Assembly (NCBI GenBank): GCA_965659955.1
Contig: CBFHYA010000004.1
Span: forward strand, 19,364-62,368
Direction: 5' to 3'
DNA: 43,005 nt
Source of the DNA: Candidatus Izemoplasmataceae bacterium
Lineage (GTDB): Bacteria > Bacillota_I > Bacilli_A > Izemoplasmatales > Izemoplasmataceae
Shown here: one piece after another, positions 1 to 43,005 of the stretch
Layout of the letters: each line of letters starts with the position of its first letter
How positions within the stretch are numbered: the first letter of the stretch is position 1
Made by a program: the position numbers and the translations under genes
Notes under the pieces: model-generated
The model's database searches: none
Seen by the model: the letters and a program-made list of their open reading frames with translations, nothing else
What the model was told of the DNA's origin: nothing

Positions 1-1
1 T

Positions 2-385
2 AAAGAAAAACAGTCGCTTCTTCTCACTCAAACCGAACAAGCGCAAGCACGGTCTCAAACCATCATTGAAGCGATTGACCGAGAACTCTCTGATCCCATC
101 CAAATTCCATCCAATCCTCATGATGCCATCATGGCCACCATTGAAGCCAAAGAAAAAACGCTTCAACTCACCCATGAACAGTGGCGATCTGAGCGTTTAA
201 TGAAGAAAAACGAACGACTTAATGTGCTTAACCGGACCCAATCAACCATCAAAAACCGTTTGATAGATACGTCGGTGAAAACGCGGATGAAAGTGGAGAA
301 GATTGAAAATCTTCAAAACAAAGCCATTAGTGAATCATATAAGATCTTACACAAGCAATTTAAAAAAGATAAAAAAGCCCTCTAA
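2..385 (+). CDS. Hypothetical coiled-coil protein, C-terminal fragment (5' end lies outside the window)
   Basis: Frame 2 is open from nt 2 to the TAA at 383-385; the ORF track only starts at the internal Met at 131. The sequence is K/E/Q-rich and heptad-like with no catalytic motif. A hairpin terminator follows. Confidence 0.5.
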   Translation, partial: KEKQSLLLTQTEQAQARSQTIIEAIDRELSDPIQIPSNPHDAIMATIEAKEKTLQLTHEQWRSERLMKKNERLNVLNRTQSTIKNRLIDTSVKTRMKVEKIENLQNKAISESYKILHKQFKKDKKAL

Positions 386-412
386 ACCCTCATTTTATGA
401 GGGTTTTTATTT
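384..412 (+). terminator. Rho-independent terminator (10-bp stem AAACCCTCAT/ATGAGGGTTT followed by a T-rich tail). It sits between convergent genes and overlaps the deoB stop.
   Basis: Perfect inverted repeat 384-393/397-406 followed by TTATTT. Confidence 0.6.
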
Positions 413-1577
413 GCGGATAAAACGAGGTGCCGTTTGGAGTTTTAAGGACACCATAGATGTCTGAAATGGTCGCACCTAAAGAACTAAATGACATCAAATC
501 ACCCAGATGAAGCGATGACTTGAAGGCTTTTGAATGGATCAATAAGGGCACATATTCCCTCGTGTGATCGGTGCCCGTATGCGTGGGGTCATTCCCGTGA
601 TCCGCGGTAACCATAAGTAAATCATCCGCGCGCATTTGATCCATGAATGTTTTGAGTTGGGCGTCGAATGTTTCTAAAGCTTGATGATAGCCTTCAGGAT
701 CTCTGCGGTGACCATATAGGGCATCAAAATCCACAAGATTTAAAAAGGCTAAGCCTTCAAAGTCTTCTTTTAATGCTTCAGTAAAATGCTTCATGCCTTC
801 GTCATTAGACGCTTGGCGGCGGCTTTTTGTGATGCCTTCACCATCGTAAATGTCCGCAATTTTTCCAAACGCTAAGACGCTTAATCCCGCTTTTTTGAGG
901 TAATCCAATGTGGTTTTTGCAAACGGTTTTAACGCGTAATCATGACGGTTGGCAGTGCGGGTGAAGCCCGCTTCTTCACTTCCGATAAAGGGGCGAGCGA
1001 TGATGCGGCCCAGTTTATATGGCCCTTTCAAAGTGAGTTCACGGGCGATTTCACAGGCTTGATAGAGTTCATCCAAAGGCACGACGTCTTCATGCGCCGC
1101 AATTTGTAAAACACTATCGGCACTCGTATAGACAATTAAGGCACCGGTTTTGACATGTTCGGGGCCTAGTTCTCTGATGATTTCGGTCCCTGAGGCGGCT
1201 TTATTACCGATGATTTTCCGGCCCCATTTTTCTTCTAAGGTCTTGATTAAATCTTCGGGAAATCCAGTTTCTGTGAAGGTTTGAAAAGGGACATCAATTT
1301 GCAGACCCATGAGTTCCCAGTGTCCGGTCATCGTATCTTTACCCGCACTGGTTTCTTGCATACGCGCATACGCTACCTGTTTGGCTTTCGGTTCGATTCC
1401 TGGAATTTCGGTCAAATGGCCAAGGCCTAAGGCTTCTAAGGTGGGTAAATGAATCGATCCCTTAGACTCAGCCGTGTGCCGCATGGTATGTGTGCCGACA
1501 TCGTTAAAGGCCGCGGCATCCGGGGCCGCGCCGATTCCGACTGAATCCATGACAATGACAAACGTGCGTTTAAACAT
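390..1577 (-). CDS. deoB: Phosphopentomutase
   Basis: 395-aa ORF with the N-terminal VMDSVGIG and C-terminal TADHGNDP metal-site motifs of phosphopentomutase. It lies directly downstream of xerD, as in Bacillus (ripX-drm). Confidence 0.93.
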   Translation of the reverse strand: MFKRTFVIVMDSVGIGAAPDAAAFNDVGTHTMRHTAESKGSIHLPTLEALGLGHLTEIPGIEPKAKQVAYARMQETSAGKDTMTGHWELMGLQIDVPFQTFTETGFPEDLIKTLEEKWGRKIIGNKAASGTEIIRELGPEHVKTGALIVYTSADSVLQIAAHEDVVPLDELYQACEIARELTLKGPYKLGRIIARPFIGSEEAGFTRTANRHDYALKPFAKTTLDYLKKAGLSVLAFGKIADIYDGEGITKSRRQASNDEGMKHFTEALKEDFEGLAFLNLVDFDALYGHRRDPEGYHQALETFDAQLKTFMDQMRADDLLMVTADHGNDPTHTGTDHTREYVPLLIHSKAFKSSLHLGDLMSFSSLGATISDIYGVLKTPNGTSFYPQIKTLIK

Positions 1578-1586
1578 ACGTAACTC

Positions 1587-2480
1587 CTAAAATTTAGTGG
1601 GATGGTATTGATCGTAAATGGCTTTGATATGACTGGTCGATAAATGCGTATAAATTTCCGTGGTGGAAACATCCACATGGCCAAGCATCTCTTGAACGTA
1701 GCGTAAATCCACGCCGCGCTCCAAGAGATGGGTCGCAAATGAATGCCTAAGCGTATGCGGACTGACCGTATGGCTAATTCCCGCCTTTAACGCTAAGTCT
1801 TTTAACACTTTAAAAAACCCTACCCGTGAAATAGGATGGCCGTGCCGGTTTAAAAATACATACGCGCTCGGGGCTTTGGCTAGTTTTAACCGGCCGCCTT
1901 CTAAATAGGTTTTTAATGCACTGATCGCATACGCTGAAAGTGGGACGACGCGGCGCTTTTGACCTTTTCCAATGACATCCACACGTGATTCATTGAGGTG
2001 CAGTTGATTGGTCGTGAGTTCACACAGTTCACTGATTCTGAGGCCGGAGCCATAAAGCAATTCAACCATCGCTTTATTGCGTTGAGAAAGCGGGGCATCC
2101 CCGTCGGTTTGCGCGATGATTGCAGTGATATCCTCCATGCTTAACACCACCGGAAGATGCGCTTTTTTCTTCGGCTTGGCAATCCGGGTGATAATGTTTT
2201 CTTTCAGTATTTTTTCTTTCACTAAATACGCATGAAATTGATTTATCGAAGAGAGTTTCCGGGAGAGCGTTGACGCTTGGTAATGCTTTTTTCTTAACGT
2301 CATCACATAGTTCGTGACGTCTTTACGGCTGATTAACTCCGGATCATCCAGACCTCGCACCTCGTTTAAATACGTCACATAATCGGCACAATCTTTAAGG
2401 TAAGCTTGCAGTGTATTCGCTGAAAGCCCAGACGATGCGCGCAAATCATATTCAAATTCTTTTAGCAGTGTCTTCATCAT
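1587..2480 (-). CDS. xerD: Tyrosine recombinase XerD (chromosome dimer resolution)
   Basis: Catalytic signature is visible: LLYGSGLRISE (Arg), HTLRHSFATHLL (H-x-x-R), LGHVDVSTTEIYTH (His, Tyr). The ORF-track start at 2546 lies inside hemW. The Met-Met-Lys at 2480/2477 gives the usual N-terminus MKTLLKEF. Synteny with deoB supports XerD rather than a phage integrase. Confidence 0.85.
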   Translation of the reverse strand: MMKTLLKEFEYDLRASSGLSANTLQAYLKDCADYVTYLNEVRGLDDPELISRKDVTNYVMTLRKKHYQASTLSRKLSSINQFHAYLVKEKILKENIITRIAKPKKKAHLPVVLSMEDITAIIAQTDGDAPLSQRNKAMVELLYGSGLRISELCELTTNQLHLNESRVDVIGKGQKRRVVPLSAYAISALKTYLEGGRLKLAKAPSAYVFLNRHGHPISRVGFFKVLKDLALKAGISHTVSPHTLRHSFATHLLERGVDLRYVQEMLGHVDVSTTEIYTHLSTSHIKAIYDQYHPTKF

Positions 2481-3588
2481 CCAAACAATCCATCCATACG
2501 TTATTGGCGAAAAATAGACCTTTATCCGTGAGTTGTAGTTGATCATTTTTAATCATAATGAGCCCTTCTTCAAGGCGATCTTTAAGGCCCGGAAAGCGCG
2601 TTAAAGGATGCACTCCAAAGGCGGTTTCAAAGGCGGTTACATTCACACCTTCTTTCATCCTTAGGCCCATTAATAGTGTATCATGGATGGGTTGATAGGG
2701 ATAATCGATGCGCGCCTTTAAGCCCTTTTCAAGCATCGCATCGGTGTATTTTTTGACTGACCTTATGTTTTCATAACGGGTATTTTCTAATCGGCCATGA
2801 GCGCCAGCGCCTAATCCAAGGTAGGCTTCATTGCGCCAGTAAATGGGGTTATGGATCGACCTTCTACCGGGCCGTGCAAAACTTGAGATCTCGTAGTGCT
2901 CGTAGCCTTCTTCTTTCATCCGCTTGATGATATGGGCATACATATCAGCCACCAGATCATCATCCGGTAAAGTCAGTAAGCCGTGCTTGATTTGATGATG
3001 AAGTTTCGTATGGTCTTCTAAAATGAGCGCGTAAATCGAATAATGCTCCGCGCCAACTTGAATGAATTTTTCTAAGTCTTCTTGAAATCTGTCCCATGAT
3101 TGAGCGGGCAGGCCAAACATGATATCTAATGAATAATGGGTGAGACCGGCACTTTTAAGATGATCCAAAGCGTTTAAAACGTCGACTTGGCGATGATCAC
3201 GGTTAATCAAAGTCAACAAAGCATCGTTAAACGTTTGCACGCCCAAACTCACCCGTGTGACTCCATACGCTTTTAAAAGCCGGGCTTTCTTAGGGGTTAA
3301 ACTCGATGGATTGGCTTCCACCGTAAATTCCTTGAGATCTTTAACATTCAAATGGTGATTGATTTCCATCAATAACGCTTCAAAGTCTTCATCGGAGAGT
3401 GCGGTGGGTGTTCCCCCTCCAATGTAGACCGTATCGGTAGTTTGAAAAAGTGCCTCTGAAAGTTTCATTTCATAAAAAAGCGCCTTTAAATAGGCGCGTT
3501 TTTTTTCTGGTTTCGCGATTTCTTTAGCAAAGTCACAGTAGGTGCATAGTTTTTCACAAAATGGAATGTGGATGTAGGTCCCAAACAC
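2452..3588 (-). CDS. hemW: Radical-SAM heme chaperone HemW (HemN-like, oxygen-independent coproporphyrinogen oxidase family)
   Basis: CxxxCxxC cluster motif (CEKLCTYCDF) lies 10 aa from the N-terminus. Length and C-terminal domain fit HemW. The GTG start shares one nt with the upstream TAG stop. lepA is nearby, as in Firmicutes. Confidence 0.87.
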   Translation of the reverse strand: MFGTYIHIPFCEKLCTYCDFAKEIAKPEKKRAYLKALFYEMKLSEALFQTTDTVYIGGGTPTALSDEDFEALLMEINHHLNVKDLKEFTVEANPSSLTPKKARLLKAYGVTRVSLGVQTFNDALLTLINRDHRQVDVLNALDHLKSAGLTHYSLDIMFGLPAQSWDRFQEDLEKFIQVGAEHYSIYALILEDHTKLHHQIKHGLLTLPDDDLVADMYAHIIKRMKEEGYEHYEISSFARPGRRSIHNPIYWRNEAYLGLGAGAHGRLENTRYENIRSVKKYTDAMLEKGLKARIDYPYQPIHDTLLMGLRMKEGVNVTAFETAFGVHPLTRFPGLKDRLEEGLIMIKNDQLQLTDKGLFFANNVWMDCLDDEDTAKRI

Positions 3589-4994
3589 TAAAGTTTCACC
3601 TTCGGATTGAAGTACAATAAGATTCCCGCAAATATACTAAACAAGGCGGCGATAATGCCCAAGACTAACCACGTGGAGGCATCCGAAACCGGCGCAACCC
3701 CAACCAGTAAGATGACGGGGAAGCCAAAGAGAATGGCCGTGGACGACCCAACGACTAAATCAGACGCTGCTGGTGTTTTAAATTCAGGGTCCAATTCACG
3801 GATTAAAATGACACCCGTGGACGCGGTCCCCGTGAGCATGCCAAACATCCCAAGCGTTGCCTCGTTTTTATATTCGGGATAAATCCGACTCGTCATAAAA
3901 ATCATATACACTGCGGTGGTTAACCCAACAATCAGTCCAAGTGTCAGCAATAAGACCCAGTAACGTGCTAAGTCTTCCAGCCGGATGGCCGCAATGGATG
4001 CAACGATCATAATGTCAAAAGTGAACCCACTAATGCGGTTGAGTAAAAAGTTGTTGGGGTATTGACGCGTCATCACTTTGTTTTTTCTTAAAAGCAAGAG
4101 AATTTGTTTGAGTAATAGTGCAAACAACATCCCAATGATGAAGTTAAAGCCCCAAAGAAGTGGCCCGATGGTATTGATGCCAAAATCACCCAAAGCGCCG
4201 CTATTTAACCAATTGGTCGTCCCGCGGATCGCGCCGTATGTAATGAGATAGACAAATAACACAATGATGACTTGAATGGTAAATTTATCGATGGATTCCG
4301 CTAAAGGGATCTCATCTGGGGAAGAATTGAGTTGGGGGGAATTAAAGGTATCCACGGCCGTTTCTGTGCGTTTTACATGGCCTTTTTTCGCCAAATAATT
4401 GAGATAAATCACACCGAATACAGCCGCCCATAAAAAACCAAACGAGGCAATCGCGAGCCCAAAGCTTGCGCCGCCTGTAAAGCCATACGATGTCTCATAC
4501 ACCGTCCCAATGTTGAGAGCTTGACCTGGGCCTTGACCGAAGCCCATGGGGAATAAGATCCCACTGCTTCTAAAGAGATCCGGCATAAATGTATAAGAAA
4601 GCCCAAGGGTAATTGAAAGACCCACTAAGCCTTGAATCAGATAGGTCGAAACAATGAGTAAACCACTAAAAAAGCTTTGGCCACGCTTCAGTTGATAGCG
4701 CGCTTTTTCACTAACTTTAAGTCCCAACGCAATAAACCCTAAAGCAATTGCGTGATAGGTAATTAAACTAAAAAACTGGTTCAGCGCCAAAACATCTTCA
4801 GGATTTGCGAGTGGGGCATAGATAAACTCTTTAATTAAAAGACCTAAGAACCCCGCAATGACCGCACTGGGTAGTAAAGAACGTCTTAAAAATGGCACTT
4901 TACGTCTCAAGGTATTCCCTAAGAGTAAAAGCACCGCAATGATGCCAAAATAATAAATGGATTGCCAAGCATCGGGATTGGTAAAATCAAACAT
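3588..4994 (-). CDS. Polytopic membrane transporter, Na+/glutamate symporter (GltS/ESS)-like
   Basis: 468 aa with 10 or more hydrophobic helices. The N-terminal pattern LLLGNTLRRKVPFLRRSLLPSAVIAGFLG and the Gly-rich re-entrant-like segments (GFGQGPGQAL; GMLTGTASTG) resemble GltS family repeats. This is an assignment by eye only. Confidence 0.55.
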   Translation of the reverse strand: MFDFTNPDAWQSIYYFGIIAVLLLLGNTLRRKVPFLRRSLLPSAVIAGFLGLLIKEFIYAPLANPEDVLALNQFFSLITYHAIALGFIALGLKVSEKARYQLKRGQSFFSGLLIVSTYLIQGLVGLSITLGLSYTFMPDLFRSSGILFPMGFGQGPGQALNIGTVYETSYGFTGGASFGLAIASFGFLWAAVFGVIYLNYLAKKGHVKRTETAVDTFNSPQLNSSPDEIPLAESIDKFTIQVIIVLFVYLITYGAIRGTTNWLNSGALGDFGINTIGPLLWGFNFIIGMLFALLLKQILLLLRKNKVMTRQYPNNFLLNRISGFTFDIMIVASIAAIRLEDLARYWVLLLTLGLIVGLTTAVYMIFMTSRIYPEYKNEATLGMFGMLTGTASTGVILIRELDPEFKTPAASDLVVGSSTAILFGFPVILLVGVAPVSDASTWLVLGIIAALFSIFAGILLYFNPKVKL

Positions 4995-6165
4995 AAGAAG
5001 TCTCCTTTTGGAGGATTTTGATCATTGATACGTATTTGAGTGCACTGCGCTTTTCATCGCTTAAAAGGTAATACGTTTTCGCAGTGGGTCGGTGATATAA
5101 AATCAATCCGTTGCGGTGTTGGACCGCAGAGTCGATATCCATTGGGTCCCACTTTTCTTGCGTGTGCGGACCTTCAATTGTGAGCGATTTTTTCGTCAAG
5201 GTGATCGAGACCCGGTCTCGTTTTTCTTTGGGTTTTAGATCTAAAATCTCATAGAGTGTTTCATCCGCGTTATGAAATAAAATGGCGTCGTCTTTTTGCG
5301 TTTCAACCATTGATTTAAAAACCGCGATCTGATCGTCAAACCAAGCGGGTGTTGCAGTGAAGTAACGCCCCTCAAAGCGTGGTTCAAACCGCCCATAATC
5401 ATTGACTGTCACGTGGAATTCACACGCCGTGCAGCGCACATCATCGCCTTTAGAATAAAGCGTTTCCACCCTATGACAATGCGGACAGACCACATACGCA
5501 GACTCGATATTAACCGCTTTATTTTTTCCTTTAAAAGGAGTATCAGTGAATATTTTAAAATCATTCACCGCCAGTGTTTTTTTAATGTATTGATGTAAAG
5601 TTTCAACGTCCATGGCCGCAATTTCTTCAACCGTTAAAATCTTTTTAACCGATCCATGCATCTTCCCTTTACGGCCGTATTTGGCCCATCTGGGATGCGA
5701 TAAGTGTCCGCCTGTAATGGTATGGAATAAGACTTTGACTTTGGCTTTTTTAACCAGTTTCGCAATCGCGATACTGATCGGCATTTGTTCGCCTGAAAAG
5801 CTCGTATTGCCTTCTGGATACAAAGCAACATGTTGACCCTCTTTAAGGGTTTTAAGAATGGCTTTGGTGCTTCTGAAGTCGCTGCGAAATTTATTGATGG
5901 GAATCGGGGCCACCAAATAGTCTAGGACTCTTGACCAGACGCGCAAATTATAAATCATCGTGGAGGCGACGAAATAAATCGGTTTTTTAAAACTAAACGC
6001 CATAAACACAGGATCTAAGGCTTGGGTGTGATTGCCCAAGATTAAATAGGGTTCCAATGTTTCTTCGAACCTATCAAATGTATATTGATATTTAAAGCGT
6101 GCATACCATTCAAATACTTTGCGAAAAATGGCAAACGTCACGCGATGGCGGAATTTATAACGCAT
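4987..6165 (-). CDS. Lysophospholipid (PlsC-family) acyltransferase with a C-terminal Zn-ribbon-containing extension
   Basis: HX4D acyltransferase motif (NHTQALD) and a downstream YPEGNTS block. The C-terminal half contains CPHC-x14-CTAC (zinc ribbon). It overlaps the downstream transporter gene by 8 nt. Confidence 0.65.
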   Translation of the reverse strand: MRYKFRHRVTFAIFRKVFEWYARFKYQYTFDRFEETLEPYLILGNHTQALDPVFMAFSFKKPIYFVASTMIYNLRVWSRVLDYLVAPIPINKFRSDFRSTKAILKTLKEGQHVALYPEGNTSFSGEQMPISIAIAKLVKKAKVKVLFHTITGGHLSHPRWAKYGRKGKMHGSVKKILTVEEIAAMDVETLHQYIKKTLAVNDFKIFTDTPFKGKNKAVNIESAYVVCPHCHRVETLYSKGDDVRCTACEFHVTVNDYGRFEPRFEGRYFTATPAWFDDQIAVFKSMVETQKDDAILFHNADETLYEILDLKPKEKRDRVSITLTKKSLTIEGPHTQEKWDPMDIDSAVQHRNGLILYHRPTAKTYYLLSDEKRSALKYVSMIKILQKETSYV

Positions 6166-6190
6166 GCGAGACTCCTCAGATGTTTGATAA

Positions 6191-6199
6191 ATTATAGCA
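6191..6199 (-). promoter_or_regulatory. Extended -10 promoter element TGCTATAAT for the acyltransferase-gltS-like-hemW-xerD-deoB gene string
   Basis: The reverse complement of 6191-6199 reads TGCTATAAT, about 25 nt upstream of the ATG at 6165 and its GAGGAG RBS. Confidence 0.4.
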
Positions 6200-6230
6200 T
6201 ATTTCTTTCAAAACTAAGTTTAATGTTTGG

Positions 6231-8048
6231 TTAATCTTCTAAAGACAACACACTGAGGAACGCTTCTTGAGGGACATCCACTTTCCCCACGGTCTTCATT
6301 CGCTTCTTGCCTTCTTTTTGTTTTTCTAGCAGTTTTTTCTTCCGAGAAATATCGCCCCCATAACACTTGGCGATGACGTTTTTTCGCATCGCTTTGATCG
6401 TGGATCGGGCGATGATTTTTCCGCCAATGGCGGCTTGAATGGGGACTTCAAACATTTGTCTTGGGATGAGTTCTTTGAGTTTGTCGGCCATCTTCTTCCC
6501 ACGCGAGTACGCGAAATCTCGGTGGACGATGGAAGAAAGCGCGTCGACGATTTCAGCGTTAATTAAAATATCCATCTTAACAAGTTGGGAGGGGATATAG
6601 CGCTCAAACACATAATCAAACGACGCATAGCCTTTGGATGTGGATTTGAGTTTATCAAAAAAGTCATAGACAATTTCGAGTAAGGGAAGCTCATACGTGA
6701 TTTCGACTCTGGAATCACTGAGGTAATCCATTTTAACGTAGGTGCCCCGCTTTTTCTGACAGAGCTCCATGACATTCCCCACATAATCTTTAGGGGTCAT
6801 GAGCGTGGCTTTCATCAGCGGTTCTTCAATCCGATCGATTTTGGATGGATCCGGTAATAACGAAGGATTATCAACCACCACCATCGAGCCATCACTTAAA
6901 TACACATGGTAAGAAACCGACGGGGCCGTGGCTAAGATGCCTAAATTGAATTCCCTCTCTAAACGTTCTTGGACAATTTCTAAATGAAGCATGCCTAAAA
7001 ATCCGACGCGAAAGCCAAAGCCTAAGGCCCCGGAGGTTTCCGGTTCAAAAATGAGCGACGCATCATTGAGATGGAGCTTCGCCAGCGCATCTTTAAGTGG
7101 CCCATAATCATTAGAGTCTAGAGGGTATAAGCCGCAATAAACCATCGGATTTAATGGGCGGTATCCAGGTAACGGGGTATCGGTCGGACGTTTTTTATCC
7201 GTGATGGTATCCCCGACGCGTACATGATCTGGGTCTTTAATGTTCGCCACACAATATCCGACATCCCCGGGAACGAGCATCTCAACGGGTTTTGCAGTCG
7301 GAGTATTGACGCCCACTTCTAACACTTCATACGATGCTTGGGACGCCACCATTTGGATGACATCACCTTTTTTTAAGGTGCCATCGACAATCCGGATGGA
7401 AGGAATCACCCCACGATACGGATCGTAATATGAATCAAATATGAGCGCTCGCAAGCTGTCTTCAGGATCACCTTCAGGTGGCGGGACTTGATCGATGATC
7501 GCATCCAAAATAAGCTCGATTCCAATGCCTTCTTTGGCCGATACTAAAGGCGCGTTAGACGCATCAAGTGCGAGCATATTTTCAATGTCTTCTTTAACGC
7601 CTTCAATGTTGGCGCTGGGTAAATCAATTTTATTGATGACGGGAATAATTTCTAAGTTGTTGTCATACGCTAAATACACATTCGCGAGCGTCTGGGCTTC
7701 AATACCTTGGGCGGCGTCCACGACTAAAATAGCGCCTTCACAGGCGGCTAATGAGCGGGAAACTTCATAGGTAAAATCGACGTGACCTGGGGTATCAATC
7801 AAATGAAAGATATAGGTTTCATCGTTTTTTTGGTAATGCAGTTCCACCGCATTCAGTTTGATGGTAATGCCCCGTTCACGCTCGATGTCCATGGAGTCTA
7901 AAAGTTGCGCTTTCATCTCCCTTTTGGTCACGCTATGGGTCATTTCTAAAATACGGTCTGCGAGGGTGCTTTTTCCGTGATCGATGTGCGCAATGATGGA
8001 AAAATTGCGAATTCGTCGCATCCGGTCTTGTATCTGTTTTAGGTCCAA
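6231..8048 (-). CDS. lepA: Translation elongation factor 4 (LepA)
   Basis: 605 aa. GTPase motifs [14 protein letters not shown] and NKID, plus the LepA-specific C-terminal domain. TTG start preceded by an AAAGGA RBS. Confidence 0.95.
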
Positions 8049-8070
8049 ACGAGCACATCCTTTCTAGCCT

Positions 8071-8079
8071 ATTATATCA
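8071..8079 (-). promoter_or_regulatory. Extended -10 element TGATATAAT upstream of lepA
   Basis: The reverse complement reads TGATATAAT. It lies between the rnpB terminator and the lepA RBS. Confidence 0.4.
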
Positions 8080-8102
8080 AACTTAAGCCTACATTTAAGC
8101 GA

Positions 8103-8129
8103 TAAAAAAGAGACCTCAATGAGGTCTCT
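8103..8129 (-). terminator. Rho-independent terminator of rnpB
   Basis: 9-bp stem (AGAGACCTC/GAGGTCTCT) with a 3-nt loop, followed on the minus strand by a T6 run. Confidence 0.65.
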
Positions 8130-8130
8130 T

Positions 8131-8481
8131 CGCTTGCATTGAATAAGCCATGTTCTGTCCCCTTTAAAAAAGGGTGGCAACCATTTATCTGTACAATGTA
8201 CCTCGGCGTTAAGTTCAGTTCCTCACGCCAAGTGCCCCTACCAAAATTTGGGTTTCTAGCTTGTGGGGTTTACCCGTTCCACCTCTTTTATTGCTAAAAG
8301 AGCTCGTCTCTGTGGCACTTTTATAGATACTCAAGACTCCGGGGAGCCTCTTTCTCAGCCGTCACCCTTGCGGGTGCATAGAGTTATGGTTTCCTCTATC
8401 ACAATCACTACAGGCAATCGCAGCCTGTGCTAGCATGGACTTTCCTAACCATTTCTGGCTCGGTTGCCTACAATGCAAGGC
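8131..8481 (-). ncRNA. rnpB: RNase P RNA (ribozyme subunit; Bacillus/type-B-like)
   Basis: The minus strand carries the universally conserved P4 strands AGGAAAGUCCAUGC (RC of 8424-8437) and ACAGAACAUGGCUUA (RC of 8143-8157). A 9-bp P1 closes the molecule (CUUGCAUUG, RC of 8471-8479, pairs with CAAUGCAAG, RC of 8133-8141). No ORF is present, and the roughly 350-nt length is appropriate. Ends are good to about +/-5 nt. Confidence 0.85.
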
Positions 8482-8489
8482 AATTGATA

Positions 8490-10637
8490 TTATTTGTCTT
8501 TGGGTGTTTCTTTACTGGTTTCTTCGGGTTTTGGGAGTAATGCTTTATGGGAAAGGTCAATCCGGCCGCGTTCATCAATGCCGATGACTTTCACTTTTAA
8601 GGATTGACCCATCTTCACAACGTCTTCCACGTTGGCTACTCGGTGATGGGCCAGTTTCGAGACGTGGCATAGCCCATCGGTTCCCGGCCAAAGTTCCACA
8701 AAGCAGCCAAATTTTTCAATCCGGACGACTTTACCGTCGTACACTTCGCCGATCTTCGCGACTTTGACAATTTCTTCAATGATACTCATCGCTTTATCGA
8801 TTGGTTCATACCGGGGGTGCATCAAGGTGACGCGTCCATCTTGTTCAATATCGATTTTTATGCCATCGCATTTATCGATGATATCGTTGATGGATTTTCC
8901 GCCGGGCCCAATGACATCGCGGATTTTATCGGGCTCGATGAACATGATTTTAACTTTCGGCGCATATTTGGAAAGCTTAGGTCTGGGCCCTTCAATCGCT
9001 GAAAGCATGTTTTCTAAGATGTGTAGCCGTCCCACGCGTGCTTGAGCGAGGGCTTCTTCTAAGATTTCTTTGGATAACCCTTCGATCTTAATATCCATTT
9101 GTAAGGCGGTGATGCCTTTTTCAGTTCCGGCCACTTTGAAATCCATATCGCCTAAGTGATCTTCGAGGCCTTGGATATCCGAAAGCACACGGTGGGTATT
9201 TCCATCACTGATAAGACCCATCGCAATGCCCGCAACTGGTGCTTTTAAAGGCACCCCGGCGGCCATCAAACTCATACAGCCGGCACAAATGGACGCCTGA
9301 GAGGTCGAACCATTACTTTCTAAAATTTCCGATACGATCCGGATGGTATACGGGAAATCTTCTTCCGAAGGTAAGACTTGACGTAAAGCGCGCTCACCGA
9401 GTGCCCCGTGCCCAATTTCTCGGCGCCCAGGAGGCCCGTATCTTCCGTTTTCACCCACACTGTAAGGGGGGAAATTATAATGGAGCATAAACCGTTTGTA
9501 TTCTTCCCCTTCGCCGAGTCCATCAATGATTTGATGTTCTCTTAAAGCGCCAAGGGTCGTAATCGAAAGCGCTTGGGTTTCCCCGCGGGTAAATAATGCC
9601 GATCCGTGAGTACGTTCTAAGATATCGACTTGCGAATTCAAGGGACGAATATCGGTGAGGCCTCTTCCGTCCGGTCTTTTTTCATCGGCAATGATGAGCC
9701 GTCTGACTTCATTTTTAACTTCGTTATCGACCAATTTTTTGATGATTTTCATGGCGTCTTTCAGCTCATTTTCATCGAGGTCAGGACGGTCTTGCGCGTA
9801 GGTGGCTTCTAAATCATCTAAGATGGCCCCAATCGCGTCGCCGCGATCGTGACGACCATTAATCGCCGCCGCTTGCTTGATTTTTTCAAGCCCATTTTCT
9901 TGGACGAACTTGACGAATTCTTCAGGGTCTTCTGCCGGAATGAATTCGACCTTTTCAGGTTGTAAGGCTTCGATGATTTCTTCTTGGAACGCGACCAATT
10001 TTTTGATCCATTCATGGCCGAACATAATCGCATCCACCATGTCGGCTTCACTGGCTTCTAAGGCGCCGGCTTCCACCATGTTAATGGCATGTTTGGTTCC
10101 TGCGACGTAAAGATCAATGTCGGAGAGTTCTTTTTCTTCGGTGGTGGGGTTTAAAATAAACGTCCCGTCCACACGGCCGACTTCCACACCTGCAATGGGG
10201 CCTGAAAAAGGCGCTTGAGTCAGACTTAAAGACATCGAGCTTCCGAACATCGCCGTCGCCGATGGGGAGCGGTCCACGTTCCCACTTAAGACGGTGTTAA
10301 TGATTTGAATGTCATGTTTGTAGCCTTTGGGAAAAAGTGGTCTAATCGGGCGGTCAATGAGTCTGGCGCTTAAGGTTTCAGTCTCACTGGGTCTTCCTTC
10401 TCGTTTGAAGAAACCTCCCGGTATTTTTCCTGCGGCATATTGTTTTTCAGTGTAAATGATCATCAACGGGAAAAAATCCAATTGACTTTCGGTTCTCGAA
10501 ACTTGGCTGACACTCAACACAGCGGTATCGTCATAACGCACGAGCACTGCGGCGCTGGCTTGCTTGGCCAGTTCACCAAATTCGACACTGAGGCTTTTAC
10601 CATCTAAGTCCATGGTAAAGACTCTTTTTTCTGACAT
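8490..10637 (-). CDS. pnp: Polyribonucleotide nucleotidyltransferase (PNPase)
   Basis: 715 aa with two RNase PH-like domains plus KH (GPGGKSI) and S1 ([20 protein letters not shown]) domains. Confidence 0.95.
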
Positions 10638-10671
10638 ATAGTCTCCTCTTTTTTTAGTTTTCCAATTATTT

Positions 10672-10680
10672 ATTGTAGCA
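10672..10680 (-). promoter_or_regulatory. Extended -10 element TGCTACAAT upstream of pnp
   Basis: The reverse complement reads TGCTACAAT. It lies about 35 nt upstream of the pnp ATG, downstream of the preceding terminator. Confidence 0.4.
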
Positions 10681-10710
10681 TACTGTGGCCTTTAAGACCA
10701 CCCAACTTGA

Positions 10711-10737
10711 GCAAACAAAAAGCATGCATCGCATGCT
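10711..10737 (-). terminator. Rho-independent terminator after the DUF2179-like gene
   Basis: Stem AGCATGC/GCATGCT with a 3-nt loop overlaps the TAG stop, followed on the minus strand by TTTTGTTT. Confidence 0.5.
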
Positions 10738-11278
10738 ATTTGCGTAAGCCCCGGTAGCCTCCATAAATCGGCCGGATGTCGTTGATGGTAATGACCACTC
10801 CGGGAGAAAGTTCCTTGAGGGCATTAATGGTTTGGGTGATTTTTTTCCGGTGAATATGTAAGTTTAAGATGTGTCTTGCCCCATCGCGGCCTTCCCCAGG
10901 CGTGACGGTGAGGGCGTAGCCTTGATCGCGCATGCCTTTGGCGATAATGCGGCCATCTTGAGCGGAGACGATGGCGGTAATGTTGATGGTGCCTAAGGCG
11001 AGTTTTTCTTCCAGCATGGATCCCACGTAATTACCTGACGCAAACGCCGCCCCATAAATCACAATTTTGAGAGGGTCACTCATTAAGTCATCTAAGACTA
11101 ACGTCACGACAAAGACCCAAAGCATGACTTCAAAAAAAGCAATGATGGCCCCTTTTTCTCGTTCGCCTTTGGTGACAATGACAATGCGTAAGGTCGAGAT
11201 GGTGACTTCGACAAATTTCAAGGTAAATATCAAAAGATACATCCACACGGTGGGAATGGTTGAAAAATCAAGGGTCAT
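10736..11278 (-). CDS. UPF0316/DUF2179-family small membrane protein
   Basis: 180 aa with three N-terminal TM helices followed by a soluble roughly 80-aa domain, the architecture of Bacillus YebE-like UPF0316 proteins. It overlaps the upstream gene by 4 nt. Confidence 0.55.
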   Translation of the reverse strand: MTLDFSTIPTVWMYLLIFTLKFVEVTISTLRIVIVTKGEREKGAIIAFFEVMLWVFVVTLVLDDLMSDPLKIVIYGAAFASGNYVGSMLEEKLALGTINITAIVSAQDGRIIAKGMRDQGYALTVTPGEGRDGARHILNLHIHRKKITQTINALKELSPGVVITINDIRPIYGGYRGLRK

Positions 11279-12387
11279 TTTTGTTTTACAGCTTCTTTCG
11301 GTTTAGATTGGGCGGGTTTCTTACGATTTTTTTCATGGTAATATTCCACACTTGAACGAATCGTTCCGGTTAAGGGGATGGCTAAAATGATGCCCACGAC
11401 CCCAAATAAATAGCCAAAAAAGAGTAAGGATGAAAGGACCAAGAGCGGATGCATTTTGGTTTCTCGGCCCATGATGTAAGGCTGGAGTAAATTATTTTGT
11501 AAGAAATTAACCACAAACACAATGATGAGGACGGCCAAGGGGGCGAGATCGCCAAAGGCAATCGTCTCATCGGTCAATGTATAAAGCATGGGAAGCAAAG
11601 TCCCGATGACTGGGCCGATATAAGGGATGATATCTAAGATTCCGAGTAAAAAGCCAAATAACAGACTCCGGCCGCCAAATCCCATGATGAAAAAGATGAT
11701 GTTAAAGACCACAATCATGATGGCGATGGACGTAAACCGGCCGTTGAAATATTGTTTAATCACGGTATCGGCACGCGTGGTGAGTTGCTCTGCATCAGGT
11801 TCCATTTTATCGGGCAACACTTTGATGATGGCGTGACGGATTTTAGAGCCATCACGAAGTAAAAAGAATAAAAAGACCGGTGTTAATACAGTCGCAATCA
11901 AAATATTTGTGATCGATTGAAAGGCCCCATAAATATCCACCGTTACATTGGATATGGATTCAAAATCGAGATAAGGAATGACAAAATCATAAATGTCTGA
12001 AAGGCCTGAATTATCATCAATCAAGGCTTGTAAAGCCGCCAAAATGGCTGGCCAGTCATTTTCAATGAATAAGGACGCCTGCACATAAATGACATCCCCA
12101 GCCGTGACGGCAAATATGCCAATAACCACCAGTAAAAAAAGCACGATGACAAGGCTGCGAGCCGTCTTGTTTTGCAAGTTAAGCTTGATTAAAAATTGGT
12201 TGAGTGGTGCGACTAAATAGACGATAAATAGCGCAATCGCAAAGGGAATAAAAATCGCATAAAATGCGCCAAAAAAGCGCCCAAATAAAGTCGGGAACAC
12301 TTGGTTAATCATAAAGATGGTGGCTAAGGTTAAAAGCGTGAGTAGCGCGGTTTTAATCCAAAGCGTTTGCCAGGGTTTAAATGTCAT
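11275..12387 (-). CDS. AI-2E (PerM/UPF0118) family transporter
   Basis: 370 aa, about 8 TM, with the conserved C-terminal block GILDIIPYIGPVIG...HPL typical of the AI-2E family. Confidence 0.7.
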   Translation of the reverse strand: MTFKPWQTLWIKTALLTLLTLATIFMINQVFPTLFGRFFGAFYAIFIPFAIALFIVYLVAPLNQFLIKLNLQNKTARSLVIVLFLLVVIGIFAVTAGDVIYVQASLFIENDWPAILAALQALIDDNSGLSDIYDFVIPYLDFESISNVTVDIYGAFQSITNILIATVLTPVFLFFLLRDGSKIRHAIIKVLPDKMEPDAEQLTTRADTVIKQYFNGRFTSIAIMIVVFNIIFFIMGFGGRSLLFGFLLGILDIIPYIGPVIGTLLPMLYTLTDETIAFGDLAPLAVLIIVFVVNFLQNNLLQPYIMGRETKMHPLLVLSSLLFFGYLFGVVGIILAIPLTGTIRSSVEYYHEKNRKKPAQSKPKEAVKQK

Positions 12388-12399
12388 AAAATCTCCTTG

Positions 12400-12433
12400 A
12401 AAAGAAAAAAAGAAACCTCAGAAGAAGTTTCTT
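12400..12433 (-). terminator. Rho-independent terminator of rpsO
   Basis: 10-bp stem (AAGAAACUUC/GAGGUUUCUU, including one G-U pair) with a UUCU loop, followed by a U6 run on the minus strand. Confidence 0.7.
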
Positions 12434-12703
12434 TTATCGTCTTAATCCGAGGCGTTGAATGAGTGATTGGTAACGCGCTTCGTCGGTTTTCATCAAGTAA
12501 TTTAGTAAGTTTCGGCGATGACCAACTTTTTTGAGAAGACCACGACGTGAATGAAAATCATGTTTGTGGGTGCTTAAATGTCCATTCAGTTCGATGATTT
12601 CTTCTGTGAGTAAGGCGACTTGGACTTCTGTGGAGCCTGAGTCTCCTTCTTTACGGCCATAGGCTTTGACAATTTCAGCCCGTTTCTCTTTCGTAAGAGC
12701 CAT
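12434..12703 (-). CDS. rpsO: 30S ribosomal protein S15
   Basis: 89 aa with the canonical S15 sequence (...[43 protein letters not shown]). Confidence 0.96.
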
Positions 12704-12800
12704 ATGTATTCCTCCTTTAAATGATTGTTCTGACCGGATGCCACGTAAATCTCATGGAGGTGGGATAAACCTCGCAACCGGCGCAAGCATTATTATAGCA
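12704..12800 (-). promoter_or_regulatory. rpsO promoter (TGCTATAAT overlapping the ribF stop codon) plus a structured roughly 80-nt leader. It is a possible S15 autoregulatory element.
   Basis: The RC of 12792-12800 reads TGCTATAAT. The leader contains nested complementary segments (GCCGG...CCGGU; GAGGU...ACCUC; CCAC...GUGG) ahead of the AAAGGAGG RBS. Confidence 0.35.
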
Positions 12801-13725
12801 TAAATTCAGGTGAGGGCAAGACAAGTTTTAAGGGATTTAATGCGATTTTTGACGCATCCGCATCTCGGTCGATTTGAGCGATGAGATCGGCAACACTGTC
12901 AAACTTTTGTTCGTCTCTCAGCCACTTGACGAAATAGGTCGTAATGACCTCGCCATAAATGGTTTGTTCAAAATCAAATAAATAACTCTCAACACTGAGT
13001 GGATGGGCCGCATTCAGCGTCGGATTATGACCCACACTCGTCATCGATGGATACAGTGTATTTCCCACCCGGGTGATACTGGCATAAACACCACGTTTGG
13101 GAGTAATGCTTGTGGATAATTCAATATTCGCAGTCGGATAGCCAATGAGACGGCCTTTTTTCTCTCCGTGAATGACTTCACCTGTGATCGAAAAATAACG
13201 ACCTAAACGCGCGTAAGCGTCTTGCATTTTGCCCGCTTGAATGAGCTCTCGGATAATGGTTGAGCCAATTTTTTGCGATGAAAGTCGCATTTCTTTCATC
13301 ACGTGGACACGGAAGTTCCCCTCATCTTTGAGCGTTTGGGTCGTTCCTAAGCCCCCGTGCCCAAACCGGAAATCAAATCCACACACTAACATGTGGACCC
13401 CATTTAAATATTGTTCAATAAAAGTCGATGCATTCACCTCGGATAAAGCTTTATCAAACGGTAAAACAAATACCCGCTGGATGCCATAGCCCTTCAGCAA
13501 AGCTACTTTCTCTTTGAGCGGGGTGATGTATTTAAAATCCATCCCAAAAATGACACTTTTGGGGTGGCGATCAAACGTAATGACCACTGGCGTTTTTCCA
13601 GCTTTCTTCGCCTCATCTAGCGTGACTTGAATCAAAGCTTGGTGGGCTGTGTGGACCCCATCGAAAAAACCAATCGAAGCGACCATGGTCTCATCAAGCA
13701 TATGGGGAGTTAAAATGTCAGTCAT
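12793..13725 (-). CDS. ribF: Bifunctional riboflavin kinase / FMN adenylyltransferase
   Basis: 310 aa with an N-terminal GFFDGVH nucleotidyltransferase motif and a C-terminal riboflavin kinase block (GYPTANI...G.Y). It sits in the truB-ribF-rpsO order. Confidence 0.92.
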   Translation of the reverse strand: MTDILTPHMLDETMVASIGFFDGVHTAHQALIQVTLDEAKKAGKTPVVITFDRHPKSVIFGMDFKYITPLKEKVALLKGYGIQRVFVLPFDKALSEVNASTFIEQYLNGVHMLVCGFDFRFGHGGLGTTQTLKDEGNFRVHVMKEMRLSSQKIGSTIIRELIQAGKMQDAYARLGRYFSITGEVIHGEKKGRLIGYPTANIELSTSITPKRGVYASITRVGNTLYPSMTSVGHNPTLNAAHPLSVESYLFDFEQTIYGEVITTYFVKWLRDEQKFDSVADLIAQIDRDADASKIALNPLKLVLPSPEFML

Positions 13726-13727
13726 GA

Positions 13728-14591
13728 TCAGTCTCCTTTAAACATCCGCATCGGGCGGTATTTATCTTGCGTCCAGTGATACAGTCCATACAAATCCCCC
13801 GCTTCATTGATGACCTTAATTTGATCACTCCTGCGGGGAATCTCTAAAGCCCGGCCATGGGCGACGTCTTCTCGGTTTAGTTGGTCTAAATAGACCGCAT
13901 CAAAACCTGGCAACGCCTCGTTTAAACGAATGAGATTGTGGGCATCTAATGCTTCTAAGGGCGTTGCATTCGCGATGGAAAATGCCCCCACCGCTAACCG
14001 ATGAATATAATAAGTATGCGCGAGTGTACCGTGATGCTTCGCTAAATCAAGCGCGAGTTTTCGCACGTAAAGGCCACTGCTGGCCTTAACCTCAAACGTT
14101 GCTTTAACCGCTTTATCTCTTGTGAGCGGTGCAGTTTGTTTAAATAAAGTCACGGTCAACATGCGAGGGGGAACTTCGGGGATGGGTTTACCTTCTCGGG
14201 CATATTCATAGAGTTTTTTCCCCGCGACTTTGACGGCTGAATAGGCGGGGGGAGTTTGTTCATAAGACCCGACAAATGCCTGACAATCCAACCAATCGGG
14301 GAGATTAACCGGGAGCGAATTTAAAGGTTTTCCGGTATGATCGAGCGTATCCGTCTCTGTGCCAAACGTGACGCCAAACGCGTAGTGTTTGCTCGCGTGC
14401 TGTAAATGATGCAATAGTTTGGTCCCTTCATTAATACCAACTAAAAGAACGCCAGACGCTTCAACATCAAGCGTGCCAGCATGACCAACGCGCCGTGTAG
14501 CGAACGTGCGTCTAACATGATTGACGACATCGTGGGAGCTCATCCCGATGGGTTTATGGATATTAAAAATGCCATGAAGTGGATTCATCAT
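13728..14591 (-). CDS. truB: tRNA pseudouridine(55) synthase
   Basis: 287 aa with KP.GMSSHDVV and the catalytic-Asp motif GHAGTLD. Confidence 0.92.
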   Translation of the reverse strand: MMNPLHGIFNIHKPIGMSSHDVVNHVRRTFATRRVGHAGTLDVEASGVLLVGINEGTKLLHHLQHASKHYAFGVTFGTETDTLDHTGKPLNSLPVNLPDWLDCQAFVGSYEQTPPAYSAVKVAGKKLYEYAREGKPIPEVPPRMLTVTLFKQTAPLTRDKAVKATFEVKASSGLYVRKLALDLAKHHGTLAHTYYIHRLAVGAFSIANATPLEALDAHNLIRLNEALPGFDAVYLDQLNREDVAHGRALEIPRRSDQIKVINEAGDLYGLYHWTQDKYRPMRMFKGD

Positions 14592-14623
14592 GGCTTATTA
14601 TAAATGAAATCGGGCATGAAACC

Positions 14624-14650
14624 GAAAAAAAACACCGCTTAAACGGTGTT
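14624..14650 (-). terminator. Rho-independent terminator of trxA
   Basis: Stem AACACCG/CGGTGTT with a 6-nt loop, followed by a T8 run on the minus strand immediately after the trxA stop. Confidence 0.7.
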
Positions 14651-14959
14651 TTATGCGCCTTGAACCCATTTTAAGAGCTGTTCTTTGGGCATGAAGCCCG
14701 CTTTGCGATCGGCCACTTGACCGTCTTTCATCACAAAGAGTGTGGGGATGGCACGCACTTCATGTTGTTGTGCCACGGCCATGTTTTCATCCACATTGAG
14801 TTTCACGATTTTAATATCGTCATGTTCCCCGGCAATTTCTTCTAAAACAGGGGCAATCATTTTACAGGGGCCACACCAGTCGGCATAAAAGTCAACGATT
14901 ACGGTGCCACTGCTTGTATCTTTTTCAAACGATGCTTCACTCGAATATACGATGGGCAT
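14651..14959 (-). CDS. trxA: Thioredoxin
   Basis: 102 aa with the WCGPC active site and a typical thioredoxin fold sequence. Confidence 0.94.
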   Translation of the reverse strand: MPIVYSSEASFEKDTSSGTVIVDFYADWCGPCKMIAPVLEEIAGEHDDIKIVKLNVDENMAVAQQHEVRAIPTLFVMKDGQVADRKAGFMPKEQLLKWVQGA

Positions 14960-15028
14960 AAAAATCCTCCTAGATTAACTACCGCAATTATACCGCAAAA
15001 TGGTCCGTCGACAAGTAAAATACGCACT

Positions 15029-17320
15029 CTAGAAATAAACCACGGTTACCCCGGCGCCACCCTCACCGCCCTCGCCACTACGAAAACGTTGCACGGCAGG
15101 ATTTTCTTTTAAAGCTGTTTGCACCATGTCCCGGATCGCAAACGTCCCGAACCCATGGATAATCCGGGCAAAAGGAAGCTTCGACAGCGCACAATCATCT
15201 AAGTATTTATCCAGTAAATGGGCCGCTTCTTCGACCCTTAGACCGCGCAAATCAAGTTCGGATGCCACCCGTTTTTTCGGGACACTGGCTTTGGGGATTT
15301 TTACTTTGGGACGTGTTTTTTTCGTATCCACAAAATAAAACTCCGATTCATCCAAGGTGGATTCCACATTGCCCATTAGCACTTGCCAACGACCGGCTTT
15401 AAGCGCTTTTTTTAATTCCCCCTTCCGGTTGAACTTATTCACATGAACCACATCCCCCGGTTGATAGACGTGATCATCCCTTTCCTTTTTATTGGATTGG
15501 GGACTCTCTTGGAAGAGGGTGTCTTTCGCTCGGTTGATTTCATGGGGCTTTAAACGGCTGGCTTTTAACGCATTGACGACGTCTTCAAAGGCCGTCTCTA
15601 AGGATTCTTTATCCCGTTGATATTGACGGGTGAAACGATCTGTCAGTGATTGTTTCTTGGCTTCTACATCCGCTTTTTCTTGCTGGAGGTCGTGTTTTAA
15701 AGCGTCTGTGTCACGTTTTAATTGATTAAGCTGTGCTCGTTCGGTTTCTAAAGCCGCCTTTTTTTGCTCCAACGTTTGAATGAGATCGCTCACGGGGTTT
15801 TGTTCATTTTGAAAATAATCTTCGGCTTTTTCAATGATCGATGGCTTAAATCCTAGACGCCTCGCAATCAGCAAGGCATGGGATTCACCCGGGGTATCCA
15901 GATACAAATGATACGTTGGTTTTAACGTCTCTTTATCAAAGGCCACACTCGCATTGATGGCGGTGGGATGATCATACGCATAGGCTTTGAGCTCAGGATA
16001 ATGCGTCGTCACAAAAATATCGTGCGGATGCTGACTCAAATCATCCATTAAAGCTCTGGCAAAGGCCGCACCTGCTTTCGGTTCGGTACCCCCGCCTACT
16101 TCATCGAGTAAGATGAGTGAACCAGATGGCGCGGTTTGAATGATTCGCTGGATGTTGGTCAAGTGGGATGAAAACGTCGAAAGGGATTGTTCAATGCTTT
16201 GTTCATCGCCAATGTCAGCATAAACACCGGTGTAAAACGGAAGACTGGATCCTTTTTCTGCAGGTATTAATAGACCTGACAAGGCCATCAGTGATAAGAG
16301 CCCTACGGTTTTTAACACCACAGTCTTCCCACCGGTATTGGATCCAGAGATAATCACTAGGTGGGTGTCATGCGAAAGTTCAATGGCATTAGGGACCACT
16401 TCTTTAGGGTCAATCAACGGATGACGGGCATTTTTTAATGCCAAAATAGACCCAAACGCGGCCATCTCCATATTCAACTGTGCGGCATATTCCGCTTTGG
16501 CAAATATCGCATCTAAGGTGCCGATGGTCTCATGGTTGAGTGCTAAGGTTTCATAGGACGTGTGAAGGGTTTGAGAAATCTCTGTCAGGATTCGCTCAAT
16601 CTCAGCCTCAATGGCCGTTTCAATTTTTCTTTTTTCAGCACTCATCTCACCCACGGCAGACGGTTCCATATACACCGTTTCACCACTGGCGGAATAATCC
16701 ACAACACTGCCTTTAAACCGGTTCTTGTAGGTTTGCTTGACCGGAACGACGTAGCGTCCTTGACGCTCGGTATAAAAGGTTTCCGATAACATGTCCCCCG
16801 ATTGATCCACAAGGTTCTTAAGTTTTTGCGTGAGGCGGTTTTCCATCACCCTTAACGCATTTTTGTGTTTTTTAAGATCACTGGATGCATTCTCTTTGAG
16901 GCCTTCGTCATCCACCAACTGATCCAGTTCAATTTTCAGTGTGGATAAAGGTTCTAAAGCGGTTAAATAAGGCTCAAGGGCGTTTGATTCCAAGTCTTCG
17001 GGCACATTCTTAAGCCGTTTATAGACCTGGGTGAGTTCATTTAAAAACCGGCGTATCCGCATGAGGTCTTGAATGCTTAATATCCGGGCAATTTTAATAT
17101 CACGAAGCGGTTTCGCTAGATCGAAGAAATCCCCAAAACGAGGCGCTTTGGCATCTAAAATGTAGCGTTTAGCACTGGTGATTTCACGCATGCTTAAAAG
17201 CGCCGCTTCTTTCGTTTCATGCGGAATTAGACGGGCAATTTTTTCTTGACCGAGCAATGTATTTGAATAATGAGAGATGGCTTTTAATATCGCTGGAAAT
17301 TCCAGTGTTTTTAGGTCCAT
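15029..17320 (-). CDS. mutS2: Endonuclease MutS2 (MutS-II ATPase with C-terminal Smr domain)
   Basis: 763 aa with Walker A GSNTGGKT, the MutS domain V signature and a C-terminal Smr domain (LDLRGLRVEEA...HGFGTFAIR). Confidence 0.92.
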   Translation of the reverse strand: MDLKTLEFPAILKAISHYSNTLLGQEKIARLIPHETKEAALLSMREITSAKRYILDAKAPRFGDFFDLAKPLRDIKIARILSIQDLMRIRRFLNELTQVYKRLKNVPEDLESNALEPYLTALEPLSTLKIELDQLVDDEGLKENASSDLKKHKNALRVMENRLTQKLKNLVDQSGDMLSETFYTERQGRYVVPVKQTYKNRFKGSVVDYSASGETVYMEPSAVGEMSAEKRKIETAIEAEIERILTEISQTLHTSYETLALNHETIGTLDAIFAKAEYAAQLNMEMAAFGSILALKNARHPLIDPKEVVPNAIELSHDTHLVIISGSNTGGKTVVLKTVGLLSLMALSGLLIPAEKGSSLPFYTGVYADIGDEQSIEQSLSTFSSHLTNIQRIIQTAPSGSLILLDEVGGGTEPKAGAAFARALMDDLSQHPHDIFVTTHYPELKAYAYDHPTAINASVAFDKETLKPTYHLYLDTPGESHALLIARRLGFKPSIIEKAEDYFQNEQNPVSDLIQTLEQKKAALETERAQLNQLKRDTDALKHDLQQEKADVEAKKQSLTDRFTRQYQRDKESLETAFEDVVNALKASRLKPHEINRAKDTLFQESPQSNKKERDDHVYQPGDVVHVNKFNRKGELKKALKAGRWQVLMGNVESTLDESEFYFVDTKKTRPKVKIPKASVPKKRVASELDLRGLRVEEAAHLLDKYLDDCALSKLPFARIIHGFGTFAIRDMVQTALKENPAVQRFRSGEGGEGGAGVTVVYF

Positions 17321-17388
17321 AAGACCCCCTTAACTTGTTTTATTTTAGCACTATTCGTGGTAAAATAGGTAGAAAGGGTGTGAAAAAA

Positions 17389-18306
17389 ATGAACTACGTT
17401 TTAGAGCTCACATTGGAACAAATCGAAGCCTTAATTACTTACTATGAACCCCTTGCTGAATCGGTATTTGTTGAAAACACGATGGCCGCCTTTGAAGGCA
17501 ACCATGTCAATATATCCATCTACCCTTCCAAAAAAGTAATGTTTCAAGGAAAGAAAGCCGCTCAACACTACGATTATTGGATTGAACAATTTGACCTAGG
17601 CGAGACGCAAGCCGAAAAGAAAGCAAAAAAAGAGGACCAACCGAATAAAGATGCTTTTTATGAACCTTCTATCGGTTCCGATGAATCAGGTTCGGGGGAT
17701 TACTTTGGACCCCTATGCGTCGCAGCGGTCTATGTCTCGGCCAATGATAAAGAATTTTTATCGAAGTTTCCCATCAAAGATTCTAAAAAGATGGAAGACT
17801 CTACCATTTTAGAAACGGTCCCAGAAATCATCAAACGCATTCCTTATAGTCTCATGGTCTTACAAAATGGGCAGTACAATCAAATGATCGACAAAGGCTA
17901 TAACTTGAACGCACTTAAAGCTTACTTACATGCTCAAGCGCACAAAAAAATCAGTGAAAAAGTGGGAAAAAAAGGTCCCATCGTCGTGGATCAATTTGTC
18001 CAGCCTACCAAATACTATGAATATTTAAAAGACATCGAAGACGTTCCTCAAGTGCAAACGTTTATAACCAAAGCGGAAGATCATTACATCTCCGTCGCAT
18101 TGGCTTCGATGATTGCCCGCTATGCGTTTTTGAATCATCTCACTAAGCTTTCCAAAGCCTTAAAACTGAAACTTCAAAAAGGCGCATCCCCCATGGTGGA
18201 TGAACAAGCCGCCCATATCATTAAAACGCACGGTGAACGCCAACTTAAAGAAGTGGCGAAAGTTCACTTTGCAAATACACTCAAAGCCAAGGCCTTAATT
18301 AAATAG
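17389..18306 (+). CDS. rnhC: Ribonuclease HIII
   Basis: N-terminal substrate-binding domain plus an RNase HII/HIII catalytic core (IGSDESGSGDYFGPL). The ATG at 17389 has a GAAAGGG RBS. The ORF-track TTG at 17335 has no RBS and lies in the divergent promoter region. Confidence 0.85.
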   Translation: MNYVLELTLEQIEALITYYEPLAESVFVENTMAAFEGNHVNISIYPSKKVMFQGKKAAQHYDYWIEQFDLGETQAEKKAKKEDQPNKDAFYEPSIGSDESGSGDYFGPLCVAAVYVSANDKEFLSKFPIKDSKKMEDSTILETVPEIIKRIPYSLMVLQNGQYNQMIDKGYNLNALKAYLHAQAHKKISEKVGKKGPIVVDQFVQPTKYYEYLKDIEDVPQVQTFITKAEDHYISVALASMIARYAFLNHLTKLSKALKLKLQKGASPMVDEQAAHIIKTHGERQLKEVAKVHFANTLKAKALIK

Positions 18307-18330
18307 GCCTTGTTTTTTTAGGAGGTACGT

Positions 18331-18732
18331 ATGTTTTGGATCACCGCGGTGTTTGTGTTAATCATCTTCATGGTCGTTGACCTCATTTGGCTGGGCTTTA
18401 TCGGCCGGTCTTTATACCAAAAGTACATTGGGCACTTACTTAAAAAAGACGTTAATTGGACGGCAGCCTTGATTTTTTATGGGCTTTTTGTCCTTGGACT
18501 GACCTATTTTGCCGTTTTCCCCGCGTTAGAAGCATCTTCATTGACCGATGCGCTTCTACTCGGCGGCTTTTTCGGCCTTTTAATGTATGCAACCTATGAT
18601 CTAACCAACCTGGCCACATTAGAGGGCTGGAGCGTGCCAATCACCATCATCGATATGATATGGGGAACCTTTTTAGGGGCGTTAGTCAGTAGTCTGACGG
18701 TGTTACTTATGACTCTCTTTGGGGTGGTGTAA
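18331..18732 (+). CDS. Small four-TM membrane protein (DUF2177-like)
   Basis: 133 aa and entirely hydrophobic helices. A GGAGG RBS lies 7 nt upstream. The stop abuts the next gene's start (TAATATG). Confidence 0.5.
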   Translation: MFWITAVFVLIIFMVVDLIWLGFIGRSLYQKYIGHLLKKDVNWTAALIFYGLFVLGLTYFAVFPALEASSLTDALLLGGFFGLLMYATYDLTNLATLEGWSVPITIIDMIWGTFLGALVSSLTVLLMTLFGVV

Positions 18733-18733
18733 T

Positions 18734-19501
18734 ATGACTTATGCGTTTGGCGCATTGGTACTTATCGCATTCTTTACGCTCGTTTACATTGTGGCCCTCA
18801 TTCGCAATGATTATTCCACCGTGGATGTCTTTTGGGGGATGGCTCAAGTCGTATTAGTGGTGGCCCTCGCGTTTTACTTAGACGGGCATGCGCTTTCTCA
18901 TTGGATCATTTATGGGGCGATTACGCTTTGGGGACTGCGGTTATCGTGGTATTTATACCGACGAAACTGGCATAAACCCGAAGATTTCCGCTATCAAGCG
19001 ATGCGCAAAAAATGGGTGAAATTCGAAAAACTACAGGCCTACATTAAAGTCTATCTCTTACAAAGTGGCTTTGCCTTACTTATGGGCATCACCGTGATCA
19101 GTATGGAGACACTCTCTTTACGCTATTTGGGAGTATTCATCGCAGGGGCGGTTCTCTTCGCGGTTGGGTTCATCTTTGAAACCTTAGCCGATGAACAGAT
19201 GATGGCGTTTCAAAAAATAAAAAAACCGGGAGAAATTCTCACCACAGGCGTATGGAAGTTATCGCGTCATCCCAATTATTTCGGGGAAGTCACCGTATGG
19301 TGGGGCGTTGGAATCATGGCTTTAGCGCATGCGAATACGGTGCTTGTTGCTTTACTGATGCTGATATCTCCGATAACCATTACCTATTTGCTTTTAGGAT
19401 TATCCGGAATCCCCATTTTAGAAAAACGGTATGATGGAGATCCCAACTATGAAGCGTACCGAAAAAATACCAGAGCCTTCTTCCCGTTTCCAAAAAAATA
19501 A
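18734..19501 (+). CDS. DUF1295 / steroid-5-alpha-reductase-like (ICMT-fold) membrane enzyme
   Basis: Polytopic protein with the C-terminal signature G.W..SRHPNYFGE..W.G characteristic of DUF1295/steroid-reductase-like proteins. The ATG at 18734 is preferred over the ORF-track TTG at 18719. Confidence 0.65.
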   Translation: MTYAFGALVLIAFFTLVYIVALIRNDYSTVDVFWGMAQVVLVVALAFYLDGHALSHWIIYGAITLWGLRLSWYLYRRNWHKPEDFRYQAMRKKWVKFEKLQAYIKVYLLQSGFALLMGITVISMETLSLRYLGVFIAGAVLFAVGFIFETLADEQMMAFQKIKKPGEILTTGVWKLSRHPNYFGEVTVWWGVGIMALAHANTVLVALLMLISPITITYLLLGLSGIPILEKRYDGDPNYEAYRKNTRAFFPFPKK

Positions 19502-19527
19502 GACCAGACATTTGTCTGGTCTTTTTC
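19501..19527. terminator. Bidirectional Rho-independent terminator between convergent genes
   Basis: 10-bp inverted repeat AGACCAGACA/TGTCTGGTCT flanked by an A-run upstream and a T-run downstream. Confidence 0.7.
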
Positions 19528-19888
19528 ATAATATGACATTGGCTATGGTAAACGAGATTACAAGGTAAGAAAGTCCCACAAGAAAGTTGTGCCATGCGCC
19601 TTCATTATCAGCTTTGACTTCTCGCTCGGACATGTATTCATGGTAACTCACGGCGCGAAAATTTCGTCTAAATACCAGCTTAAAGACATAGTTGGTCGAA
19701 AGAAAAATATTGCTCGCACGCGTTAAGGTAATGAGTCCCCAGAAAAAAAGGAGTAACCCGACAATAAACAATCCATCGGAGATGGCCTGAATTCTAGGCA
19801 CACTGCGGCCGAGTGTGAAAATCCATAAGGCCGTAAACGAAAGGGATATGATGACGAGTTTGACAATGCGTTTAAAACGATAACTCAC
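19526..19888 (-). CDS. Small integral membrane protein (3-4 TM, possibly DUF3899-like), the last gene of the opp operon
   Basis: 120 aa. The GTG start overlaps the oppF TGA stop (GTGA), implying translational coupling. No catalytic motifs are present. Confidence 0.5.
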   Translation of the reverse strand: MSYRFKRIVKLVIISLSFTALWIFTLGRSVPRIQAISDGLFIVGLLLFFWGLITLTRASNIFLSTNYVFKLVFRRNFRAVSYHEYMSEREVKADNEGAWHNFLVGLSYLVISFTIANVIL

Positions 19889-21036
19889 TTAAGCTCTTGT
19901 TTGTAGGCCGCGATTTCTGCTTGATTGGCATAAATGAGATGGCCTTTTTTAATTTCGTGCAATTCCGGTAAATCACTGGAGTAATCGTGCACGGTGGGGT
20001 CGTATTTAATCCGTTGACGTCCACGTTCGTATTCAGGATCGGGAAGTGGGACCGCGGATAAAAGTGATTTTGTATACGGATGAAGCGGGTTTTTAAAGAG
20101 TTCATCTTTATCGGCAAGCTCAACGAGTTTCCCATAGTACATCACGCCAATCCGGTCGGCAAAATATTTCACAACCGATAAATCATGTGCGATAAATAAA
20201 ATGGTGATACCGAAATCTTTCCGTAAATCATTGAGTAAGTTAATGACTTGGGCTTGAATCGAGACATCAAGGGCACTGATCGGTTCATCAGCAATGATGA
20301 ATTCAGGATTGACGACCAATGCGCGTGCAATCCCAATCCGTTGACGTTGACCCCCAGAAAATTCATGGGGATAACGGCTGGCATGCTCAGGGAGCAGCCC
20401 AACAGTTTTTAAGACGTCATTGACTTTATCTTGAATGACTTTTTCTTTTTTCTCACCTGCGATGCGTAAACCTTCCGCGATGATTTCTTTGACGGTCATC
20501 CGCGGATTTAAAGAGGCAATCGGATCTTGGAAAATCATCTGCATCTTATTCAGAACTTCACGGTCATCTTGGGCCGTGTCTTCTTTACGTTTGGGAATGT
20601 CGCGTTTAAGATTTTTAACCACTGCATCCCGTTTTAGCTCGACGGCTTTGATTTTTTCTTGATACGTCGCTTGGACTTTGGCTTTATCCGACTCACTGGC
20701 GCCTTCGAGTTCAGAAGCCATGGCTTGTTTGAGTTCAGCGATTTCCTTCGCGGCGTTCTTTTTTTCATCTTTGATTTGTTGTTTGAGACCGATCGTTCCC
20801 GCACTGATGCGGTTGCCTAGGAAATACACTTCACCATCGGTGGGTTCATACAGTTTAATGATGGTCCGTCCGGTGGTGGTTTTCCCACATCCAGATTCGC
20901 CCACAAGGCCGAACACTTCCCCTTTTTGGATATCAAATGAAACATCATCCACGGCTTTGACCACGAGTTTATTACGGCCAATTCCGGTGGTAAAGTGTTG
21001 CTTCAGATTGCGTACGCTTAATATTGTCTCTGCCAT
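19885..21036 (-). CDS. oppF: Oligopeptide ABC transporter ATP-binding protein OppF, with a roughly 75-aa coiled-coil insertion
   Basis: Walker A GESGCGKTT, Q-loop MIFQDP, signature FSGGQRQR, Walker B IIADEP and the C-terminal oligopeptide-type extension (HPYT..L). Confidence 0.85.
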   Translation of the reverse strand: MAETILSVRNLKQHFTTGIGRNKLVVKAVDDVSFDIQKGEVFGLVGESGCGKTTTGRTIIKLYEPTDGEVYFLGNRISAGTIGLKQQIKDEKKNAAKEIAELKQAMASELEGASESDKAKVQATYQEKIKAVELKRDAVVKNLKRDIPKRKEDTAQDDREVLNKMQMIFQDPIASLNPRMTVKEIIAEGLRIAGEKKEKVIQDKVNDVLKTVGLLPEHASRYPHEFSGGQRQRIGIARALVVNPEFIIADEPISALDVSIQAQVINLLNDLRKDFGITILFIAHDLSVVKYFADRIGVMYYGKLVELADKDELFKNPLHPYTKSLLSAVPLPDPEYERGRQRIKYDPTVHDYSSDLPELHEIKKGHLIYANQAEIAAYKQELK

Positions 21037-22490
21037 TAGTTGCGTGCCTCGCTTTGCGTAGAATCTTTGGAGCGTTGTTTCATGGCTTTAATGCGGTCTT
21101 GAATGACTTGGGGAGGTTTAACTTTCGGCGCGTCTTTATGGAGAAGCCAAGTCGCGGCATAATGCGTATCAGACACTTTGAAATACGGGGGTTGTTCTTC
21201 AAAATCAATGGCCATAGCGTATTCATTACGGTCTGCAAAAGCATCCCCTTTCGGGGGATAAAGCATGTTGGGAGGCGTCCCGGGAATGCTAAAGAGACGG
21301 TCTCTCGAAGATAAATCAGGCATCGAAGAAAGAAGCGCCCAGGTGTATGGGTGTTTGGGATCGTAGAAGATTTCTTCACTGGATCCGATTTCAACGATTT
21401 TACCCGCATACATAACCGCCACACGGTCAGCCATATTCGCCACAACCCCTAAATCGTGGGTGATGAAGATAACGGTTAAATCACGTTCTTCTTTTAAACG
21501 GTTAATGAGTTCTAAGATTTGCGCTTGAATGGTCACATCCAGCGCAGTCGTGGGTTCATCACAAATCAGTAAATCCGGATTGGCGGTTAAGGCAATCGCA
21601 ATAACAATCCGCTGGCGCATTCCTCCAGAAAACTGGAACGGATATTGCTTGAGTCTTTTTTCAGGTTCTGGAATGCCCACTTCATTCATTACTTCAAGCG
21701 CGCGTTCCCGAGCTTCTTTTTTTGTCACTTGTTTGTATCGTGCGAGTTCTTCTTTGAGATCACTGATTTCAGCGCGGTATGCTTTTTTCTCTTCGCTGCT
21801 TGCACTACTCATTTTGGCTTTCACAGCTGCAATTTTTTTGGCATATTCGGCCTTTTTAGCTACCCATTCTTGACCGACTTCTTTTTGAGCGGCTCTTACA
21901 GCATCGCGATAAGCAATTTTGGCTTCAGTTAATTGTTTTTTTAAAGTAACCTGTTTGGTAGTAGATGCACTCTTAAGCGCAGAAGCATCCCCATCACCGG
22001 ATTCTTTCAGATCAGCTAAAGCTGATTTCAACGCTTCTTTTTCCCTCGCAAGTTCATCTCTTAAATTAAGATATTTCCGGCGTTGGGGGTGAGATTTGGC
22101 TTTAATTTTGTTTTTAAGATGCTTCCCGTTGATGATCATCCCTTCGGTGATTTGTTTCCCGATTTTCATAATCGGATTCAAACTGGACAATGGATCTTGG
22201 AAAATCATTCCGAGTTTATTCCCCCGGAGTTTGTGAAAATCTTCCTCACGGATTTTTGTGAGGTCTTCATCTTCATAGATGATAGATCCACTATCAATCG
22301 TCGCGTTCCCAGCTAAGATCCCCATAATGGAGCGGCTGGTCACGGATTTACCGGATCCGGATTCGCCCACAATGGCGAGCGTTTCTTTTTGATACAGATC
22401 GAAACTGATATCACGTACGGCGCGTACCGGACCTTGAGGTGTTTTAAAGGAGATACTCAAGTCTTTGACAGATAATTTTACATCAGGCAT
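21036..22490 (-). CDS. oppD: Oligopeptide ABC transporter ATP-binding protein OppD, with a roughly 130-aa coiled-coil insertion
   Basis: Walker A GESGSGKS, Q-loop MIFQDP, signature FSGGMRQR, Walker B LICDEP and the C-terminal HPYT motif. At 484 aa it is much longer than the usual roughly 330. Confidence 0.85.
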   Translation of the reverse strand: MPDVKLSVKDLSISFKTPQGPVRAVRDISFDLYQKETLAIVGESGSGKSVTSRSIMGILAGNATIDSGSIIYEDEDLTKIREEDFHKLRGNKLGMIFQDPLSSLNPIMKIGKQITEGMIINGKHLKNKIKAKSHPQRRKYLNLRDELAREKEALKSALADLKESGDGDASALKSASTTKQVTLKKQLTEAKIAYRDAVRAAQKEVGQEWVAKKAEYAKKIAAVKAKMSSASSEEKKAYRAEISDLKEELARYKQVTKKEARERALEVMNEVGIPEPEKRLKQYPFQFSGGMRQRIVIAIALTANPDLLICDEPTTALDVTIQAQILELINRLKEERDLTVIFITHDLGVVANMADRVAVMYAGKIVEIGSSEEIFYDPKHPYTWALLSSMPDLSSRDRLFSIPGTPPNMLYPPKGDAFADRNEYAMAIDFEEQPPYFKVSDTHYAATWLLHKDAPKVKPPQVIQDRIKAMKQRSKDSTQSEARN

Positions 22491-24385
22491 TATTCGGACC
22501 CCCTCAAGGATGGATTAAAGGCATCGCGCAGGGCGTTACCAAATAAGTTAAAAGTAATCATAAGGATGGAGATAATGACAGCCGGCCAAATCGTCAGGTA
22601 TGGACGACTGACAATCTCAGCCCGTCCATCGGCGAGTAACACACCAATGGATACCCCAGAAAACTCGATGGGGCCAATACTAAAGGATTGTCCATGCCCG
22701 ATCCCAAATCCGAGGTAAGAAAGGGTTGATTCGGTAAAAATAACAAGGGGAATGGATAAAATACTGGCGGTGATAATCGTCCCAATCCCATTCGGTAAAA
22801 TATGGCGGAAAATGAGTCGATTGTCTTTCGCACCCAAGGTTCTCGATGCTAAGACATATTCACGGCCTTTATATCGGTAAAATTGGGTCCGGGTGACCGA
22901 GGCCACGCCAATCCAACCTGAGACAATTAAGACAATAAATAGTGTCGTAATACCCGGTCCAATGTAGGCCACCGCAATCGCTAAGACTACGAGGAATGGA
23001 ATCCGAGCAATGATTTCAGAGAAACGTTCCATCAGGATATCAACTTTACCACCGTAATATCCAGAAATGGCGCCGTAGATAATCCCAATCGTAATATTTA
23101 CGAGGGCCGCTGAAACCCCAATCAGTAATGATGTTCTCAAGGCAACCCAAGCAAGATTAAATAAATCGCGACCGGTATTGGTCGTTCCTGCCAAATAATA
23201 AGGCACGGTATCGTATCCTGCATAGAGGCCATAATTCATAATTAATTCATAAGATACATATTCGACCCCATCAACGACGACAGGTTCGGATACACTCACA
23301 ACTTCACGGACGGGACAGCCTTCTGAGAGATACCATCCATTTGGATTATCGGGATTTTCAATGACCGAACAACTACTTCCGTTGGTTTCGATCATTCTTT
23401 CGTATTCCGCTTTGGAGAAGTTATCGATACGGTAATCACCCAGTGCAGCCCCATACGCATCAAACTCAAAACTTGACATCGTGATGGTCGCTTCAAAGCG
23501 AGTCAGACGTCCCGTTCCATCGAGTGTTTCAAAAGTCGCAAGCTCAAAGCCGGTCGCATCGACGAATGGTTCATCGGCCCCATCAAATGTAAATAGAACA
23601 TTATTCAGGCGGACGTAATCACTTTGTTCGGAGTTTTCTAATAAGAGTCTGAGTTCGGTGGAATAAAAGAATATATCATCGGGATTAGCAATCGCATCCA
23701 AGACTGAAAAAGTGGAAACACCCGCTTCTTCAACTTCACCGATGCTGACATAATTGCCATTCCCATCATTGACTAAAACACTAAACGAAGATCCATCGGA
23801 AAGTTGAACCTCAGATGCATCAATGGTGACGACAGGATTTAAATCAAGGTTGGGAAAGAAATTACCAGGTGCCTTGAAAGTCGATGAACTATCGGCTTCT
23901 CGGTTGGCAAAGTTGACTAAGCCACCCATACAGTTTTCGGTAATTTCTGAACAGGCAATCTCATAGTTTACCAAGGTATCTAAATCAATATAGGCTTCCG
24001 GATAGCGCGTTTGGTTTGGCACACCGAGGCCAGTGTCTGGATCGATGGTCTCAGGAAGTACTTGTTGATTTTCAATGAGAACTTTCCCATCAAATACGCC
24101 GAAGTTTTCAACAATCGGAACACGGGGAGGTAAAAAAGCCATCCGTGGTTCTAAGGTGGTGAAGTTTTTGTTGGTGAATGTAGGAATTAAGATGGATAAA
24201 GTAATGAGTGTAAATAAAATAACAGTGGCGACAACATTGGTTTTATTTCTGACAAACCGAATCATCGCATCTTTAAAGTAACCAACGGGTTTTGTTTCAA
24301 ACTTTTTATCAAATATTTTTTCATCCCGTTGGACAAACTGTAGTTTTTCTTTGTCTACGTTTGGATTCGTATTTTTTTCGTTCAT
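22490..24385 (-). CDS. oppC: Oligopeptide ABC permease OppC with a roughly 330-aa extracytoplasmic insertion after TM1
   Basis: The C-terminal 227 aa are a canonical OppC/DppC core (TGRDLF...GYYGGKVD..MERF.E....IP). The N-terminus has a single TM followed by a long non-hydrophobic region. Confidence 0.8.
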   Translation of the reverse strand: MNEKNTNPNVDKEKLQFVQRDEKIFDKKFETKPVGYFKDAMIRFVRNKTNVVATVILFTLITLSILIPTFTNKNFTTLEPRMAFLPPRVPIVENFGVFDGKVLIENQQVLPETIDPDTGLGVPNQTRYPEAYIDLDTLVNYEIACSEITENCMGGLVNFANREADSSSTFKAPGNFFPNLDLNPVVTIDASEVQLSDGSSFSVLVNDGNGNYVSIGEVEEAGVSTFSVLDAIANPDDIFFYSTELRLLLENSEQSDYVRLNNVLFTFDGADEPFVDATGFELATFETLDGTGRLTRFEATITMSSFEFDAYGAALGDYRIDNFSKAEYERMIETNGSSCSVIENPDNPNGWYLSEGCPVREVVSVSEPVVVDGVEYVSYELIMNYGLYAGYDTVPYYLAGTTNTGRDLFNLAWVALRTSLLIGVSAALVNITIGIIYGAISGYYGGKVDILMERFSEIIARIPFLVVLAIAVAYIGPGITTLFIVLIVSGWIGVASVTRTQFYRYKGREYVLASRTLGAKDNRLIFRHILPNGIGTIITASILSIPLVIFTESTLSYLGFGIGHGQSFSIGPIEFSGVSIGVLLADGRAEIVSRPYLTIWPAVIISILMITFNLFGNALRDAFNPSLRGSE

Positions 24386-25479
24386 TATTTGCGAGCCCCC
24401 ATACGAATTCTAGGATCAACCAGCCCATACGATAAATCGACAAGGAGTATGGCAAATAGACTGATTACCGTATAAAATGCTGTAATGCCTAAGATTAAGT
24501 TGAAATCATAGTTATTTTGGGTCATGGCGCGAATAAAGATGCGGCCTGTCCCAGGTATCGAATAAATTACTTCGATGATGACAGATCCCGATAAAAGCCC
24601 GACAAATGAGGCGATAATCCCAGGCACTAAGGGCACCATCGAATTACGCATCGCATGTCTTAAGACCGCTTGGGTTTGAGAAAGTCCTTTTGTTCTGGCT
24701 AGAAGTAAAAATTCAGATGTTAAGACTTCAGAAAGCTCCGCCCGAGACGTCCGGGTGAGTGAAGCAAGGGCACCGAACGATAAACCGAGCACAGGAAGCA
24801 CAAAGGCTGTGTAGCGAATGGACCCTGTAACATCGGCGGGTGGGAACTGGACGGGAAGCCATCCAAGCCCATAGCCAAACACCAAGACTAAGAACGTCAT
24901 GGTCACAAAACTCGGAAGCGAGATCAAAATCATGACCGCCACAGAGATAAAGTTATCCAAAAAGCTATTTTTTCTGAGCGCGGCAAGAATACCTAATGCA
25001 AACCCAATAGGAATATAAAATAGTAATGCCACAATGTTAAGTTGGAAGGTTACTGGAATCCTGGAAAGCAAGATATCAAAAACAGGGACATTGGCTTGTA
25101 CCCGGGTAGATACCCCCCAGTTCCATTCAGTTACGATATTACGGACCCAATTGAAATATTGGTTGATTAAAGGAACTGGTTTATAAATTCTAAACTGATC
25201 ACCTTCATCGCGGTACCACGCGTTGCGAACCAAGGTATATTCATCGCTTGCAGCAGGCTCTCTAAGCTCTTGGCGAATGATTTCAACCATTTCAGGATCA
25301 CGTTCTAACTCGATGGTCATATAGCCATCTGAAACTTGACGCGCGTAGTAAATTTCTCGTTGTTCTTCAATCGTGGGCGGGTATTCAGGTGCATTCTTAA
25401 GCAATATAAAATTGATAGAAAGAATGGTCACTAAAATTATAAACACCCATACGGTTCGAATCATTGTATATCGTAACAT
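24385..25479 (-). CDS. oppB: Oligopeptide ABC permease OppB
   Basis: 364 aa with an N-terminal TM plus loop and the binding-protein-dependent permease core (LARTKGLS...LRHAMRNSMVP). Confidence 0.85.
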   Translation of the reverse strand: MLRYTMIRTVWVFIILVTILSINFILLKNAPEYPPTIEEQREIYYARQVSDGYMTIELERDPEMVEIIRQELREPAASDEYTLVRNAWYRDEGDQFRIYKPVPLINQYFNWVRNIVTEWNWGVSTRVQANVPVFDILLSRIPVTFQLNIVALLFYIPIGFALGILAALRKNSFLDNFISVAVMILISLPSFVTMTFLVLVFGYGLGWLPVQFPPADVTGSIRYTAFVLPVLGLSFGALASLTRTSRAELSEVLTSEFLLLARTKGLSQTQAVLRHAMRNSMVPLVPGIIASFVGLLSGSVIIEVIYSIPGTGRIFIRAMTQNNYDFNLILGITAFYTVISLFAILLVDLSYGLVDPRIRMGARK

Positions 25480-25594
25480 TCACATCATCCTTATTTTTAG
25501 ATTAAAAATTGAAACATTTGATGATTAAATCATAGAAAATCGATGGTTTAAACAGCAAATATTTCAACAATGAAATTACTTAAAACATAATGAA

Positions 25595-25626
25595 CCAAAT
25601 GCAAACCCGAATGGGTCTGCATTTGG
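25595..25626 (-). terminator. Strong intra-operon hairpin after oppA, acting as a partial terminator or mRNA stabiliser
   Basis: 14-bp stem CCAAAUGCAGACCC/GGGUUUGCAUUUGG (one G-U pair) with a 4-nt loop, followed by a U-rich tract. It sits in the 186-nt oppA-oppB spacer. Confidence 0.5.
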
Positions 25627-25665
25627 TCAATCATTATATTCAGTTCAATAAAGCAATGGGATGGT

Positions 25666-27939
25666 TTACTCGACTACCATACCATCTTCAAGTTCAACTT
25701 CAGAGGTGAGTAACCGCTGAATGGCGTCGAAGGAGAAGATTTCACGGAGCGTTTCACCGGTGGATGGATTGACATACTCAAGTTCAATGTTGGCTTGAGT
25801 CGTATCAAAGTCATCGCCCCAGTTTAGGGTAAAGCCTGACGTGTTCAGTGAGTTAAAGGTATCTAAGAATCCTGCTGCATCTAAGGTTGAACCTGAGATA
25901 CCGCCGAAGCCCATATCAGTCTCACCAGGAATGATGAAGTTGAAGTAGTTATTTGGGAATGGTTCGGCTTGGATCACGATGTCAATACCAATGTCTAAAC
26001 CTTCATTGTAGAATAGCTCTTCAAGTTCTGCTTCGATGTACTCAGCACCAAGTTCTGAACCTTGGGAGTTCGCTTGGATAACGAGTTGAAGTTCAATGAC
26101 ATCACCCTCAGCGTAATCGCCTGCGGCGACTGCGTCTTCAACTGCACTGTCAAAGAAAGCTTTGGCTGCATCAGGGTTGTACCCTTGCGTGGATGGTGAG
26201 AGGCCCTCTAAGACGGTGGCACCATATTCGGTATCACGGAATGGAACCCCACCCGCTGGATCAACGAGGTATGCAGGGGTGAAGTAGAACTGCGCAGGTT
26301 CAGCGGTTCTTTGAACATCGACTGCAAGTTCTTGACGGTTAATACCGAAGTATAACGCGTTACGGAAATCTTCGTAAGCAAGAATTGGTTCAGGAATTAA
26401 GGTTGAATCTGGGAATTGCTCTCTTTGTGATTCTACAGTCCCGTGTGCATTGAGGTTCATACGGAATACAGTAGCCCCTGGAGCAAAACGGATACCTGGA
26501 TAGGATTGATATTCATCAAACCGTGAGGCAGGAAGTCCGGTTGCATCTAAACGACCTGTAATAAAGCTTTGGAACGCGATATCAGGGTCATTGATAATTT
26601 CGAACGTATAACCGGTGTAGAAGGCATCGTTGGAATTATGGAAGTTGGGGTTTGCTTTAAGACGTAAAATACGGTCTGCTTCATAAGTTTCTAAGTAGAA
26701 ACCTCCATTGTATGAAGTGGTTTCAGCGCTAGTTCCATATTGATCGCCCACTTCTTCATAAAGGTCTAAGTTGATTGGTGTCATGACGAAACCGGATAAC
26801 CAGTAAATAACGTTCCATTCACTCATGAGTGGGATGAATTCAAAGACAATACTGTTTCCTTCAACGGAAATACCAACTTCATCCCATTCCACATCGCCAT
26901 CAACATACTCTTGCATGTTGACGATTTCTTGCGCAGGGTTCAAGAAGTCACCACCGCCGGAAATCGCACGGAACCAACCGTTATCTACGGCAAGTTTGTA
27001 AGTGTCTAAGAAATCTTGAGCCGTAATGTCGCCGGCTTCAGCCCCTGTATGATCGGTCCAAACAAGTCCTGAACGGACGGGGACGCTCCATACATTCGCC
27101 ACTTCAGTCCCAAAGACTTCCTCGGAATCAACAGGGCTAGGCATGCCTGAGGCCATTGAAGGTTGTAATTCAAAGCCTGAGAAATCAGAGTTGTAGTTGA
27201 AGAAATAAAGCGCATCTAAGAATGTCGTGATGACATCACTTGAGATGGAATCTTCATAAATCCATTGGTTAAGGGTCGCTGGGTTTTCAGTGAGGCGCGT
27301 ACGGTAAGTGTATTCGCCGACTTCACCGGGTTGACCATCATCCATAATGACTGAAGAGTCATCTTGACTCATCGATGCGTAAGCAATCCCAAAGCCCATA
27401 ACTGGGTCATAGCCTTCGGTTGGAAGTTGCATACGATCTGAGAATAAGTTATATGATGAAGAAGCCCATAAAGGAATTCCTCCGGCTTGACGTTCAATTA
27501 AGAAACGCTCAGCCTTTGCAAAGAATTGATGTTTCAAATCGACTGGAGCAAATTTGAAATCATACACGCCACTGGCAGGAACGAAATCACCCAGTGCTGG
27601 CTCTTCAGGTTCTGGTTCGGGTTCAGGTTCTTCAGCCGCCTCGACCGTGACGGTCCGTGAGACTGAGGCACTTTCGCCATCTGAGTTTTCAACACTATAG
27701 GTTAATGTATAAGTACCTGCTGCATCGACGTTGACCGACCCTGAGACTTCGAGGTCTGCAGTTAAGTCGCCGTCATTTTCATCGGCAGCACTTACCCCAG
27801 CAAGTGGATCAAAACTTTCACCCACTTCTAAGGTGACATTTCCGGTGCCTGAAATGGTTGGAACACTTGGATCGCCAGCACAAGCTGCGAGTCCTGCGAC
27901 AAGCACGAGAAACGATAAAGCTAATAAAACTTTTTTCAT
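25666..27939 (-). CDS. oppA: Oligopeptide-binding lipoprotein OppA (family-5 SBP) with an N-terminal Ig-like domain and a Pro-Glu linker
   Basis: Lipoprotein signal with lipobox LAAC. Residues about 28-100 form a beta-rich Ig-like module (GTYTLTYSV...SRTVTV), followed by EEPEPEPEPEEP and then a roughly 640-aa acidic SBP-like body. It is the first gene of the opp operon. Confidence 0.78.
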   Translation of the reverse strand: MKKVLLALSFLVLVAGLAACAGDPSVPTISGTGNVTLEVGESFDPLAGVSAADENDGDLTADLEVSGSVNVDAAGTYTLTYSVENSDGESASVSRTVTVEAAEEPEPEPEPEEPALGDFVPASGVYDFKFAPVDLKHQFFAKAERFLIERQAGGIPLWASSSYNLFSDRMQLPTEGYDPVMGFGIAYASMSQDDSSVIMDDGQPGEVGEYTYRTRLTENPATLNQWIYEDSISSDVITTFLDALYFFNYNSDFSGFELQPSMASGMPSPVDSEEVFGTEVANVWSVPVRSGLVWTDHTGAEAGDITAQDFLDTYKLAVDNGWFRAISGGGDFLNPAQEIVNMQEYVDGDVEWDEVGISVEGNSIVFEFIPLMSEWNVIYWLSGFVMTPINLDLYEEVGDQYGTSAETTSYNGGFYLETYEADRILRLKANPNFHNSNDAFYTGYTFEIINDPDIAFQSFITGRLDATGLPASRFDEYQSYPGIRFAPGATVFRMNLNAHGTVESQREQFPDSTLIPEPILAYEDFRNALYFGINRQELAVDVQRTAEPAQFYFTPAYLVDPAGGVPFRDTEYGATVLEGLSPSTQGYNPDAAKAFFDSAVEDAVAAGDYAEGDVIELQLVIQANSQGSELGAEYIEAELEELFYNEGLDIGIDIVIQAEPFPNNYFNFIIPGETDMGFGGISGSTLDAAGFLDTFNSLNTSGFTLNWGDDFDTTQANIELEYVNPSTGETLREIFSFDAIQRLLTSEVELEDGMVVE
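27598..27633 (-). repeat. Low-complexity (Glu-Pro)n coding repeat forming the OppA interdomain linker
   Basis: The plus strand reads ...TTCAGGTTCTGGTTCGGGTTCAGGTTCTTC..., encoding EEPEPEPEPEEP on the minus strand. Confidence 0.7.
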
Positions 27940-28171
27940 TGTGTGTTCTCCTCTCTTTTTTTACTTACACTATAATCCCTGAACACGGGGCTTATATATA
28001 AGGTTGTAAAAAGACTTATGGAATTTGTGAAGTCTTTTGAATAAAATACCACTCTTTATGCCCTTTTGACAAGTTTTTTTATCTTTTTTTACGTAAAAAA
28101 GCGTTTTCATAAACAAAATTGTCCGAAAAGTCGCGTTTTCATGACGATATGTCATAGGTAAGCCCGCGCCA

Positions 28172-28200
28172 TAAAAAAAGCACTCCCGAACGGGAGTGCT
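28172..28200 (-). terminator. Rho-independent terminator of the nqr operon
   Basis: 9-10 bp GC-rich stem AGCACTCCC(G)/(C)GGGAGTGCT followed by a T7 run on the minus strand, 12 nt after the nqrF stop. Confidence 0.75.
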
Positions 28201-28211
28201 TGATCCAACTT

Positions 28212-29297
28212 TTATGCAAAACTGTCGTAATACGTATGTTCTCTAGGGAGTTCGTGTTTGTTAAGGACGGCAATACACGCATGAATCATACCCGGTGATC
28301 CACATAGATAAGCTTCGGAACCGGATAAATCGCCGGTCATCCGGTCTAAGACATCGGTGATGAGGCCGGTTTCACCTTCCCAATTATCTTCGGGTAAGGG
28401 TTCAGAGAGTGCTGGAATGTATTCAAAGTTCGGGAATTCTTTTTGCAGTTCAACGAATTCTTCGGTGTAGTAAAGATCTTTTTTGGTTTTCGCCCCAAAG
28501 AAATAGCGGACTTTACGCGGCATATTGAGATCACGTAACCGGTAAAGAATCGAACGAATCGGTGCTTTCCCCGATCCCCCAGCGATACATACAATATCGC
28601 GATCAGATTCTTCTCTTAAGTAGAAGTCTCCATACGGTCCCGTAATTTTCATTGGGTCACCCGGTTGCATGACTTCATGAATAAAGGTCGTGGCAACCCC
28701 TTTATTTACCAATCTGACTAGGAATTCAACATGATCTTTGACTTTCGCATCACCCGCAAAGGAATACGCACGGACGGCTTCTACTCCCGGAATGATGAAC
28801 TGGGCATATTGGCCAGGATGGAAATCCAACGTTTTAGGATTGACCATTTTAAAGCGGACGAGTTTGATGTCGTAGGTTAAATCTTCTAAGGCCGCCAGTT
28901 CGACCTCGTATTCTTTGGCCCCAAAAAGACTTTCAGGGATTTCAATTTTGGTATCTTGAGCGATTCGGGTTTGGCAGGAAAGTCTAATGCCGTTGGCCGC
29001 ATCTTTCGGCCCGATGAAGGGTTCTTCGGTGGGTTTTAGATCAAAGGCACCTTCGGTGACTTTGACTTTACATAGGCCACATGTCGCTTTTCCCCCGCAT
29101 GCGGAGGGAATATAGATTTGATTTTTGGAGAGAATATTGAGTGCGGTATCGGATTCATTAATTGGAATTTGCAGTGAATCATTGACCGTTAATACTTTTT
29201 CACCACTGCTGCCAAAGGCGGTTTCTGCAGCAACGAGTAATAGACTCATTAAGACAAGGATGCCAATGAGGATGCTAATGACAATAATCGGTTCCAT
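28212..29297 (-). CDS. nqrF: Na+-translocating NADH oxidoreductase subunit F (NqrF): TM anchor, 2Fe-2S ferredoxin domain and FAD/NADH domain
   Basis: N-terminal TM helix; PSACGGKATCGLCKVKV...LSCQTRI (plant-type 2Fe-2S); RAYSFA (FAD); IAGGSGKAPIRS (NADH); C-terminal CGSPGM. It is closely collinear with Vibrio NqrF as I recall it. Confidence 0.9.
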   Translation of the reverse strand: MEPIIVISILIGILVLMSLLLVAAETAFGSSGEKVLTVNDSLQIPINESDTALNILSKNQIYIPSACGGKATCGLCKVKVTEGAFDLKPTEEPFIGPKDAANGIRLSCQTRIAQDTKIEIPESLFGAKEYEVELAALEDLTYDIKLVRFKMVNPKTLDFHPGQYAQFIIPGVEAVRAYSFAGDAKVKDHVEFLVRLVNKGVATTFIHEVMQPGDPMKITGPYGDFYLREESDRDIVCIAGGSGKAPIRSILYRLRDLNMPRKVRYFFGAKTKKDLYYTEEFVELQKEFPNFEYIPALSEPLPEDNWEGETGLITDVLDRMTGDLSGSEAYLCGSPGMIHACIAVLNKHELPREHTYYDSFA

Positions 29298-29306
29298 CGT
29301 TTCCTC

Positions 29307-29891
29307 CTAAAAGAATGAGAGTCCGGTAAAGCCAATAAAGGCTAAGGATAAAATCCCCATGATGATGAATACAATCCCGCGGCCGGCGAGGCCTCTTGGG
29401 ACGGTGGAATGATTTTCCATTTTTTCGCGAATGGCCGCAATCAAGATAATCGCCAAGGCCCAGCCAATGCCGGCCCCGAGTGAAAAGGTTGCGGTTTCTG
29501 CAAAGTTATAGCTCCGGTTCACAAAGAACTGAGACACGGCTAAGACAACGCAGTTGACCGTGATGAGTGGAAGAAATAATCCAAAGTTGTTGTACATTCT
29601 GGGGGATACTTTTTCAATAAAGATTTCTAAAAACTGAACGGTCGTCGCAATGGTAATGATGAACACTAAAATGGATAACCGCTCGGTTCCAGTCGCTTCT
29701 AACAATAAATAAATGGGGTAATTAATGATCGCGGTTAAAAAGACCACGAAAATAACGGCTAAGCCCATCCCCCGTGCATTTTTTACGTTCGTCGAGATGG
29801 CAATAAGTGGACACATCCCCAAAATAAAGATGAGGGCAATGTTTCTGGAAAGGACCGACTCAATAAAAACTTCAATTAAATTAATCATCAT
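29307..29891 (-). CDS. nqrE: NqrE/RnfA-family membrane subunit
   Basis: 194 aa, 6 TM, with the conserved motifs LGMCPLIA and ITVNCVVLAV (membrane Cys pair). Confidence 0.88.
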   Translation of the reverse strand: MMINLIEVFIESVLSRNIALIFILGMCPLIAISTNVKNARGMGLAVIFVVFLTAIINYPIYLLLEATGTERLSILVFIITIATTVQFLEIFIEKVSPRMYNNFGLFLPLITVNCVVLAVSQFFVNRSYNFAETATFSLGAGIGWALAIILIAAIREKMENHSTVPRGLAGRGIVFIIMGILSLAFIGFTGLSFF

Positions 29892-29898
29892 CTACCCC

Positions 29899-30534
29899 CT
29901 ATTCCGCTGCCACTTCAAAGTTTTGGGCCCATTCACGGACACCCCAAATGATTAATCCAAGCACAAAGAATCCACCGGGGGCTAAGGCCATGACGGTCCA
30001 GTTCACAAAGGTTTCTGGCATCACACGGAAGTTAAGGATGGTGCCAAAGGCTAAGGCTTCACGGATAATCGCAACCGCGATTAAAATCCAGGTGTAGCCT
30101 AAAGAGTTGGCAATCCCATCAAAGAACGTATACTTCATCGGGTTTTTAACGGCAAAGGCTTCAGCGCGTCCCATCACGATACAGTTGGTGACGATTAAGC
30201 CTAAATAAGCGCCGAGCGCAGCAGCAATGACAGGGAAATACGCTTCTAAAAACATTTGTACCATGATGACGAAGGCCGAAATGATGACCATATAGGTAAT
30301 CATGCGGACCCGGGCGGGAATGACTTTACGTACCATGGAGACCACCAAGGAACTGGCAGTGACCACAAACGTCACGGCAAGACCCATAGCAATCGCGTTT
30401 TCCACGCGGTTAGTAACGGCTAAGGCCGAACAAATCCCGAGTACAGCCACGACAATAGGGTTTTCTTTGAATAAGCCATCTTTGGTGATGTTAAACCATT
30501 TTGTGTATTGAATCTTTAACCAAAATTTTCGCAT
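29899..30534 (-). CDS. nqrD: NqrD/RnfE-family membrane subunit
   Basis: 211 aa, 6 TM, with the conserved motifs LGICSALAVT and VTNCIVMGRAEAFA (membrane Cys pair). Confidence 0.88.
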   Translation of the reverse strand: MRKFWLKIQYTKWFNITKDGLFKENPIVVAVLGICSALAVTNRVENAIAMGLAVTFVVTASSLVVSMVRKVIPARVRMITYMVIISAFVIMVQMFLEAYFPVIAAALGAYLGLIVTNCIVMGRAEAFAVKNPMKYTFFDGIANSLGYTWILIAVAIIREALAFGTILNFRVMPETFVNWTVMALAPGGFFVLGLIIWGVREWAQNFEVAAE

Positions 30535-31133
30535 TATTCGCCTCCGAGTGTGGCTTGGTAAGCCGGTATCACTTGTTCATAACTGTCATTCAGAATGGTT
30601 TGAAACGCACTGGATGTCGAAGTCGCTCCGGTAATCGCGTCGACTTGATTGGGTGCGCTTGCCCCTTCTTTTAATACTTCCACGATGGGGTCAAACACGA
30701 CCCCCTCATATTTGGCTAAGTAGGGAAGTTCAACAATCCGGCCCCCAAGGCCCGGTGTTTCTTGTTGGGCGAGGATGCCCACATTTTCGATCGTTCTAAG
30801 GTCTTCATTGAGTGTTAAGACGCCAATAATAGGCCCCCATACACCACCACCTTCGATTTCAAAGCTAATGCTTCCCGTATCGGGGTTGCGGTAGACTGGA
30901 ACATTCACCCCATCGATGGTGAGTTCCACTTTCTCGACATTTTCGGTAAAGGTGTCATAAATATTAGAGGTATTATACTCAATCTCAAACGCATCCAAAA
31001 TCTTCGATTGCAACAACGCTTCTTCGTTGCGCGTGATACGCTCTGAAGTCAAGACGTCCATGCCAATGAGCAAGGTCGATGTGATAACGCCCATCGCAAC
31101 GACAAAACCCATAATTTTTAGAATTCGGTTCAT
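30534..31133 (-). CDS. nqrC: NqrC/RnfG-family subunit (single TM plus FMN_bind domain)
   Basis: 199 aa with an N-terminal TM helix and the covalent-FMN attachment motif VDAITGATSTS near the C-terminus. Confidence 0.8.
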   Translation of the reverse strand: MNRILKIMGFVVAMGVITSTLLIGMDVLTSERITRNEEALLQSKILDAFEIEYNTSNIYDTFTENVEKVELTIDGVNVPVYRNPDTGSISFEIEGGGVWGPIIGVLTLNEDLRTIENVGILAQQETPGLGGRIVELPYLAKYEGVVFDPIVEVLKEGASAPNQVDAITGATSTSSAFQTILNDSYEQVIPAYQATLGGE

Positions 31134-32071
31134 GCCGCTTCCTCCTTACCCGTTAACCACGCATCAATGAGCGCACCCACGGCACTCATAATGATGATGG
31201 CAAAAATGAAGCCTTCAGCAAACGTGGCAAAATAGCGAATGATGAATGTAATAAATGCGACGCCAGCTCCATAAAGCCAAATGGCTTTTTTATTCACCGG
31301 GGCATGGACAGGGTCACTGGCAATGAAAATCGCCCCAAAGAGTAACGAACCCGTAAACACGGAAGGAATCGTTCCCCCGGTCGCGCCAAAGAGTTCGAAA
31401 ATCCCTGCAGTCACAATATAACTTACTAAGATCGATACCGGTAAACGCCAATCGATGACTTTTAAGAATGCCAAAACGGCCCCTAAGCCAATCAACAATA
31501 GTCCAAAGGTTTCTCCGATGTTACCCGGTACAAATCCCAATACTAAATCACTTAAGGAATAAAACGTCGATCCACTCGCATTGATTTGATGCAGCGGCAT
31601 CACAGGCGCTAAAGCATCGAGTGAGCTTTGCGAGAATGGATTAAACCAACCAAATGTTTGGGGATCATACCACCCAAAGATTAAAGCTGGAAACGAGATC
31701 ATTAAAAACATAATCCCAACGGCGGCGGGATGGAAAATGGTTTTTCCGTAACCACCGAATAATTGTTTGGCAAATAAGTTTCCGAACACAACGCCAACGC
31801 CTGCCATCCATAATGGCGCACTAGGAGGTAGCATTAACGCATAAAGTAAAGGAAAGACCAACCAACCTTCGTCGATTTTTTTCTTTTTAGCACGGGCAAA
31901 AACAAAGTCAACCCCCACACTGAGGGTAATGGACAGCCCCGCGATTACTAAAACGTACCAACCAAAAATCAAAAAAGAAGCGCTTAAAACAACGCCTAAG
32001 GCTGCTTCTAAATAAATGAGTTTTTTGCCGGTAATCGCTCGGCTGACAAACGCAGGTTGCGAGTCACTCAT
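31130..32071 (-). CDS. nqrB: NqrB/RnfD-family membrane subunit (RnfD-sized, 313 aa)
   Basis: Polytopic protein with RnfD/NqrB-type blocks (FGGYGKTIFHPAAVG; GETFGLLLIGLG; SDPVHAP). It overlaps nqrC by 4 nt. Confidence 0.8.
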   Translation of the reverse strand: MSDSQPAFVSRAITGKKLIYLEAALGVVLSASFLIFGWYVLVIAGLSITLSVGVDFVFARAKKKKIDEGWLVFPLLYALMLPPSAPLWMAGVGVVFGNLFAKQLFGGYGKTIFHPAAVGIMFLMISFPALIFGWYDPQTFGWFNPFSQSSLDALAPVMPLHQINASGSTFYSLSDLVLGFVPGNIGETFGLLLIGLGAVLAFLKVIDWRLPVSILVSYIVTAGIFELFGATGGTIPSVFTGSLLFGAIFIASDPVHAPVNKKAIWLYGAGVAFITFIIRYFATFAEGFIFAIIIMSAVGALIDAWLTGKEEAA

Positions 32072-32115
32072 GATGTCACCACTTTCTAAATAATATATGT
32101 ATTACATCTTTTAAC

Positions 32116-32124
32116 ATTATAGCA
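32116..32124 (-). promoter_or_regulatory. Extended -10 promoter TGCTATAAT of the nqrBCDEF operon
   Basis: The RC reads TGCTATAAT, about 45 nt upstream of the nqrB ATG. An 11-nt palindrome ATGTAATACAT (32097-32107) lies between the -10 and the RBS. Confidence 0.45.
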
Positions 32125-32182
32125 TAATCCCCCTGACATTTTGTAGGGTTTGAGCGATGAAAGCGCCTTTATTATAAAGTTT

Positions 32183-32992
32183 TTAATCAGCCGAATGGGC
32201 CGTCATAAATCCTTCCGCAAAGTCGATAATTTCACGCATCGAAATCAAACGACTATCGGCTTGTCCAATCAACCCTTTGGTTATTGTGTCTTTCGTTTCA
32301 AACGCACGACCACACCCTTGAAATGTGTCAGTGGAATAGTTGTAATCCCACACGTACCGAGTTTTTGGGCCTTCATTTGAGTTGACATAATAGAGTTCTT
32401 TCTCACTTTTTCTCGTGGCCACTAGACTCTCGGCATAGTGAAGAGCCGTTAGAGTGTCATAGTGTGTCCCAATCATTAATAGTTTGAAATCTGCGTGATA
32501 CATCCGGTGCAGAGGACTCTCTTCATCAAATGCATGCCCCGGGTGATGCGGATGAAGGATCGTCTCGGCGTTTTTCCCCCATGCCGCAAATGCACTTTTA
32601 GGATGCATTGAACGTTTTACGCCTGGATATGTCCGAAAGTATTCGGCCACCCGGCCGATGCTGTAAGCCGGTGTTTTTGAAGGATCATATGCCGGCATAT
32701 GCGCTTTGATTTTTTCAACCCAGTCTGTGGGAACGGGTGGGTTTTCCCAGAGGGCGGGATCGGATAAATTGCCCGTTTGAGAAGGCATCACGAGTGTGCC
32801 TTCTCCGGTTATCACCGCCATTAAGGCTTCAATGAGCGTCCGCTCACCGCCAATAATCCAGCCGATTTTGGCTAAACTCACATGAAACATCACCGAATCT
32901 CCCGGCGATAGCCCCAAGGCTTTTAAGTCTTCTATTAAATCTTCTTTAGATATAGGGGATTTGGTTTTTTCAATGACTTTAAGCTCTCTCAT
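32183..32992 (-). CDS. Aminoglycoside N(3)-acetyltransferase family protein (AAC(3)/YokD-like)
   Basis: 269 aa. The N-terminal block GLSPGDSVMFHVSLAKIGWIIGG...L. and later PSQTGN / HP.HPGHAF segments are characteristic of the AAC(3) antibiotic N-acetyltransferase fold. The start overlaps the ABC-F stop (ATGA). Confidence 0.78.
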   Translation of the reverse strand: MRELKVIEKTKSPISKEDLIEDLKALGLSPGDSVMFHVSLAKIGWIIGGERTLIEALMAVITGEGTLVMPSQTGNLSDPALWENPPVPTDWVEKIKAHMPAYDPSKTPAYSIGRVAEYFRTYPGVKRSMHPKSAFAAWGKNAETILHPHHPGHAFDEESPLHRMYHADFKLLMIGTHYDTLTALHYAESLVATRKSEKELYYVNSNEGPKTRYVWDYNYSTDTFQGCGRAFETKDTITKGLIGQADSRLISMREIIDFAEGFMTAHSAD

Positions 32993-34536
32993 AGACTGGC
33001 TCTTTCAAGTTGAAGTTCGATGGGACAAATGTCTTCATAAAAATCGCGTTCGTGTGAGACGAGAATCAAGGTACCTTCATAGGTAATGAGTGCTTCTTTA
33101 AGGGCTTCTTTAATCGCTACATCCAAATGGTTCGTCGGCTCATCTAAGATAAATACATTACTTTTTACCGGCCAAAGTAACGCCAGGCGCACTTTGGATT
33201 GTTCACCTCCTGAGAGGGTTTTAATGGGTCTTAACGCTTTATCATTGCGGATACCGAACCGAGCGAGCGTCGCGTAGACTTTTTTCCGGTCATACTCTGG
33301 GAACTGGCCTTGAACGATTTGATAGGGATTTAAGGTCGGGTCTAAGTGATGGTCTTGAGAAAAATAATTAATCTGAGCCGTATCAATCCAAGTCACATCT
33401 CCTTCTAACGCGGAGTGTTGATTCATGATGGTCCGGATCAATGTCGTTTTCCCGACGCCATTTTCACCGGTTATCGCCCATTTTTCACCGCGCCGAATGG
33501 TGAGGGTAATGGGTTCAACCAGCGCCGAGTCATACCCGATGGATAGACCTTTAATCACGCTTACTTTTTCACCCGTGGGGGGAGCCATCGGAAAGGAAAA
33601 ATCATAGGTTTTCGCTTTTTCTAAAGGATCAATCCGTTCGAGTTTAGCCAGTTGCTTGCGTCGACTTTGGGCGCGTCTTGTGGTTTTGGCCCGAGCGATA
33701 TTTTTGGCAATGAACTCTTCCGTTTTCACGATGTATTTTTGTTGGGCTTTAAAGGCTTTTTGATGTTGTTCGGCTCTTAAAGCGCGTTCTTTGAGGTAAA
33801 AAGCGTAATCCCCGCGGTAGACTTGAATGGATTTTTGTTCAAGCGCCCAGATGGTCGTGGCGATTTCTTCGGCAATCCGGGATTCATGGGTCACGACGAT
33901 AAAGGCATTGGCCAAGCGTTTTAAATATTTTAACAACCAATCGACTTGGCCTTCATCTAAAAAGTTGGATGGTTCATCCAAGAGCATAATATCGGCATTC
34001 GACAAGAGAATTTCAGAGAGTTTGACTTTCGAGCGCATACCACCCGATAAGGTTCCTATGGTCTGTTCTAAGACAGAAGCCTCCAAACCTAAACCCGTAA
34101 TGACTTTTAAGATTTCGGTTTGGTATTGATAAAACTGAGAATCATTGAGCGTTTCTTGAATCCGACTGGCTTGGGAAATCTTTTTAAGTTGAATGTCTGC
34201 ATCCGCCAGTGCGGCCTCATCATAGAGCTGATGCATCCGTTTTTCTAAATCAAAATATTCTTGGTAAACTCCTGATAAATAATGAATGACCGTTTCATCT
34301 TTCGGCAATTCTAAATGTTGATCCAAGGCTTTAAAGACTTTGTGAGGATGAAAGGTAATTTGACCCGAATCGGGGGTAAGTTGGTGCATTAAAAGCCGGA
34401 CCAGAGTCGATTTACCGGTGCCATTGGGACCGAGTAAAACCACATGCTCACCCGGAAGTAAACGTGCGGTTATGGTTTCAAGGAGCGCAGTCCCATCATA
34501 ATTAAATGTAACGTCTTTCAAATCAATTAAACTCAT
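32989..34536 (-). CDS. ABC-F family ATPase (two tandem ABC domains, no TM domain; a translation factor or ribosome-protection type)
   Basis: 515 aa. Walker A GPNGTGKST and GENGVGKTT, signatures LSGGMRSK and LSGGEQSK, Walker B LLDEP and ILDEP, and a basic helical interdomain linker (...ARAKTTRRAQSRRKQLAKLE...). Confidence 0.88.
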   Translation of the reverse strand: MSLIDLKDVTFNYDGTALLETITARLLPGEHVVLLGPNGTGKSTLVRLLMHQLTPDSGQITFHPHKVFKALDQHLELPKDETVIHYLSGVYQEYFDLEKRMHQLYDEAALADADIQLKKISQASRIQETLNDSQFYQYQTEILKVITGLGLEASVLEQTIGTLSGGMRSKVKLSEILLSNADIMLLDEPSNFLDEGQVDWLLKYLKRLANAFIVVTHESRIAEEIATTIWALEQKSIQVYRGDYAFYLKERALRAEQHQKAFKAQQKYIVKTEEFIAKNIARAKTTRRAQSRRKQLAKLERIDPLEKAKTYDFSFPMAPPTGEKVSVIKGLSIGYDSALVEPITLTIRRGEKWAITGENGVGKTTLIRTIMNQHSALEGDVTWIDTAQINYFSQDHHLDPTLNPYQIVQGQFPEYDRKKVYATLARFGIRNDKALRPIKTLSGGEQSKVRLALLWPVKSNVFILDEPTNHLDVAIKEALKEALITYEGTLILVSHERDFYEDICPIELQLERASL

Positions 34537-34544
34537 CGGGCATT

Positions 34545-34553
34545 ATTATAGCA
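34545..34553 (-). promoter_or_regulatory. Extended -10 promoter TGCTATAAT placed 8 nt from the ABC-F ATG, predicting a leaderless mRNA
   Basis: The RC of 34545-34553 is TGCTATAAT. Only AATGCCCG separates it from the ATG at 34536, and no Shine-Dalgarno is present. Confidence 0.45.
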
Positions 34554-34563
34554 TTCTAAGGCA

Positions 34564-34590
34564 TAAAAAAAACGACCCAAAGGCCGTTTT
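34564..34590 (-). terminator. Rho-independent terminator after the deoxynucleoside kinase gene
   Basis: Stem ACGGCC/GGUCGU (one G-U pair) with a 4-nt loop, followed by a U8 run on the minus strand. Confidence 0.6.
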
Positions 34591-34595
34591 TAAGT

Positions 34596-35195
34596 CTATT
34601 TATTAAGTGCTTTGATATGGGATAATGCCACTTCCATCACGGTTTTATCATCTTGATTGGCATCGATGATGGCATAGGGCACATCGTGAATGAGGCACTG
34701 GGCCTCTAAGAGTTTGACATAATCTTTGAGTAATGTTTTGAAGTATGGAATGTTGGCGTCAAAATTATCGATTTCTTGCTGACGCCCACGTTTTTTTAAC
34801 CGATCTTCAAATGTCTCCCAGCTGACATCTAATATGATGTATAAATCGATCGCTTTAACGTCGTTCATGTAGGCACTGAAAACGCCATTATAAAAGTTCT
34901 TTATGGTTTTATCTTGGATGTTTTTTTGAGCAAACAACCAGTGTTCAATCATGTGCCGGTCGATGATCACGTTGTCATCATAGGTTTTTTGGGTTTTCCA
35001 ATGTTTGTGAAGGAAATATATTTGCAAAAGCATCTCCACATCATCCATGCCTTCATACAACCACTTAAGTAAGGTATTAAAGACTGGGTCTTCTTTCGCA
35101 AATTCATCCATAAATGGCACATCTAAAGCAGCGCCAAGTTTTCTTACTAAGGTACTTTTTCCTGAGGCAATCATACCTCCAATGGCTACGCGCAT
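34596..35195 (-). CDS. Deoxynucleoside kinase (dAK/dGK/dCK family)
   Basis: 199 aa with P-loop GGMIASGKST, the ERS/DR-type motif IIDRHMIE and the LID-region RLKKRGRQQE. Confidence 0.85.
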   Translation of the reverse strand: MRVAIGGMIASGKSTLVRKLGAALDVPFMDEFAKEDPVFNTLLKWLYEGMDDVEMLLQIYFLHKHWKTQKTYDDNVIIDRHMIEHWLFAQKNIQDKTIKNFYNGVFSAYMNDVKAIDLYIILDVSWETFEDRLKKRGRQQEIDNFDANIPYFKTLLKDYVKLLEAQCLIHDVPYAIIDANQDDKTVMEVALSHIKALNK

Positions 35196-35227
35196 CGGTT
35201 CACTCCTTGAATTTTTTCGTCTTTTCT

Positions 35228-35236
35228 ATCATATCA
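35228..35236 (-). promoter_or_regulatory. Extended -10 element TGATATGAT upstream of the deoxynucleoside kinase gene
   Basis: The RC reads TGATATGAT, about 30 nt upstream of the AAGGAG RBS and ATG. Confidence 0.35.
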
Positions 35237-35263
35237 CTTTTAGCGGTTTTAATCAGAAAAAAT

Positions 35264-35292
35264 CCAAAAAAAAACCAACCTCGAAAGGTCGG
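35264..35292 (-). terminator. Rho-independent terminator of the rhodopsin gene
   Basis: Minus-strand stem CCGACC/GGUUGG (one G-U pair) with a 6-nt loop, followed by a U10 run, about 22 nt after the stop codon. Confidence 0.6.
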
Positions 35293-35314
35293 TTTTTTAA
35301 ACAAAATTTTAAAT

Positions 35315-36118
35315 TTACGCTTCCACGTAACCTTGTTCTTCAGAGAGCCATGTGGATGAAACATTAAGCATAACTCCATAGAAGATTTTGGAAGTAACGT
35401 CGGCGATGGTGTAAAGCACTTGCTGTGCGACAATCGCTAAAGCGGCAACTTCGGAAGCTGAGCCACCGAATAAAGGCATAATGTACGCCACTGGATAAAT
35501 GGTCCATGAGACATAGAATAAAGGTAAGATGGCGGCGAAGAGTGGTTCTGCTTTGCTGCCTTTCATGTTGGCACGGCCTTCTTTGATAACTTGTGTGATA
35601 AGAACTAATACCCAAATGTAGAAGAGGGTTGAAATAACACCCCATACGATCCACATAGTGATATCAGTTTCAGCGCCACGACCTGGTTCATAGAACTGAC
35701 CAATATAACCAGTAATGATCATGAGTGATCCACTGGCAGTAAAGCGCACTAAATATTTCTTAAATGCGGCACCCGCAATTCCAGCTACGAAAAGAATTTG
35801 GATGAGAAGATGAGGGACATCAATCAACCAGTTCAGGTAACGGAAACCGTTGGTGAAAGTACTTTCGCCAGAAGCGACGTATTGGCCGCCTTCTAGGACG
35901 AATGCATCAGCCCAACTTTGGGATTGTAAGAATAAGAGTAAGAACGCTGATACCATAACGACACCACTAAGTACACTCGATGGGCGATATTTAGGTGCGT
36001 TATTTTTGATGGTTAATACGAAATAAAGAAGTGCTGCACCCATAGCAGCAAATCCAAAGGTTAAAACATGTTGCACAACTTCAAATTGCCATACTGCTAA
36101 GCTGCTTAAACCTGTCAT
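35315..36118 (-). CDS. Microbial (type-1) rhodopsin with the NDQ motif, a predicted light-driven Na+ pump (NaR/KR2-like)
   Basis: 7-TM protein. Helix C reads FRYLNWLIDVPHLLIQILFV, giving N, D and Q at the three functional positions. Helix G reads YTIADVTSKIFYGV, with the retinal Schiff-base Lys and counterion Asp. Long identities to KR2 as recalled: LLYF.LTIKN, VVMVSAFLLL, MIITGYIGQFYE. The AAGGAGG RBS is 4 nt before the ATG at 36118, and the ORF-track start at 36169 has no RBS. Confidence 0.93.
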   Translation of the reverse strand: MTGLSSLAVWQFEVVQHVLTFGFAAMGAALLYFVLTIKNNAPKYRPSSVLSGVVMVSAFLLLFLQSQSWADAFVLEGGQYVASGESTFTNGFRYLNWLIDVPHLLIQILFVAGIAGAAFKKYLVRFTASGSLMIITGYIGQFYEPGRGAETDITMWIVWGVISTLFYIWVLVLITQVIKEGRANMKGSKAEPLFAAILPLFYVSWTIYPVAYIMPLFGGSASEVAALAIVAQQVLYTIADVTSKIFYGVMLNVSSTWLSEEQGYVEA

Positions 36119-36152
36119 TTGTTCCTCCTTGATATAATATAAAGATACATTT

Positions 36153-36181
36153 ATTGTACTCCTATCCATTAAACATTACAA
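36153..36181 (-). promoter_or_regulatory. Sigma-A-type promoter of the rhodopsin gene (TTGTAA - 17 nt - TACAAT)
   Basis: The RC of 36176-36181 is TTGTAA and the RC of 36153-36158 is TACAAT, with exact 17-nt spacing. This predicts a leader of about 28 nt. Confidence 0.5.
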
Positions 36182-36232
36182 ATAGAAACGCTTACAAATT
36201 TTGAAACAAAAAAATATTTTAGGCATATTGCA

Positions 36233-36260
36233 CAAAAAAAAGCATACCGTTTGGTATGCT
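36233..36260 (-). terminator. Rho-independent terminator after the lipoprotein gene, insulating the rhodopsin gene
   Basis: 8-bp stem AGCATACC/GGTATGCT with a 4-nt loop, flanked by A8 on the plus strand (T8 on the minus strand) and T5. Confidence 0.7.
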
Positions 36261-36274
36261 TTTTAAACTATTTA

Positions 36275-37111
36275 TTACTCCGATTGGTTGGTCTCACGAA
36301 GTGCTTCGAGTTCTTCTTTGAATTGTCTGAACTGTTCAATCAGCTGATCTTTTAATTCTTCGCGAGATTCCGGGGGCACAATATCACCAGCTTCGACCGC
36401 TGCTTCATATTCAGCGATGCGTGCTTCGACAAGTGCTTTAATTTCGTCTTTGATTAAAGAGGCTTCTTCTTCACGTTCAGCTCTATACGCATCAATGCGT
36501 GATTGGAAATTGGCTTGTAAATTTTCTCTAAGCACTTCTGGATCGGTTGCTAAGGCAGCTTCAAAAGTAAGTGTCTCATCGTTTTGCATAGCAGCGCGAA
36601 TCAAAATAATTTGGCCGACCGAAACATCATTGGCTTCGGCTTGTTCACGTATGTCTTCATAGTATTCTGCACCATTTTCCACGGCGGCTTGAATGCCACT
36701 GGTACTTAAGTGCTCGGCAATTTTCGCTTGCACTTCGTTTTGGAAAGCCTCATATCCTGCTTCCGCTTCTTGCGTAATGGTGATCACAACGACATTATCG
36801 GTGCGGGTGACATCGACGTAGCCGGTTTCAATGGCAGCATCTAGGAACAGTGCTAATGCGTCATCATATGTTAACCCGATAAAGGTTAAGTCAGCTGCCA
36901 CGATTTCGGCATCTTCATTCGAGAGAACATATCCGGTAATCACACCGTCTTCGTCCAGGGTGAATGTAATGGATGGATTTATGTCCACTGTAATAAATGT
37001 GGAGGCGTCTTGGGGATCATACGTGGGAGTTTCATTGGATAAGGTGGGTTCTGCACAGGCAGCTAAAAAGAAAACGGTTAAAAGTGTGAATGCTAAAATT
37101 AGTTTTTTCAT
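36275..37111 (-). CDS. Acidic lipoprotein of unknown function (N-terminal beta-rich part, C-terminal Glu/Ala-rich helical part)
   Basis: Signal peptide MKKLILAFTLLTVFFLAAC with a lipobox. The start at 37111 has an AAAGGA RBS, whereas the upstream Met codons of the ORF track do not. No catalytic motif is present. Confidence 0.6.
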   Translation of the reverse strand: MKKLILAFTLLTVFFLAACAEPTLSNETPTYDPQDASTFITVDINPSITFTLDEDGVITGYVLSNEDAEIVAADLTFIGLTYDDALALFLDAAIETGYVDVTRTDNVVVITITQEAEAGYEAFQNEVQAKIAEHLSTSGIQAAVENGAEYYEDIREQAEANDVSVGQIILIRAAMQNDETLTFEAALATDPEVLRENLQANFQSRIDAYRAEREEEASLIKDEIKALVEARIAEYEAAVEAGDIVPPESREELKDQLIEQFRQFKEELEALRETNQSE

Positions 37112-37196
37112 AAGTATCCTTTCTTTCATCTTTATTATATGCCTCTCTGTCATAGACTTCAAGTAAATGACTCTGAGATAACTGGAGGTTTTACAG

Positions 37197-37225
37197 TTGC
37201 AATTATATACCCTATGGGGTATAAT
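37197..37225 (+). promoter_or_regulatory. Promoter of the csoR-like/reductase operon (TTGCAA - 17 nt - TATAAT)
   Basis: -35 at 37197-37202 and -10 at 37220-37225 with exact 17-nt spacing. The ATG at 37255 is preceded by a TAGGAG RBS. Confidence 0.55.
37207..37222. promoter_or_regulatory. CsoR-type operator: inverted repeat ATACCC-TATG-GGGTAT overlapping the -10 region
   Basis: Perfect 6-bp arms with a 4-nt spacer. This matches the G/C-tract-in-AT-context operators (ATACCC...GGGTAT) recalled for the CsoR family. It lies inside the spacer/-10 of the promoter of the adjacent CsoR-family gene. Confidence 0.6.
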
Positions 37226-37254
37226 TACAATGGTTAAACTTTAGGAGAAACATT

Positions 37255-37506
37255 ATGATATGTGACCAAAATGTTAAAAATCGTATTAAGCGAGCGCAAG
37301 GCCAAATGAGCGGCGTTTTAAATATGATGGAAAATAATCTTGCCTGTGAAGATATTATTACACAACTCAAAGCCATTCGGTCGAGTATTGATAAAGCGAT
37401 TGGCGTGCTGACTGCGGATAATATTTTGCAAGCACTCGATTTTGAATCGGACCTAGATAAAGAGACGCTTCAAGAAGCCCTCAATTTAGTCATCAAAGGC
37501 CGGTAG
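37255..37506 (+). CDS. CsoR/RcnR/FrmR (DUF156) family transcriptional repressor
   Basis: 83 aa with the family signature RIKRAQGQ..GV..M.E....CEDI..Q..A....I. Confidence 0.85.
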   Translation: MICDQNVKNRIKRAQGQMSGVLNMMENNLACEDIITQLKAIRSSIDKAIGVLTADNILQALDFESDLDKETLQEALNLVIKGR

Positions 37507-37518
37507 AAAGGAGATACT

Positions 37519-38487
37519 ATGTTTGATTTTGCCGTGGAAGCAAAGTCCGAAAAATCACTTTTTGAATCGCAAAAACATTTCGATTTTGCGGTCATTGGGG
37601 GCGGCCCAGCGGGCATGAATGCCGCGCTTTATGCCATCCGTAAAGGTTTATCGGTGGCTGTCTTCTCTTTAGAAATAGGCGGACAACTTCACAACACCAG
37701 TGAAGTAGACAATTATATAGGGATTGAAAATACCACCGGCGGGAAGCTATCTGAAGCATTCCACCATCATGTGTTAGAACTTGGTGTACCCATTAAAACT
37801 GGGCACCTTGTCACAAAACTGGAAAAACCCGATGATTTTCACATTACCTTAGATAACAATGAGGTTTATACAGCCAAGACCGTCCTTTATGCAACGGGCG
37901 GTGCGCCAAGGAAACTCGGGGTTCCAGGTGAGGAAGAATTCGCGAATAAAGGGGTATCATATTGCACCACGTGTGATGCACCCTTCTTCAAAAACGAACA
38001 CGTCATTGTGGCGGGTGGAGGCAATAGTGCTGCTGAATCCGTCGTTGACCTCGCGGCATGGGCGTCCAAAATTACGGTGGTTCACCGGTCTCAGTGGCGG
38101 GCCGATCAGATCATACTTGATCAGTTCAAAAACATTGAGGGACTGGAAATCAATTTAGAAACCCAGATTTTAGAAATTTTTGGAGATACGAAAATGCGGG
38201 GGGTCAGAGTCCTAGACAAACCTTCGGGTGAAGAACGTGTCATTGAAGCCGATGGGATGTTTGTGGAAATCGGTAATATCCCCAAAAGCGCGTTACTGAA
38301 AGGCCTTGTTGACTTAAACGAACAAGGCGAAGTGATCGTATCACGCGATCAAGAAACGTCACTCCCTGGCCTCTATGCAGCTGGTGATGTTACCACACAA
38401 CCGTATAAACAAATCATTATTTCTGCCTCGGAAGGTGCCGTTGCGGCCCTGGCAGCGACCCAATATTTAATGCATCATAAAAATTAA
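37519..38487 (+). CDS. Thioredoxin-reductase-fold flavoprotein disulfide reductase, AhpF C-terminal-module-like
   Basis: FAD motif VIGGGPAGMNAA, redox CTTC (YCTTCDAPFF), NAD(P)H motif VAGGGNSAAE, and C-terminal AAGDVT..PYKQIIIS..EGA.AAL closely resembling AhpF. Confidence 0.88.
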   Translation: MFDFAVEAKSEKSLFESQKHFDFAVIGGGPAGMNAALYAIRKGLSVAVFSLEIGGQLHNTSEVDNYIGIENTTGGKLSEAFHHHVLELGVPIKTGHLVTKLEKPDDFHITLDNNEVYTAKTVLYATGGAPRKLGVPGEEEFANKGVSYCTTCDAPFFKNEHVIVAGGGNSAAESVVDLAAWASKITVVHRSQWRADQIILDQFKNIEGLEINLETQILEIFGDTKMRGVRVLDKPSGEERVIEADGMFVEIGNIPKSALLKGLVDLNEQGEVIVSRDQETSLPGLYAAGDVTTQPYKQIIISASEGAVAALAATQYLMHHKN

Positions 38488-38497
38488 GGAGATAAAC

Positions 38498-39142
38498 ATG
38501 GAAAAATTATTGAATGAAGAAGTCACCAAACAAGTTAAAGAATATTTAAACCCGATGCAAGAATCAGTAACAATGGTTCTTTTCACCCAAGAAGGCGCCT
38601 GTAATACGTGCCAAGAAACGCGTCAGCTTTTAAGTGAAGTTGCCGCCCTCACTGACAAACTCACTTTAGTCGAAAAAGATCTCAATAAAGACGCCGCTCT
38701 CGCCGAAGAATACGGCGTGACTATGACCCCAAGTTTTGTCATGCTTGATAAAGATGACACTTACAAAGGCGTCAAATTTAATGGTATCCCAGCTGGTCAT
38801 GAAATCAACTCATTCTTATCGGCCTTGATGGATATGTCCGGCATTGACTTTGGTTTGGCTGAAACCATCGGCAATCGTTTAGATAAACTGGATAAACCCG
38901 TTAACATTAAAGTCTTTGTGACATTATCTTGCCCGCATTGCCCGGGGGCGGTATCCAATGCCCACCGTTTAGCGATGAGCCATCCACACATTGAAAGTGA
39001 AATGATCGAAGCGCAAACCTTTGGGGAGCTTTCCCAAAAATTCAATGTTTCCGGCGTCCCCAAAATCATCATCAACGATGAACACGAACTGGTCGGCAAT
39101 CAACCCATCCAAGAATACTTAAAAACCATCGAAGCCTTGTAA
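38498..39142 (+). CDS. Two-thioredoxin-fold protein disulfide oxidoreductase (PDO / glutaredoxin-like; AhpF N-terminal-domain-like) with two CxxC sites
   Basis: 214 aa with a first fold carrying CNTC and a second carrying CPHC. FNGIPAGHEINSF and TLSCPHCP align with the AhpF NTD blocks (F.G.P.GHEF.S; SLSC.NCP). Confidence 0.8.
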   Translation: MEKLLNEEVTKQVKEYLNPMQESVTMVLFTQEGACNTCQETRQLLSEVAALTDKLTLVEKDLNKDAALAEEYGVTMTPSFVMLDKDDTYKGVKFNGIPAGHEINSFLSALMDMSGIDFGLAETIGNRLDKLDKPVNIKVFVTLSCPHCPGAVSNAHRLAMSHPHIESEMIEAQTFGELSQKFNVSGVPKIIINDEHELVGNQPIQEYLKTIEAL

Positions 39143-39150
39143 TTCATCTA

Positions 39151-39177
39151 AACCACCCTCATTGGGTGGTTTTTTTT
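39151..39177 (+). terminator. Rho-independent terminator of the reductase operon
   Basis: Stem AACCACCC/GGGTGGTT with a 5-nt loop, followed by a T8 run. Confidence 0.75.
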
Positions 39178-39180
39178 AGC

Positions 39181-39206
39181 AAAAAAAAAGACACCCTCAG
39201 GTATCT
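39181..39206 (-). terminator. Rho-independent terminator after the tRNA-Val/tRNA-Leu pair
   Basis: Minus-strand stem AGAUACC/GGUGUCU (one G-U pair) with a 4-nt loop, followed by a U9 run, 4 nt after the tRNA-Leu CCA end. Confidence 0.55.
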
Positions 39207-39210
39207 AGAT

Positions 39211-39297
39211 TGGTGCGAATGGGGGGATTTGAACCCCCACAGCCTTGCGGCCACATGGCCCTCAACCATGCGCGTCTACCAGTTCCGCCACACTCGC
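39211..39297 (-). tRNA. tRNA-Leu (anticodon GAG), class II with a long variable arm, CCA encoded
   Basis: The RC folds as acceptor GCGAGTG/CATTCGC, anticodon stem CATGG/CCATG with loop TTGAGGG, variable arm TGGCCGCAAGGCTGT and T-arm GGGGG-TTCAAAT-CCCCC, ending ACCA. Confidence 0.93.
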
Positions 39298-39300
39298 AGG

Positions 39301-39375
39301 TGGTGGAGAATGACGGATTCGAACCATCGACCCCTTGCACGTCAAGCAAGTGCTCTCCCACTGAGCTAATCCTCC
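39301..39375 (-). tRNA. tRNA-Val (anticodon GAC), CCA encoded
   Basis: RC: GGAGGAT-TA-GCTC-AGTGGGA-GAGC-A-CTTGC-TTGACGT-GCAAG-GGGTC-GATGG-TTCGAAT-CCGTC-ATTCTCC-ACCA, a full cloverleaf. Confidence 0.93.
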
Positions 39376-39390
39376 ACAGCTGCAAAAAAC

Positions 39391-39420
39391 ATTGTATCTT
39401 AAAAACGCCCTTGGTGTCAA
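39391..39420 (-). promoter_or_regulatory. Strong sigma-A promoter for the tRNA-Val/Leu pair (TTGACA - 18 nt - TACAAT)
   Basis: The RC of 39415-39420 is TTGACA and the RC of 39391-39396 is TACAAT. The tRNA-Val 5' end lies about 15 nt downstream. Confidence 0.6.
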
Positions 39421-39434
39421 GATATTGTGGGGGT

Positions 39435-40793
39435 TTATTCGCTGCTTTGAGTCGCTTGTTTAAAGCGGAAAAGCGTGTATGGCACCAATATGAATACGGC
39501 ACTCCAGTTAACGATTACGATCCCCCACCATACGCCAGAGACACCGTACCCTAAAACGCCACCTAAAAGATAAAAGATAACCGCAGGGAAAAGCTGGCGG
39601 TACACGCCAATGACAACGGAAAAGCCTGGACGTTTGATGGCTTGGAGTGTGGAGACAGCGATATTTAAGAAAATATAGGACGTAAACCCTACGGTGGCAA
39701 TCCGTAAATAATTGACACCTATTTCAACCACCGTTGCATCATCCACAAATAATGGCATCAATATTGGCGCCATGACAAAGACGATGCCCATGGCGGACCC
39801 CATAATGATTAATCCAATGGTTCCGGTTTTTTGAATGGTTTCTCGCATGCGGTGAAAGGCCTTCGCTCCATAGTTTTGAGCAACAATGGAAAGCGCCGCA
39901 ATATTTAGGCCAATCGTCGGTAAAAAGATCAATTGTTCAATTCTTAAAGCAGCCCCATACGCGGCCACCGCCTGATCGCCACCGTAAAGGACTGCGAAAT
40001 AGTTAATCACAAAAACCCCCAGCGCGATGGTCGCATTGGAAAGTGAAACGGGGATGGCTTGTTTAGTAATTAGTCCTTGAAAGCGCCATGAGAGTTTGGC
40101 GGATTTGAATTTGGCCCATTCAAAATAATCAGACTTTAAAAGCTGCGTAAACAAATACACCGTGCCAATGGCTTGAACAATGATGGTGGCTAAGGCGACT
40201 CCCAAGGTAGATAGTCTTGGTAAACCAAACCAGCCAAAGATAAACAGCGGATTTAAAATGATATTCAGTAAAAATCCTAAGATTAAGAAATTACGGAAAG
40301 GTTTCGTATTGCCTTCGGCACTTAAGATACCGTTCATCAGATAATTGAACGCAAAGAAAATGGCTCCCAGATAAATGGTTCTCGTATAAAGAATACCCAA
40401 TCTTAAGGTTTCTTCCGTTGCCCCCATAAACGCAAATAGAAAGGGAACAAGAAATACCCCGAGGGTCGCAAAAAGAATGGATAAACCAATCGTAAGCACC
40501 CAACCGTTTTTAATGATGTCATGATACTCATCAAACTTCTTCTTTCCAATGTCGTTCGCTGACAAGGCCGTCATGGCCTGCGATACACCACTTGTTAAAG
40601 CGAGCACCATAAAGAAAATGGGAAATGACAAAGATAATCCAGCCAACGCTTCAGTGGATAAACGCCCAACATACAGCGTATCCACGACATTAAAGAGGGT
40701 ATTAAATAAAAAACCGACCGAAGCCGGGATGGCGATGACTTTAATATGATTTAATATATTGCCTTGCGTGAGATCACGAGAATTTTTTTCCAT
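39435..40793 (-). CDS. MATE family efflux transporter (NorM-like)
   Basis: 452 aa, 12 TM, with N-terminal ..L.HI..IAIPA..G.L.NTLFNVVDT..VGRL and an internal two-fold repeat typical of MATE. Confidence 0.88.
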   Translation of the reverse strand: MEKNSRDLTQGNILNHIKVIAIPASVGFLFNTLFNVVDTLYVGRLSTEALAGLSLSFPIFFMVLALTSGVSQAMTALSANDIGKKKFDEYHDIIKNGWVLTIGLSILFATLGVFLVPFLFAFMGATEETLRLGILYTRTIYLGAIFFAFNYLMNGILSAEGNTKPFRNFLILGFLLNIILNPLFIFGWFGLPRLSTLGVALATIIVQAIGTVYLFTQLLKSDYFEWAKFKSAKLSWRFQGLITKQAIPVSLSNATIALGVFVINYFAVLYGGDQAVAAYGAALRIEQLIFLPTIGLNIAALSIVAQNYGAKAFHRMRETIQKTGTIGLIIMGSAMGIVFVMAPILMPLFVDDATVVEIGVNYLRIATVGFTSYIFLNIAVSTLQAIKRPGFSVVIGVYRQLFPAVIFYLLGGVLGYGVSGVWWGIVIVNWSAVFILVPYTLFRFKQATQSSE

Positions 40794-40799
40794 AAATTT

Positions 40800-40808
40800 A
40801 GTGTATCA
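40800..40808 (-). promoter_or_regulatory. Extended -10-like element TGATACACT 6 nt upstream of the MATE ATG, suggesting a possibly leaderless mRNA
   Basis: The RC of 40800-40808 is TGATACACT, followed by AAATTT and then ATG (40793). There is no Shine-Dalgarno in the 45-nt spacer. Confidence 0.35.
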
Positions 40809-40838
40809 CTCAAATCGATTATTTAGGGATTAATGCGT

Positions 40839-41549
40839 TTAGTCACGCATATAAATGTTAATGAGGTCTTCTGGGCTGATAATCCCGAGCATGGTCTCAG
40901 TCGGTTTTCCATTTTCGGTCACAATGACCAATTCTAAGCGTTTATCATCCGTCGTTAAAAATTCAGAAAACCGATCCGCAATATCGTCGAGCGTATCGTG
41001 CCGGCTGACAAACGTGTATTGATGAGTCGGATGATCTTTGAGATATAAATAATCTTGGAAGTCTAGAAGCTGAGATTCCAAAGTGACATTCAAAGTCTTC
41101 GAGTCTAATAACGCATAAAATAAAGTACTTTCATTAAACATGCCGATACACCGGTCACGCTCAATGACGGGTAAATTTTGAAACCGGTTTTTCTGCATGA
41201 TTCTAGCCGCTTTTTCTAAAGAATCTTCCAGATACAGTTTTTCTACATTCTGATAAGGCGTCATTTGATGCTCGGCCTTTAACGGATTTAGAATGCGTTC
41301 AGCCACCTTAGCAAACTGAGCCGCGAAGTCCGGTGAAATGATGGCCACGTCTTCTTTATGAGACAGTAAATTACGCAGTTGAGCCGCGTTTTCTAAGATG
41401 CGTTGGTGATACGAAGATTTAAATACGCGCCGACTCGACCGGTAAACCATTTCATTAAAAGAGACATGATCGCGTTCGGATAGCTTGAGTTCAATCCTAA
41501 GGGAAAGTTCGAGTTGTTTAAACGTGTCTAAAAAAGCATCATTTGTCAT
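40839..41549 (-). CDS. HEPN-like (Rx4H, Swt1-type) N-terminal domain fused to a CBS-pair domain
   Basis: Residues about 1-95 are helical and contain AAQLRNLLSHKED (an R-N-x3-H HEPN nuclease motif). Residues about 96-236 form two CBS repeats (...NLPVIERDRCIGMFNES...; ...LVIVTENGKPTETMLGIISPEDLI). An AAGGAG RBS is present. Confidence 0.65.
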   Translation of the reverse strand: MTNDAFLDTFKQLELSLRIELKLSERDHVSFNEMVYRSSRRVFKSSYHQRILENAAQLRNLLSHKEDVAIISPDFAAQFAKVAERILNPLKAEHQMTPYQNVEKLYLEDSLEKAARIMQKNRFQNLPVIERDRCIGMFNESTLFYALLDSKTLNVTLESQLLDFQDYLYLKDHPTHQYTFVSRHDTLDDIADRFSEFLTTDDKRLELVIVTENGKPTETMLGIISPEDLINIYMRD

Positions 41550-41568
41550 AAGAACTCCTTAAATTAAG

Positions 41569-41642
41569 CGTTCCGGGAGGGATTCGAACCCCCGACCTGC
41601 AGCTTAGGAAGCCGTTGCTCTATCCTACTGAGCTACCGGAAC
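41569..41642 (-). tRNA. tRNA-Arg (anticodon CCU), no encoded CCA
   Basis: RC: GTTCCGG-TA-GCTC-AGTAGGATA-GAGC-A-ACGGC-TTCCTAA-GCTGC-AGGTC-GGGGG-TTCGAAT-CCCTC-CCGGAAC-G. The anticodon stem has an A27:C43 mismatch and a G-U pair. The 3' flank is CTT. Confidence 0.88.
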
Positions 41643-41671
41643 GTAATTTCATTATACTTACCCTTTGACAT

Positions 41672-41693
41672 AAAAAAAAGACCCGAGGGTCTC
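41672..41693 (-). terminator. Short hairpin plus U8 immediately after tRNA-Gly, a likely terminator separating it from tRNA-Arg(CCU)
   Basis: The minus strand reads AGACC-CUCG-GGUCU followed by UUUUUUUU. A TATAAT box (RC of 41651-41656) follows, 9 nt before the tRNA-Arg(CCU) 5' end. Confidence 0.45.
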
Positions 41694-41767
41694 TGGAGCG
41701 ATAGAGGGGAATCGAACCCCCGTCTTCACCGTGGGAGGGTGACGTTCTACCATTGAACCACTACCGC
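41694..41767 (-). tRNA. tRNA-Gly (anticodon CCC), CCA encoded
   Basis: RC: GCGGTAG-TG-GTTC-AATGGTA-GAAC-G-TCACC-CTCCCAC-GGTGA-AGAC-GGGGG-TTCGATT-CCCCT-CTATCGC-TCCA. Confidence 0.92.
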
Positions 41768-41774
41768 ACGAAGA

Positions 41775-41851
<77 letters not shown>

Positions 41852-41901
41852 ACAAGCTTTAATATTATAGACCAACTTGGCCTTCAAGTAAACACACGCA
41901 T

Positions 41902-41927
41902 AAAAAAAACCTAGGAAATTCCTAGGT
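41902..41927 (-). terminator. Rho-independent terminator of the fur-family gene
   Basis: Stem ACCTAGG/CCTAGGT with a 5-nt loop overlaps the TAG stop, followed by a T8 run on the minus strand. Confidence 0.6.
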
Positions 41928-42398
41928 TAAGTGGGCTACGTGGCAAGCGCTTGTGATTTTGCATGATTTTGGGTCGTAATTGGGGCATTCCCCTTCGACC
42001 ACAATTTGCATCTTAGATATGTTGAAGCCTTTAAATATTTCATGGTTTTTAATCAACTCAAATAAGTCTTTATCATCAATTTCAACGATTTTGTTGTTCA
42101 CCGAACATGATAAGTGGATGTGTTGGTCTGCGGAGTGATGGCTTTTTTCACCGGCAACCAAGTCATAATGTTTTTTTCCCTTAATGTAAACTTCAGCGAT
42201 GACTTTTTGCTCCATCAAAACGTCGAGATTATTATAAATCGTCCCCAGGTTTTTATAGCCTCTTTCTTTCATGGCTAAGTGCAGCTCATAAAGCGTTAAG
42301 TGATTTCCATTTAACGCATCAATGATCGCCCGGCGTTGCTGGGTGACCCGAATATTTTTATCCCGCAAGCGGTTGTAAAGCTCTTCAATGGGTTTCAT
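41922..42398 (-). CDS. Fur-family metalloregulator (Fur/PerR/Zur type)
   Basis: 158 aa with a winged-helix N-terminus (R.T.QR..I...L) and the dimerisation/metal domain H-cluster SHHSADQHIHLSC. Confidence 0.82.
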   Translation of the reverse strand: MKPIEELYNRLRDKNIRVTQQRRAIIDALNGNHLTLYELHLAMKERGYKNLGTIYNNLDVLMEQKVIAEVYIKGKKHYDLVAGEKSHHSADQHIHLSCSVNNKIVEIDDKDLFELIKNHEIFKGFNISKMQIVVEGECPNYDPKSCKITSACHVAHLT

Positions 42399-42474
42399 AT
42401 TATCACCTAATGCTAGTTTATCATTTTTCTAAATAAGAAAAAAGGAATTCGTAATACAACTTTTTAATCTGTAT

Positions 42475-42498
42475 TAAAAAAGCCCTCTATTGAGAGCC
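42475..42498 (-). terminator. Probable terminator after coaD, overlapping its stop codon
   Basis: Minus-strand stem GGCUCUC/GAGGGCU (with G-U pairs) and a 4-nt loop, followed by a U6 run. Confidence 0.4.
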
Positions 42499-42975
42499 TT
42501 TTTTCATTTTTTCCAACATTTTTTTAGCCGCATAGGGTGGTAAAAAAGCCGAAATATCGCCGCCAAACTGGGCGATTTCTTTTACGGCTGAAGATCTCAA
42601 GAAGGCGTGTTGGTTATCGGTCATGAAAAAGATTGTATCGATGGATTTATCTAAAACGCGGTTTGCATTGGTCAATTGAAACTCATAATCAAAGTCGGTG
42701 AGGGCTCTTAAACCTCTGACAATATGCGTCGCATTCATCTCTTTGGCCTTTTGAACGGTCAAGACTTGATTTATAATGATTTCGATTTGTGGATGCTTTT
42801 TTAAAACTTCTTCGAGAATATCTTGGCGCTCACTCGCAGTAAAGAGCGTCTTTTTTTCGGGGTTCACACTGATTACAATGTAGAGTTTATCAAAGATTTT
42901 TAAGGCCCGCTCGATGATATCTAAGTGGCCGTTGGTAATGGGATCAAAGCTCCCCGGGTACAGGGCAATTTTCAT
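42487..42975 (-). CDS. coaD: Phosphopantetheine adenylyltransferase
   Basis: 162 aa with the N-terminal YPGSFDPITNGHLDII nucleotidyltransferase (T/H-x-G-H) motif. Confidence 0.94.
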   Translation of the reverse strand: MKIALYPGSFDPITNGHLDIIERALKIFDKLYIVISVNPEKKTLFTASERQDILEEVLKKHPQIEIIINQVLTVQKAKEMNATHIVRGLRALTDFDYEFQLTNANRVLDKSIDTIFFMTDNQHAFLRSSAVKEIAQFGGDISAFLPPYAAKKMLEKMKKGSQ

Positions 42976-43005
42976 CGTAACTCCTTCAGGTGCGTGATGG
43001 ATGTG
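42972..43005 (-). CDS. 3' end of an upstream gene overlapping the coaD start (ATGA). By synteny it may be rsmD, but it cannot be identified from 11 codons.
   Basis: The reading frame is open from the window edge (...TSITHLKELR) to a TGA that shares 2 nt with the coaD ATG. Confidence 0.25.
   Translation of the reverse strand, partial: TSITHLKELR

Follow-up and report, generated by a model that had tools for sequence, protein, structure and literature searches.

Gene clusters encoding NqrB to NqrF without NqrA were reported in 2014 in Thermotoga thermarum and (Pseudo)thermotoga lettingae (PMC4148951), and in 2018 in Clostridium ultunense (PMC5924567) and in Ca. Izimaplasma ZiA1 and Acholeplasma palmae (PMC6256511). 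The electron acceptor of the nqrA-less clusters was left open in those genome papers (PMC4148951, PMC5924567, PMC6256511), and the literature that we searched contains no biochemical characterization of an A-less nqrBCDEF cluster. We found such an operon in a stretch of 43,005 nucleotides (the window) from a Candidatus Izemoplasmataceae bacterium (GCA_965659955.1 CBFHYA010000004.1:19364-62368). The A-less layout is already known; the new part is the loss of the flavin sites of the B subunit in the lineage of the window.

The five ORFs are arranged on the minus strand in the order B-C-D-E-F and form one tight unit (Table 1). B and C overlap by 4 nt and C and D by 1 nt, while D and E are separated by 7 nt and E and F by 9 nt; the five packed or overlapping genes described in the first-pass annotation are thereby borne out. 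An extended -10 promoter had also been claimed about 45 nt upstream of B. Both the box and its spacing hold, but its status as the promoter of B is only plausible, because a convincing -35 element is missing (for want of which the consensus scan did not list the box) and the region's count of 12 promoter-like sites does not exceed chance expectation (9.4 ± 2.7 in shuffled sequences). A ribosome-binding site precedes the ATG of B, and a strong GC-rich terminator hairpin begins 10 nt beyond the stop codon of F. With high confidence, nqrBCDEF is a predicted transcription unit of its own in an uncultured Izemoplasmatales-like (Mycoplasmatota) bacterium.

Table 1. Features of the nqrBCDEF locus, in positions of the window
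Feature	Position	Strand	Description
nqrBCDEF unit	32071 to 28212	-	five ORFs
B subunit ORF	31130-32071	-	313 aa
C subunit ORF	30534-31133	-	199 aa
D subunit ORF	29899-30534	-	211 aa
E subunit ORF	29307-29891	-	194 aa
F subunit ORF	28212-29297	-	361 aa
Met158 of B	31598-31600	-	at the position of the FMN-bearing Thr (V. cholerae T236)
T171 of C	30621-30623	-	predicted flavin-accepting residue
Extended -10 box TGcTATAAT	32116..32124	-	45 nt before the ATG of B, from direct reading of the sequence
Ribosome-binding site GGTGA	32076..32080	-	4 nt before the ATG of B
Intrinsic terminator	28171..28201	-	10-bp stem (6 GC pairs), 4-nt loop, T7
AAC(3)-type acetyltransferase gene	32183-32992		upstream of B

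Among the window ORFs of at least 100 aa, no NqrA, RnfC, RnfB or ApbE domain was detected, and queries with canonical NqrA and RnfC-like sequences found no match in the 43 kb. These results agree with the earlier statement that nqrA, rnfC and rnfB are absent from the operon, and the next upstream gene does encode an acetyltransferase, as had been noted. Neither nqrM nor apbE follows F in the window. A gene for an NDQ-type (Na+-pump-type) rhodopsin lies three genes from the operon, and this synteny is kept in relatives.

The five-gene layout is shared by strain-level and species-level relatives and by a complete 1.65 Mb Mycoplasmatota genome, and no strain or species looked at has a disrupted ORF among the five. 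A survey of 80 species genomes yielded 56 cleanly called loci. Of these, 48 are informative, as over 1.5 kb of sequence precedes B; across more than ten phyla, 45 of the 48 have no A gene, with no A-like gene within 10 kb. B-C-D-E-F without A is the usual arrangement in a large clade, and the window has the features of this clade: five co-oriented genes, a last gene encoding an NqrF-like protein of ~360 aa, and no adjacent A. In three relatives (Omnitrophota and Anammoxibacter), an RnfC-derived gene (named A') is fused to the operon in front of B, with both 4Fe-4S motifs kept and a degenerate FMN loop. A conserved gene of ~150 aa, to which no function is assigned, directly follows F in 51 of 80 loci, all in other phyla; it is absent from the window and from all Mycoplasmatota loci.

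Both additional genes would be compatible with a complex completed in trans, with a soluble partner (RnfC-like, NqrA-like or other) docking on B to accept the electrons. It could come, for example, from a separate rnfCDGEAB operon, carried by many Izemoplasmatales, and Ca. Izimaplasma genomes were reported with two Rnf complexes besides NqrBCDEF (PMC6256511). We regard this explanation as improbable. The window and 45 of the 48 informative loci lack an A-like gene as described above, the ~150-aa gene is missing from the Mycoplasmatota loci, and NqrA was reported to be absent from the complete T. lettingae, T. thermarum and C. ultunense genomes (PMC4148951, PMC5924567). Moreover, a partner on the cytoplasmic side would have to receive its electrons from the flavins of B, whose sites are degenerate here.

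Pfam assigned B to NQR2_RnfD_RnfE (PF03116, 1e-66), C to FMN_bind, D and E to Rnf-Nqr, and F to Fer2, FAD_binding_6 and NAD_binding_1. None of the five subunits reached the curated NCBIfam cut-offs, whether of the nqr or of the rnf equivalogs. The phylogeny suggested in the first-pass annotation was built for D and E. In these paralog-rooted trees, computed by neighbor joining only and with references limited to three from RNF and two from gammaproteobacterial NQR, D grouped with canonical NqrD (494/500 bootstraps) and E with canonical NqrE (487/500), at ~98% support and to the exclusion of RnfE and RnfA. D and E are thus placed on the NQR side, which does not support the initial description of the membrane core as RNF-like. 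The accompanying idea of an evolutionary intermediate between RNF and NQR is plausible at the level of the clade, through the RnfC-derived A' gene of the three relatives and the absence from F of an insertion of ~40 aa that canonical NqrF has. The operon is assigned with high confidence, by sequence comparison, to the NQR lineage of the RNF/NQR redox-pump superfamily, as a predicted A-less five-subunit member.

The cofactor sites noted for the C, D, E and F subunits at first reading were all located. F has a transmembrane (TM) anchor, a 2Fe-2S ferredoxin domain with C67, C73, C76 and C108, and binding sites for FAD (RAYS at 176) and NADH (GGSGKAP at 240). Its best NCBIfam match is nqrF (253.9 bits against a cut-off of 295), and it aligns with V. 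cholerae NqrF (E 7e-51) with a gap of ~40 aa in the FAD domain. C35 and C118 of D align with C29 and C112 of NqrD, and C27 and C114 of E with C26 and C120 of NqrE, giving the four putative ligands of the intramembrane 2Fe-2S cluster. The acidic residues at the positions of V. cholerae D133 (D) and E95 (E) are also kept. C, an NqrC/RnfG homologue, is anchored in the membrane by its N-terminus and has an FMN_bind domain, whose ApbE motif (DAITGAT) is intact and contains the putative acceptor T171. The pN/pS values of C, D, E and F are 0-0.03.

B lacks the whole N-terminal extension of NqrB, as the alignment with NqrB begins at residue 123-127, and it also lacks G140/G141; it is collinear with residues 43-303 of C. 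tetanomorphum RnfD. The three top Foldseek matches of its structural model (pLDDT 83) are RnfD chains, with TM-scores of 0.81-0.83 (query) and 0.75-0.84 (target), and the model covers 75-84% of RnfD chains but 55-67% of NqrB chains. B is, by length and by the predicted fold, RnfD-like, as its size had suggested.

Replacement of the FMN-linking Thr, which lies in the motif D-x-x-[S/T]-G-A-[S/T], abolishes flavinylation (PMC12052999), and in NQR the conservation of N200, N203 and D346 is absolute, and double mutants lose riboflavin (PMC9293633). In the window, B lacks the ApbE flavinylation motif, a point that the first-pass annotation overlooked. The corresponding stretch reads D-A-L-A-P-V-M158-P-L, with Met in the Thr column in two independent alignments, and the Met recurs in three other independent assemblies and in clusters P0121-P0124. 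At the riboflavin site, T111 and H114 take the places of N200 and N203, and only D253 (D346), one of the three residues, is kept. The acidic residues D55, D253 and D303 (V. cholerae E144, D346 and D397) are retained. A relaxed motif, INASGST (residues 163-169), is present in the window B and not conserved in its subclade. Across the clade, 60 of 64 B subunits have the Thr equivalent to T236, Met occurring in that alignment only in the window, and ~55 of 64 keep N200/N203. A subclade of 19 clusters shares N200T, N203H, E144D and R209I; its motif has degenerated to P-L-T/M-P-L-H, in which most members retain the Thr in a non-canonical context. These substitutions are fixed in the subclade, together with new invariant residues including H114 and H161.

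The loss of flavin-site residues could also mean that the operon is a decaying remnant, being lost from a reduced genome with B degenerating first. B and C do evolve much faster than the other subunits (60% and 62% identity to the nearest species, against 90%, 83% and 86% for D, E and F). However, the pN/pS of B is 0.11-0.14, so that values for the unit span 0.00-0.14, and B is still under purifying selection. The intact ORFs of all strains and species looked at, the fixation of the substitutions across the 19 clusters, and the unit's own -10 box and terminator likewise speak against decay, which we consider the least probable explanation.

Because B has lost residues that hold its two flavins, the usual electron route is not to be assumed. 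The earlier description of a minimal five-subunit Na+ pump stands as far as the five-gene unit without A is concerned; the canonical electron path that it presupposed is doubtful here, since the FMN-accepting Thr is missing from B, as are two of the three residues at the riboflavin site. We propose instead, with a probability of roughly 45%, that electrons from NADH reach the outward-facing FMN of C and exit there, B serving as a scaffold or an ion path. F would oxidize NADH on the cytoplasmic side and pass electrons from FAD to its 2Fe-2S cluster. They would then move to the four-Cys 2Fe-2S center held in the membrane by D and E, and on to the covalent FMN of C at the external face of the membrane. 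In canonical NQR and RNF, electrons return inward via a covalent FMN and riboflavin in B. In the window this limb is probably lost, because Met occupies the flavin-accepting position, the ApbE motif is missing and the riboflavin site keeps only one residue of the three. Electrons would then most likely leave the FMN of C for a cell-surface acceptor, candidates being free flavins, O2, metal ions or a flavinylated reductase encoded at a separate locus. B, which remains under purifying selection and retains its acidic residues in the membrane, would probably be kept as a docking scaffold for C and/or a cation path. By analogy, the 821-aa C subunit of Acholeplasma oculi, of the same Mycoplasmatota clade, with its five flavinylation motifs lends indirect support to exit from C, and multi-flavinylated RnfG proteins were proposed to feed extracytosolic acceptors (PMC8238504).

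Several observations weigh against outward exit. Flavins might still be held by B, either non-covalently or by residues other than the usual ones, and D253 is kept; a partner subunit might be encoded elsewhere; most subclade members keep the Thr, and the relaxed INASGST motif is present in the window B. Electron export alone dissipates the membrane potential and does not build it. No ApbE, extracellular reductase or acceptor-related gene was found within the 43 kb.

If B holds FMN and/or riboflavin non-covalently or via substituted residues such as His114 and His161, the complex could still be a U-turn Na+-pumping NADH:(mena)quinone oxidoreductase that reduces quinone at B without the help of NqrA. 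An intact B under purifying selection with an RnfD/NqrB-like fold would fit, as would the Na+-linked acidic residues retained in B, D and E, and the NqrA of canonical NQR has neither a cofactor nor an assigned function (PMC12174285). A Na+ economy is plausible because the NDQ-type rhodopsin gene is so close to the operon. We nevertheless judge this path unlikely: the change from Thr to Met falls on the FMN attachment site itself, of the three residues in which paired mutations cause loss of riboflavin, two are gone, and G140/G141 and the entire NqrB extension are missing. Quinone-biosynthesis genes were not found in the window either, which, at 43 kb, tells little of the genome.

The conserved rhodopsin-operon synteny is also compatible with reverse operation, in which a Na+ gradient (made by the rhodopsin or an ATPase) and/or the membrane potential would drive electrons inward to NAD+ via C, D/E and F, the donor being external or in the membrane. 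RNF is reversible (PMC12174285), but NqrF-type modules are known as NADH-oxidizing inputs and a donor is not evident; this purely speculative route appears very improbable.

Returning to electron exit at C, a stronger form would extend to the whole subclade of 19 clusters: a flavin-free B would cut the otherwise universally conserved U-turn path, leaving a one-way exporter from NADH to the cell surface that ends at the FMN of C. We hold this form, drawn from sequence, to be rather doubtful. B would then be a scaffold or cation channel, or would carry another cofactor on the newly invariant H114 and H161. If true, light-driven Na+ energetics (the NDQ rhodopsin) would be tied to fermentative redox balancing in a wall-less bacterium.

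Compared with canonical Na+-NQR, the locus has the same NqrF-type NADH input module, B-C-D-E-F gene order, four D/E cysteines for the intramembrane 2Fe-2S cluster and FMN domain with a flavinylation motif in C. D and E fall on the NQR side of the trees, and equivalents of B-E144, D346 and D397, D-D133 and E-E95 are retained. Unlike the six-subunit enzyme, which has the cofactor-less NqrA at the operon head, the window lacks NqrA, and its B lacks T236, N200, N203, G140, G141 and the N-terminal extension of ~90 aa, which in NqrB (~400 aa in total) helps to form the quinone/inhibitor site with NqrA. Its F is short of the ~40-aa FAD-domain insertion of canonical NqrF, neither apbE nor nqrM follows F, and the subunits score below the NCBIfam nqr cut-offs. 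With RNF (RnfCDGEAB; C. tetanomorphum 7ZC6, A. woodii 9ERI, A. vinelandii 8AHX), the locus shares a homologous B/C/D/E core and a B of RnfD length and predicted fold (TM-score 0.81-0.83). In contrast to RNF, it has neither RnfC (FMN and two 4Fe-4S) nor RnfB (polyferredoxin), its input is NqrF (NADH) instead of a polyferredoxin, the flavinylated Thr of RnfD is missing, and D/E exclude RnfE/RnfA in the trees. The 'NQR/RNF-like' class of PMC8238504 is an NqrB-NAD-binding fusion, not this operon. As in the multi-flavinylated RnfG/NqrC systems (Meheust et al. 2021, PMC8238504), an extracytosolic ApbE-type FMN domain would be the outward terminus, and the relative A. oculi has a five-motif C; the C of the window, however, is a single FMN domain, and no acceptor protein or ApbE gene is linked to it. 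The reported nqrA-less clusters have the five-gene layout too, and similarity in F, D and E places the window in their broad clade. Outside the Mycoplasmatota they usually add the ~150-aa gene after F, and most members of their clade keep the B flavinylation motif and N200/N203, whereas the subclade of the window has lost the flavin sites of B.

We found that the minus-strand operon of the window is a compact run of five genes for NqrB-, NqrC-, NqrD-, NqrE- and NqrF-type subunits (B to F), as the first-pass annotation had described it: the ORF coordinates and Pfam domains bear this out, B/C and C/D overlap by 4 nt and 1 nt, and D-E and E-F are spaced by 7 nt and 9 nt. The cofactor motifs claimed for F, D, E and C were likewise all found in the sequence. 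F has C67/C73/C76/C108, RAYS at 176 and GGSGKAP at 240; C35 and C118 of D and C27 and C114 of E align with C29/C112 of NqrD and C26/C120 of NqrE in the V. cholerae structures; and C carries the flavinylation motif DAITGAT (T171). All five subunits match both nqr and rnf NCBIfam models, all under the curated cut-offs. B scores 161.6 bits with rnfD and 149.6 bits with nqrB, D 224.6 with nqrD and 176.8 with rnfE, E 180.4 with nqrE and 172.2 with rnfA, and F 253.9 with nqrF (cut-off 295). An exact look-up of the window F protein gave no record, and the 99%-identical P0001 was taken as a stand-in.

Features of the window and of related loci (L numbers) discussed in the text
Feature	Position	Strand	Size	Remark
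B	31130-32071	minus	313 aa	Pfam NQR2_RnfD_RnfE (1e-66)
C	30534-31133	minus	199 aa	Pfam FMN_bind
D	29899-30534	minus	211 aa	Pfam Rnf-Nqr
E	29307-29891	minus	194 aa	Pfam Rnf-Nqr
F	28212-29297	minus	361 aa	Pfam Fer2 + FAD_binding_6 + NAD_binding_1
B H161 and H114 codons	31589-31591 and 31730-32			
TGcTATAAT box	32124-32116	minus		45 nt ahead of B ATG
GGTGA ribosome-binding site		minus		4 nt ahead of B start
Terminator-like hairpin	28201-28171	minus	10-bp stem	6 GC, then T7; starts 10 nt past F stop codon
Class B (Bacillota/Mollicutes-type) RNase P RNA	8139-8476	minus		Rfam, 277 bits
ribF	12793-13725	minus		bifunctional riboflavin kinase/FAD synthetase
Microbial rhodopsin	35315-36169	minus		NDQ motif N113/D117/Q124
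Thioredoxin-reductase-like/thioredoxin-fold genes and tRNA clusters, listed jointly	37519-39142; 39211-39375 and 41568-41851	plus; minus		
A' genes of relatives	L014:5568-7067; L029:4616-6118; L023:4714-6246			operons end in NqrF
C subunit, Acholeplasma oculi ATCC 27350	L012:6195-8660		821 aa	five tandem FMN-binding repeats
Conserved gene after F, example	L024:11114-11572			about 150 aa

The box ahead of B stands at the spacing given in the first-pass annotation, which had called it an extended -10 promoter. Because it has no convincing -35 element and promoter-like matches in this region show no excess over shuffles, it is no more than a plausible promoter of the five genes. No riboswitch was detected in the B leader by Rfam at the gathering threshold, the window matches being RNase P and tRNAs only (five tRNA genes in two small clusters). 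The operon lies between an AAC(3)-type acetyltransferase gene upstream, which the first-pass annotation had called unrelated, and a gene for an Opp-type binding protein downstream. The claimed absence of nqrA, rnfC and rnfB from the operon agrees with our searches: 38 scanned window ORFs (at least 100 aa, short ORFs overlapping longer ones excluded) contain no NqrA, RnfC, RnfB or ApbE domain, and the window gave no match to canonical NqrA (from a Pseudomonadales nqrABCDEF locus, L089) or to two RnfC-like queries. The A-gene searches covered the 43-kb window and 10-kb flanks in relatives, and completion of the complex by a partner supplied in trans is a less likely alternative.

Lineage markers indicate an uncultured, Izemoplasmatales-like host within the Mycoplasmatota, in line with what the first-pass annotation had guessed. 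LepA is 70-73% identical to its nearest named relatives (Izemoplasmataceae, Acholeplasmatales, Liberiplasma, Xianfuyuplasma and Ca. Izimaplasma) and 80-96% identical to metagenomic relatives, and the RNase P RNA is of class B. Elsewhere in the window, unlinked to the operon, ribF is of relevance to flavin supply. Three genes upstream of the operon lies a rhodopsin gene with PDB matches to KR2 (E about 5e-62); its NDQ motif is the one found in KR2 and other light-driven Na+ pumps. This neighbourhood is also kept in three relatives (L002, L004 and L086), and thioredoxin-reductase-like and thioredoxin-fold genes adjoin the rhodopsin, with a CsoR-type repressor added in L002 and L086. A Na+-pump-type rhodopsin within a Mycoplasmatota lineage is noteworthy in its own right.

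The first-pass annotation had read the complex as an RNF-like membrane core capped by NqrF, and had proposed a phylogeny against RNF and NQR sets. In our neighbour-joining trees (numpy NJ, 500 bootstraps) of 24 members of the clade of nqrBCDEF operons without nqrA (A-less), three RNFs with solved structures and two canonical NQRs, D and E join canonical NqrD and NqrE; as ancient paralogs, D and E each root the other's tree. NqrD groups with the clade D subunits to the exclusion of RnfE in 494/500 bootstraps, and NqrE with the clade E subunits to the exclusion of RnfA in 487/500. Canonical NQR may be the sister group of the A-less clade or lie within it, monophyly of that clade being recovered in 160 and 61 of 500. 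Since these trees exclude RnfE and RnfA, the A-less core belongs by descent to the NQR lineage and not to RNF, and the RNF-like label does not hold in this sense. The placement fits a single acquisition of F.

In predicted architecture B is RnfD-like, as its size had suggested to the earlier reader. It is collinear with residues 43-303 of C. tetanomorphum RnfD and aligns to NqrB just from residue 123-127. RnfD chains are the best matches of its AlphaFold model (pLDDT 83, pTM 0.84; TM-score 0.81-0.83 by query, 0.75-0.84 by target), and the model covers only 55-67% of NqrB chains. Compared with V. cholerae NqrF, F is missing about 40 residues of the insertion in the FAD domain (query 172-203 vs Vc 175-246; Vc, V. 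cholerae numbering). Two Omnitrophota loci (L014 and L029) and one Anammoxibacter locus (L023) have a 500-aa gene, A', that overlaps the start of B by 4 nt. A' matches RnfC with an E-value of 2.5e-44 and NqrA with 8e-16; both CxxCxxCxxxCP (4Fe-4S) motifs are kept, and the FMN loop is degenerate (SLDREGIPT vs GMGGATFPT in RnfC). A' has the appearance of an intermediate linking RnfC and NqrA. The D/E placement, the RnfD-like B, the short F and the A' genes are together compatible with a graded series of forms spanning RNF and canonical NQR. The intermediate proposed earlier is plausible at the level of the clade; it may be ancestral or have been reduced secondarily.

The A-less nqrBCDEF arrangement is the default layout in a large clade of anaerobes. 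An identical gene order was found in strain-level relatives (L085-L087, F 99% identical), in a sister species (L002-L004, F 86% identical) and, with different neighbours, in a complete 1.65 Mb Mycoplasmatota genome (L001). An F-profile scan with one genome per species returned 80 loci from Mycoplasmatota, Spirochaetota, Clostridia, Planctomycetota, Omnitrophota, Cloacimonadota, WOR-3, Thermotogota and others. A clean B-C-D-E-F run was recognized by a simple ORF caller in 56 of them, the other loci being cut by contig ends or affected by ORF-calling trouble. Only three of the 48 clean loci that are informative for an A gene (over 1.5 kb of sequence ahead of B) have an A-like gene. Such operons were already recorded in Clostridium ultunense and P. 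lettingae (PMC5924567) and in Ca. Izimaplasma ZiA1, with Acholeplasma palmae cited there (PMC6256511), and were labelled just 'Rnf' in other Tenericutes papers (PMC7301438, PMC8397711). The 'NQR/RNF-like' class (PMC8238504) was ruled out as a match, being an NqrB-NAD-binding fusion protein. We found no biochemical study of A-less nqrBCDEF in the literature and no discussion of these forms in a recent RNF/NQR review. By itself, the layout is of an already known, uncharacterised kind, and the window is one member.

In 51 of the 80 loci, from non-Mycoplasmatota phyla, a conserved soluble protein of about 150 aa (MKQSPEL...HGF.EG.GS.FRL) is encoded 0-25 nt downstream of F (for example L015, L024, L054 and L074). 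Neither Pfam nor NCBIfam matches it, no PDB match reaches significance (flavodoxin, E 0.04), and its gene is found neither in the window nor in any Mycoplasmatota locus. This protein may be a sixth component of A-less complexes.

The window lineage is set apart by a loss of flavin sites in B that is specific to it, as judged by alignment to solved structures; we found no prior description of this loss. At the FMN site, RnfD has LDGVTTATPL and NqrB has DGYSGATAL vs SLDALAPVMPL in the window. The flavin-bearing Thr column (Vc T236) in 64 clade B sequences is Thr in 60, Ser in one, absent in two, and Met only in the window. Met158 recurs in three independently assembled metagenomic contigs and in protein clusters P0121-P0124 (85-98% identical); because its codon context is repeated there, a sequencing error was ruled out. 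The ApbE motif D-x-x-[S/T]-G-A-[S/T], in which replacement of the acceptor Thr abolishes flavinylation (PMC12052999), is absent from window B and present in C. A relocated site, INASGST (163-169), was rejected: the motif is relaxed and unconserved, most of the subclade having N-[SA]-T-G-D-T, and in V. cholerae NqrB the corresponding loop is not flavinylated.

The riboflavin site is altered as well. NqrB residues N200, N203 and D346 show absolute conservation throughout NQR, and riboflavin is lost in the double mutants (PMC9293633); the window residues are T111, H114 and D253. The changes define a 19-cluster subclade (identity of at least 57%). Its members, without exception or nearly so, have N200T, N203H, E144D and R209I and several Gly/Pro to Ala changes, and their former FMN site reads P-L-T-P-L-H (M for T in the window's group). 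Among 101 outgroup sequences, 94% retain N200 and 98% retain N203. Two new histidines adjoining the former riboflavin/FMN sites, H114 and H161, are invariant in the subclade, and their columns in other RnfD/NqrB are N (99/101) and G (65/101). Other Mycoplasmatota B subunits show partial erosion: N200Y is frequent, L036 has a deletion of the motif, and Acholeplasma oculi has a degenerate version of it (MIATPVTPA).

Decay is an unlikely alternative. B evolves fast together with C (60% and 62% identity to the sister species, vs 90%, 83% and 86% for D, E and F), and its pN/pS against strain-level relatives is 0.11-0.14, the other four subunits having 0-0.03. Because these ratios are low and the acidic residues matching Vc B-E144, D346, D397, D-D133 and E-E95 are kept, B is not a pseudogene. 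Synonymous divergence from L085-L087 is 0.25-0.27 in F, exceeding the 0.03-0.08 of B, C, D and E, which points to recombination with a breakpoint close to the E/F junction.

By their residues, the NADH-oxidation (F), transmembrane-transfer (D/E cluster) and outward covalent-FMN (C) modules are intact, and the residues holding the two return-limb flavins of B are not. Electrons would then most likely go no further than the C-bound FMN at the surface of this wall-less cell and pass from there to an acceptor that is external or lies on the surface, B persisting as a scaffold and/or cation path. This outward exit gains indirect support from Acholeplasma oculi of the same Mycoplasmatota clade, since its C subunit has five flavinylation motifs (DAITGAT, DGFGGAT twice, DGYGSAT and DGYASAT). 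A role in supplying electrons to extracytosolic acceptors has been proposed for multi-flavinylated RnfG proteins (PMC8238504). However, the Thr is kept in most of the 19-cluster subclade, and window B has the relaxed, though unconserved, INASGST motif; B may bind flavin non-covalently, and the complex might be a canonical-like quinone reductase. Also against electron export, the operon has no linked gene for ApbE or for an acceptor within the 43 kb, and outward export alone uses up membrane potential. Reverse operation is another, unlikely alternative.

Overall, the observation of the first-pass annotation was confirmed, and its interpretation was partly right. The long-standing puzzle of A-less nqrBCDEF gains a context, the default layout of a large anaerobe clade within the NQR lineage, and the clade forms with an RnfC-derived, Fe-S-retaining A' bear on the origin of NQR from RNF. 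The coupling of electron transfer via the B flavins to Na+ movement is still debated. The window lineage would be a natural, selected triple mutant, with F, D, E and C intact and the FMN Thr and riboflavin-site Asn residues of B replaced. Should its complex still pump Na+, coupling would not require the B flavins; otherwise, the initial half of the machine could act alone as a transmembrane electron exporter. RNF and NQR, by comparison, have been described as having a strictly conserved cofactor chain in the membrane core (PMC12174285).

Follow-up and report, generated by a model that had tools for sequence, protein, structure and literature searches.

A sodium-pump-type rhodopsin of a distinct branch in an Izemoplasmataceae genome

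The classic light-driven sodium pumps (NaRs) come from Bacteroidota. Their prototype, KR2 (Krokinobacter/Dokdonia eikastus rhodopsin 2; 4xtl, 3x3b, 6rew-type pentamers), belongs to a marine flavobacterium, whereas the 43,005-nucleotide stretch of DNA analysed here, the window, comes from a wall-less Mollicutes/Bacilli bacterium of the Izemoplasmataceae. The original prediction was that it encodes a sodium-pump-type rhodopsin with an Asn-Asp-Gln (NDQ) motif, perhaps acquired laterally. Does such a host have a genuine rhodopsin of this type, and is the gene at home there? Sequence alignments and a predicted structure both point to a real, intact and strongly conserved NDQ sodium-pump-type rhodopsin. 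We consider the explanation as a whole likely: a functional NaR-type protein on an old branch of its own, encoded by a monocistronic gene and using retinal from outside or from unlinked genes.

The gene and its expression signals

The start of the rhodopsin is the ATG at 36118-36116, with AAGGAGG 5 nt upstream, which gives a protein of 267 aa (Table 1). All clade members checked have a GGAGG-type site 5-8 nt ahead of the start codon. In a homologue that is 98% identical (L002) an in-frame stop lies 6 codons 5' of the start, and other clade members have in-frame stops 4-7 codons upstream. We rejected the 284-aa frame from the first ATG (35315..36169), as that ATG falls within the promoter, no Shine-Dalgarno site precedes it, and the L002 stop interrupts the extension. 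A 'KEE' that seemingly matches KR2 E11 is the Shine-Dalgarno region AAGGAGGAA translated in frame. Of the 268-aa, seven-helix reading frame first proposed, the seven transmembrane helices were recovered in an AlphaFold2 model, but the length was not.

Table 1. Sequence features of the rhodopsin locus in window coordinates; residues are numbered as in the window protein, with the aligned KR2 position in the last column.
Feature	Position	Strand	Details
Rhodopsin coding sequence	35315..36118	minus	267 aa + stop; Pfam, alignments, predicted structure
N96 codon	35831-35833		KR2 N112
D100 codon	35819-35821		KR2 D116
Q107 codon	35798-35800		KR2 Q123
D240 codon (counterion)	35399-35401		KR2 D251
K244 codon (Schiff base)	35387-35389		KR2 K255
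H103 codon	35810-35812		KR2 M119
Q232 codon	35423-35425		KR2 R243
N252 codon	35363-35365		KR2 G263
S48 codon	35975-35977		KR2 N61
E144 codon	35687-35689		KR2 E160
H17 codon	36068-36070		KR2 H30
Shine-Dalgarno AAGGAGG	36124..36130	minus	5 nt before ATG; conserved in six aligned upstream regions
Sigma-70-type promoter	36153..36181	minus	-35 TTGTAA 36181-36176, 17-nt spacer, -10 TACAAT 36158-36153
Conserved box TTTGTAAGCGTTT	36186..36198	minus	directly upstream of -35
Intrinsic terminator, upstream RsgI_M-like gene	36237..36264	minus	12-bp stem + U run; -15 kcal/mol, z -4.0
Intrinsic terminator, rhodopsin gene	35260..35298 (hairpin 35269-35298)	minus	13-bp stem + U run; -14.9 kcal/mol, z -3.4

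The putative promoter matches 9 of 12 consensus positions. A raw count of such promoter-like sites in the window showed no excess over chance; the hexamers themselves are conserved across the window and five related metagenome-assembled genomes (MAGs; L001-L005), while the spacer sequence differs. Directly upstream, TGTAAGCGTTT is invariant in the six genomes, including L005, where the gene is 91% identical and the flanks have diverged. Candidate roles for this box are an UP element, a second -35 or a regulator site. A CcpA cre site is unsupported, as the full consensus does not fit and the window shows no enrichment of either pattern.

The stem of the upstream terminator is maintained in L005 through compensatory changes, and this terminator would shield the rhodopsin gene from read-through. 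The gene's own terminator begins 17 nt past the stop codon. The claim of a monocistronic gene with a TTGTAA-17-TACAAT promoter, a strong ribosome-binding site and flanking terminators is thus borne out by the conservation of the hexamers and Shine-Dalgarno site and by the fold z-scores, and the gene would be transcribed alone.

The codon usage of the rhodopsin gene deviates from that of the window (z 4.4) in parallel with that of an Opp-type binding-protein gene whose bias is strong (r 0.82). This suggests high expression, read in a window that has no ribosomal protein gene as calibrator. We did not adopt foreign codon usage as the explanation, since the deviation runs in the same direction as that of the binding-protein gene, and read it as expression-linked bias.

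Pump residues and the Q243 branch

The protein matches Pfam PF01036 (Bac_rhodopsin; E 4.7e-39, residues 15-251). Its AlphaFold2 model (pLDDT 91.8) has seven transmembrane helices plus a B-C hairpin, and KR2 structures are among the best Foldseek matches to it (TM 0.89). The closest solved relatives are sodium pumps, with IaNaR (Indibacter alkaliphilus, 8jh0; E 9e-70) the best sequence match, followed by KR2 (E 6e-62, 46% identity over the whole length), and helices C and G align without gaps. In phmmer, BLASTP and multiple alignments, N96, D100 and Q107 fall on KR2 N112, D116 and Q123, the sites of bacteriorhodopsin D85, T89 and D96, and all three are kept in 120 of the 120 best database homologues. 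All known Na+-pumping rhodopsins have this set as their hallmark, and in the O state Na+ is coordinated by N112 and D116 (PMC7195465). On helix G, K244 aligns with the Schiff-base lysine K255 and D240 with the counterion D251. The predicted motif and its KR2-like type, the lysine and Asp of helix G and the strings quoted in their favour (FRYLNWLIDVPHLLIQILFV, YTIADVTSKIFYGV, LLYFVLTIKN, VVMVSAFLLL and MIITGYIGQFYE, all found and aligned to KR2 without gaps) therefore stand, with alignments and the predicted-structure comparison agreeing on the three motif positions.

From here on, residues carry KR2 numbers unless stated. The protein keeps H30, S64, V67, S70, L74, Q78, N106, R109, N112, W113, D116, Q123, Y154, Q157, E160, W215, Y218, P219, D251, S254 and K255. 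The internal Na+ path (the S64-Q123 gate, S70/V67, R109, the Q78 gate and S254) is identical to that of KR2, and its residues are found in 119-120 of the 120 homologues. H30 and Y154 (H17 and Y138 of the window protein), a pair at the KR2 pentamer interface, are invariant across the clade.

By analogy with KR2, the function is most likely that of an outward light-driven Na+ pump. In the protein's own numbering, all-trans-retinal would be bound to K244 and isomerised by light, and the Schiff-base proton would pass to D100. Na+ would then come in from the cytoplasm through the S51-Q107 gate, bind transiently near N96, D100 and D240, and leave past R93 and Q65, the light energy being added to the sodium-motive force. 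Na+ transport and its direction, like the retinal supply and the physiological use, we infer.

A neighbour-joining tree placed the gene in an NDQ clade of its own (bootstrap 100). The clade spans Izemoplasmatales, Acholeplasmataceae, uncultured Bacilli and Spirochaetota, with a bootstrap of 97 for the spirochaete part, while IaNaR groups outside it with KR2 and the Bacteroidota. Well over a hundred such sequences are in public databases, labelled only 'bacteriorhodopsin'. The tree and the residues below suggest that the protein is a member of a distinct, old NaR branch, apparently unstudied. We know of no transport, spectral or retinal-binding measurement for any of its members, the literature not having been surveyed.

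All 120 homologues are NDQ proteins with Gln in place of R243. E11 is missing in 118, the N-terminal helix that bears it being absent from nearly all members, and I122 is present in as many; S61 and N263 occur in 106 and 101, where KR2 has N61 and G263. By comparison, the E11-E160-R243 triad is kept in nearly all other NDQ and NTQ representatives. In the window protein the N-terminus is 13 aa shorter than in KR2, without the capping helix or E11, and position 243 is Gln, so that the extracellular release cavity keeps only E160; as one acid and one base are lost together, the net charge is unchanged. Replacing E11, E160 or R243 in KR2 leaves Na+ pumping (PMC7195465), and the triad is therefore typical of the family and dispensable for its function. 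The inter-protomer Na+ site, which in KR2 comprises D102, Y25 and the carbonyls of T83 and F86, is not kept either, with Ser at D102 (next to E101), Phe at Y25 and Ala at T83. As this site varies across the clade and among other NaRs, it does not define the family. The D-E loop is five residues longer (EPGRGAETD, against EVSN in KR2).

The deviations listed in the original prediction, His for M119, Ile for F122, the shorter N-terminus and the loss of the Asp at 102, are all present, but the stress laid on them as marks of the protein did not hold, as they are specific to a subclade, like H119 (12 of 120), or common to other NaRs. That list leaves out further deviations: Gln at R243, the missing E11, Ser at N61 and Asn at G263. 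As judged from the homologues, the changes that define the clade appear to be the missing E11, R243Q, I122 and N263 in combination.

Other characterised rhodopsins lie further away. ErNaR-type NaRs (8qle, 9tbd; pentameric) share NDQ and the fold (E 1e-50, TM 0.90) but have an extra carboxylate at position 74, which is Leu here (L61 in the protein's own numbering) and in 120 of 120 homologues; the E74 representatives (P0141, P0143, P0160) keep E11 and R243. The NTQ chloride pumps (ClR, Nonlabens marinus, 5g28) are a sister family in the same superclade (E ~1e-45) that shares N112 and Q123. Their residue 116 is Thr, in contrast to the Asp of the window protein and of each of the 120 homologues, and most ClR-type representatives keep E11 and R243. 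Exiguobacterium sibiricum rhodopsin (ESR), a type-1 rhodopsin in a Bacilli-class host, is distant (E 3e-18; the match is presumably PDB 4hyj). ESR, the characterised rhodopsin known from a Bacillota host, pumps protons and lacks the NDQ motif.

The substitutions raise an alternative: a light-driven cation pump with the NaR fold whose selectivity or release is unlike that of KR2, moving K+ or larger cations, for example, or with a shifted Na+/H+ preference. The entrance is S61/N263, the exit has neither the lid of E11/R243 nor the surface site at D102/Y25, and changes at N61 and G263 shift the cation selectivity of KR2 (PMC6457933). The exit change runs through the whole clade, with Q243 in every member and E11 in almost none. 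H119, N119 and M119 mark subclades, T122 going with N119 in one set of genomes (L021-L043), and helical periodicity would put the His (H103) on the D116-Q123 face of helix C, i+3 from D116 and i-4 from Q123. However, the entrance is S/T in Chloroflexota NaRs and in the sodium pump IaNaR, which has S61 and a non-Gly 263 (Thr) and, unlike the window protein, keeps R243, D102, F122 and M119; variation at 61 and 263 is therefore compatible with Na+ pumping. The K+-pumping KR2 variants bear a bulky hydrophobic residue at 263 (G263F), not Asn, triad substitutions keep Na+ pumping (PMC7195465), and the internal Na+ site residues and both gates are all conserved. Altered selectivity thus seems improbable, and we retain the Na+ pump.

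Sodium, light and retinal

The surroundings of the gene fit a sodium economy. An NqrBCDEF-like cluster lies 3 kb from the rhodopsin gene in the window, and an Rnf cluster lies about 4 kb from it in one relative. The F-ATPase c subunit of another relative (L084) has the sequence GIGEG...SETTGIY, which we take to be a Na+-type motif. Cultured Izemoplasma, which comes from dark deep-sea sediment and is strictly anaerobic, has a Na+-transporting RNF complex (PMC8397711). The group has been described from culture as DNA-degrading sediment fermenters, and the word 'rhodopsin' is absent from that description (PMC8397711). A light-driven pump is thus ecologically puzzling in the Izemoplasma lineage unless the MAGs come from photic habitats. 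The names of the MAG isolates in one subclade hint at lakes or rivers (e.g. LaPlata, NASQAN).

None of the 38 large ORFs of the 43 kb was recognised by Pfam as a carotenoid or retinal gene, and tblastn with spirochaete crtY and blh gave no match there, as had been predicted. The rhodopsin is likewise a solo gene, without crt or blh genes, at every Bacilli-type locus examined. At the spirochaete loci (L086/L011, L012) it is followed by crtY-blh, and in a tblastn search of 87 loci with spirochaete CrtY, Blh and LitR-like proteins only the spirochaete loci matched. In a database search with spirochaete Blh, none of the 115 matches was named as Bacillota or Mollicutes, a weak negative given that only about a quarter of the matches carry names. 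Blh-type retinal synthesis requires O2, and there are rhodopsin-bearing microbes that make no retinal and use outside retinal. With no such gene linked here or in the Bacilli-type relatives examined, retinal most likely reaches the protein from outside the cell or through unlinked genes of the host.

A second alternative follows from habitat and retinal: in vivo the protein would be an outward proton pump, with too little Na+ available, or an idle apoprotein, with no retinal. NaRs move H+ when Na+ is scarce (PMC7195465), and both the lake and river names and the lack of retinal synthesis genes in the Bacilli-type searches would fit. An idle gene is, however, hard to reconcile with a dN/dS of 0.03-0.07 against four related genomes, where no protein of the neighbourhood is better conserved than the rhodopsin, and with codon bias of the high-expression type. 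Scavenging of retinal by other microbes also speaks against the apoprotein, and the Na+-type respiratory or Rnf-like genes beside the rhodopsin in the window's lineage speak against scarce Na+. We regard this alternative as very unlikely and keep to a working sodium pump.

Origin of the gene and meaning for the family

The host was proposed to be Firmicutes/Mollicutes-like, and this is upheld by an RNase P of class B in the window and by rhodopsin genes 96-99% identical in Izemoplasmataceae and 'Tenericutes' MAGs. The gene and its gene order recur in L001-L005, with flanking genes that are 39-86% identical at the amino-acid level and have a dS of at least 1. A homologue with 66% identity lies in the same neighbourhood of a distant relative. 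No carriage on a mobile element was seen: PLSDB plasmids gave no close homologue, only rhodopsins of 26-29% identity, and a phage collection gave none.

That the gene is foreign to the genome, brought in by chimeric assembly or binning or transferred very recently from Bacteroidota, is close to refuted: the source of the classic NaRs, the atypical codon usage and a rhodopsin dS against L004 and L005 (1.1-1.2) below that of most flanking genes would favour it, but the five MAGs were assembled independently and share the same neighbours, the exact protein lies beside the same dNK gene in an independent run assembly, the GC content is native (z -0.4), the protein is well diverged from KR2 in its own clade, plasmids and phages hold no close homologue, and the codon deviation parallels that of a host gene, strong codon bias being itself able to lower dS. 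The suggested lateral acquisition into an unusual host therefore fails as a recent event. Nor is the host group unusual for this branch, given its spread over Izemoplasmatales, Acholeplasmataceae, other Bacilli and Spirochaetota. The genomic comparisons indicate that the rhodopsin gene is not a recent import.

The clade may be a distinct subgroup of the NaRs. In its fullest form this reading is tentative and, we think, rather unlikely to hold in every part: a 'lidless' Na+ pump with an altered entrance, acting as a retinal-scavenging booster. Such a pump may dispense with the E11-E160-R243 cluster, with the N-terminal cap and with the inter-protomer Na+ site. The changed entrance (S61/N263, with H119 in Izemoplasmataceae) could alter cation selectivity or kinetics. 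If the reading is true, light boosts the sodium-motive force of wall-less fermenters that use complexes of the Nqr/Rnf type and perhaps an ATP synthase coupled to Na+.

It is debated whether the E11-E160-R243 cavity is the exit for Na+ in KR2 or whether the ion passes Q78 on its way to the inter-protomer site (PMC6457933, PMC7195465). The clade is a natural test of this release pathway, with E11 and R243 gone together, and often D102 too. It retains Q78, N106, Q157 and E160, and so offers ready-made material on which elements are dispensable. As new NaR scaffolds with other entrance residues, its members are candidate optogenetic tools. The range of light-driven sodium pumping would grow to include the wall-less Izemoplasmatales and Acholeplasmataceae. 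Some members of these groups would then live in light and supplement a sodium-based energy economy with it, apparently without making their own retinal.

The rhodopsin and its gene

The rhodopsin matches Pfam Bac_rhodopsin (E 4.7e-39). Its best sequence matches among all solved structures are sodium pumps: 8jh0 (E 9e-70), named in the PDB fold-match listing as IaNaR of Indibacter alkaliphilus, and KR2 (E 6e-62), to which it is 46% identical by BLASTP. Helices C and G align to both without gaps, placing N96, D100 and Q107 on KR2 N112, D116 and Q123, D240 on D251 and K244 on K255 (codon coordinates checked). The alignments to KR2 thus bear out the original prediction of an NDQ motif with a helix-G Schiff-base lysine and counterion aspartate, and each sequence string it quoted is present. 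The AlphaFold2 model (54 homologues, mean pLDDT 91.8) has seven helices and a B-C hairpin, and among PDB folds it matches KR2 structures best (TM 0.89). The refuting outcome that had been proposed, a structure-guided alignment with residues other than N/D/Q at the motif, did not arise. Given the alignments, the model and the fold match, the observation of an NDQ sodium-pump-type rhodopsin therefore stands.

The ORF list has the minus-strand frame running over 35315..36169, with a first ATG that would give 284 aa. We rejected this reading because a Shine-Dalgarno site precedes an inner ATG and relatives have stops close upstream. AAGGAGG lies 5 nt upstream of the ATG at 36118-36116, and in all clade members checked a GGAGG-type site stands 5-8 nt ahead of the corresponding start. 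In the related genome L002, whose gene is 98% identical, an in-frame stop lies just 6 codons upstream of the start, and L005, L007, L014 and L021 have stops 4-7 codons upstream of theirs. The product is therefore 267 aa, not the 268 aa first proposed.

The gene had been predicted to have its own promoter, ribosome-binding site and flanking terminators. Aligning the sequence upstream of the gene in the window with that of five related genomes shows the Shine-Dalgarno site and both promoter hexamers conserved and the 17-nt spacer variable; the number of such promoter-like sites in the region is not above chance. The TTTGTAAGCGTTT box lies just upstream of the -35 and forms with it a direct repeat of TTTGTAA at 16 nt spacing. 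Its TGTAAGCGTTT part is invariant in the six Izemoplasmataceae genomes although the flanks have diverged. The stem of the upstream terminator is preserved in L005 by compensatory changes. Lying between two predicted hairpins, the gene is the self-contained monocistronic unit that was proposed.

Positions of the rhodopsin gene, its signals and other features of the window
Feature	Position	Strand	Basis or remark
Xer-like tyrosine recombinase gene	1587-2546	-	
Class B RNase P RNA	8139-8476	-	
Adjacent DUF2177 and DUF1295 membrane-protein genes	18331-19501	+	
Opp-type SBP_bac_5/Ig-like binding-protein gene	25666-27939	-	
NqrB/C/D/E/F-like five-gene cluster	28212-32071	-	Pfam/NCBIfam
RnfD/NqrB-like protein, 313 aa			in the five-gene cluster
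FMN_bind protein, 199 aa			in the five-gene cluster
Two Rnf-Nqr membrane subunits, 211 and 194 aa			in the five-gene cluster
Fer2+FAD_binding_6+NAD_binding_1 protein, 361 aa			in the five-gene cluster
Predicted hairpin terminator, downstream of rhodopsin	35269-35298	-	fold z -3.4
Rhodopsin CDS, 267 aa	35315-36118	-	ORF list, Shine-Dalgarno site, stops in relatives
Promoter-like TTGTAA-17-TACAAT	36181..36153	-	motif match, conservation in six genomes
TTTGTAAGCGTTT box	36186-36198	-	
Predicted hairpin terminator, upstream of rhodopsin	36237-36264	-	fold z -4.0
Five tRNA genes (Leu-GAG, Val-GAC, Arg-CCT, Gly-CCC, Arg-TCT)	39211-39375 and 41568-41851	-	

A branch with glutamine at position 243

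The best 120 of 1232 database homologues are 59-93% identical to the rhodopsin and are named at most 'bacteriorhodopsin' or 'rhodopsin'. Those with a named source come from Izemoplasmatales, Acholeplasmataceae, Bacilli/Bacillota MAGs and Spirochaetota (Alkalispirochaeta, Salinispira). In a neighbour-joining tree (83 sequences, 100 bootstraps, midpoint root) the whole clade stands apart from KR2, IaNaR and the Bacteroidota and Chloroflexota NaRs with a bootstrap of 100. Within it the close Izemoplasmataceae group has 100, the spirochaete part 97 and the non-spirochaete part 59. Clustering at 50% identity reduces the clade to a single representative, P0026, and the next representative is only 51% identical. 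The rhodopsin is a member of a coherent branch of the known NaR family, and no new kind of system. We know of no functional study of this Q243 clade, and its novelty is provisional.

Residues were counted in the same 120 homologues, using KR2 numbering. All or all but one keep N112, D116, Q123, R109, D251, K255, S64, S70, V67 and L74, as well as Q78, N106, Y154, Q157, E160, H30, W113, W215, Y218 and S254. What sets the clade apart is R243, replaced by Q in every homologue, and E11, absent from 118, since their N-terminus is some 13 aa shorter than that of KR2. F122 is I in 118, N61 is S in 106 and G263 is N in 101. In the wider NDQ/NTQ family, sampled as 50%-identity representatives, E11, E160 and R243 are almost universal; the exceptions are the Q243 clade, the F-D-Q variant P0140 and the NTQ representative P0163. 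N81S, Y108F and Q26E/D are also found in Chloroflexota NaRs and hence are not special to the clade. The clade lacks the ErNaR-type carboxylate at position 74.

The isoleucine before the Q and the short N-terminus had both been singled out in the original prediction, and both prove to be traits of nearly the whole clade. The histidine after DVP (KR2 M119) is present but not clade-wide: it occurs in 12 of the 120, the close Izemoplasmataceae group, and in one spirochaete, with M or N in other subclades. The earlier interpretation was right on family and host type and incomplete on the branch-defining residues.

P0140 (242 aa, 45% identity), with F-D-Q for N-D-Q and Gln at position 243, is a motif variant near the clade. 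The L044 contig carries two rhodopsin genes, at 103-882 and at about 1925 on the opposite strand; one is a 50%-identical NDQ type with E11 and R243, and the second is only 28% identical. NDQ rhodopsins also occur in MAGs labelled 'Staphylococcus epidermidis' or 'Pleurocapsa' (L036, L038, L049, L051); those under the first name group with uncultured Bacilli and those under the second with Anaerolineae. The bins have probably been mislabelled or contaminated.

Long residence in the Izemoplasmataceae

The proposed Firmicutes/Mollicutes-like host is supported by the RNase P RNA, which is class B, the Bacillota/Mollicutes type, and by 91-99% identical genes in five genomes (L001-L005) from a scan of one genome per species. 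Their MAG names are Candidatus Izemoplasmataceae, 'uncultured Tenericutes' and Candidatus Izimaplasma, and NCBI taxonomy places Izemoplasmataceae in the Mollicutes, order Izemoplasmatales. The order CBS - MATE - thioredoxin-like - TrxB - RsgI_M-like - rhodopsin - dNK - ABC-F - N-acetyltransferase - NqrBCDEF-like - Opp-type binding protein recurs unchanged in L002 and L003. In L004 and L005 it is the same wherever their contigs reach or match, and dNK had no match in L005. An independent run assembly has the exact rhodopsin protein beside the same dNK gene, which together with the order in L002-L005 excludes misassembly or misbinning. Elsewhere in the window, the DUF1295 gene of a membrane-protein pair also weakly matches Pfam PEMT (phospholipid methyltransferase).

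Lateral acquisition had been thought plausible. The codon usage of the rhodopsin is atypical for the window (z 4.4, the second strongest bias), preferring TTC, GGT, ACT, GCT/GCA and GTT/GTA and avoiding NNG, and its dS against L003-L005 (1.0-1.2) is somewhat below that of most flanking genes. The deviation parallels that of the Opp-type binding-protein gene (r 0.82), which has by far the strongest bias (z 10.6), suggesting that both are highly expressed. We read the bias as linked to expression in the host, which would also depress dS.

As a recent or singular event, acquisition is rejected. The GC content (0.434) fits the range of the window (mean 0.443, sd 0.023). Between the window and L003-L005 the order of the flanking genes is conserved, their amino-acid identity has fallen to 39-92% and their dS is saturated; the rhodopsin, at 91-97% identity and a dN/dS of 0.03-0.07, is better conserved than any other protein of the neighbourhood. 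The much more distant genome L085 has a 66%-identical homologue in the same neighbourhood, on the opposite side of the ABC-F gene (N-acetyltransferase ... rhodopsin - GDPD - ABC-F - NqrBCDEF-like - binding protein). No close homologue was found on known plasmids or phages, and the window, with its Xer-like gene, RNase P RNA and five tRNAs, shows no sign of a mobile element around the rhodopsin. These points, with the width of the clade, show that the rhodopsin is long resident in the Izemoplasmataceae lineage. Recombination between species of the family may still happen now and then.

Proposed sodium pumping and retinal supply

In KR2 the R243/E11/E160 triad parts the ion-release cavity from the bulk and is a proposed exit route, and the inter-protomer Na+ site is formed by the D102 and Y25' side chains and the T83'/F86' carbonyls (PMC6457933). 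In later work, replacing E11, E160 or R243 lowered stability but Na+ pumping persisted, and release past Q78 toward a cavity beside the inter-protomer site was favoured (PMC7195465). According to the literature read, triad and surface site are dispensable for pumping in KR2. Like KR2, the rhodopsin keeps Q78, N106, Q157 and E160; unlike KR2, it lacks both E11 and R243, a paired loss that would leave the net charge of the cavity as it is. The side chains of the surface site are missing too, D102 being S, in line with the predicted loss of its aspartate, and Y25 being F. The ion entrance has S61/N263 where KR2 has N61/G263, the pair that controls selectivity in engineered KR2 (PMC6457933). S61 and T263 are found in IaNaR, which is an accepted Na+ pump. 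By every testable criterion other than the triad and the surface site, the protein belongs to the NaR family. With its internal binding site and the two gates unaltered, its best-supported putative function is to pump Na+ outward.

The NqrBCDEF-like cluster lies 3 kb from the rhodopsin and is kept in L002, L003, L005 and L085, in each case no more than about 3 kb from the NDQ rhodopsin. Its best NCBIfam matches are nqrF, nqrE, nqrD and nqrC, and for the fifth gene rnfD with nqrB close behind, all below curated cut-offs; no NqrA, RnfC or RnfB gene lies beside it. It may encode a hybrid Nqr/Rnf-type Na+-translocating complex. At the locus of a 68%-identical relative (L082/L083, 1-9377) some 4 kb separate the opsin from an RnfCDGEAB-type cluster that has two Fe-hydrogenase-like genes close by; this is another opsin gene beside a Na+/ferredoxin energy-conservation module. 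In the subclade with N at position 119 (L084, L088) the rhodopsin is flanked by a MATE gene and prfA, and the F1Fo (atp) operon lies 5 kb downstream of it. The L084 F-ATPase c subunit (16658-16921) reads GIGEG...SETTGIY, which we take to resemble the two-carboxylate Na+-binding motif of Fusobacterium nucleatum. Izemoplasma is known in culture from a single representative, described as strictly anaerobic and as having both an RNF complex that transports Na+ and an F-type ATP synthase; neither 'rhodopsin' nor 'light' occurs as a word in that paper (PMC8397711). It would be coherent to picture the rhodopsin as a light-driven Na+ pump that supplies a sodium-based energy economy.

As first noted, carotenoid and retinal genes are missing from the window: a Pfam scan of each of its 38 large ORFs found none. 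On an Alkalispirochaeta chromosome (L086, 8963-13105; also L011) the homologous opsin is followed directly by crtY, for lycopene cyclase, and by a gene for a Blh-type beta-carotene dioxygenase, and is preceded by a divergent MerR and B12-binding (LitR/CarH-like) regulator. The opsin-crtY-blh trio recurs in L012, and the regulator alone in three more spirochaete loci (L007, L024, L042). The trio with its regulator makes up a complete, probably light-regulated, opsin-retinal cassette. Neither crtY nor blh occurs at the Bacilli-type loci, covering up to 10 kb each side and much less on some contigs; a database search with the spirochaete Blh found no Bacillota- or Mollicutes-named match, which is weak evidence. 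At the level of these loci the Bacilli-type opsins are thus solo genes, whose hosts probably depend on external retinal or unlinked genes. We see the rhodopsin as a natural 'lidless' NaR variant from a host with unexpected biology and apparent retinal auxotrophy.

Follow-up and report, generated by a model that had tools for sequence, protein, structure and literature searches.

The window, which is the whole stretch of 43,005 nucleotides that was analysed, belongs to a genome assembly (G000) that is 77% complete. Inspection of the letters and open reading frames between positions 37197 and 39177 of the window revealed a promoter, a perfect operator, three closely packed genes and a terminator (Table 1), and the elements of the operon in the original prediction, that is the three genes, the operator and their coordinates, were all located where it had placed them. 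The gaps between the three open reading frames are 12 and 10 nt and each gap contains a Shine-Dalgarno sequence.

Table 1. Features of the three-gene operon in the window
Feature	Positions	Strand	Details
Predicted sigma-70-type promoter	37197..37225	+	TTGCAA 37197-37202, 17-nt spacer, TATAAT 37220-37225; 10/12 consensus matches
Operator, perfect inverted repeat ATACCC-TATG-GGGTAT (ATACCCTATGGGGTAT)	37207..37222		Spans the spacer and the first three bases of the -10 box
Putative mirror-image promoter-like site, TTGTAA-17-TATAAT	37202..37230	-	Consensus match alone; shares the palindrome and faces the lipoprotein gene 36275-37162
83-aa CstR-like CsoR-family repressor	37255..37506	+	PF02583; Cys3, Cys31, Asn56, Ala60, zero His
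322-aa low-Mr thioredoxin-reductase-like flavoprotein	37519..38487	+	Pyr_redox_2; redox CxxC is CTTC; HRSQWRA instead of HRRxxxRA
214-aa protein disulfide oxidoreductase (PDO), two thioredoxin folds	38498..39142	+	TIGR02187; CNTC N-terminal, CPHC C-terminal
Intrinsic terminator	about 39150..39178	+	9-bp stem, 5-nt loop, T-run

The product of the second gene gave its best score, 329.9 bits, on the C-terminal half of the AhpF model TIGR03140 (cut-off 502.9), and on the thioredoxin reductase (TrxR) model TIGR01292 it scored 304.1 bits, which is below the cut-off of 343.45. The TrxB paralogue on contig C5 passed TIGR01292 with 346.6 bits and has the pyridine-nucleotide motif HRREGFRA; the corresponding motif in the reductase of the operon, HRSQWRA, is conserved, and in being without the full HRRD NADPH motif this reductase is like the NADH-preferring T. 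maritima enzyme (PMC5627308). Canonical trxA and trxB are encoded elsewhere in the genome and therefore the operon pair is an accessory system. The third gene product had been described as PDO-like with a second CxxC and this was confirmed, as it scored 244 bits on TIGR02187 (equivalog cut-off 185), the family with two thioredoxin folds and a CxxC in each half, and both CNTC and CPHC are conserved in 52 members of the PDO family.

The PDO also scored 114.8 bits against the N-terminal region of AhpF (model positions 1-196 of TIGR03140). On TIGR03143, the model for the reverse-order AhpF homologue, the scores were 233.2 bits for the reductase and 164.4 bits for the PDO (cut-off 687.65), and the two proteins are collinear, in gene order, with this model, the PDO lying on its C-terminal half. 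Among the PDB matches of the two proteins are AhpF and the thioredoxin-fold domain of E. faecalis AhpF; for the PDO they include 1J08, 1A8L and AhpF as well as 5H29 and 6IL7 from E. faecalis. It had been proposed that the pair is an AhpF cut in two with its halves in swapped order. The part of this proposal that stands is the homology of both proteins to AhpF halves; the order, however, is not novel because both proteins are collinear with TIGR03143. Thus, as in AhpF and its reverse-order homologues (TIGR03140, TIGR03143, F. nucleatum FN1984, E. faecalis 5H29/6IL7), there is a reductase that matches the AhpF reductase half best and a PDO homologous to the double-thioredoxin domain, in the TIGR03143 order of reductase and then thioredoxin folds, but unlike in AhpF these are two polypeptides from separate open reading frames, each below the cut-offs of the single-polypeptide models, the first CxxC, lost in AhpF, is still present in the PDO, and no ahpC is adjacent in 51 other loci or detectable in the genome.

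The PDO family works with a separate TrxR in thermophiles. Like the systems of Pyrococcus (1A8L/1J08), Aquifex (2AYT) and Thermotoga (TrxR and a Grx-like protein), the operon has a TIGR02187 protein with both CxxC motifs beside a low-Mr TrxR-type flavoprotein; unlike these systems, it occurs in a mesophilic, wall-less host, its reductase and PDO supplement canonical TrxA/TrxB, and a dedicated CstR-type repressor controls the pair. We found no description in the literature of thermophile PDO/TrxR systems under the control of a CstR-type repressor, and thioredoxin goes unmentioned in the paper on the Izemoplasma isolate.

The regulator scored 62.4 bits on PF02583 (cut-off 22.8) and thus belongs to the CsoR/RcnR superfamily. 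It has exactly two cysteines, Cys3 and Cys31, and no histidines. At the CsoR ligand positions X, Y and Z it carries Cys31, Asn56 and Ala60, with Ala30 preceding Cys31, and so the x-C-H-C ligand set of Cu(I)-sensing CsoRs, in which a Tyr comes before the Cys, is absent. The original prediction of a CsoR-family protein without metal ligands is therefore upheld. What the regulator has instead is the attacking Cys of CstR together with an Asn where copper CsoRs have their His ligand. Neither Cys31 nor Asn56 varies among 38 aligned relatives, and the two residues align to C30 and N55 of SpCstR, the CstR of S. pneumoniae, Asn56 being the counterpart of the CstR wedge residue Asn55. SpCstR (7MQ1/2/3) is also the closest solved relative by sequence, with an E-value of 5e-12 vs about 1e-6 for copper CsoRs, and the closest by fold is again CstR, the Foldseek matches being CstR, FrmR, CsoR and InrS. 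CstR, known from S. aureus and, as SSN cluster 10, from E. faecalis, S. mitis and S. pneumoniae (7MQ1-3; PMC8643695), is thus the best sequence and fold match, and the likeness extends to the three-helix protomer, the attacking Cys that opens helix 2 and the TACCC-N4-GGGTA-type operator. The regulator differs from CstR in that helix 2 has no resolving Cys at its C-terminal end (x-C-x-C), position 60 being Ala, and in that it has a conserved Cys3 in its N-terminal tail. In the AF2 monomer model (pLDDT 86) the helices span residues 5-26, 31-64 and 69-82, which puts Cys3 in the tail preceding helix 1 and makes Cys31 the first residue of helix 2.

In the antiparallel dimer of the CsoR family, helix 1 of one protomer begins next to the point where helix 2 of the other begins, and in RcnR, FrmR and InrS N-terminal residues are used together with Cys35'. 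For the regulator a similar sensory site can be proposed, made of an N-terminal residue and the helix-2 Cys of the partner protomer. The earlier suggestion that Cys3 lies in the region used by RcnR/FrmR-type sensors needs correction: the regulator is four residues shorter in its N-terminal region, and so Cys3 does not occupy the position of RcnR His3 or FrmR Pro2. The N-terminus reads M-I-C-D, and Pro2, His3, His60 and His64 are all lacking; residue 2 is variable and bulky among the relatives. The NCBIfam scores are far under the cut-offs, at 29 vs 175 for RicR, 24.8 vs 138 for RcnR and 24.6 vs 133 for FrmR. By its residues, then, the regulator is most likely a thiol-based, non-copper sensor of the CsoR family, in agreement with the original prediction, and of the inducers suggested there persulfide is the best supported.

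When relatives of the regulator from about 80 genomes were placed in a tree, the sequences that have Cys3 and are without Cys60 formed one clade of 62 rows with support of 99/96, made up of Mycoplasmatota and Erysipelothrix. Position 60 is never Cys across this clade, being Ala, Thr and others. Its sister group consists of the classical Cys31/Cys60 CstRs of rhodanese/CoA-persulfide-reductase (CoAPR) operons, and in an Enterococcus subclade Cys3, Cys31 and Cys60 are all present. From this pattern Cys3 appears to behave as a substitute for CstR Cys60. It has been reported that in SSN cluster 10 the N-terminal Cys is the sole invariant one and that DNA release by its CstRs depends on C30 and less on C59 (PMC8643695). 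The CstR network paper has no mention of Cys3, Mollicutes or thioredoxin.

In Acholeplasma oculi, A. laidlawii and Erysipelothrix the Cys3-clade members are found at the end of rhodanese-CoAPR-rhodanese operons, and the TACCC-N4-GGGTA box is also found upstream of these operons in both Acholeplasma species. The cst-like operon that sulfide induces in E. faecalis and S. mitis is laid out in this way (PMC8643695). Since relatives with Cys3 and Cys31 sit in such operons, the sensor type is tied to reactive-sulfur genes, and these same-clade regulators control sulfide/persulfide genes as CstR does. In G000 and the 51 other reductase-PDO loci, however, no control of rhodanese, CoAPR, CstB or SQR genes was found; here, unlike CstR, the regulator is encoded first in the operon and its targets are the TrxR-like reductase and the PDO, not sulfurtransferases, CoAPR, persulfide dioxygenase or SQR. 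The order regulator, reductase, PDO is kept in all 51 loci, as are the CxxC of the reductase and the two CxxC motifs of the PDO, and there is no additional conserved operon partner, the commonest neighbour cluster occurring in 7 of them. We also considered that CoAPR and the reductase-PDO pair might be mutually exclusive, but this was ruled out as both occur in three genomes (G004, G005 and G001). The CoAPR promoters of these three genomes are without the operator and therefore the pair is not demonstrably co-regulated with known reactive-sulfur genes. The best explanation is that the three-gene module is a self-contained, autoregulated stress unit of Izemoplasmatales and Acholeplasmataceae.

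The perfect ATACCC-N4-GGGTAT operator across the spacer and the start of the -10 box had been predicted, and it is present and conserved at orthologous promoters. In searches with up to two mismatches, 30 of 100 shuffles gave at least two matches, and a lone 16-mer is thus not significant on count alone. In nearly all of about 55 other genomes (about 50 loci) the gene for the orthologous regulator is preceded, at a distance of 24-65 nt, by the TACCC-N4-GGGTA box. When G000 and ten relatives were searched genome-wide for a wider regulon, there was usually one promoter-located copy per genome, at the regulator promoter, and essentially no second one; the additional perfect copies were intragenic or at an rpsD promoter and were as frequent as those of a reversed-pattern control. 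On contig C2 of G000 an imperfect, suggestive palindrome, TACCCTTTAGGGATA, lies upstream of a rhodanese lipoprotein gene.

The operon probably switches on an extra disulfide- and persulfide-reducing system under reactive-sulfur or oxidative stress. We give somewhat better than an even chance to the reading that the regulator is a reactive-sulfur (or oxidant) dithiol switch that drives an inducible disulfide/persulfide reductase. The repressor, as a CstR-type tetramer, would bind ATACCC-N4-GGGTAT over the -10 region and block transcription, so that the operon would be autoregulated. Sensing would be by thiols and not by metal: Cys31 would attack persulfides, polysulfides or other thiol oxidants, after which a di-, tri- or tetrasulfide would connect it with Cys3' of the other protomer's N-terminal tail. 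The part of the usual resolving Cys60' would thereby fall to Cys3', and the bridge would lower the affinity for DNA and derepress the operon. Electrons would then pass from NAD(P)H through FAD and the CxxC of the TrxR-like protein to the CPHC (and the CxxC) of the PDO and on to oxidised or persulfidated thiols of proteins and small molecules; the pair would reduce disulfides as well as persulfides, with H2S released from the latter, and it probably re-reduces the sensor too, which would close a feedback loop. We infer the inducer from ancestry, and the specificity could have moved to general oxidants after the sensor was rewired to a thioredoxin-type system.

That last point leads to the alternative that the signal is general oxidative or disulfide stress (O2, H2O2, HOCl, photo-oxidation) and that a Cys3-Cys31' disulfide derepresses an inducible thioredoxin-like system for the repair of oxidised proteins, which would also supply thiol peroxidases, the GPx-family enzyme for example, with electrons. 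The regulated genes are indeed classical disulfide-reductase components, and no co-regulated reactive-sulfur gene was found in the operon-bearing genomes. The DNA sequencing runs that carry the locus are of marine plankton and saltern origin, the samples being oxic and sunlit, whilst no RNA run was found to carry it, and the host genome encodes a light-driven rhodopsin; such a habitat favours oxidative stress as the signal. The genome has a GPx-family peroxidase but no peroxiredoxin (Prx): a PF00578 (AhpC-TSA) search of the 77%-complete assembly gave nothing above the cut-off and returned solely the GPx-family protein, just under it, and thioredoxin. CstRs moreover react in vitro with H2O2, GSSG and disulfide-inducing electrophiles (PMC8643695). 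Against this, the same Cys3/Cys31/Asn56 sensor controls the rhodanese/CoAPR operons of Acholeplasma and Erysipelothrix, validated persulfide sensors are the neighbours of the entire clade in the tree, and anoxic, sulfidic sediments are the source of many relatives that carry the operon (record titles; PMC8397711). We hold a purely oxidative signal to be possible but clearly less probable than the reactive-sulfur (or oxidant) switch. If oxidants are the signal, the operon would be a new compact oxidative-stress regulon in a lineage without OxyR/PerR-type circuits at the locus.

The reactive-sulfur reading can be carried further, though tentatively, with a likelihood we rate no higher than that of the oxidative signal. 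The pair may be an NAD(P)H-dependent persulfide/polysulfide reductase, a 'depersulfidase', that occupies the regulatory slot of the cst operon in wall-less Bacilli; the resolving Cys may have migrated from position 60 to position 3, with the three-Cys Enterococcus proteins as the surviving intermediate, and the PDO may re-reduce the polysulfide bridge in the sensor, so that three genes would make up a closed circuit of sensing, response and reset. CstR-type sensors are the best-understood bacterial persulfide switches and their chemistry is explained via the Cys31/Cys60' pair. A large natural clade that keeps the attacking Cys and the wedge Asn, with the partner Cys moved to the N-terminal tail, is a natural test of how the geometry of the site affects reactivity and specificity in the CstR family. 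The link between a reactive-sulfur-type sensor and a TrxR/PDO pair in more than 50 species-level genomes also suggests an inducible thioredoxin-type route of persulfide and disulfide reduction in free-living relatives of Mollicutes, and it gives mesophilic bacterial PDOs a defined regulatory context, PDOs having hitherto been studied chiefly in hyperthermophiles.

It is also conceivable, but improbable, that the reductase and the PDO form a split AhpF-type peroxiredoxin reductase that recycles an unlinked peroxiredoxin or thiol peroxidase. This would fit the AhpF and TIGR03143 matches of both proteins and the AhpF structures among their PDB matches, and fused reverse-order AhpF enzymes have been described that adjoin ahpC in other bacteria (PMC12288474). 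Several sister genomes do have Prx genes, but these are far from the operon, and the two nearest relatives of G000 are, like G000 itself, without a Prx above the cut-off. The original prediction had noted that no peroxiredoxin gene is nearby, and this is true of the locus, of all 51 other loci (0/51 with an adjacent peroxiredoxin or ahpC) and of the whole 77%-complete genome. As the 51 loci show no conserved neighbour and no peroxiredoxin, a role in reducing AhpC is without syntenic support. In addition, the PDO passes the PDO model and not the AhpF model and keeps the N-terminal CxxC absent from AhpF, and the regulator is of the reactive-sulfur type, unlike the peroxide sensors PerR and OxyR.

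That the regulator senses Cu(I) or Ni/Co through Cys3 and Cys31, or aldehydes in the manner of FrmR, is very unlikely: it could be argued from the Pfam name of PF02583, 'metal-sensitive repressor', from the weak NCBIfam matches to RicR, RcnR and FrmR, from the CopA of G000, a 77%-complete assembly in which no second CsoR-family gene was found, and from the few loci in which the operon lies beside copZA, but the protein has no His and has Asn and Ala at Y and Z, those NCBIfam matches are far under their cut-offs, there is no Pro2 for FrmR-type chemistry, and the regulated genes, the reductase and the PDO in 51 loci in place of the copA/copZ of Cu(I)-sensing CsoRs, serve neither metal efflux nor formaldehyde detoxification. 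The sister genomes carry a separate canonical x-C-H-C CsoR (Y-C...H-x3-C) adjoining copZA and therefore a copper role is unlikely for the regulator of the operon. copZA is adjacent to the operon, and divergent from it, in only 5 of the 51 loci, and a copper role by this adjacency was rejected because copZA has its own canonical CsoR there. In locus L029, the one inspected, a separate and differently spaced palindrome lies upstream of copZ.

The source genome is a metagenome-assembled genome (G000) of 0.9 Mb that is 77% complete, the window being contig C4:19364-62368 of it; by the names of its homologues it belongs to the Izemoplasmatales, a wall-less group of Bacilli. Metagenomes from marine plankton, seawater and salterns contain the same DNA. 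When ORFs, promoter and palindrome were checked, all the genes and the operator at 37197-39177 were located and the original prediction had described them accurately (see the table). One 16-mer palindrome alone is statistically unremarkable; the operator is remarkable because it is conserved across related loci, nearly all of which have TACCC-N4-GGGTA 24-65 nt 5' of the regulator orthologue, with essentially one promoter-located copy per genome (G000 and ten relatives). A mirror-image promoter-like site overlaps the operator palindrome and faces the gene of a lipoprotein in which an RsgI_M domain was recognised (PF23750, 78 bits) and, because of this overlap, the repressor might, judging from the sequence, govern both directions from the common palindrome. 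The five closest relatives alone have this lipoprotein conserved upstream of the operon. Roughly 1 kb 5' of the operon lies the gene of a microbial rhodopsin, whose motif is NDQ (RYLNWLIDVPHLLIQ). Elsewhere in G000, an operator-like but imperfect palindrome, TACCCTTTAGGGATA, runs across an extended -10, TGATAAAAT, immediately 5' of the gene for a 134-aa lipoprotein rhodanese (PF00581), and the regulator may have a weak second target there.

Features of the operon, its surroundings and the compared loci (window coordinates unless a contig or locus is named)
Feature	Location	Strand	Remark
Regulator ORF	37255-37506	+	first of three head-to-tail ORFs, own Shine-Dalgarno
Reductase ORF	37519-38487	+	second ORF, 12-nt gap before, own Shine-Dalgarno
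PDO ORF	38498-39142	+	third ORF, 10-nt gap before, own Shine-Dalgarno
Promoter	TTGCAA 37197-37202, TATAAT 37220-37225	+	17-nt spacer, upstream of the three ORFs
Operator	37207-37222		perfect palindrome ATACCC-TATG-GGGTAT, extends into -10 box
Terminator	39150-39172	+	3' of the three ORFs
Mirror promoter-like site	37202-37230	-	TTGTAA-17-TATAAT
RsgI_M-domain lipoprotein	36275-37162	-	
Microbial rhodopsin	35315-36169	-	
Canonical trxA	14651-14959		
Operator-like site and rhodanese	G000 contig C2: 71988-72427		
F/YGC-x-x-CV membrane protein	L001 570-1067 (G000 contig C14)		adjoins GPx-family peroxidase in G000
F/YGC-x-x-CV membrane protein	L074 5332-5826		
F/YGC-x-x-CV membrane protein	L051 3491-3961		
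Broken CoAPR gene	L082 4072-5704		A. laidlawii strain 8195
copZA side with own palindrome	L029 5624-6000		

The regulator matched PF02583, and its scores against the RicR, RcnR and FrmR models were far under the cut-offs. It contains two Cys residues, Cys3 and Cys31, and no His, and in the family's W-X-Y-Z scheme it has Cys31 at X, Asn56 at Y and Ala60 at Z. Its top solved relative by sequence was the persulfide sensor CstR of S. pneumoniae (7MQ1-3, E 5e-12), with copper CsoRs, InrS and FrmR ranking behind at ~1e-6 or weaker, and the same CstR entries were again at the top when the AF2 model of the monomer (pLDDT 86; helices 5-26, 31-64 and 69-82) was searched with Foldseek, FrmR (5LBM) being among the fold matches. 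Cys31 and Asn56 are invariant among relatives and align with the attacking Cys30/31 and the 'wedge' Asn55 of CstR, respectively. The lack of His, the presence of Asn56 and Ala60 at Y and Z, and the kinship to CstR indicate that a non-metal thiol sensor had been rightly proposed; among the thiol, persulfide, aldehyde or oxidant signals then listed, persulfide is the best supported and aldehyde is very improbable. The AF2 model puts Cys3 in a tail of four residues that precedes helix 1, and helix 2 begins with Cys31. In antiparallel CsoR-family dimers the helix 1 start and helix 2 end of one protomer flank the helix 2 start of its partner, and because of this layout RcnR, InrS and FrmR pair N-terminal residues with Cys35' of the other protomer, so that by analogy Cys3' could take the place of Cys60' in pairing with Cys31. 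Ahead of the Cys at position X the regulator has four residues fewer than FrmR and RcnR, as seen from the model alignment offsets, and therefore positional equivalence of Cys3 to Pro2 of FrmR or His3 of RcnR was rejected. In SSN cluster 10 the N-terminal Cys alone is reported to be invariant, and DNA release to require C30 and, to a lesser degree, C59 (PMC8643695); that paper makes no mention of Cys3, Mollicutes or thioredoxin-type targets.

When species-representative genomes were scanned, 80 loci were obtained, in which regulator positions 3, 31, 56 and 60 and the neighbouring genes were scored. Cys3, Cys31 and Asn56 without Cys60 were found in 62 rows, which form a single clade (support 99/96) of Mycoplasmatota and Erysipelothrix. 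The sister group (Carnobacteriaceae, Bacillaceae and others) has Tyr3, Cys31, Asn56 and Cys60, the classical CstR pattern, and within it is an Enterococcus subclade of CoAPR-operon CstRs (L060, L062, L075, L077, L078) with Cys3, Cys31 and Cys60, which may be evolutionarily intermediate between the classical sensor and the Cys3-only one. A cross-check by exhaustive profile search, counted as 50%-identity clusters, agreed with this pattern: Cys3 without Cys60 accounted for ~14 clusters and Cys3 with Cys60 for two or three, the majority being x-C-N-C. The window's order of regulator, reductase and PDO was found in 51 other loci, which share no further conserved neighbour, the most frequent one being present in 7. 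What emerges is a CstR clade whose second cysteine is relocated and which is rewired to a TrxR-like/PDO module in more than 50 species-level genomes, and we know of no description of a CstR-type repressor over such a pair. The sampled Lactobacillales regulators of the sister group (Enterococcus, Alkalibacterium, Jeotgalibaca) come last in operons of rhodanese, CoAPR (CoA-persulfide reductase, a CoA-disulfide-reductase-rhodanese) and rhodanese, an arrangement characterised in E. faecalis and S. mitis as the cst-like operon that sulfide induces (PMC8643695). This operon type also houses the Cys3-only regulators of Acholeplasma oculi, A. laidlawii and Erysipelothrix, with a TACCC-N4-GGGTA box 5' of it in both Acholeplasma species, and part of the sensor's own clade thus links Cys3/Cys31 to reactive-sulfur genes. 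In A. laidlawii strain 8195 the regulator-containing operon has its CoAPR gene broken into two ORFs that differ in frame (95 and 421 aa), which may be a frameshift or a pseudogene. Thiol and sulfur genes are repeatedly accompanied by a membrane protein of ~160 aa that has no Pfam family and a conserved F/YGC-x-x-CV motif; it lies between reductase and regulator in an Acholeplasma MAG and 5' of CoAPR in A. oculi.

The PDO scored over the TIGR02187 equivalog cut-off (244 vs 185 bits) and matched Pyrococcus PDOs, an Aquifex protein, AhpF N-terminal domains and the thioredoxin-fold domain of E. faecalis AhpF, of which 5H29 and 6IL7 are crystal structures. Both its CxxC motifs are kept in 52 orthologues, CPHC being invariant and the inner residues of the N-terminal motif varying. 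A low-Mr flavoprotein of TrxR type with a conserved CxxC (CTTC/CATC), the reductase scored highest against the reductase half of AhpF (329.9 bits) and stayed under the cut-off of the TrxB equivalog model (304.1 vs 343.45). Its conserved HRSxWRA replaces the 2'-phosphate-binding HRRxxxRA (PMC5627308), which suggests a changed NADH/NADPH preference. G000 has a canonical trxB on contig C5 (346.6 bits, HRREGFRA) and a canonical trxA, and therefore the operon is an accessory system. The pair had been taken for a split AhpF with its halves swapped; the homology to AhpF parts stands, but the third gene passes the PDO model and the two proteins, taken in gene order, are collinear with TIGR03143, a model of AhpF homologues in which the reductase precedes the thioredoxin folds. 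Separate pairs of PDO and TrxR are a known arrangement of hyperthermophiles and Thermotoga. Reverse-order fused enzymes have been described in F. nucleatum (PMC12288474), and so, with both arrangements known, the enzymology is of a known kind.

The favoured and fairly probable explanation is that reactive sulfur would act on a dithiol switch of Cys31 and Cys3' and derepress the operon, whereupon the NAD(P)H-driven reductase-PDO chain would reduce persulfidated or oxidised thiols and probably also reset the sensor. It is possible, with clearly less probability, that the same circuit answers general oxidative or disulfide stress; such a signal suits the oxic, sunlit habitat of the host and the kind of genes regulated, as well as the lack of co-regulated reactive-sulfur genes, CoAPR promoters being without the operator in genomes holding both systems, while the CoAPR operons of the Cys3 clade speak for reactive sulfur. 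It is doubtful that the pair is a peroxiredoxin reductase, a role compatible with oxidative stress, and nothing supports AhpC reduction by it: no peroxiredoxin adjoins the operon in any of the 51 loci, in agreement with the earlier remark that none was nearby, and none scored above the cut-off in G000 and its two nearest relatives, where a GPx-family peroxidase only was found. That the regulator senses a metal or an aldehyde is very improbable, and a copper role is disfavoured, as it has no His, has Asn and Ala at the Y and Z ligand positions, and canonical CsoR is separately encoded with copZA in relatives.

Most related genomes encode, besides the CstR-like regulator, another member of the CsoR family that has the canonical Tyr-Cys...His-x3-Cys signature, the same CsoR/CstR division of labour that S. 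aureus is known for. In the 77%-complete G000 the CstR-like gene is the sole CsoR-family gene seen, and CopA is present without the operator. In five loci of one Izemoplasmatales subclade (L008, L028, L029, L033, L035) copZA divergently adjoins the operon and canonical CsoR is encoded with it in a copZ-copA-csoR operon; in L029, the one locus inspected, copZ has its own GC-rich palindrome, TACCCC-N7-GGGGGGTA, with a spacing unlike that of the operon operator. The regulators of L028, L029 and L035 have an additional Cys at position 27.
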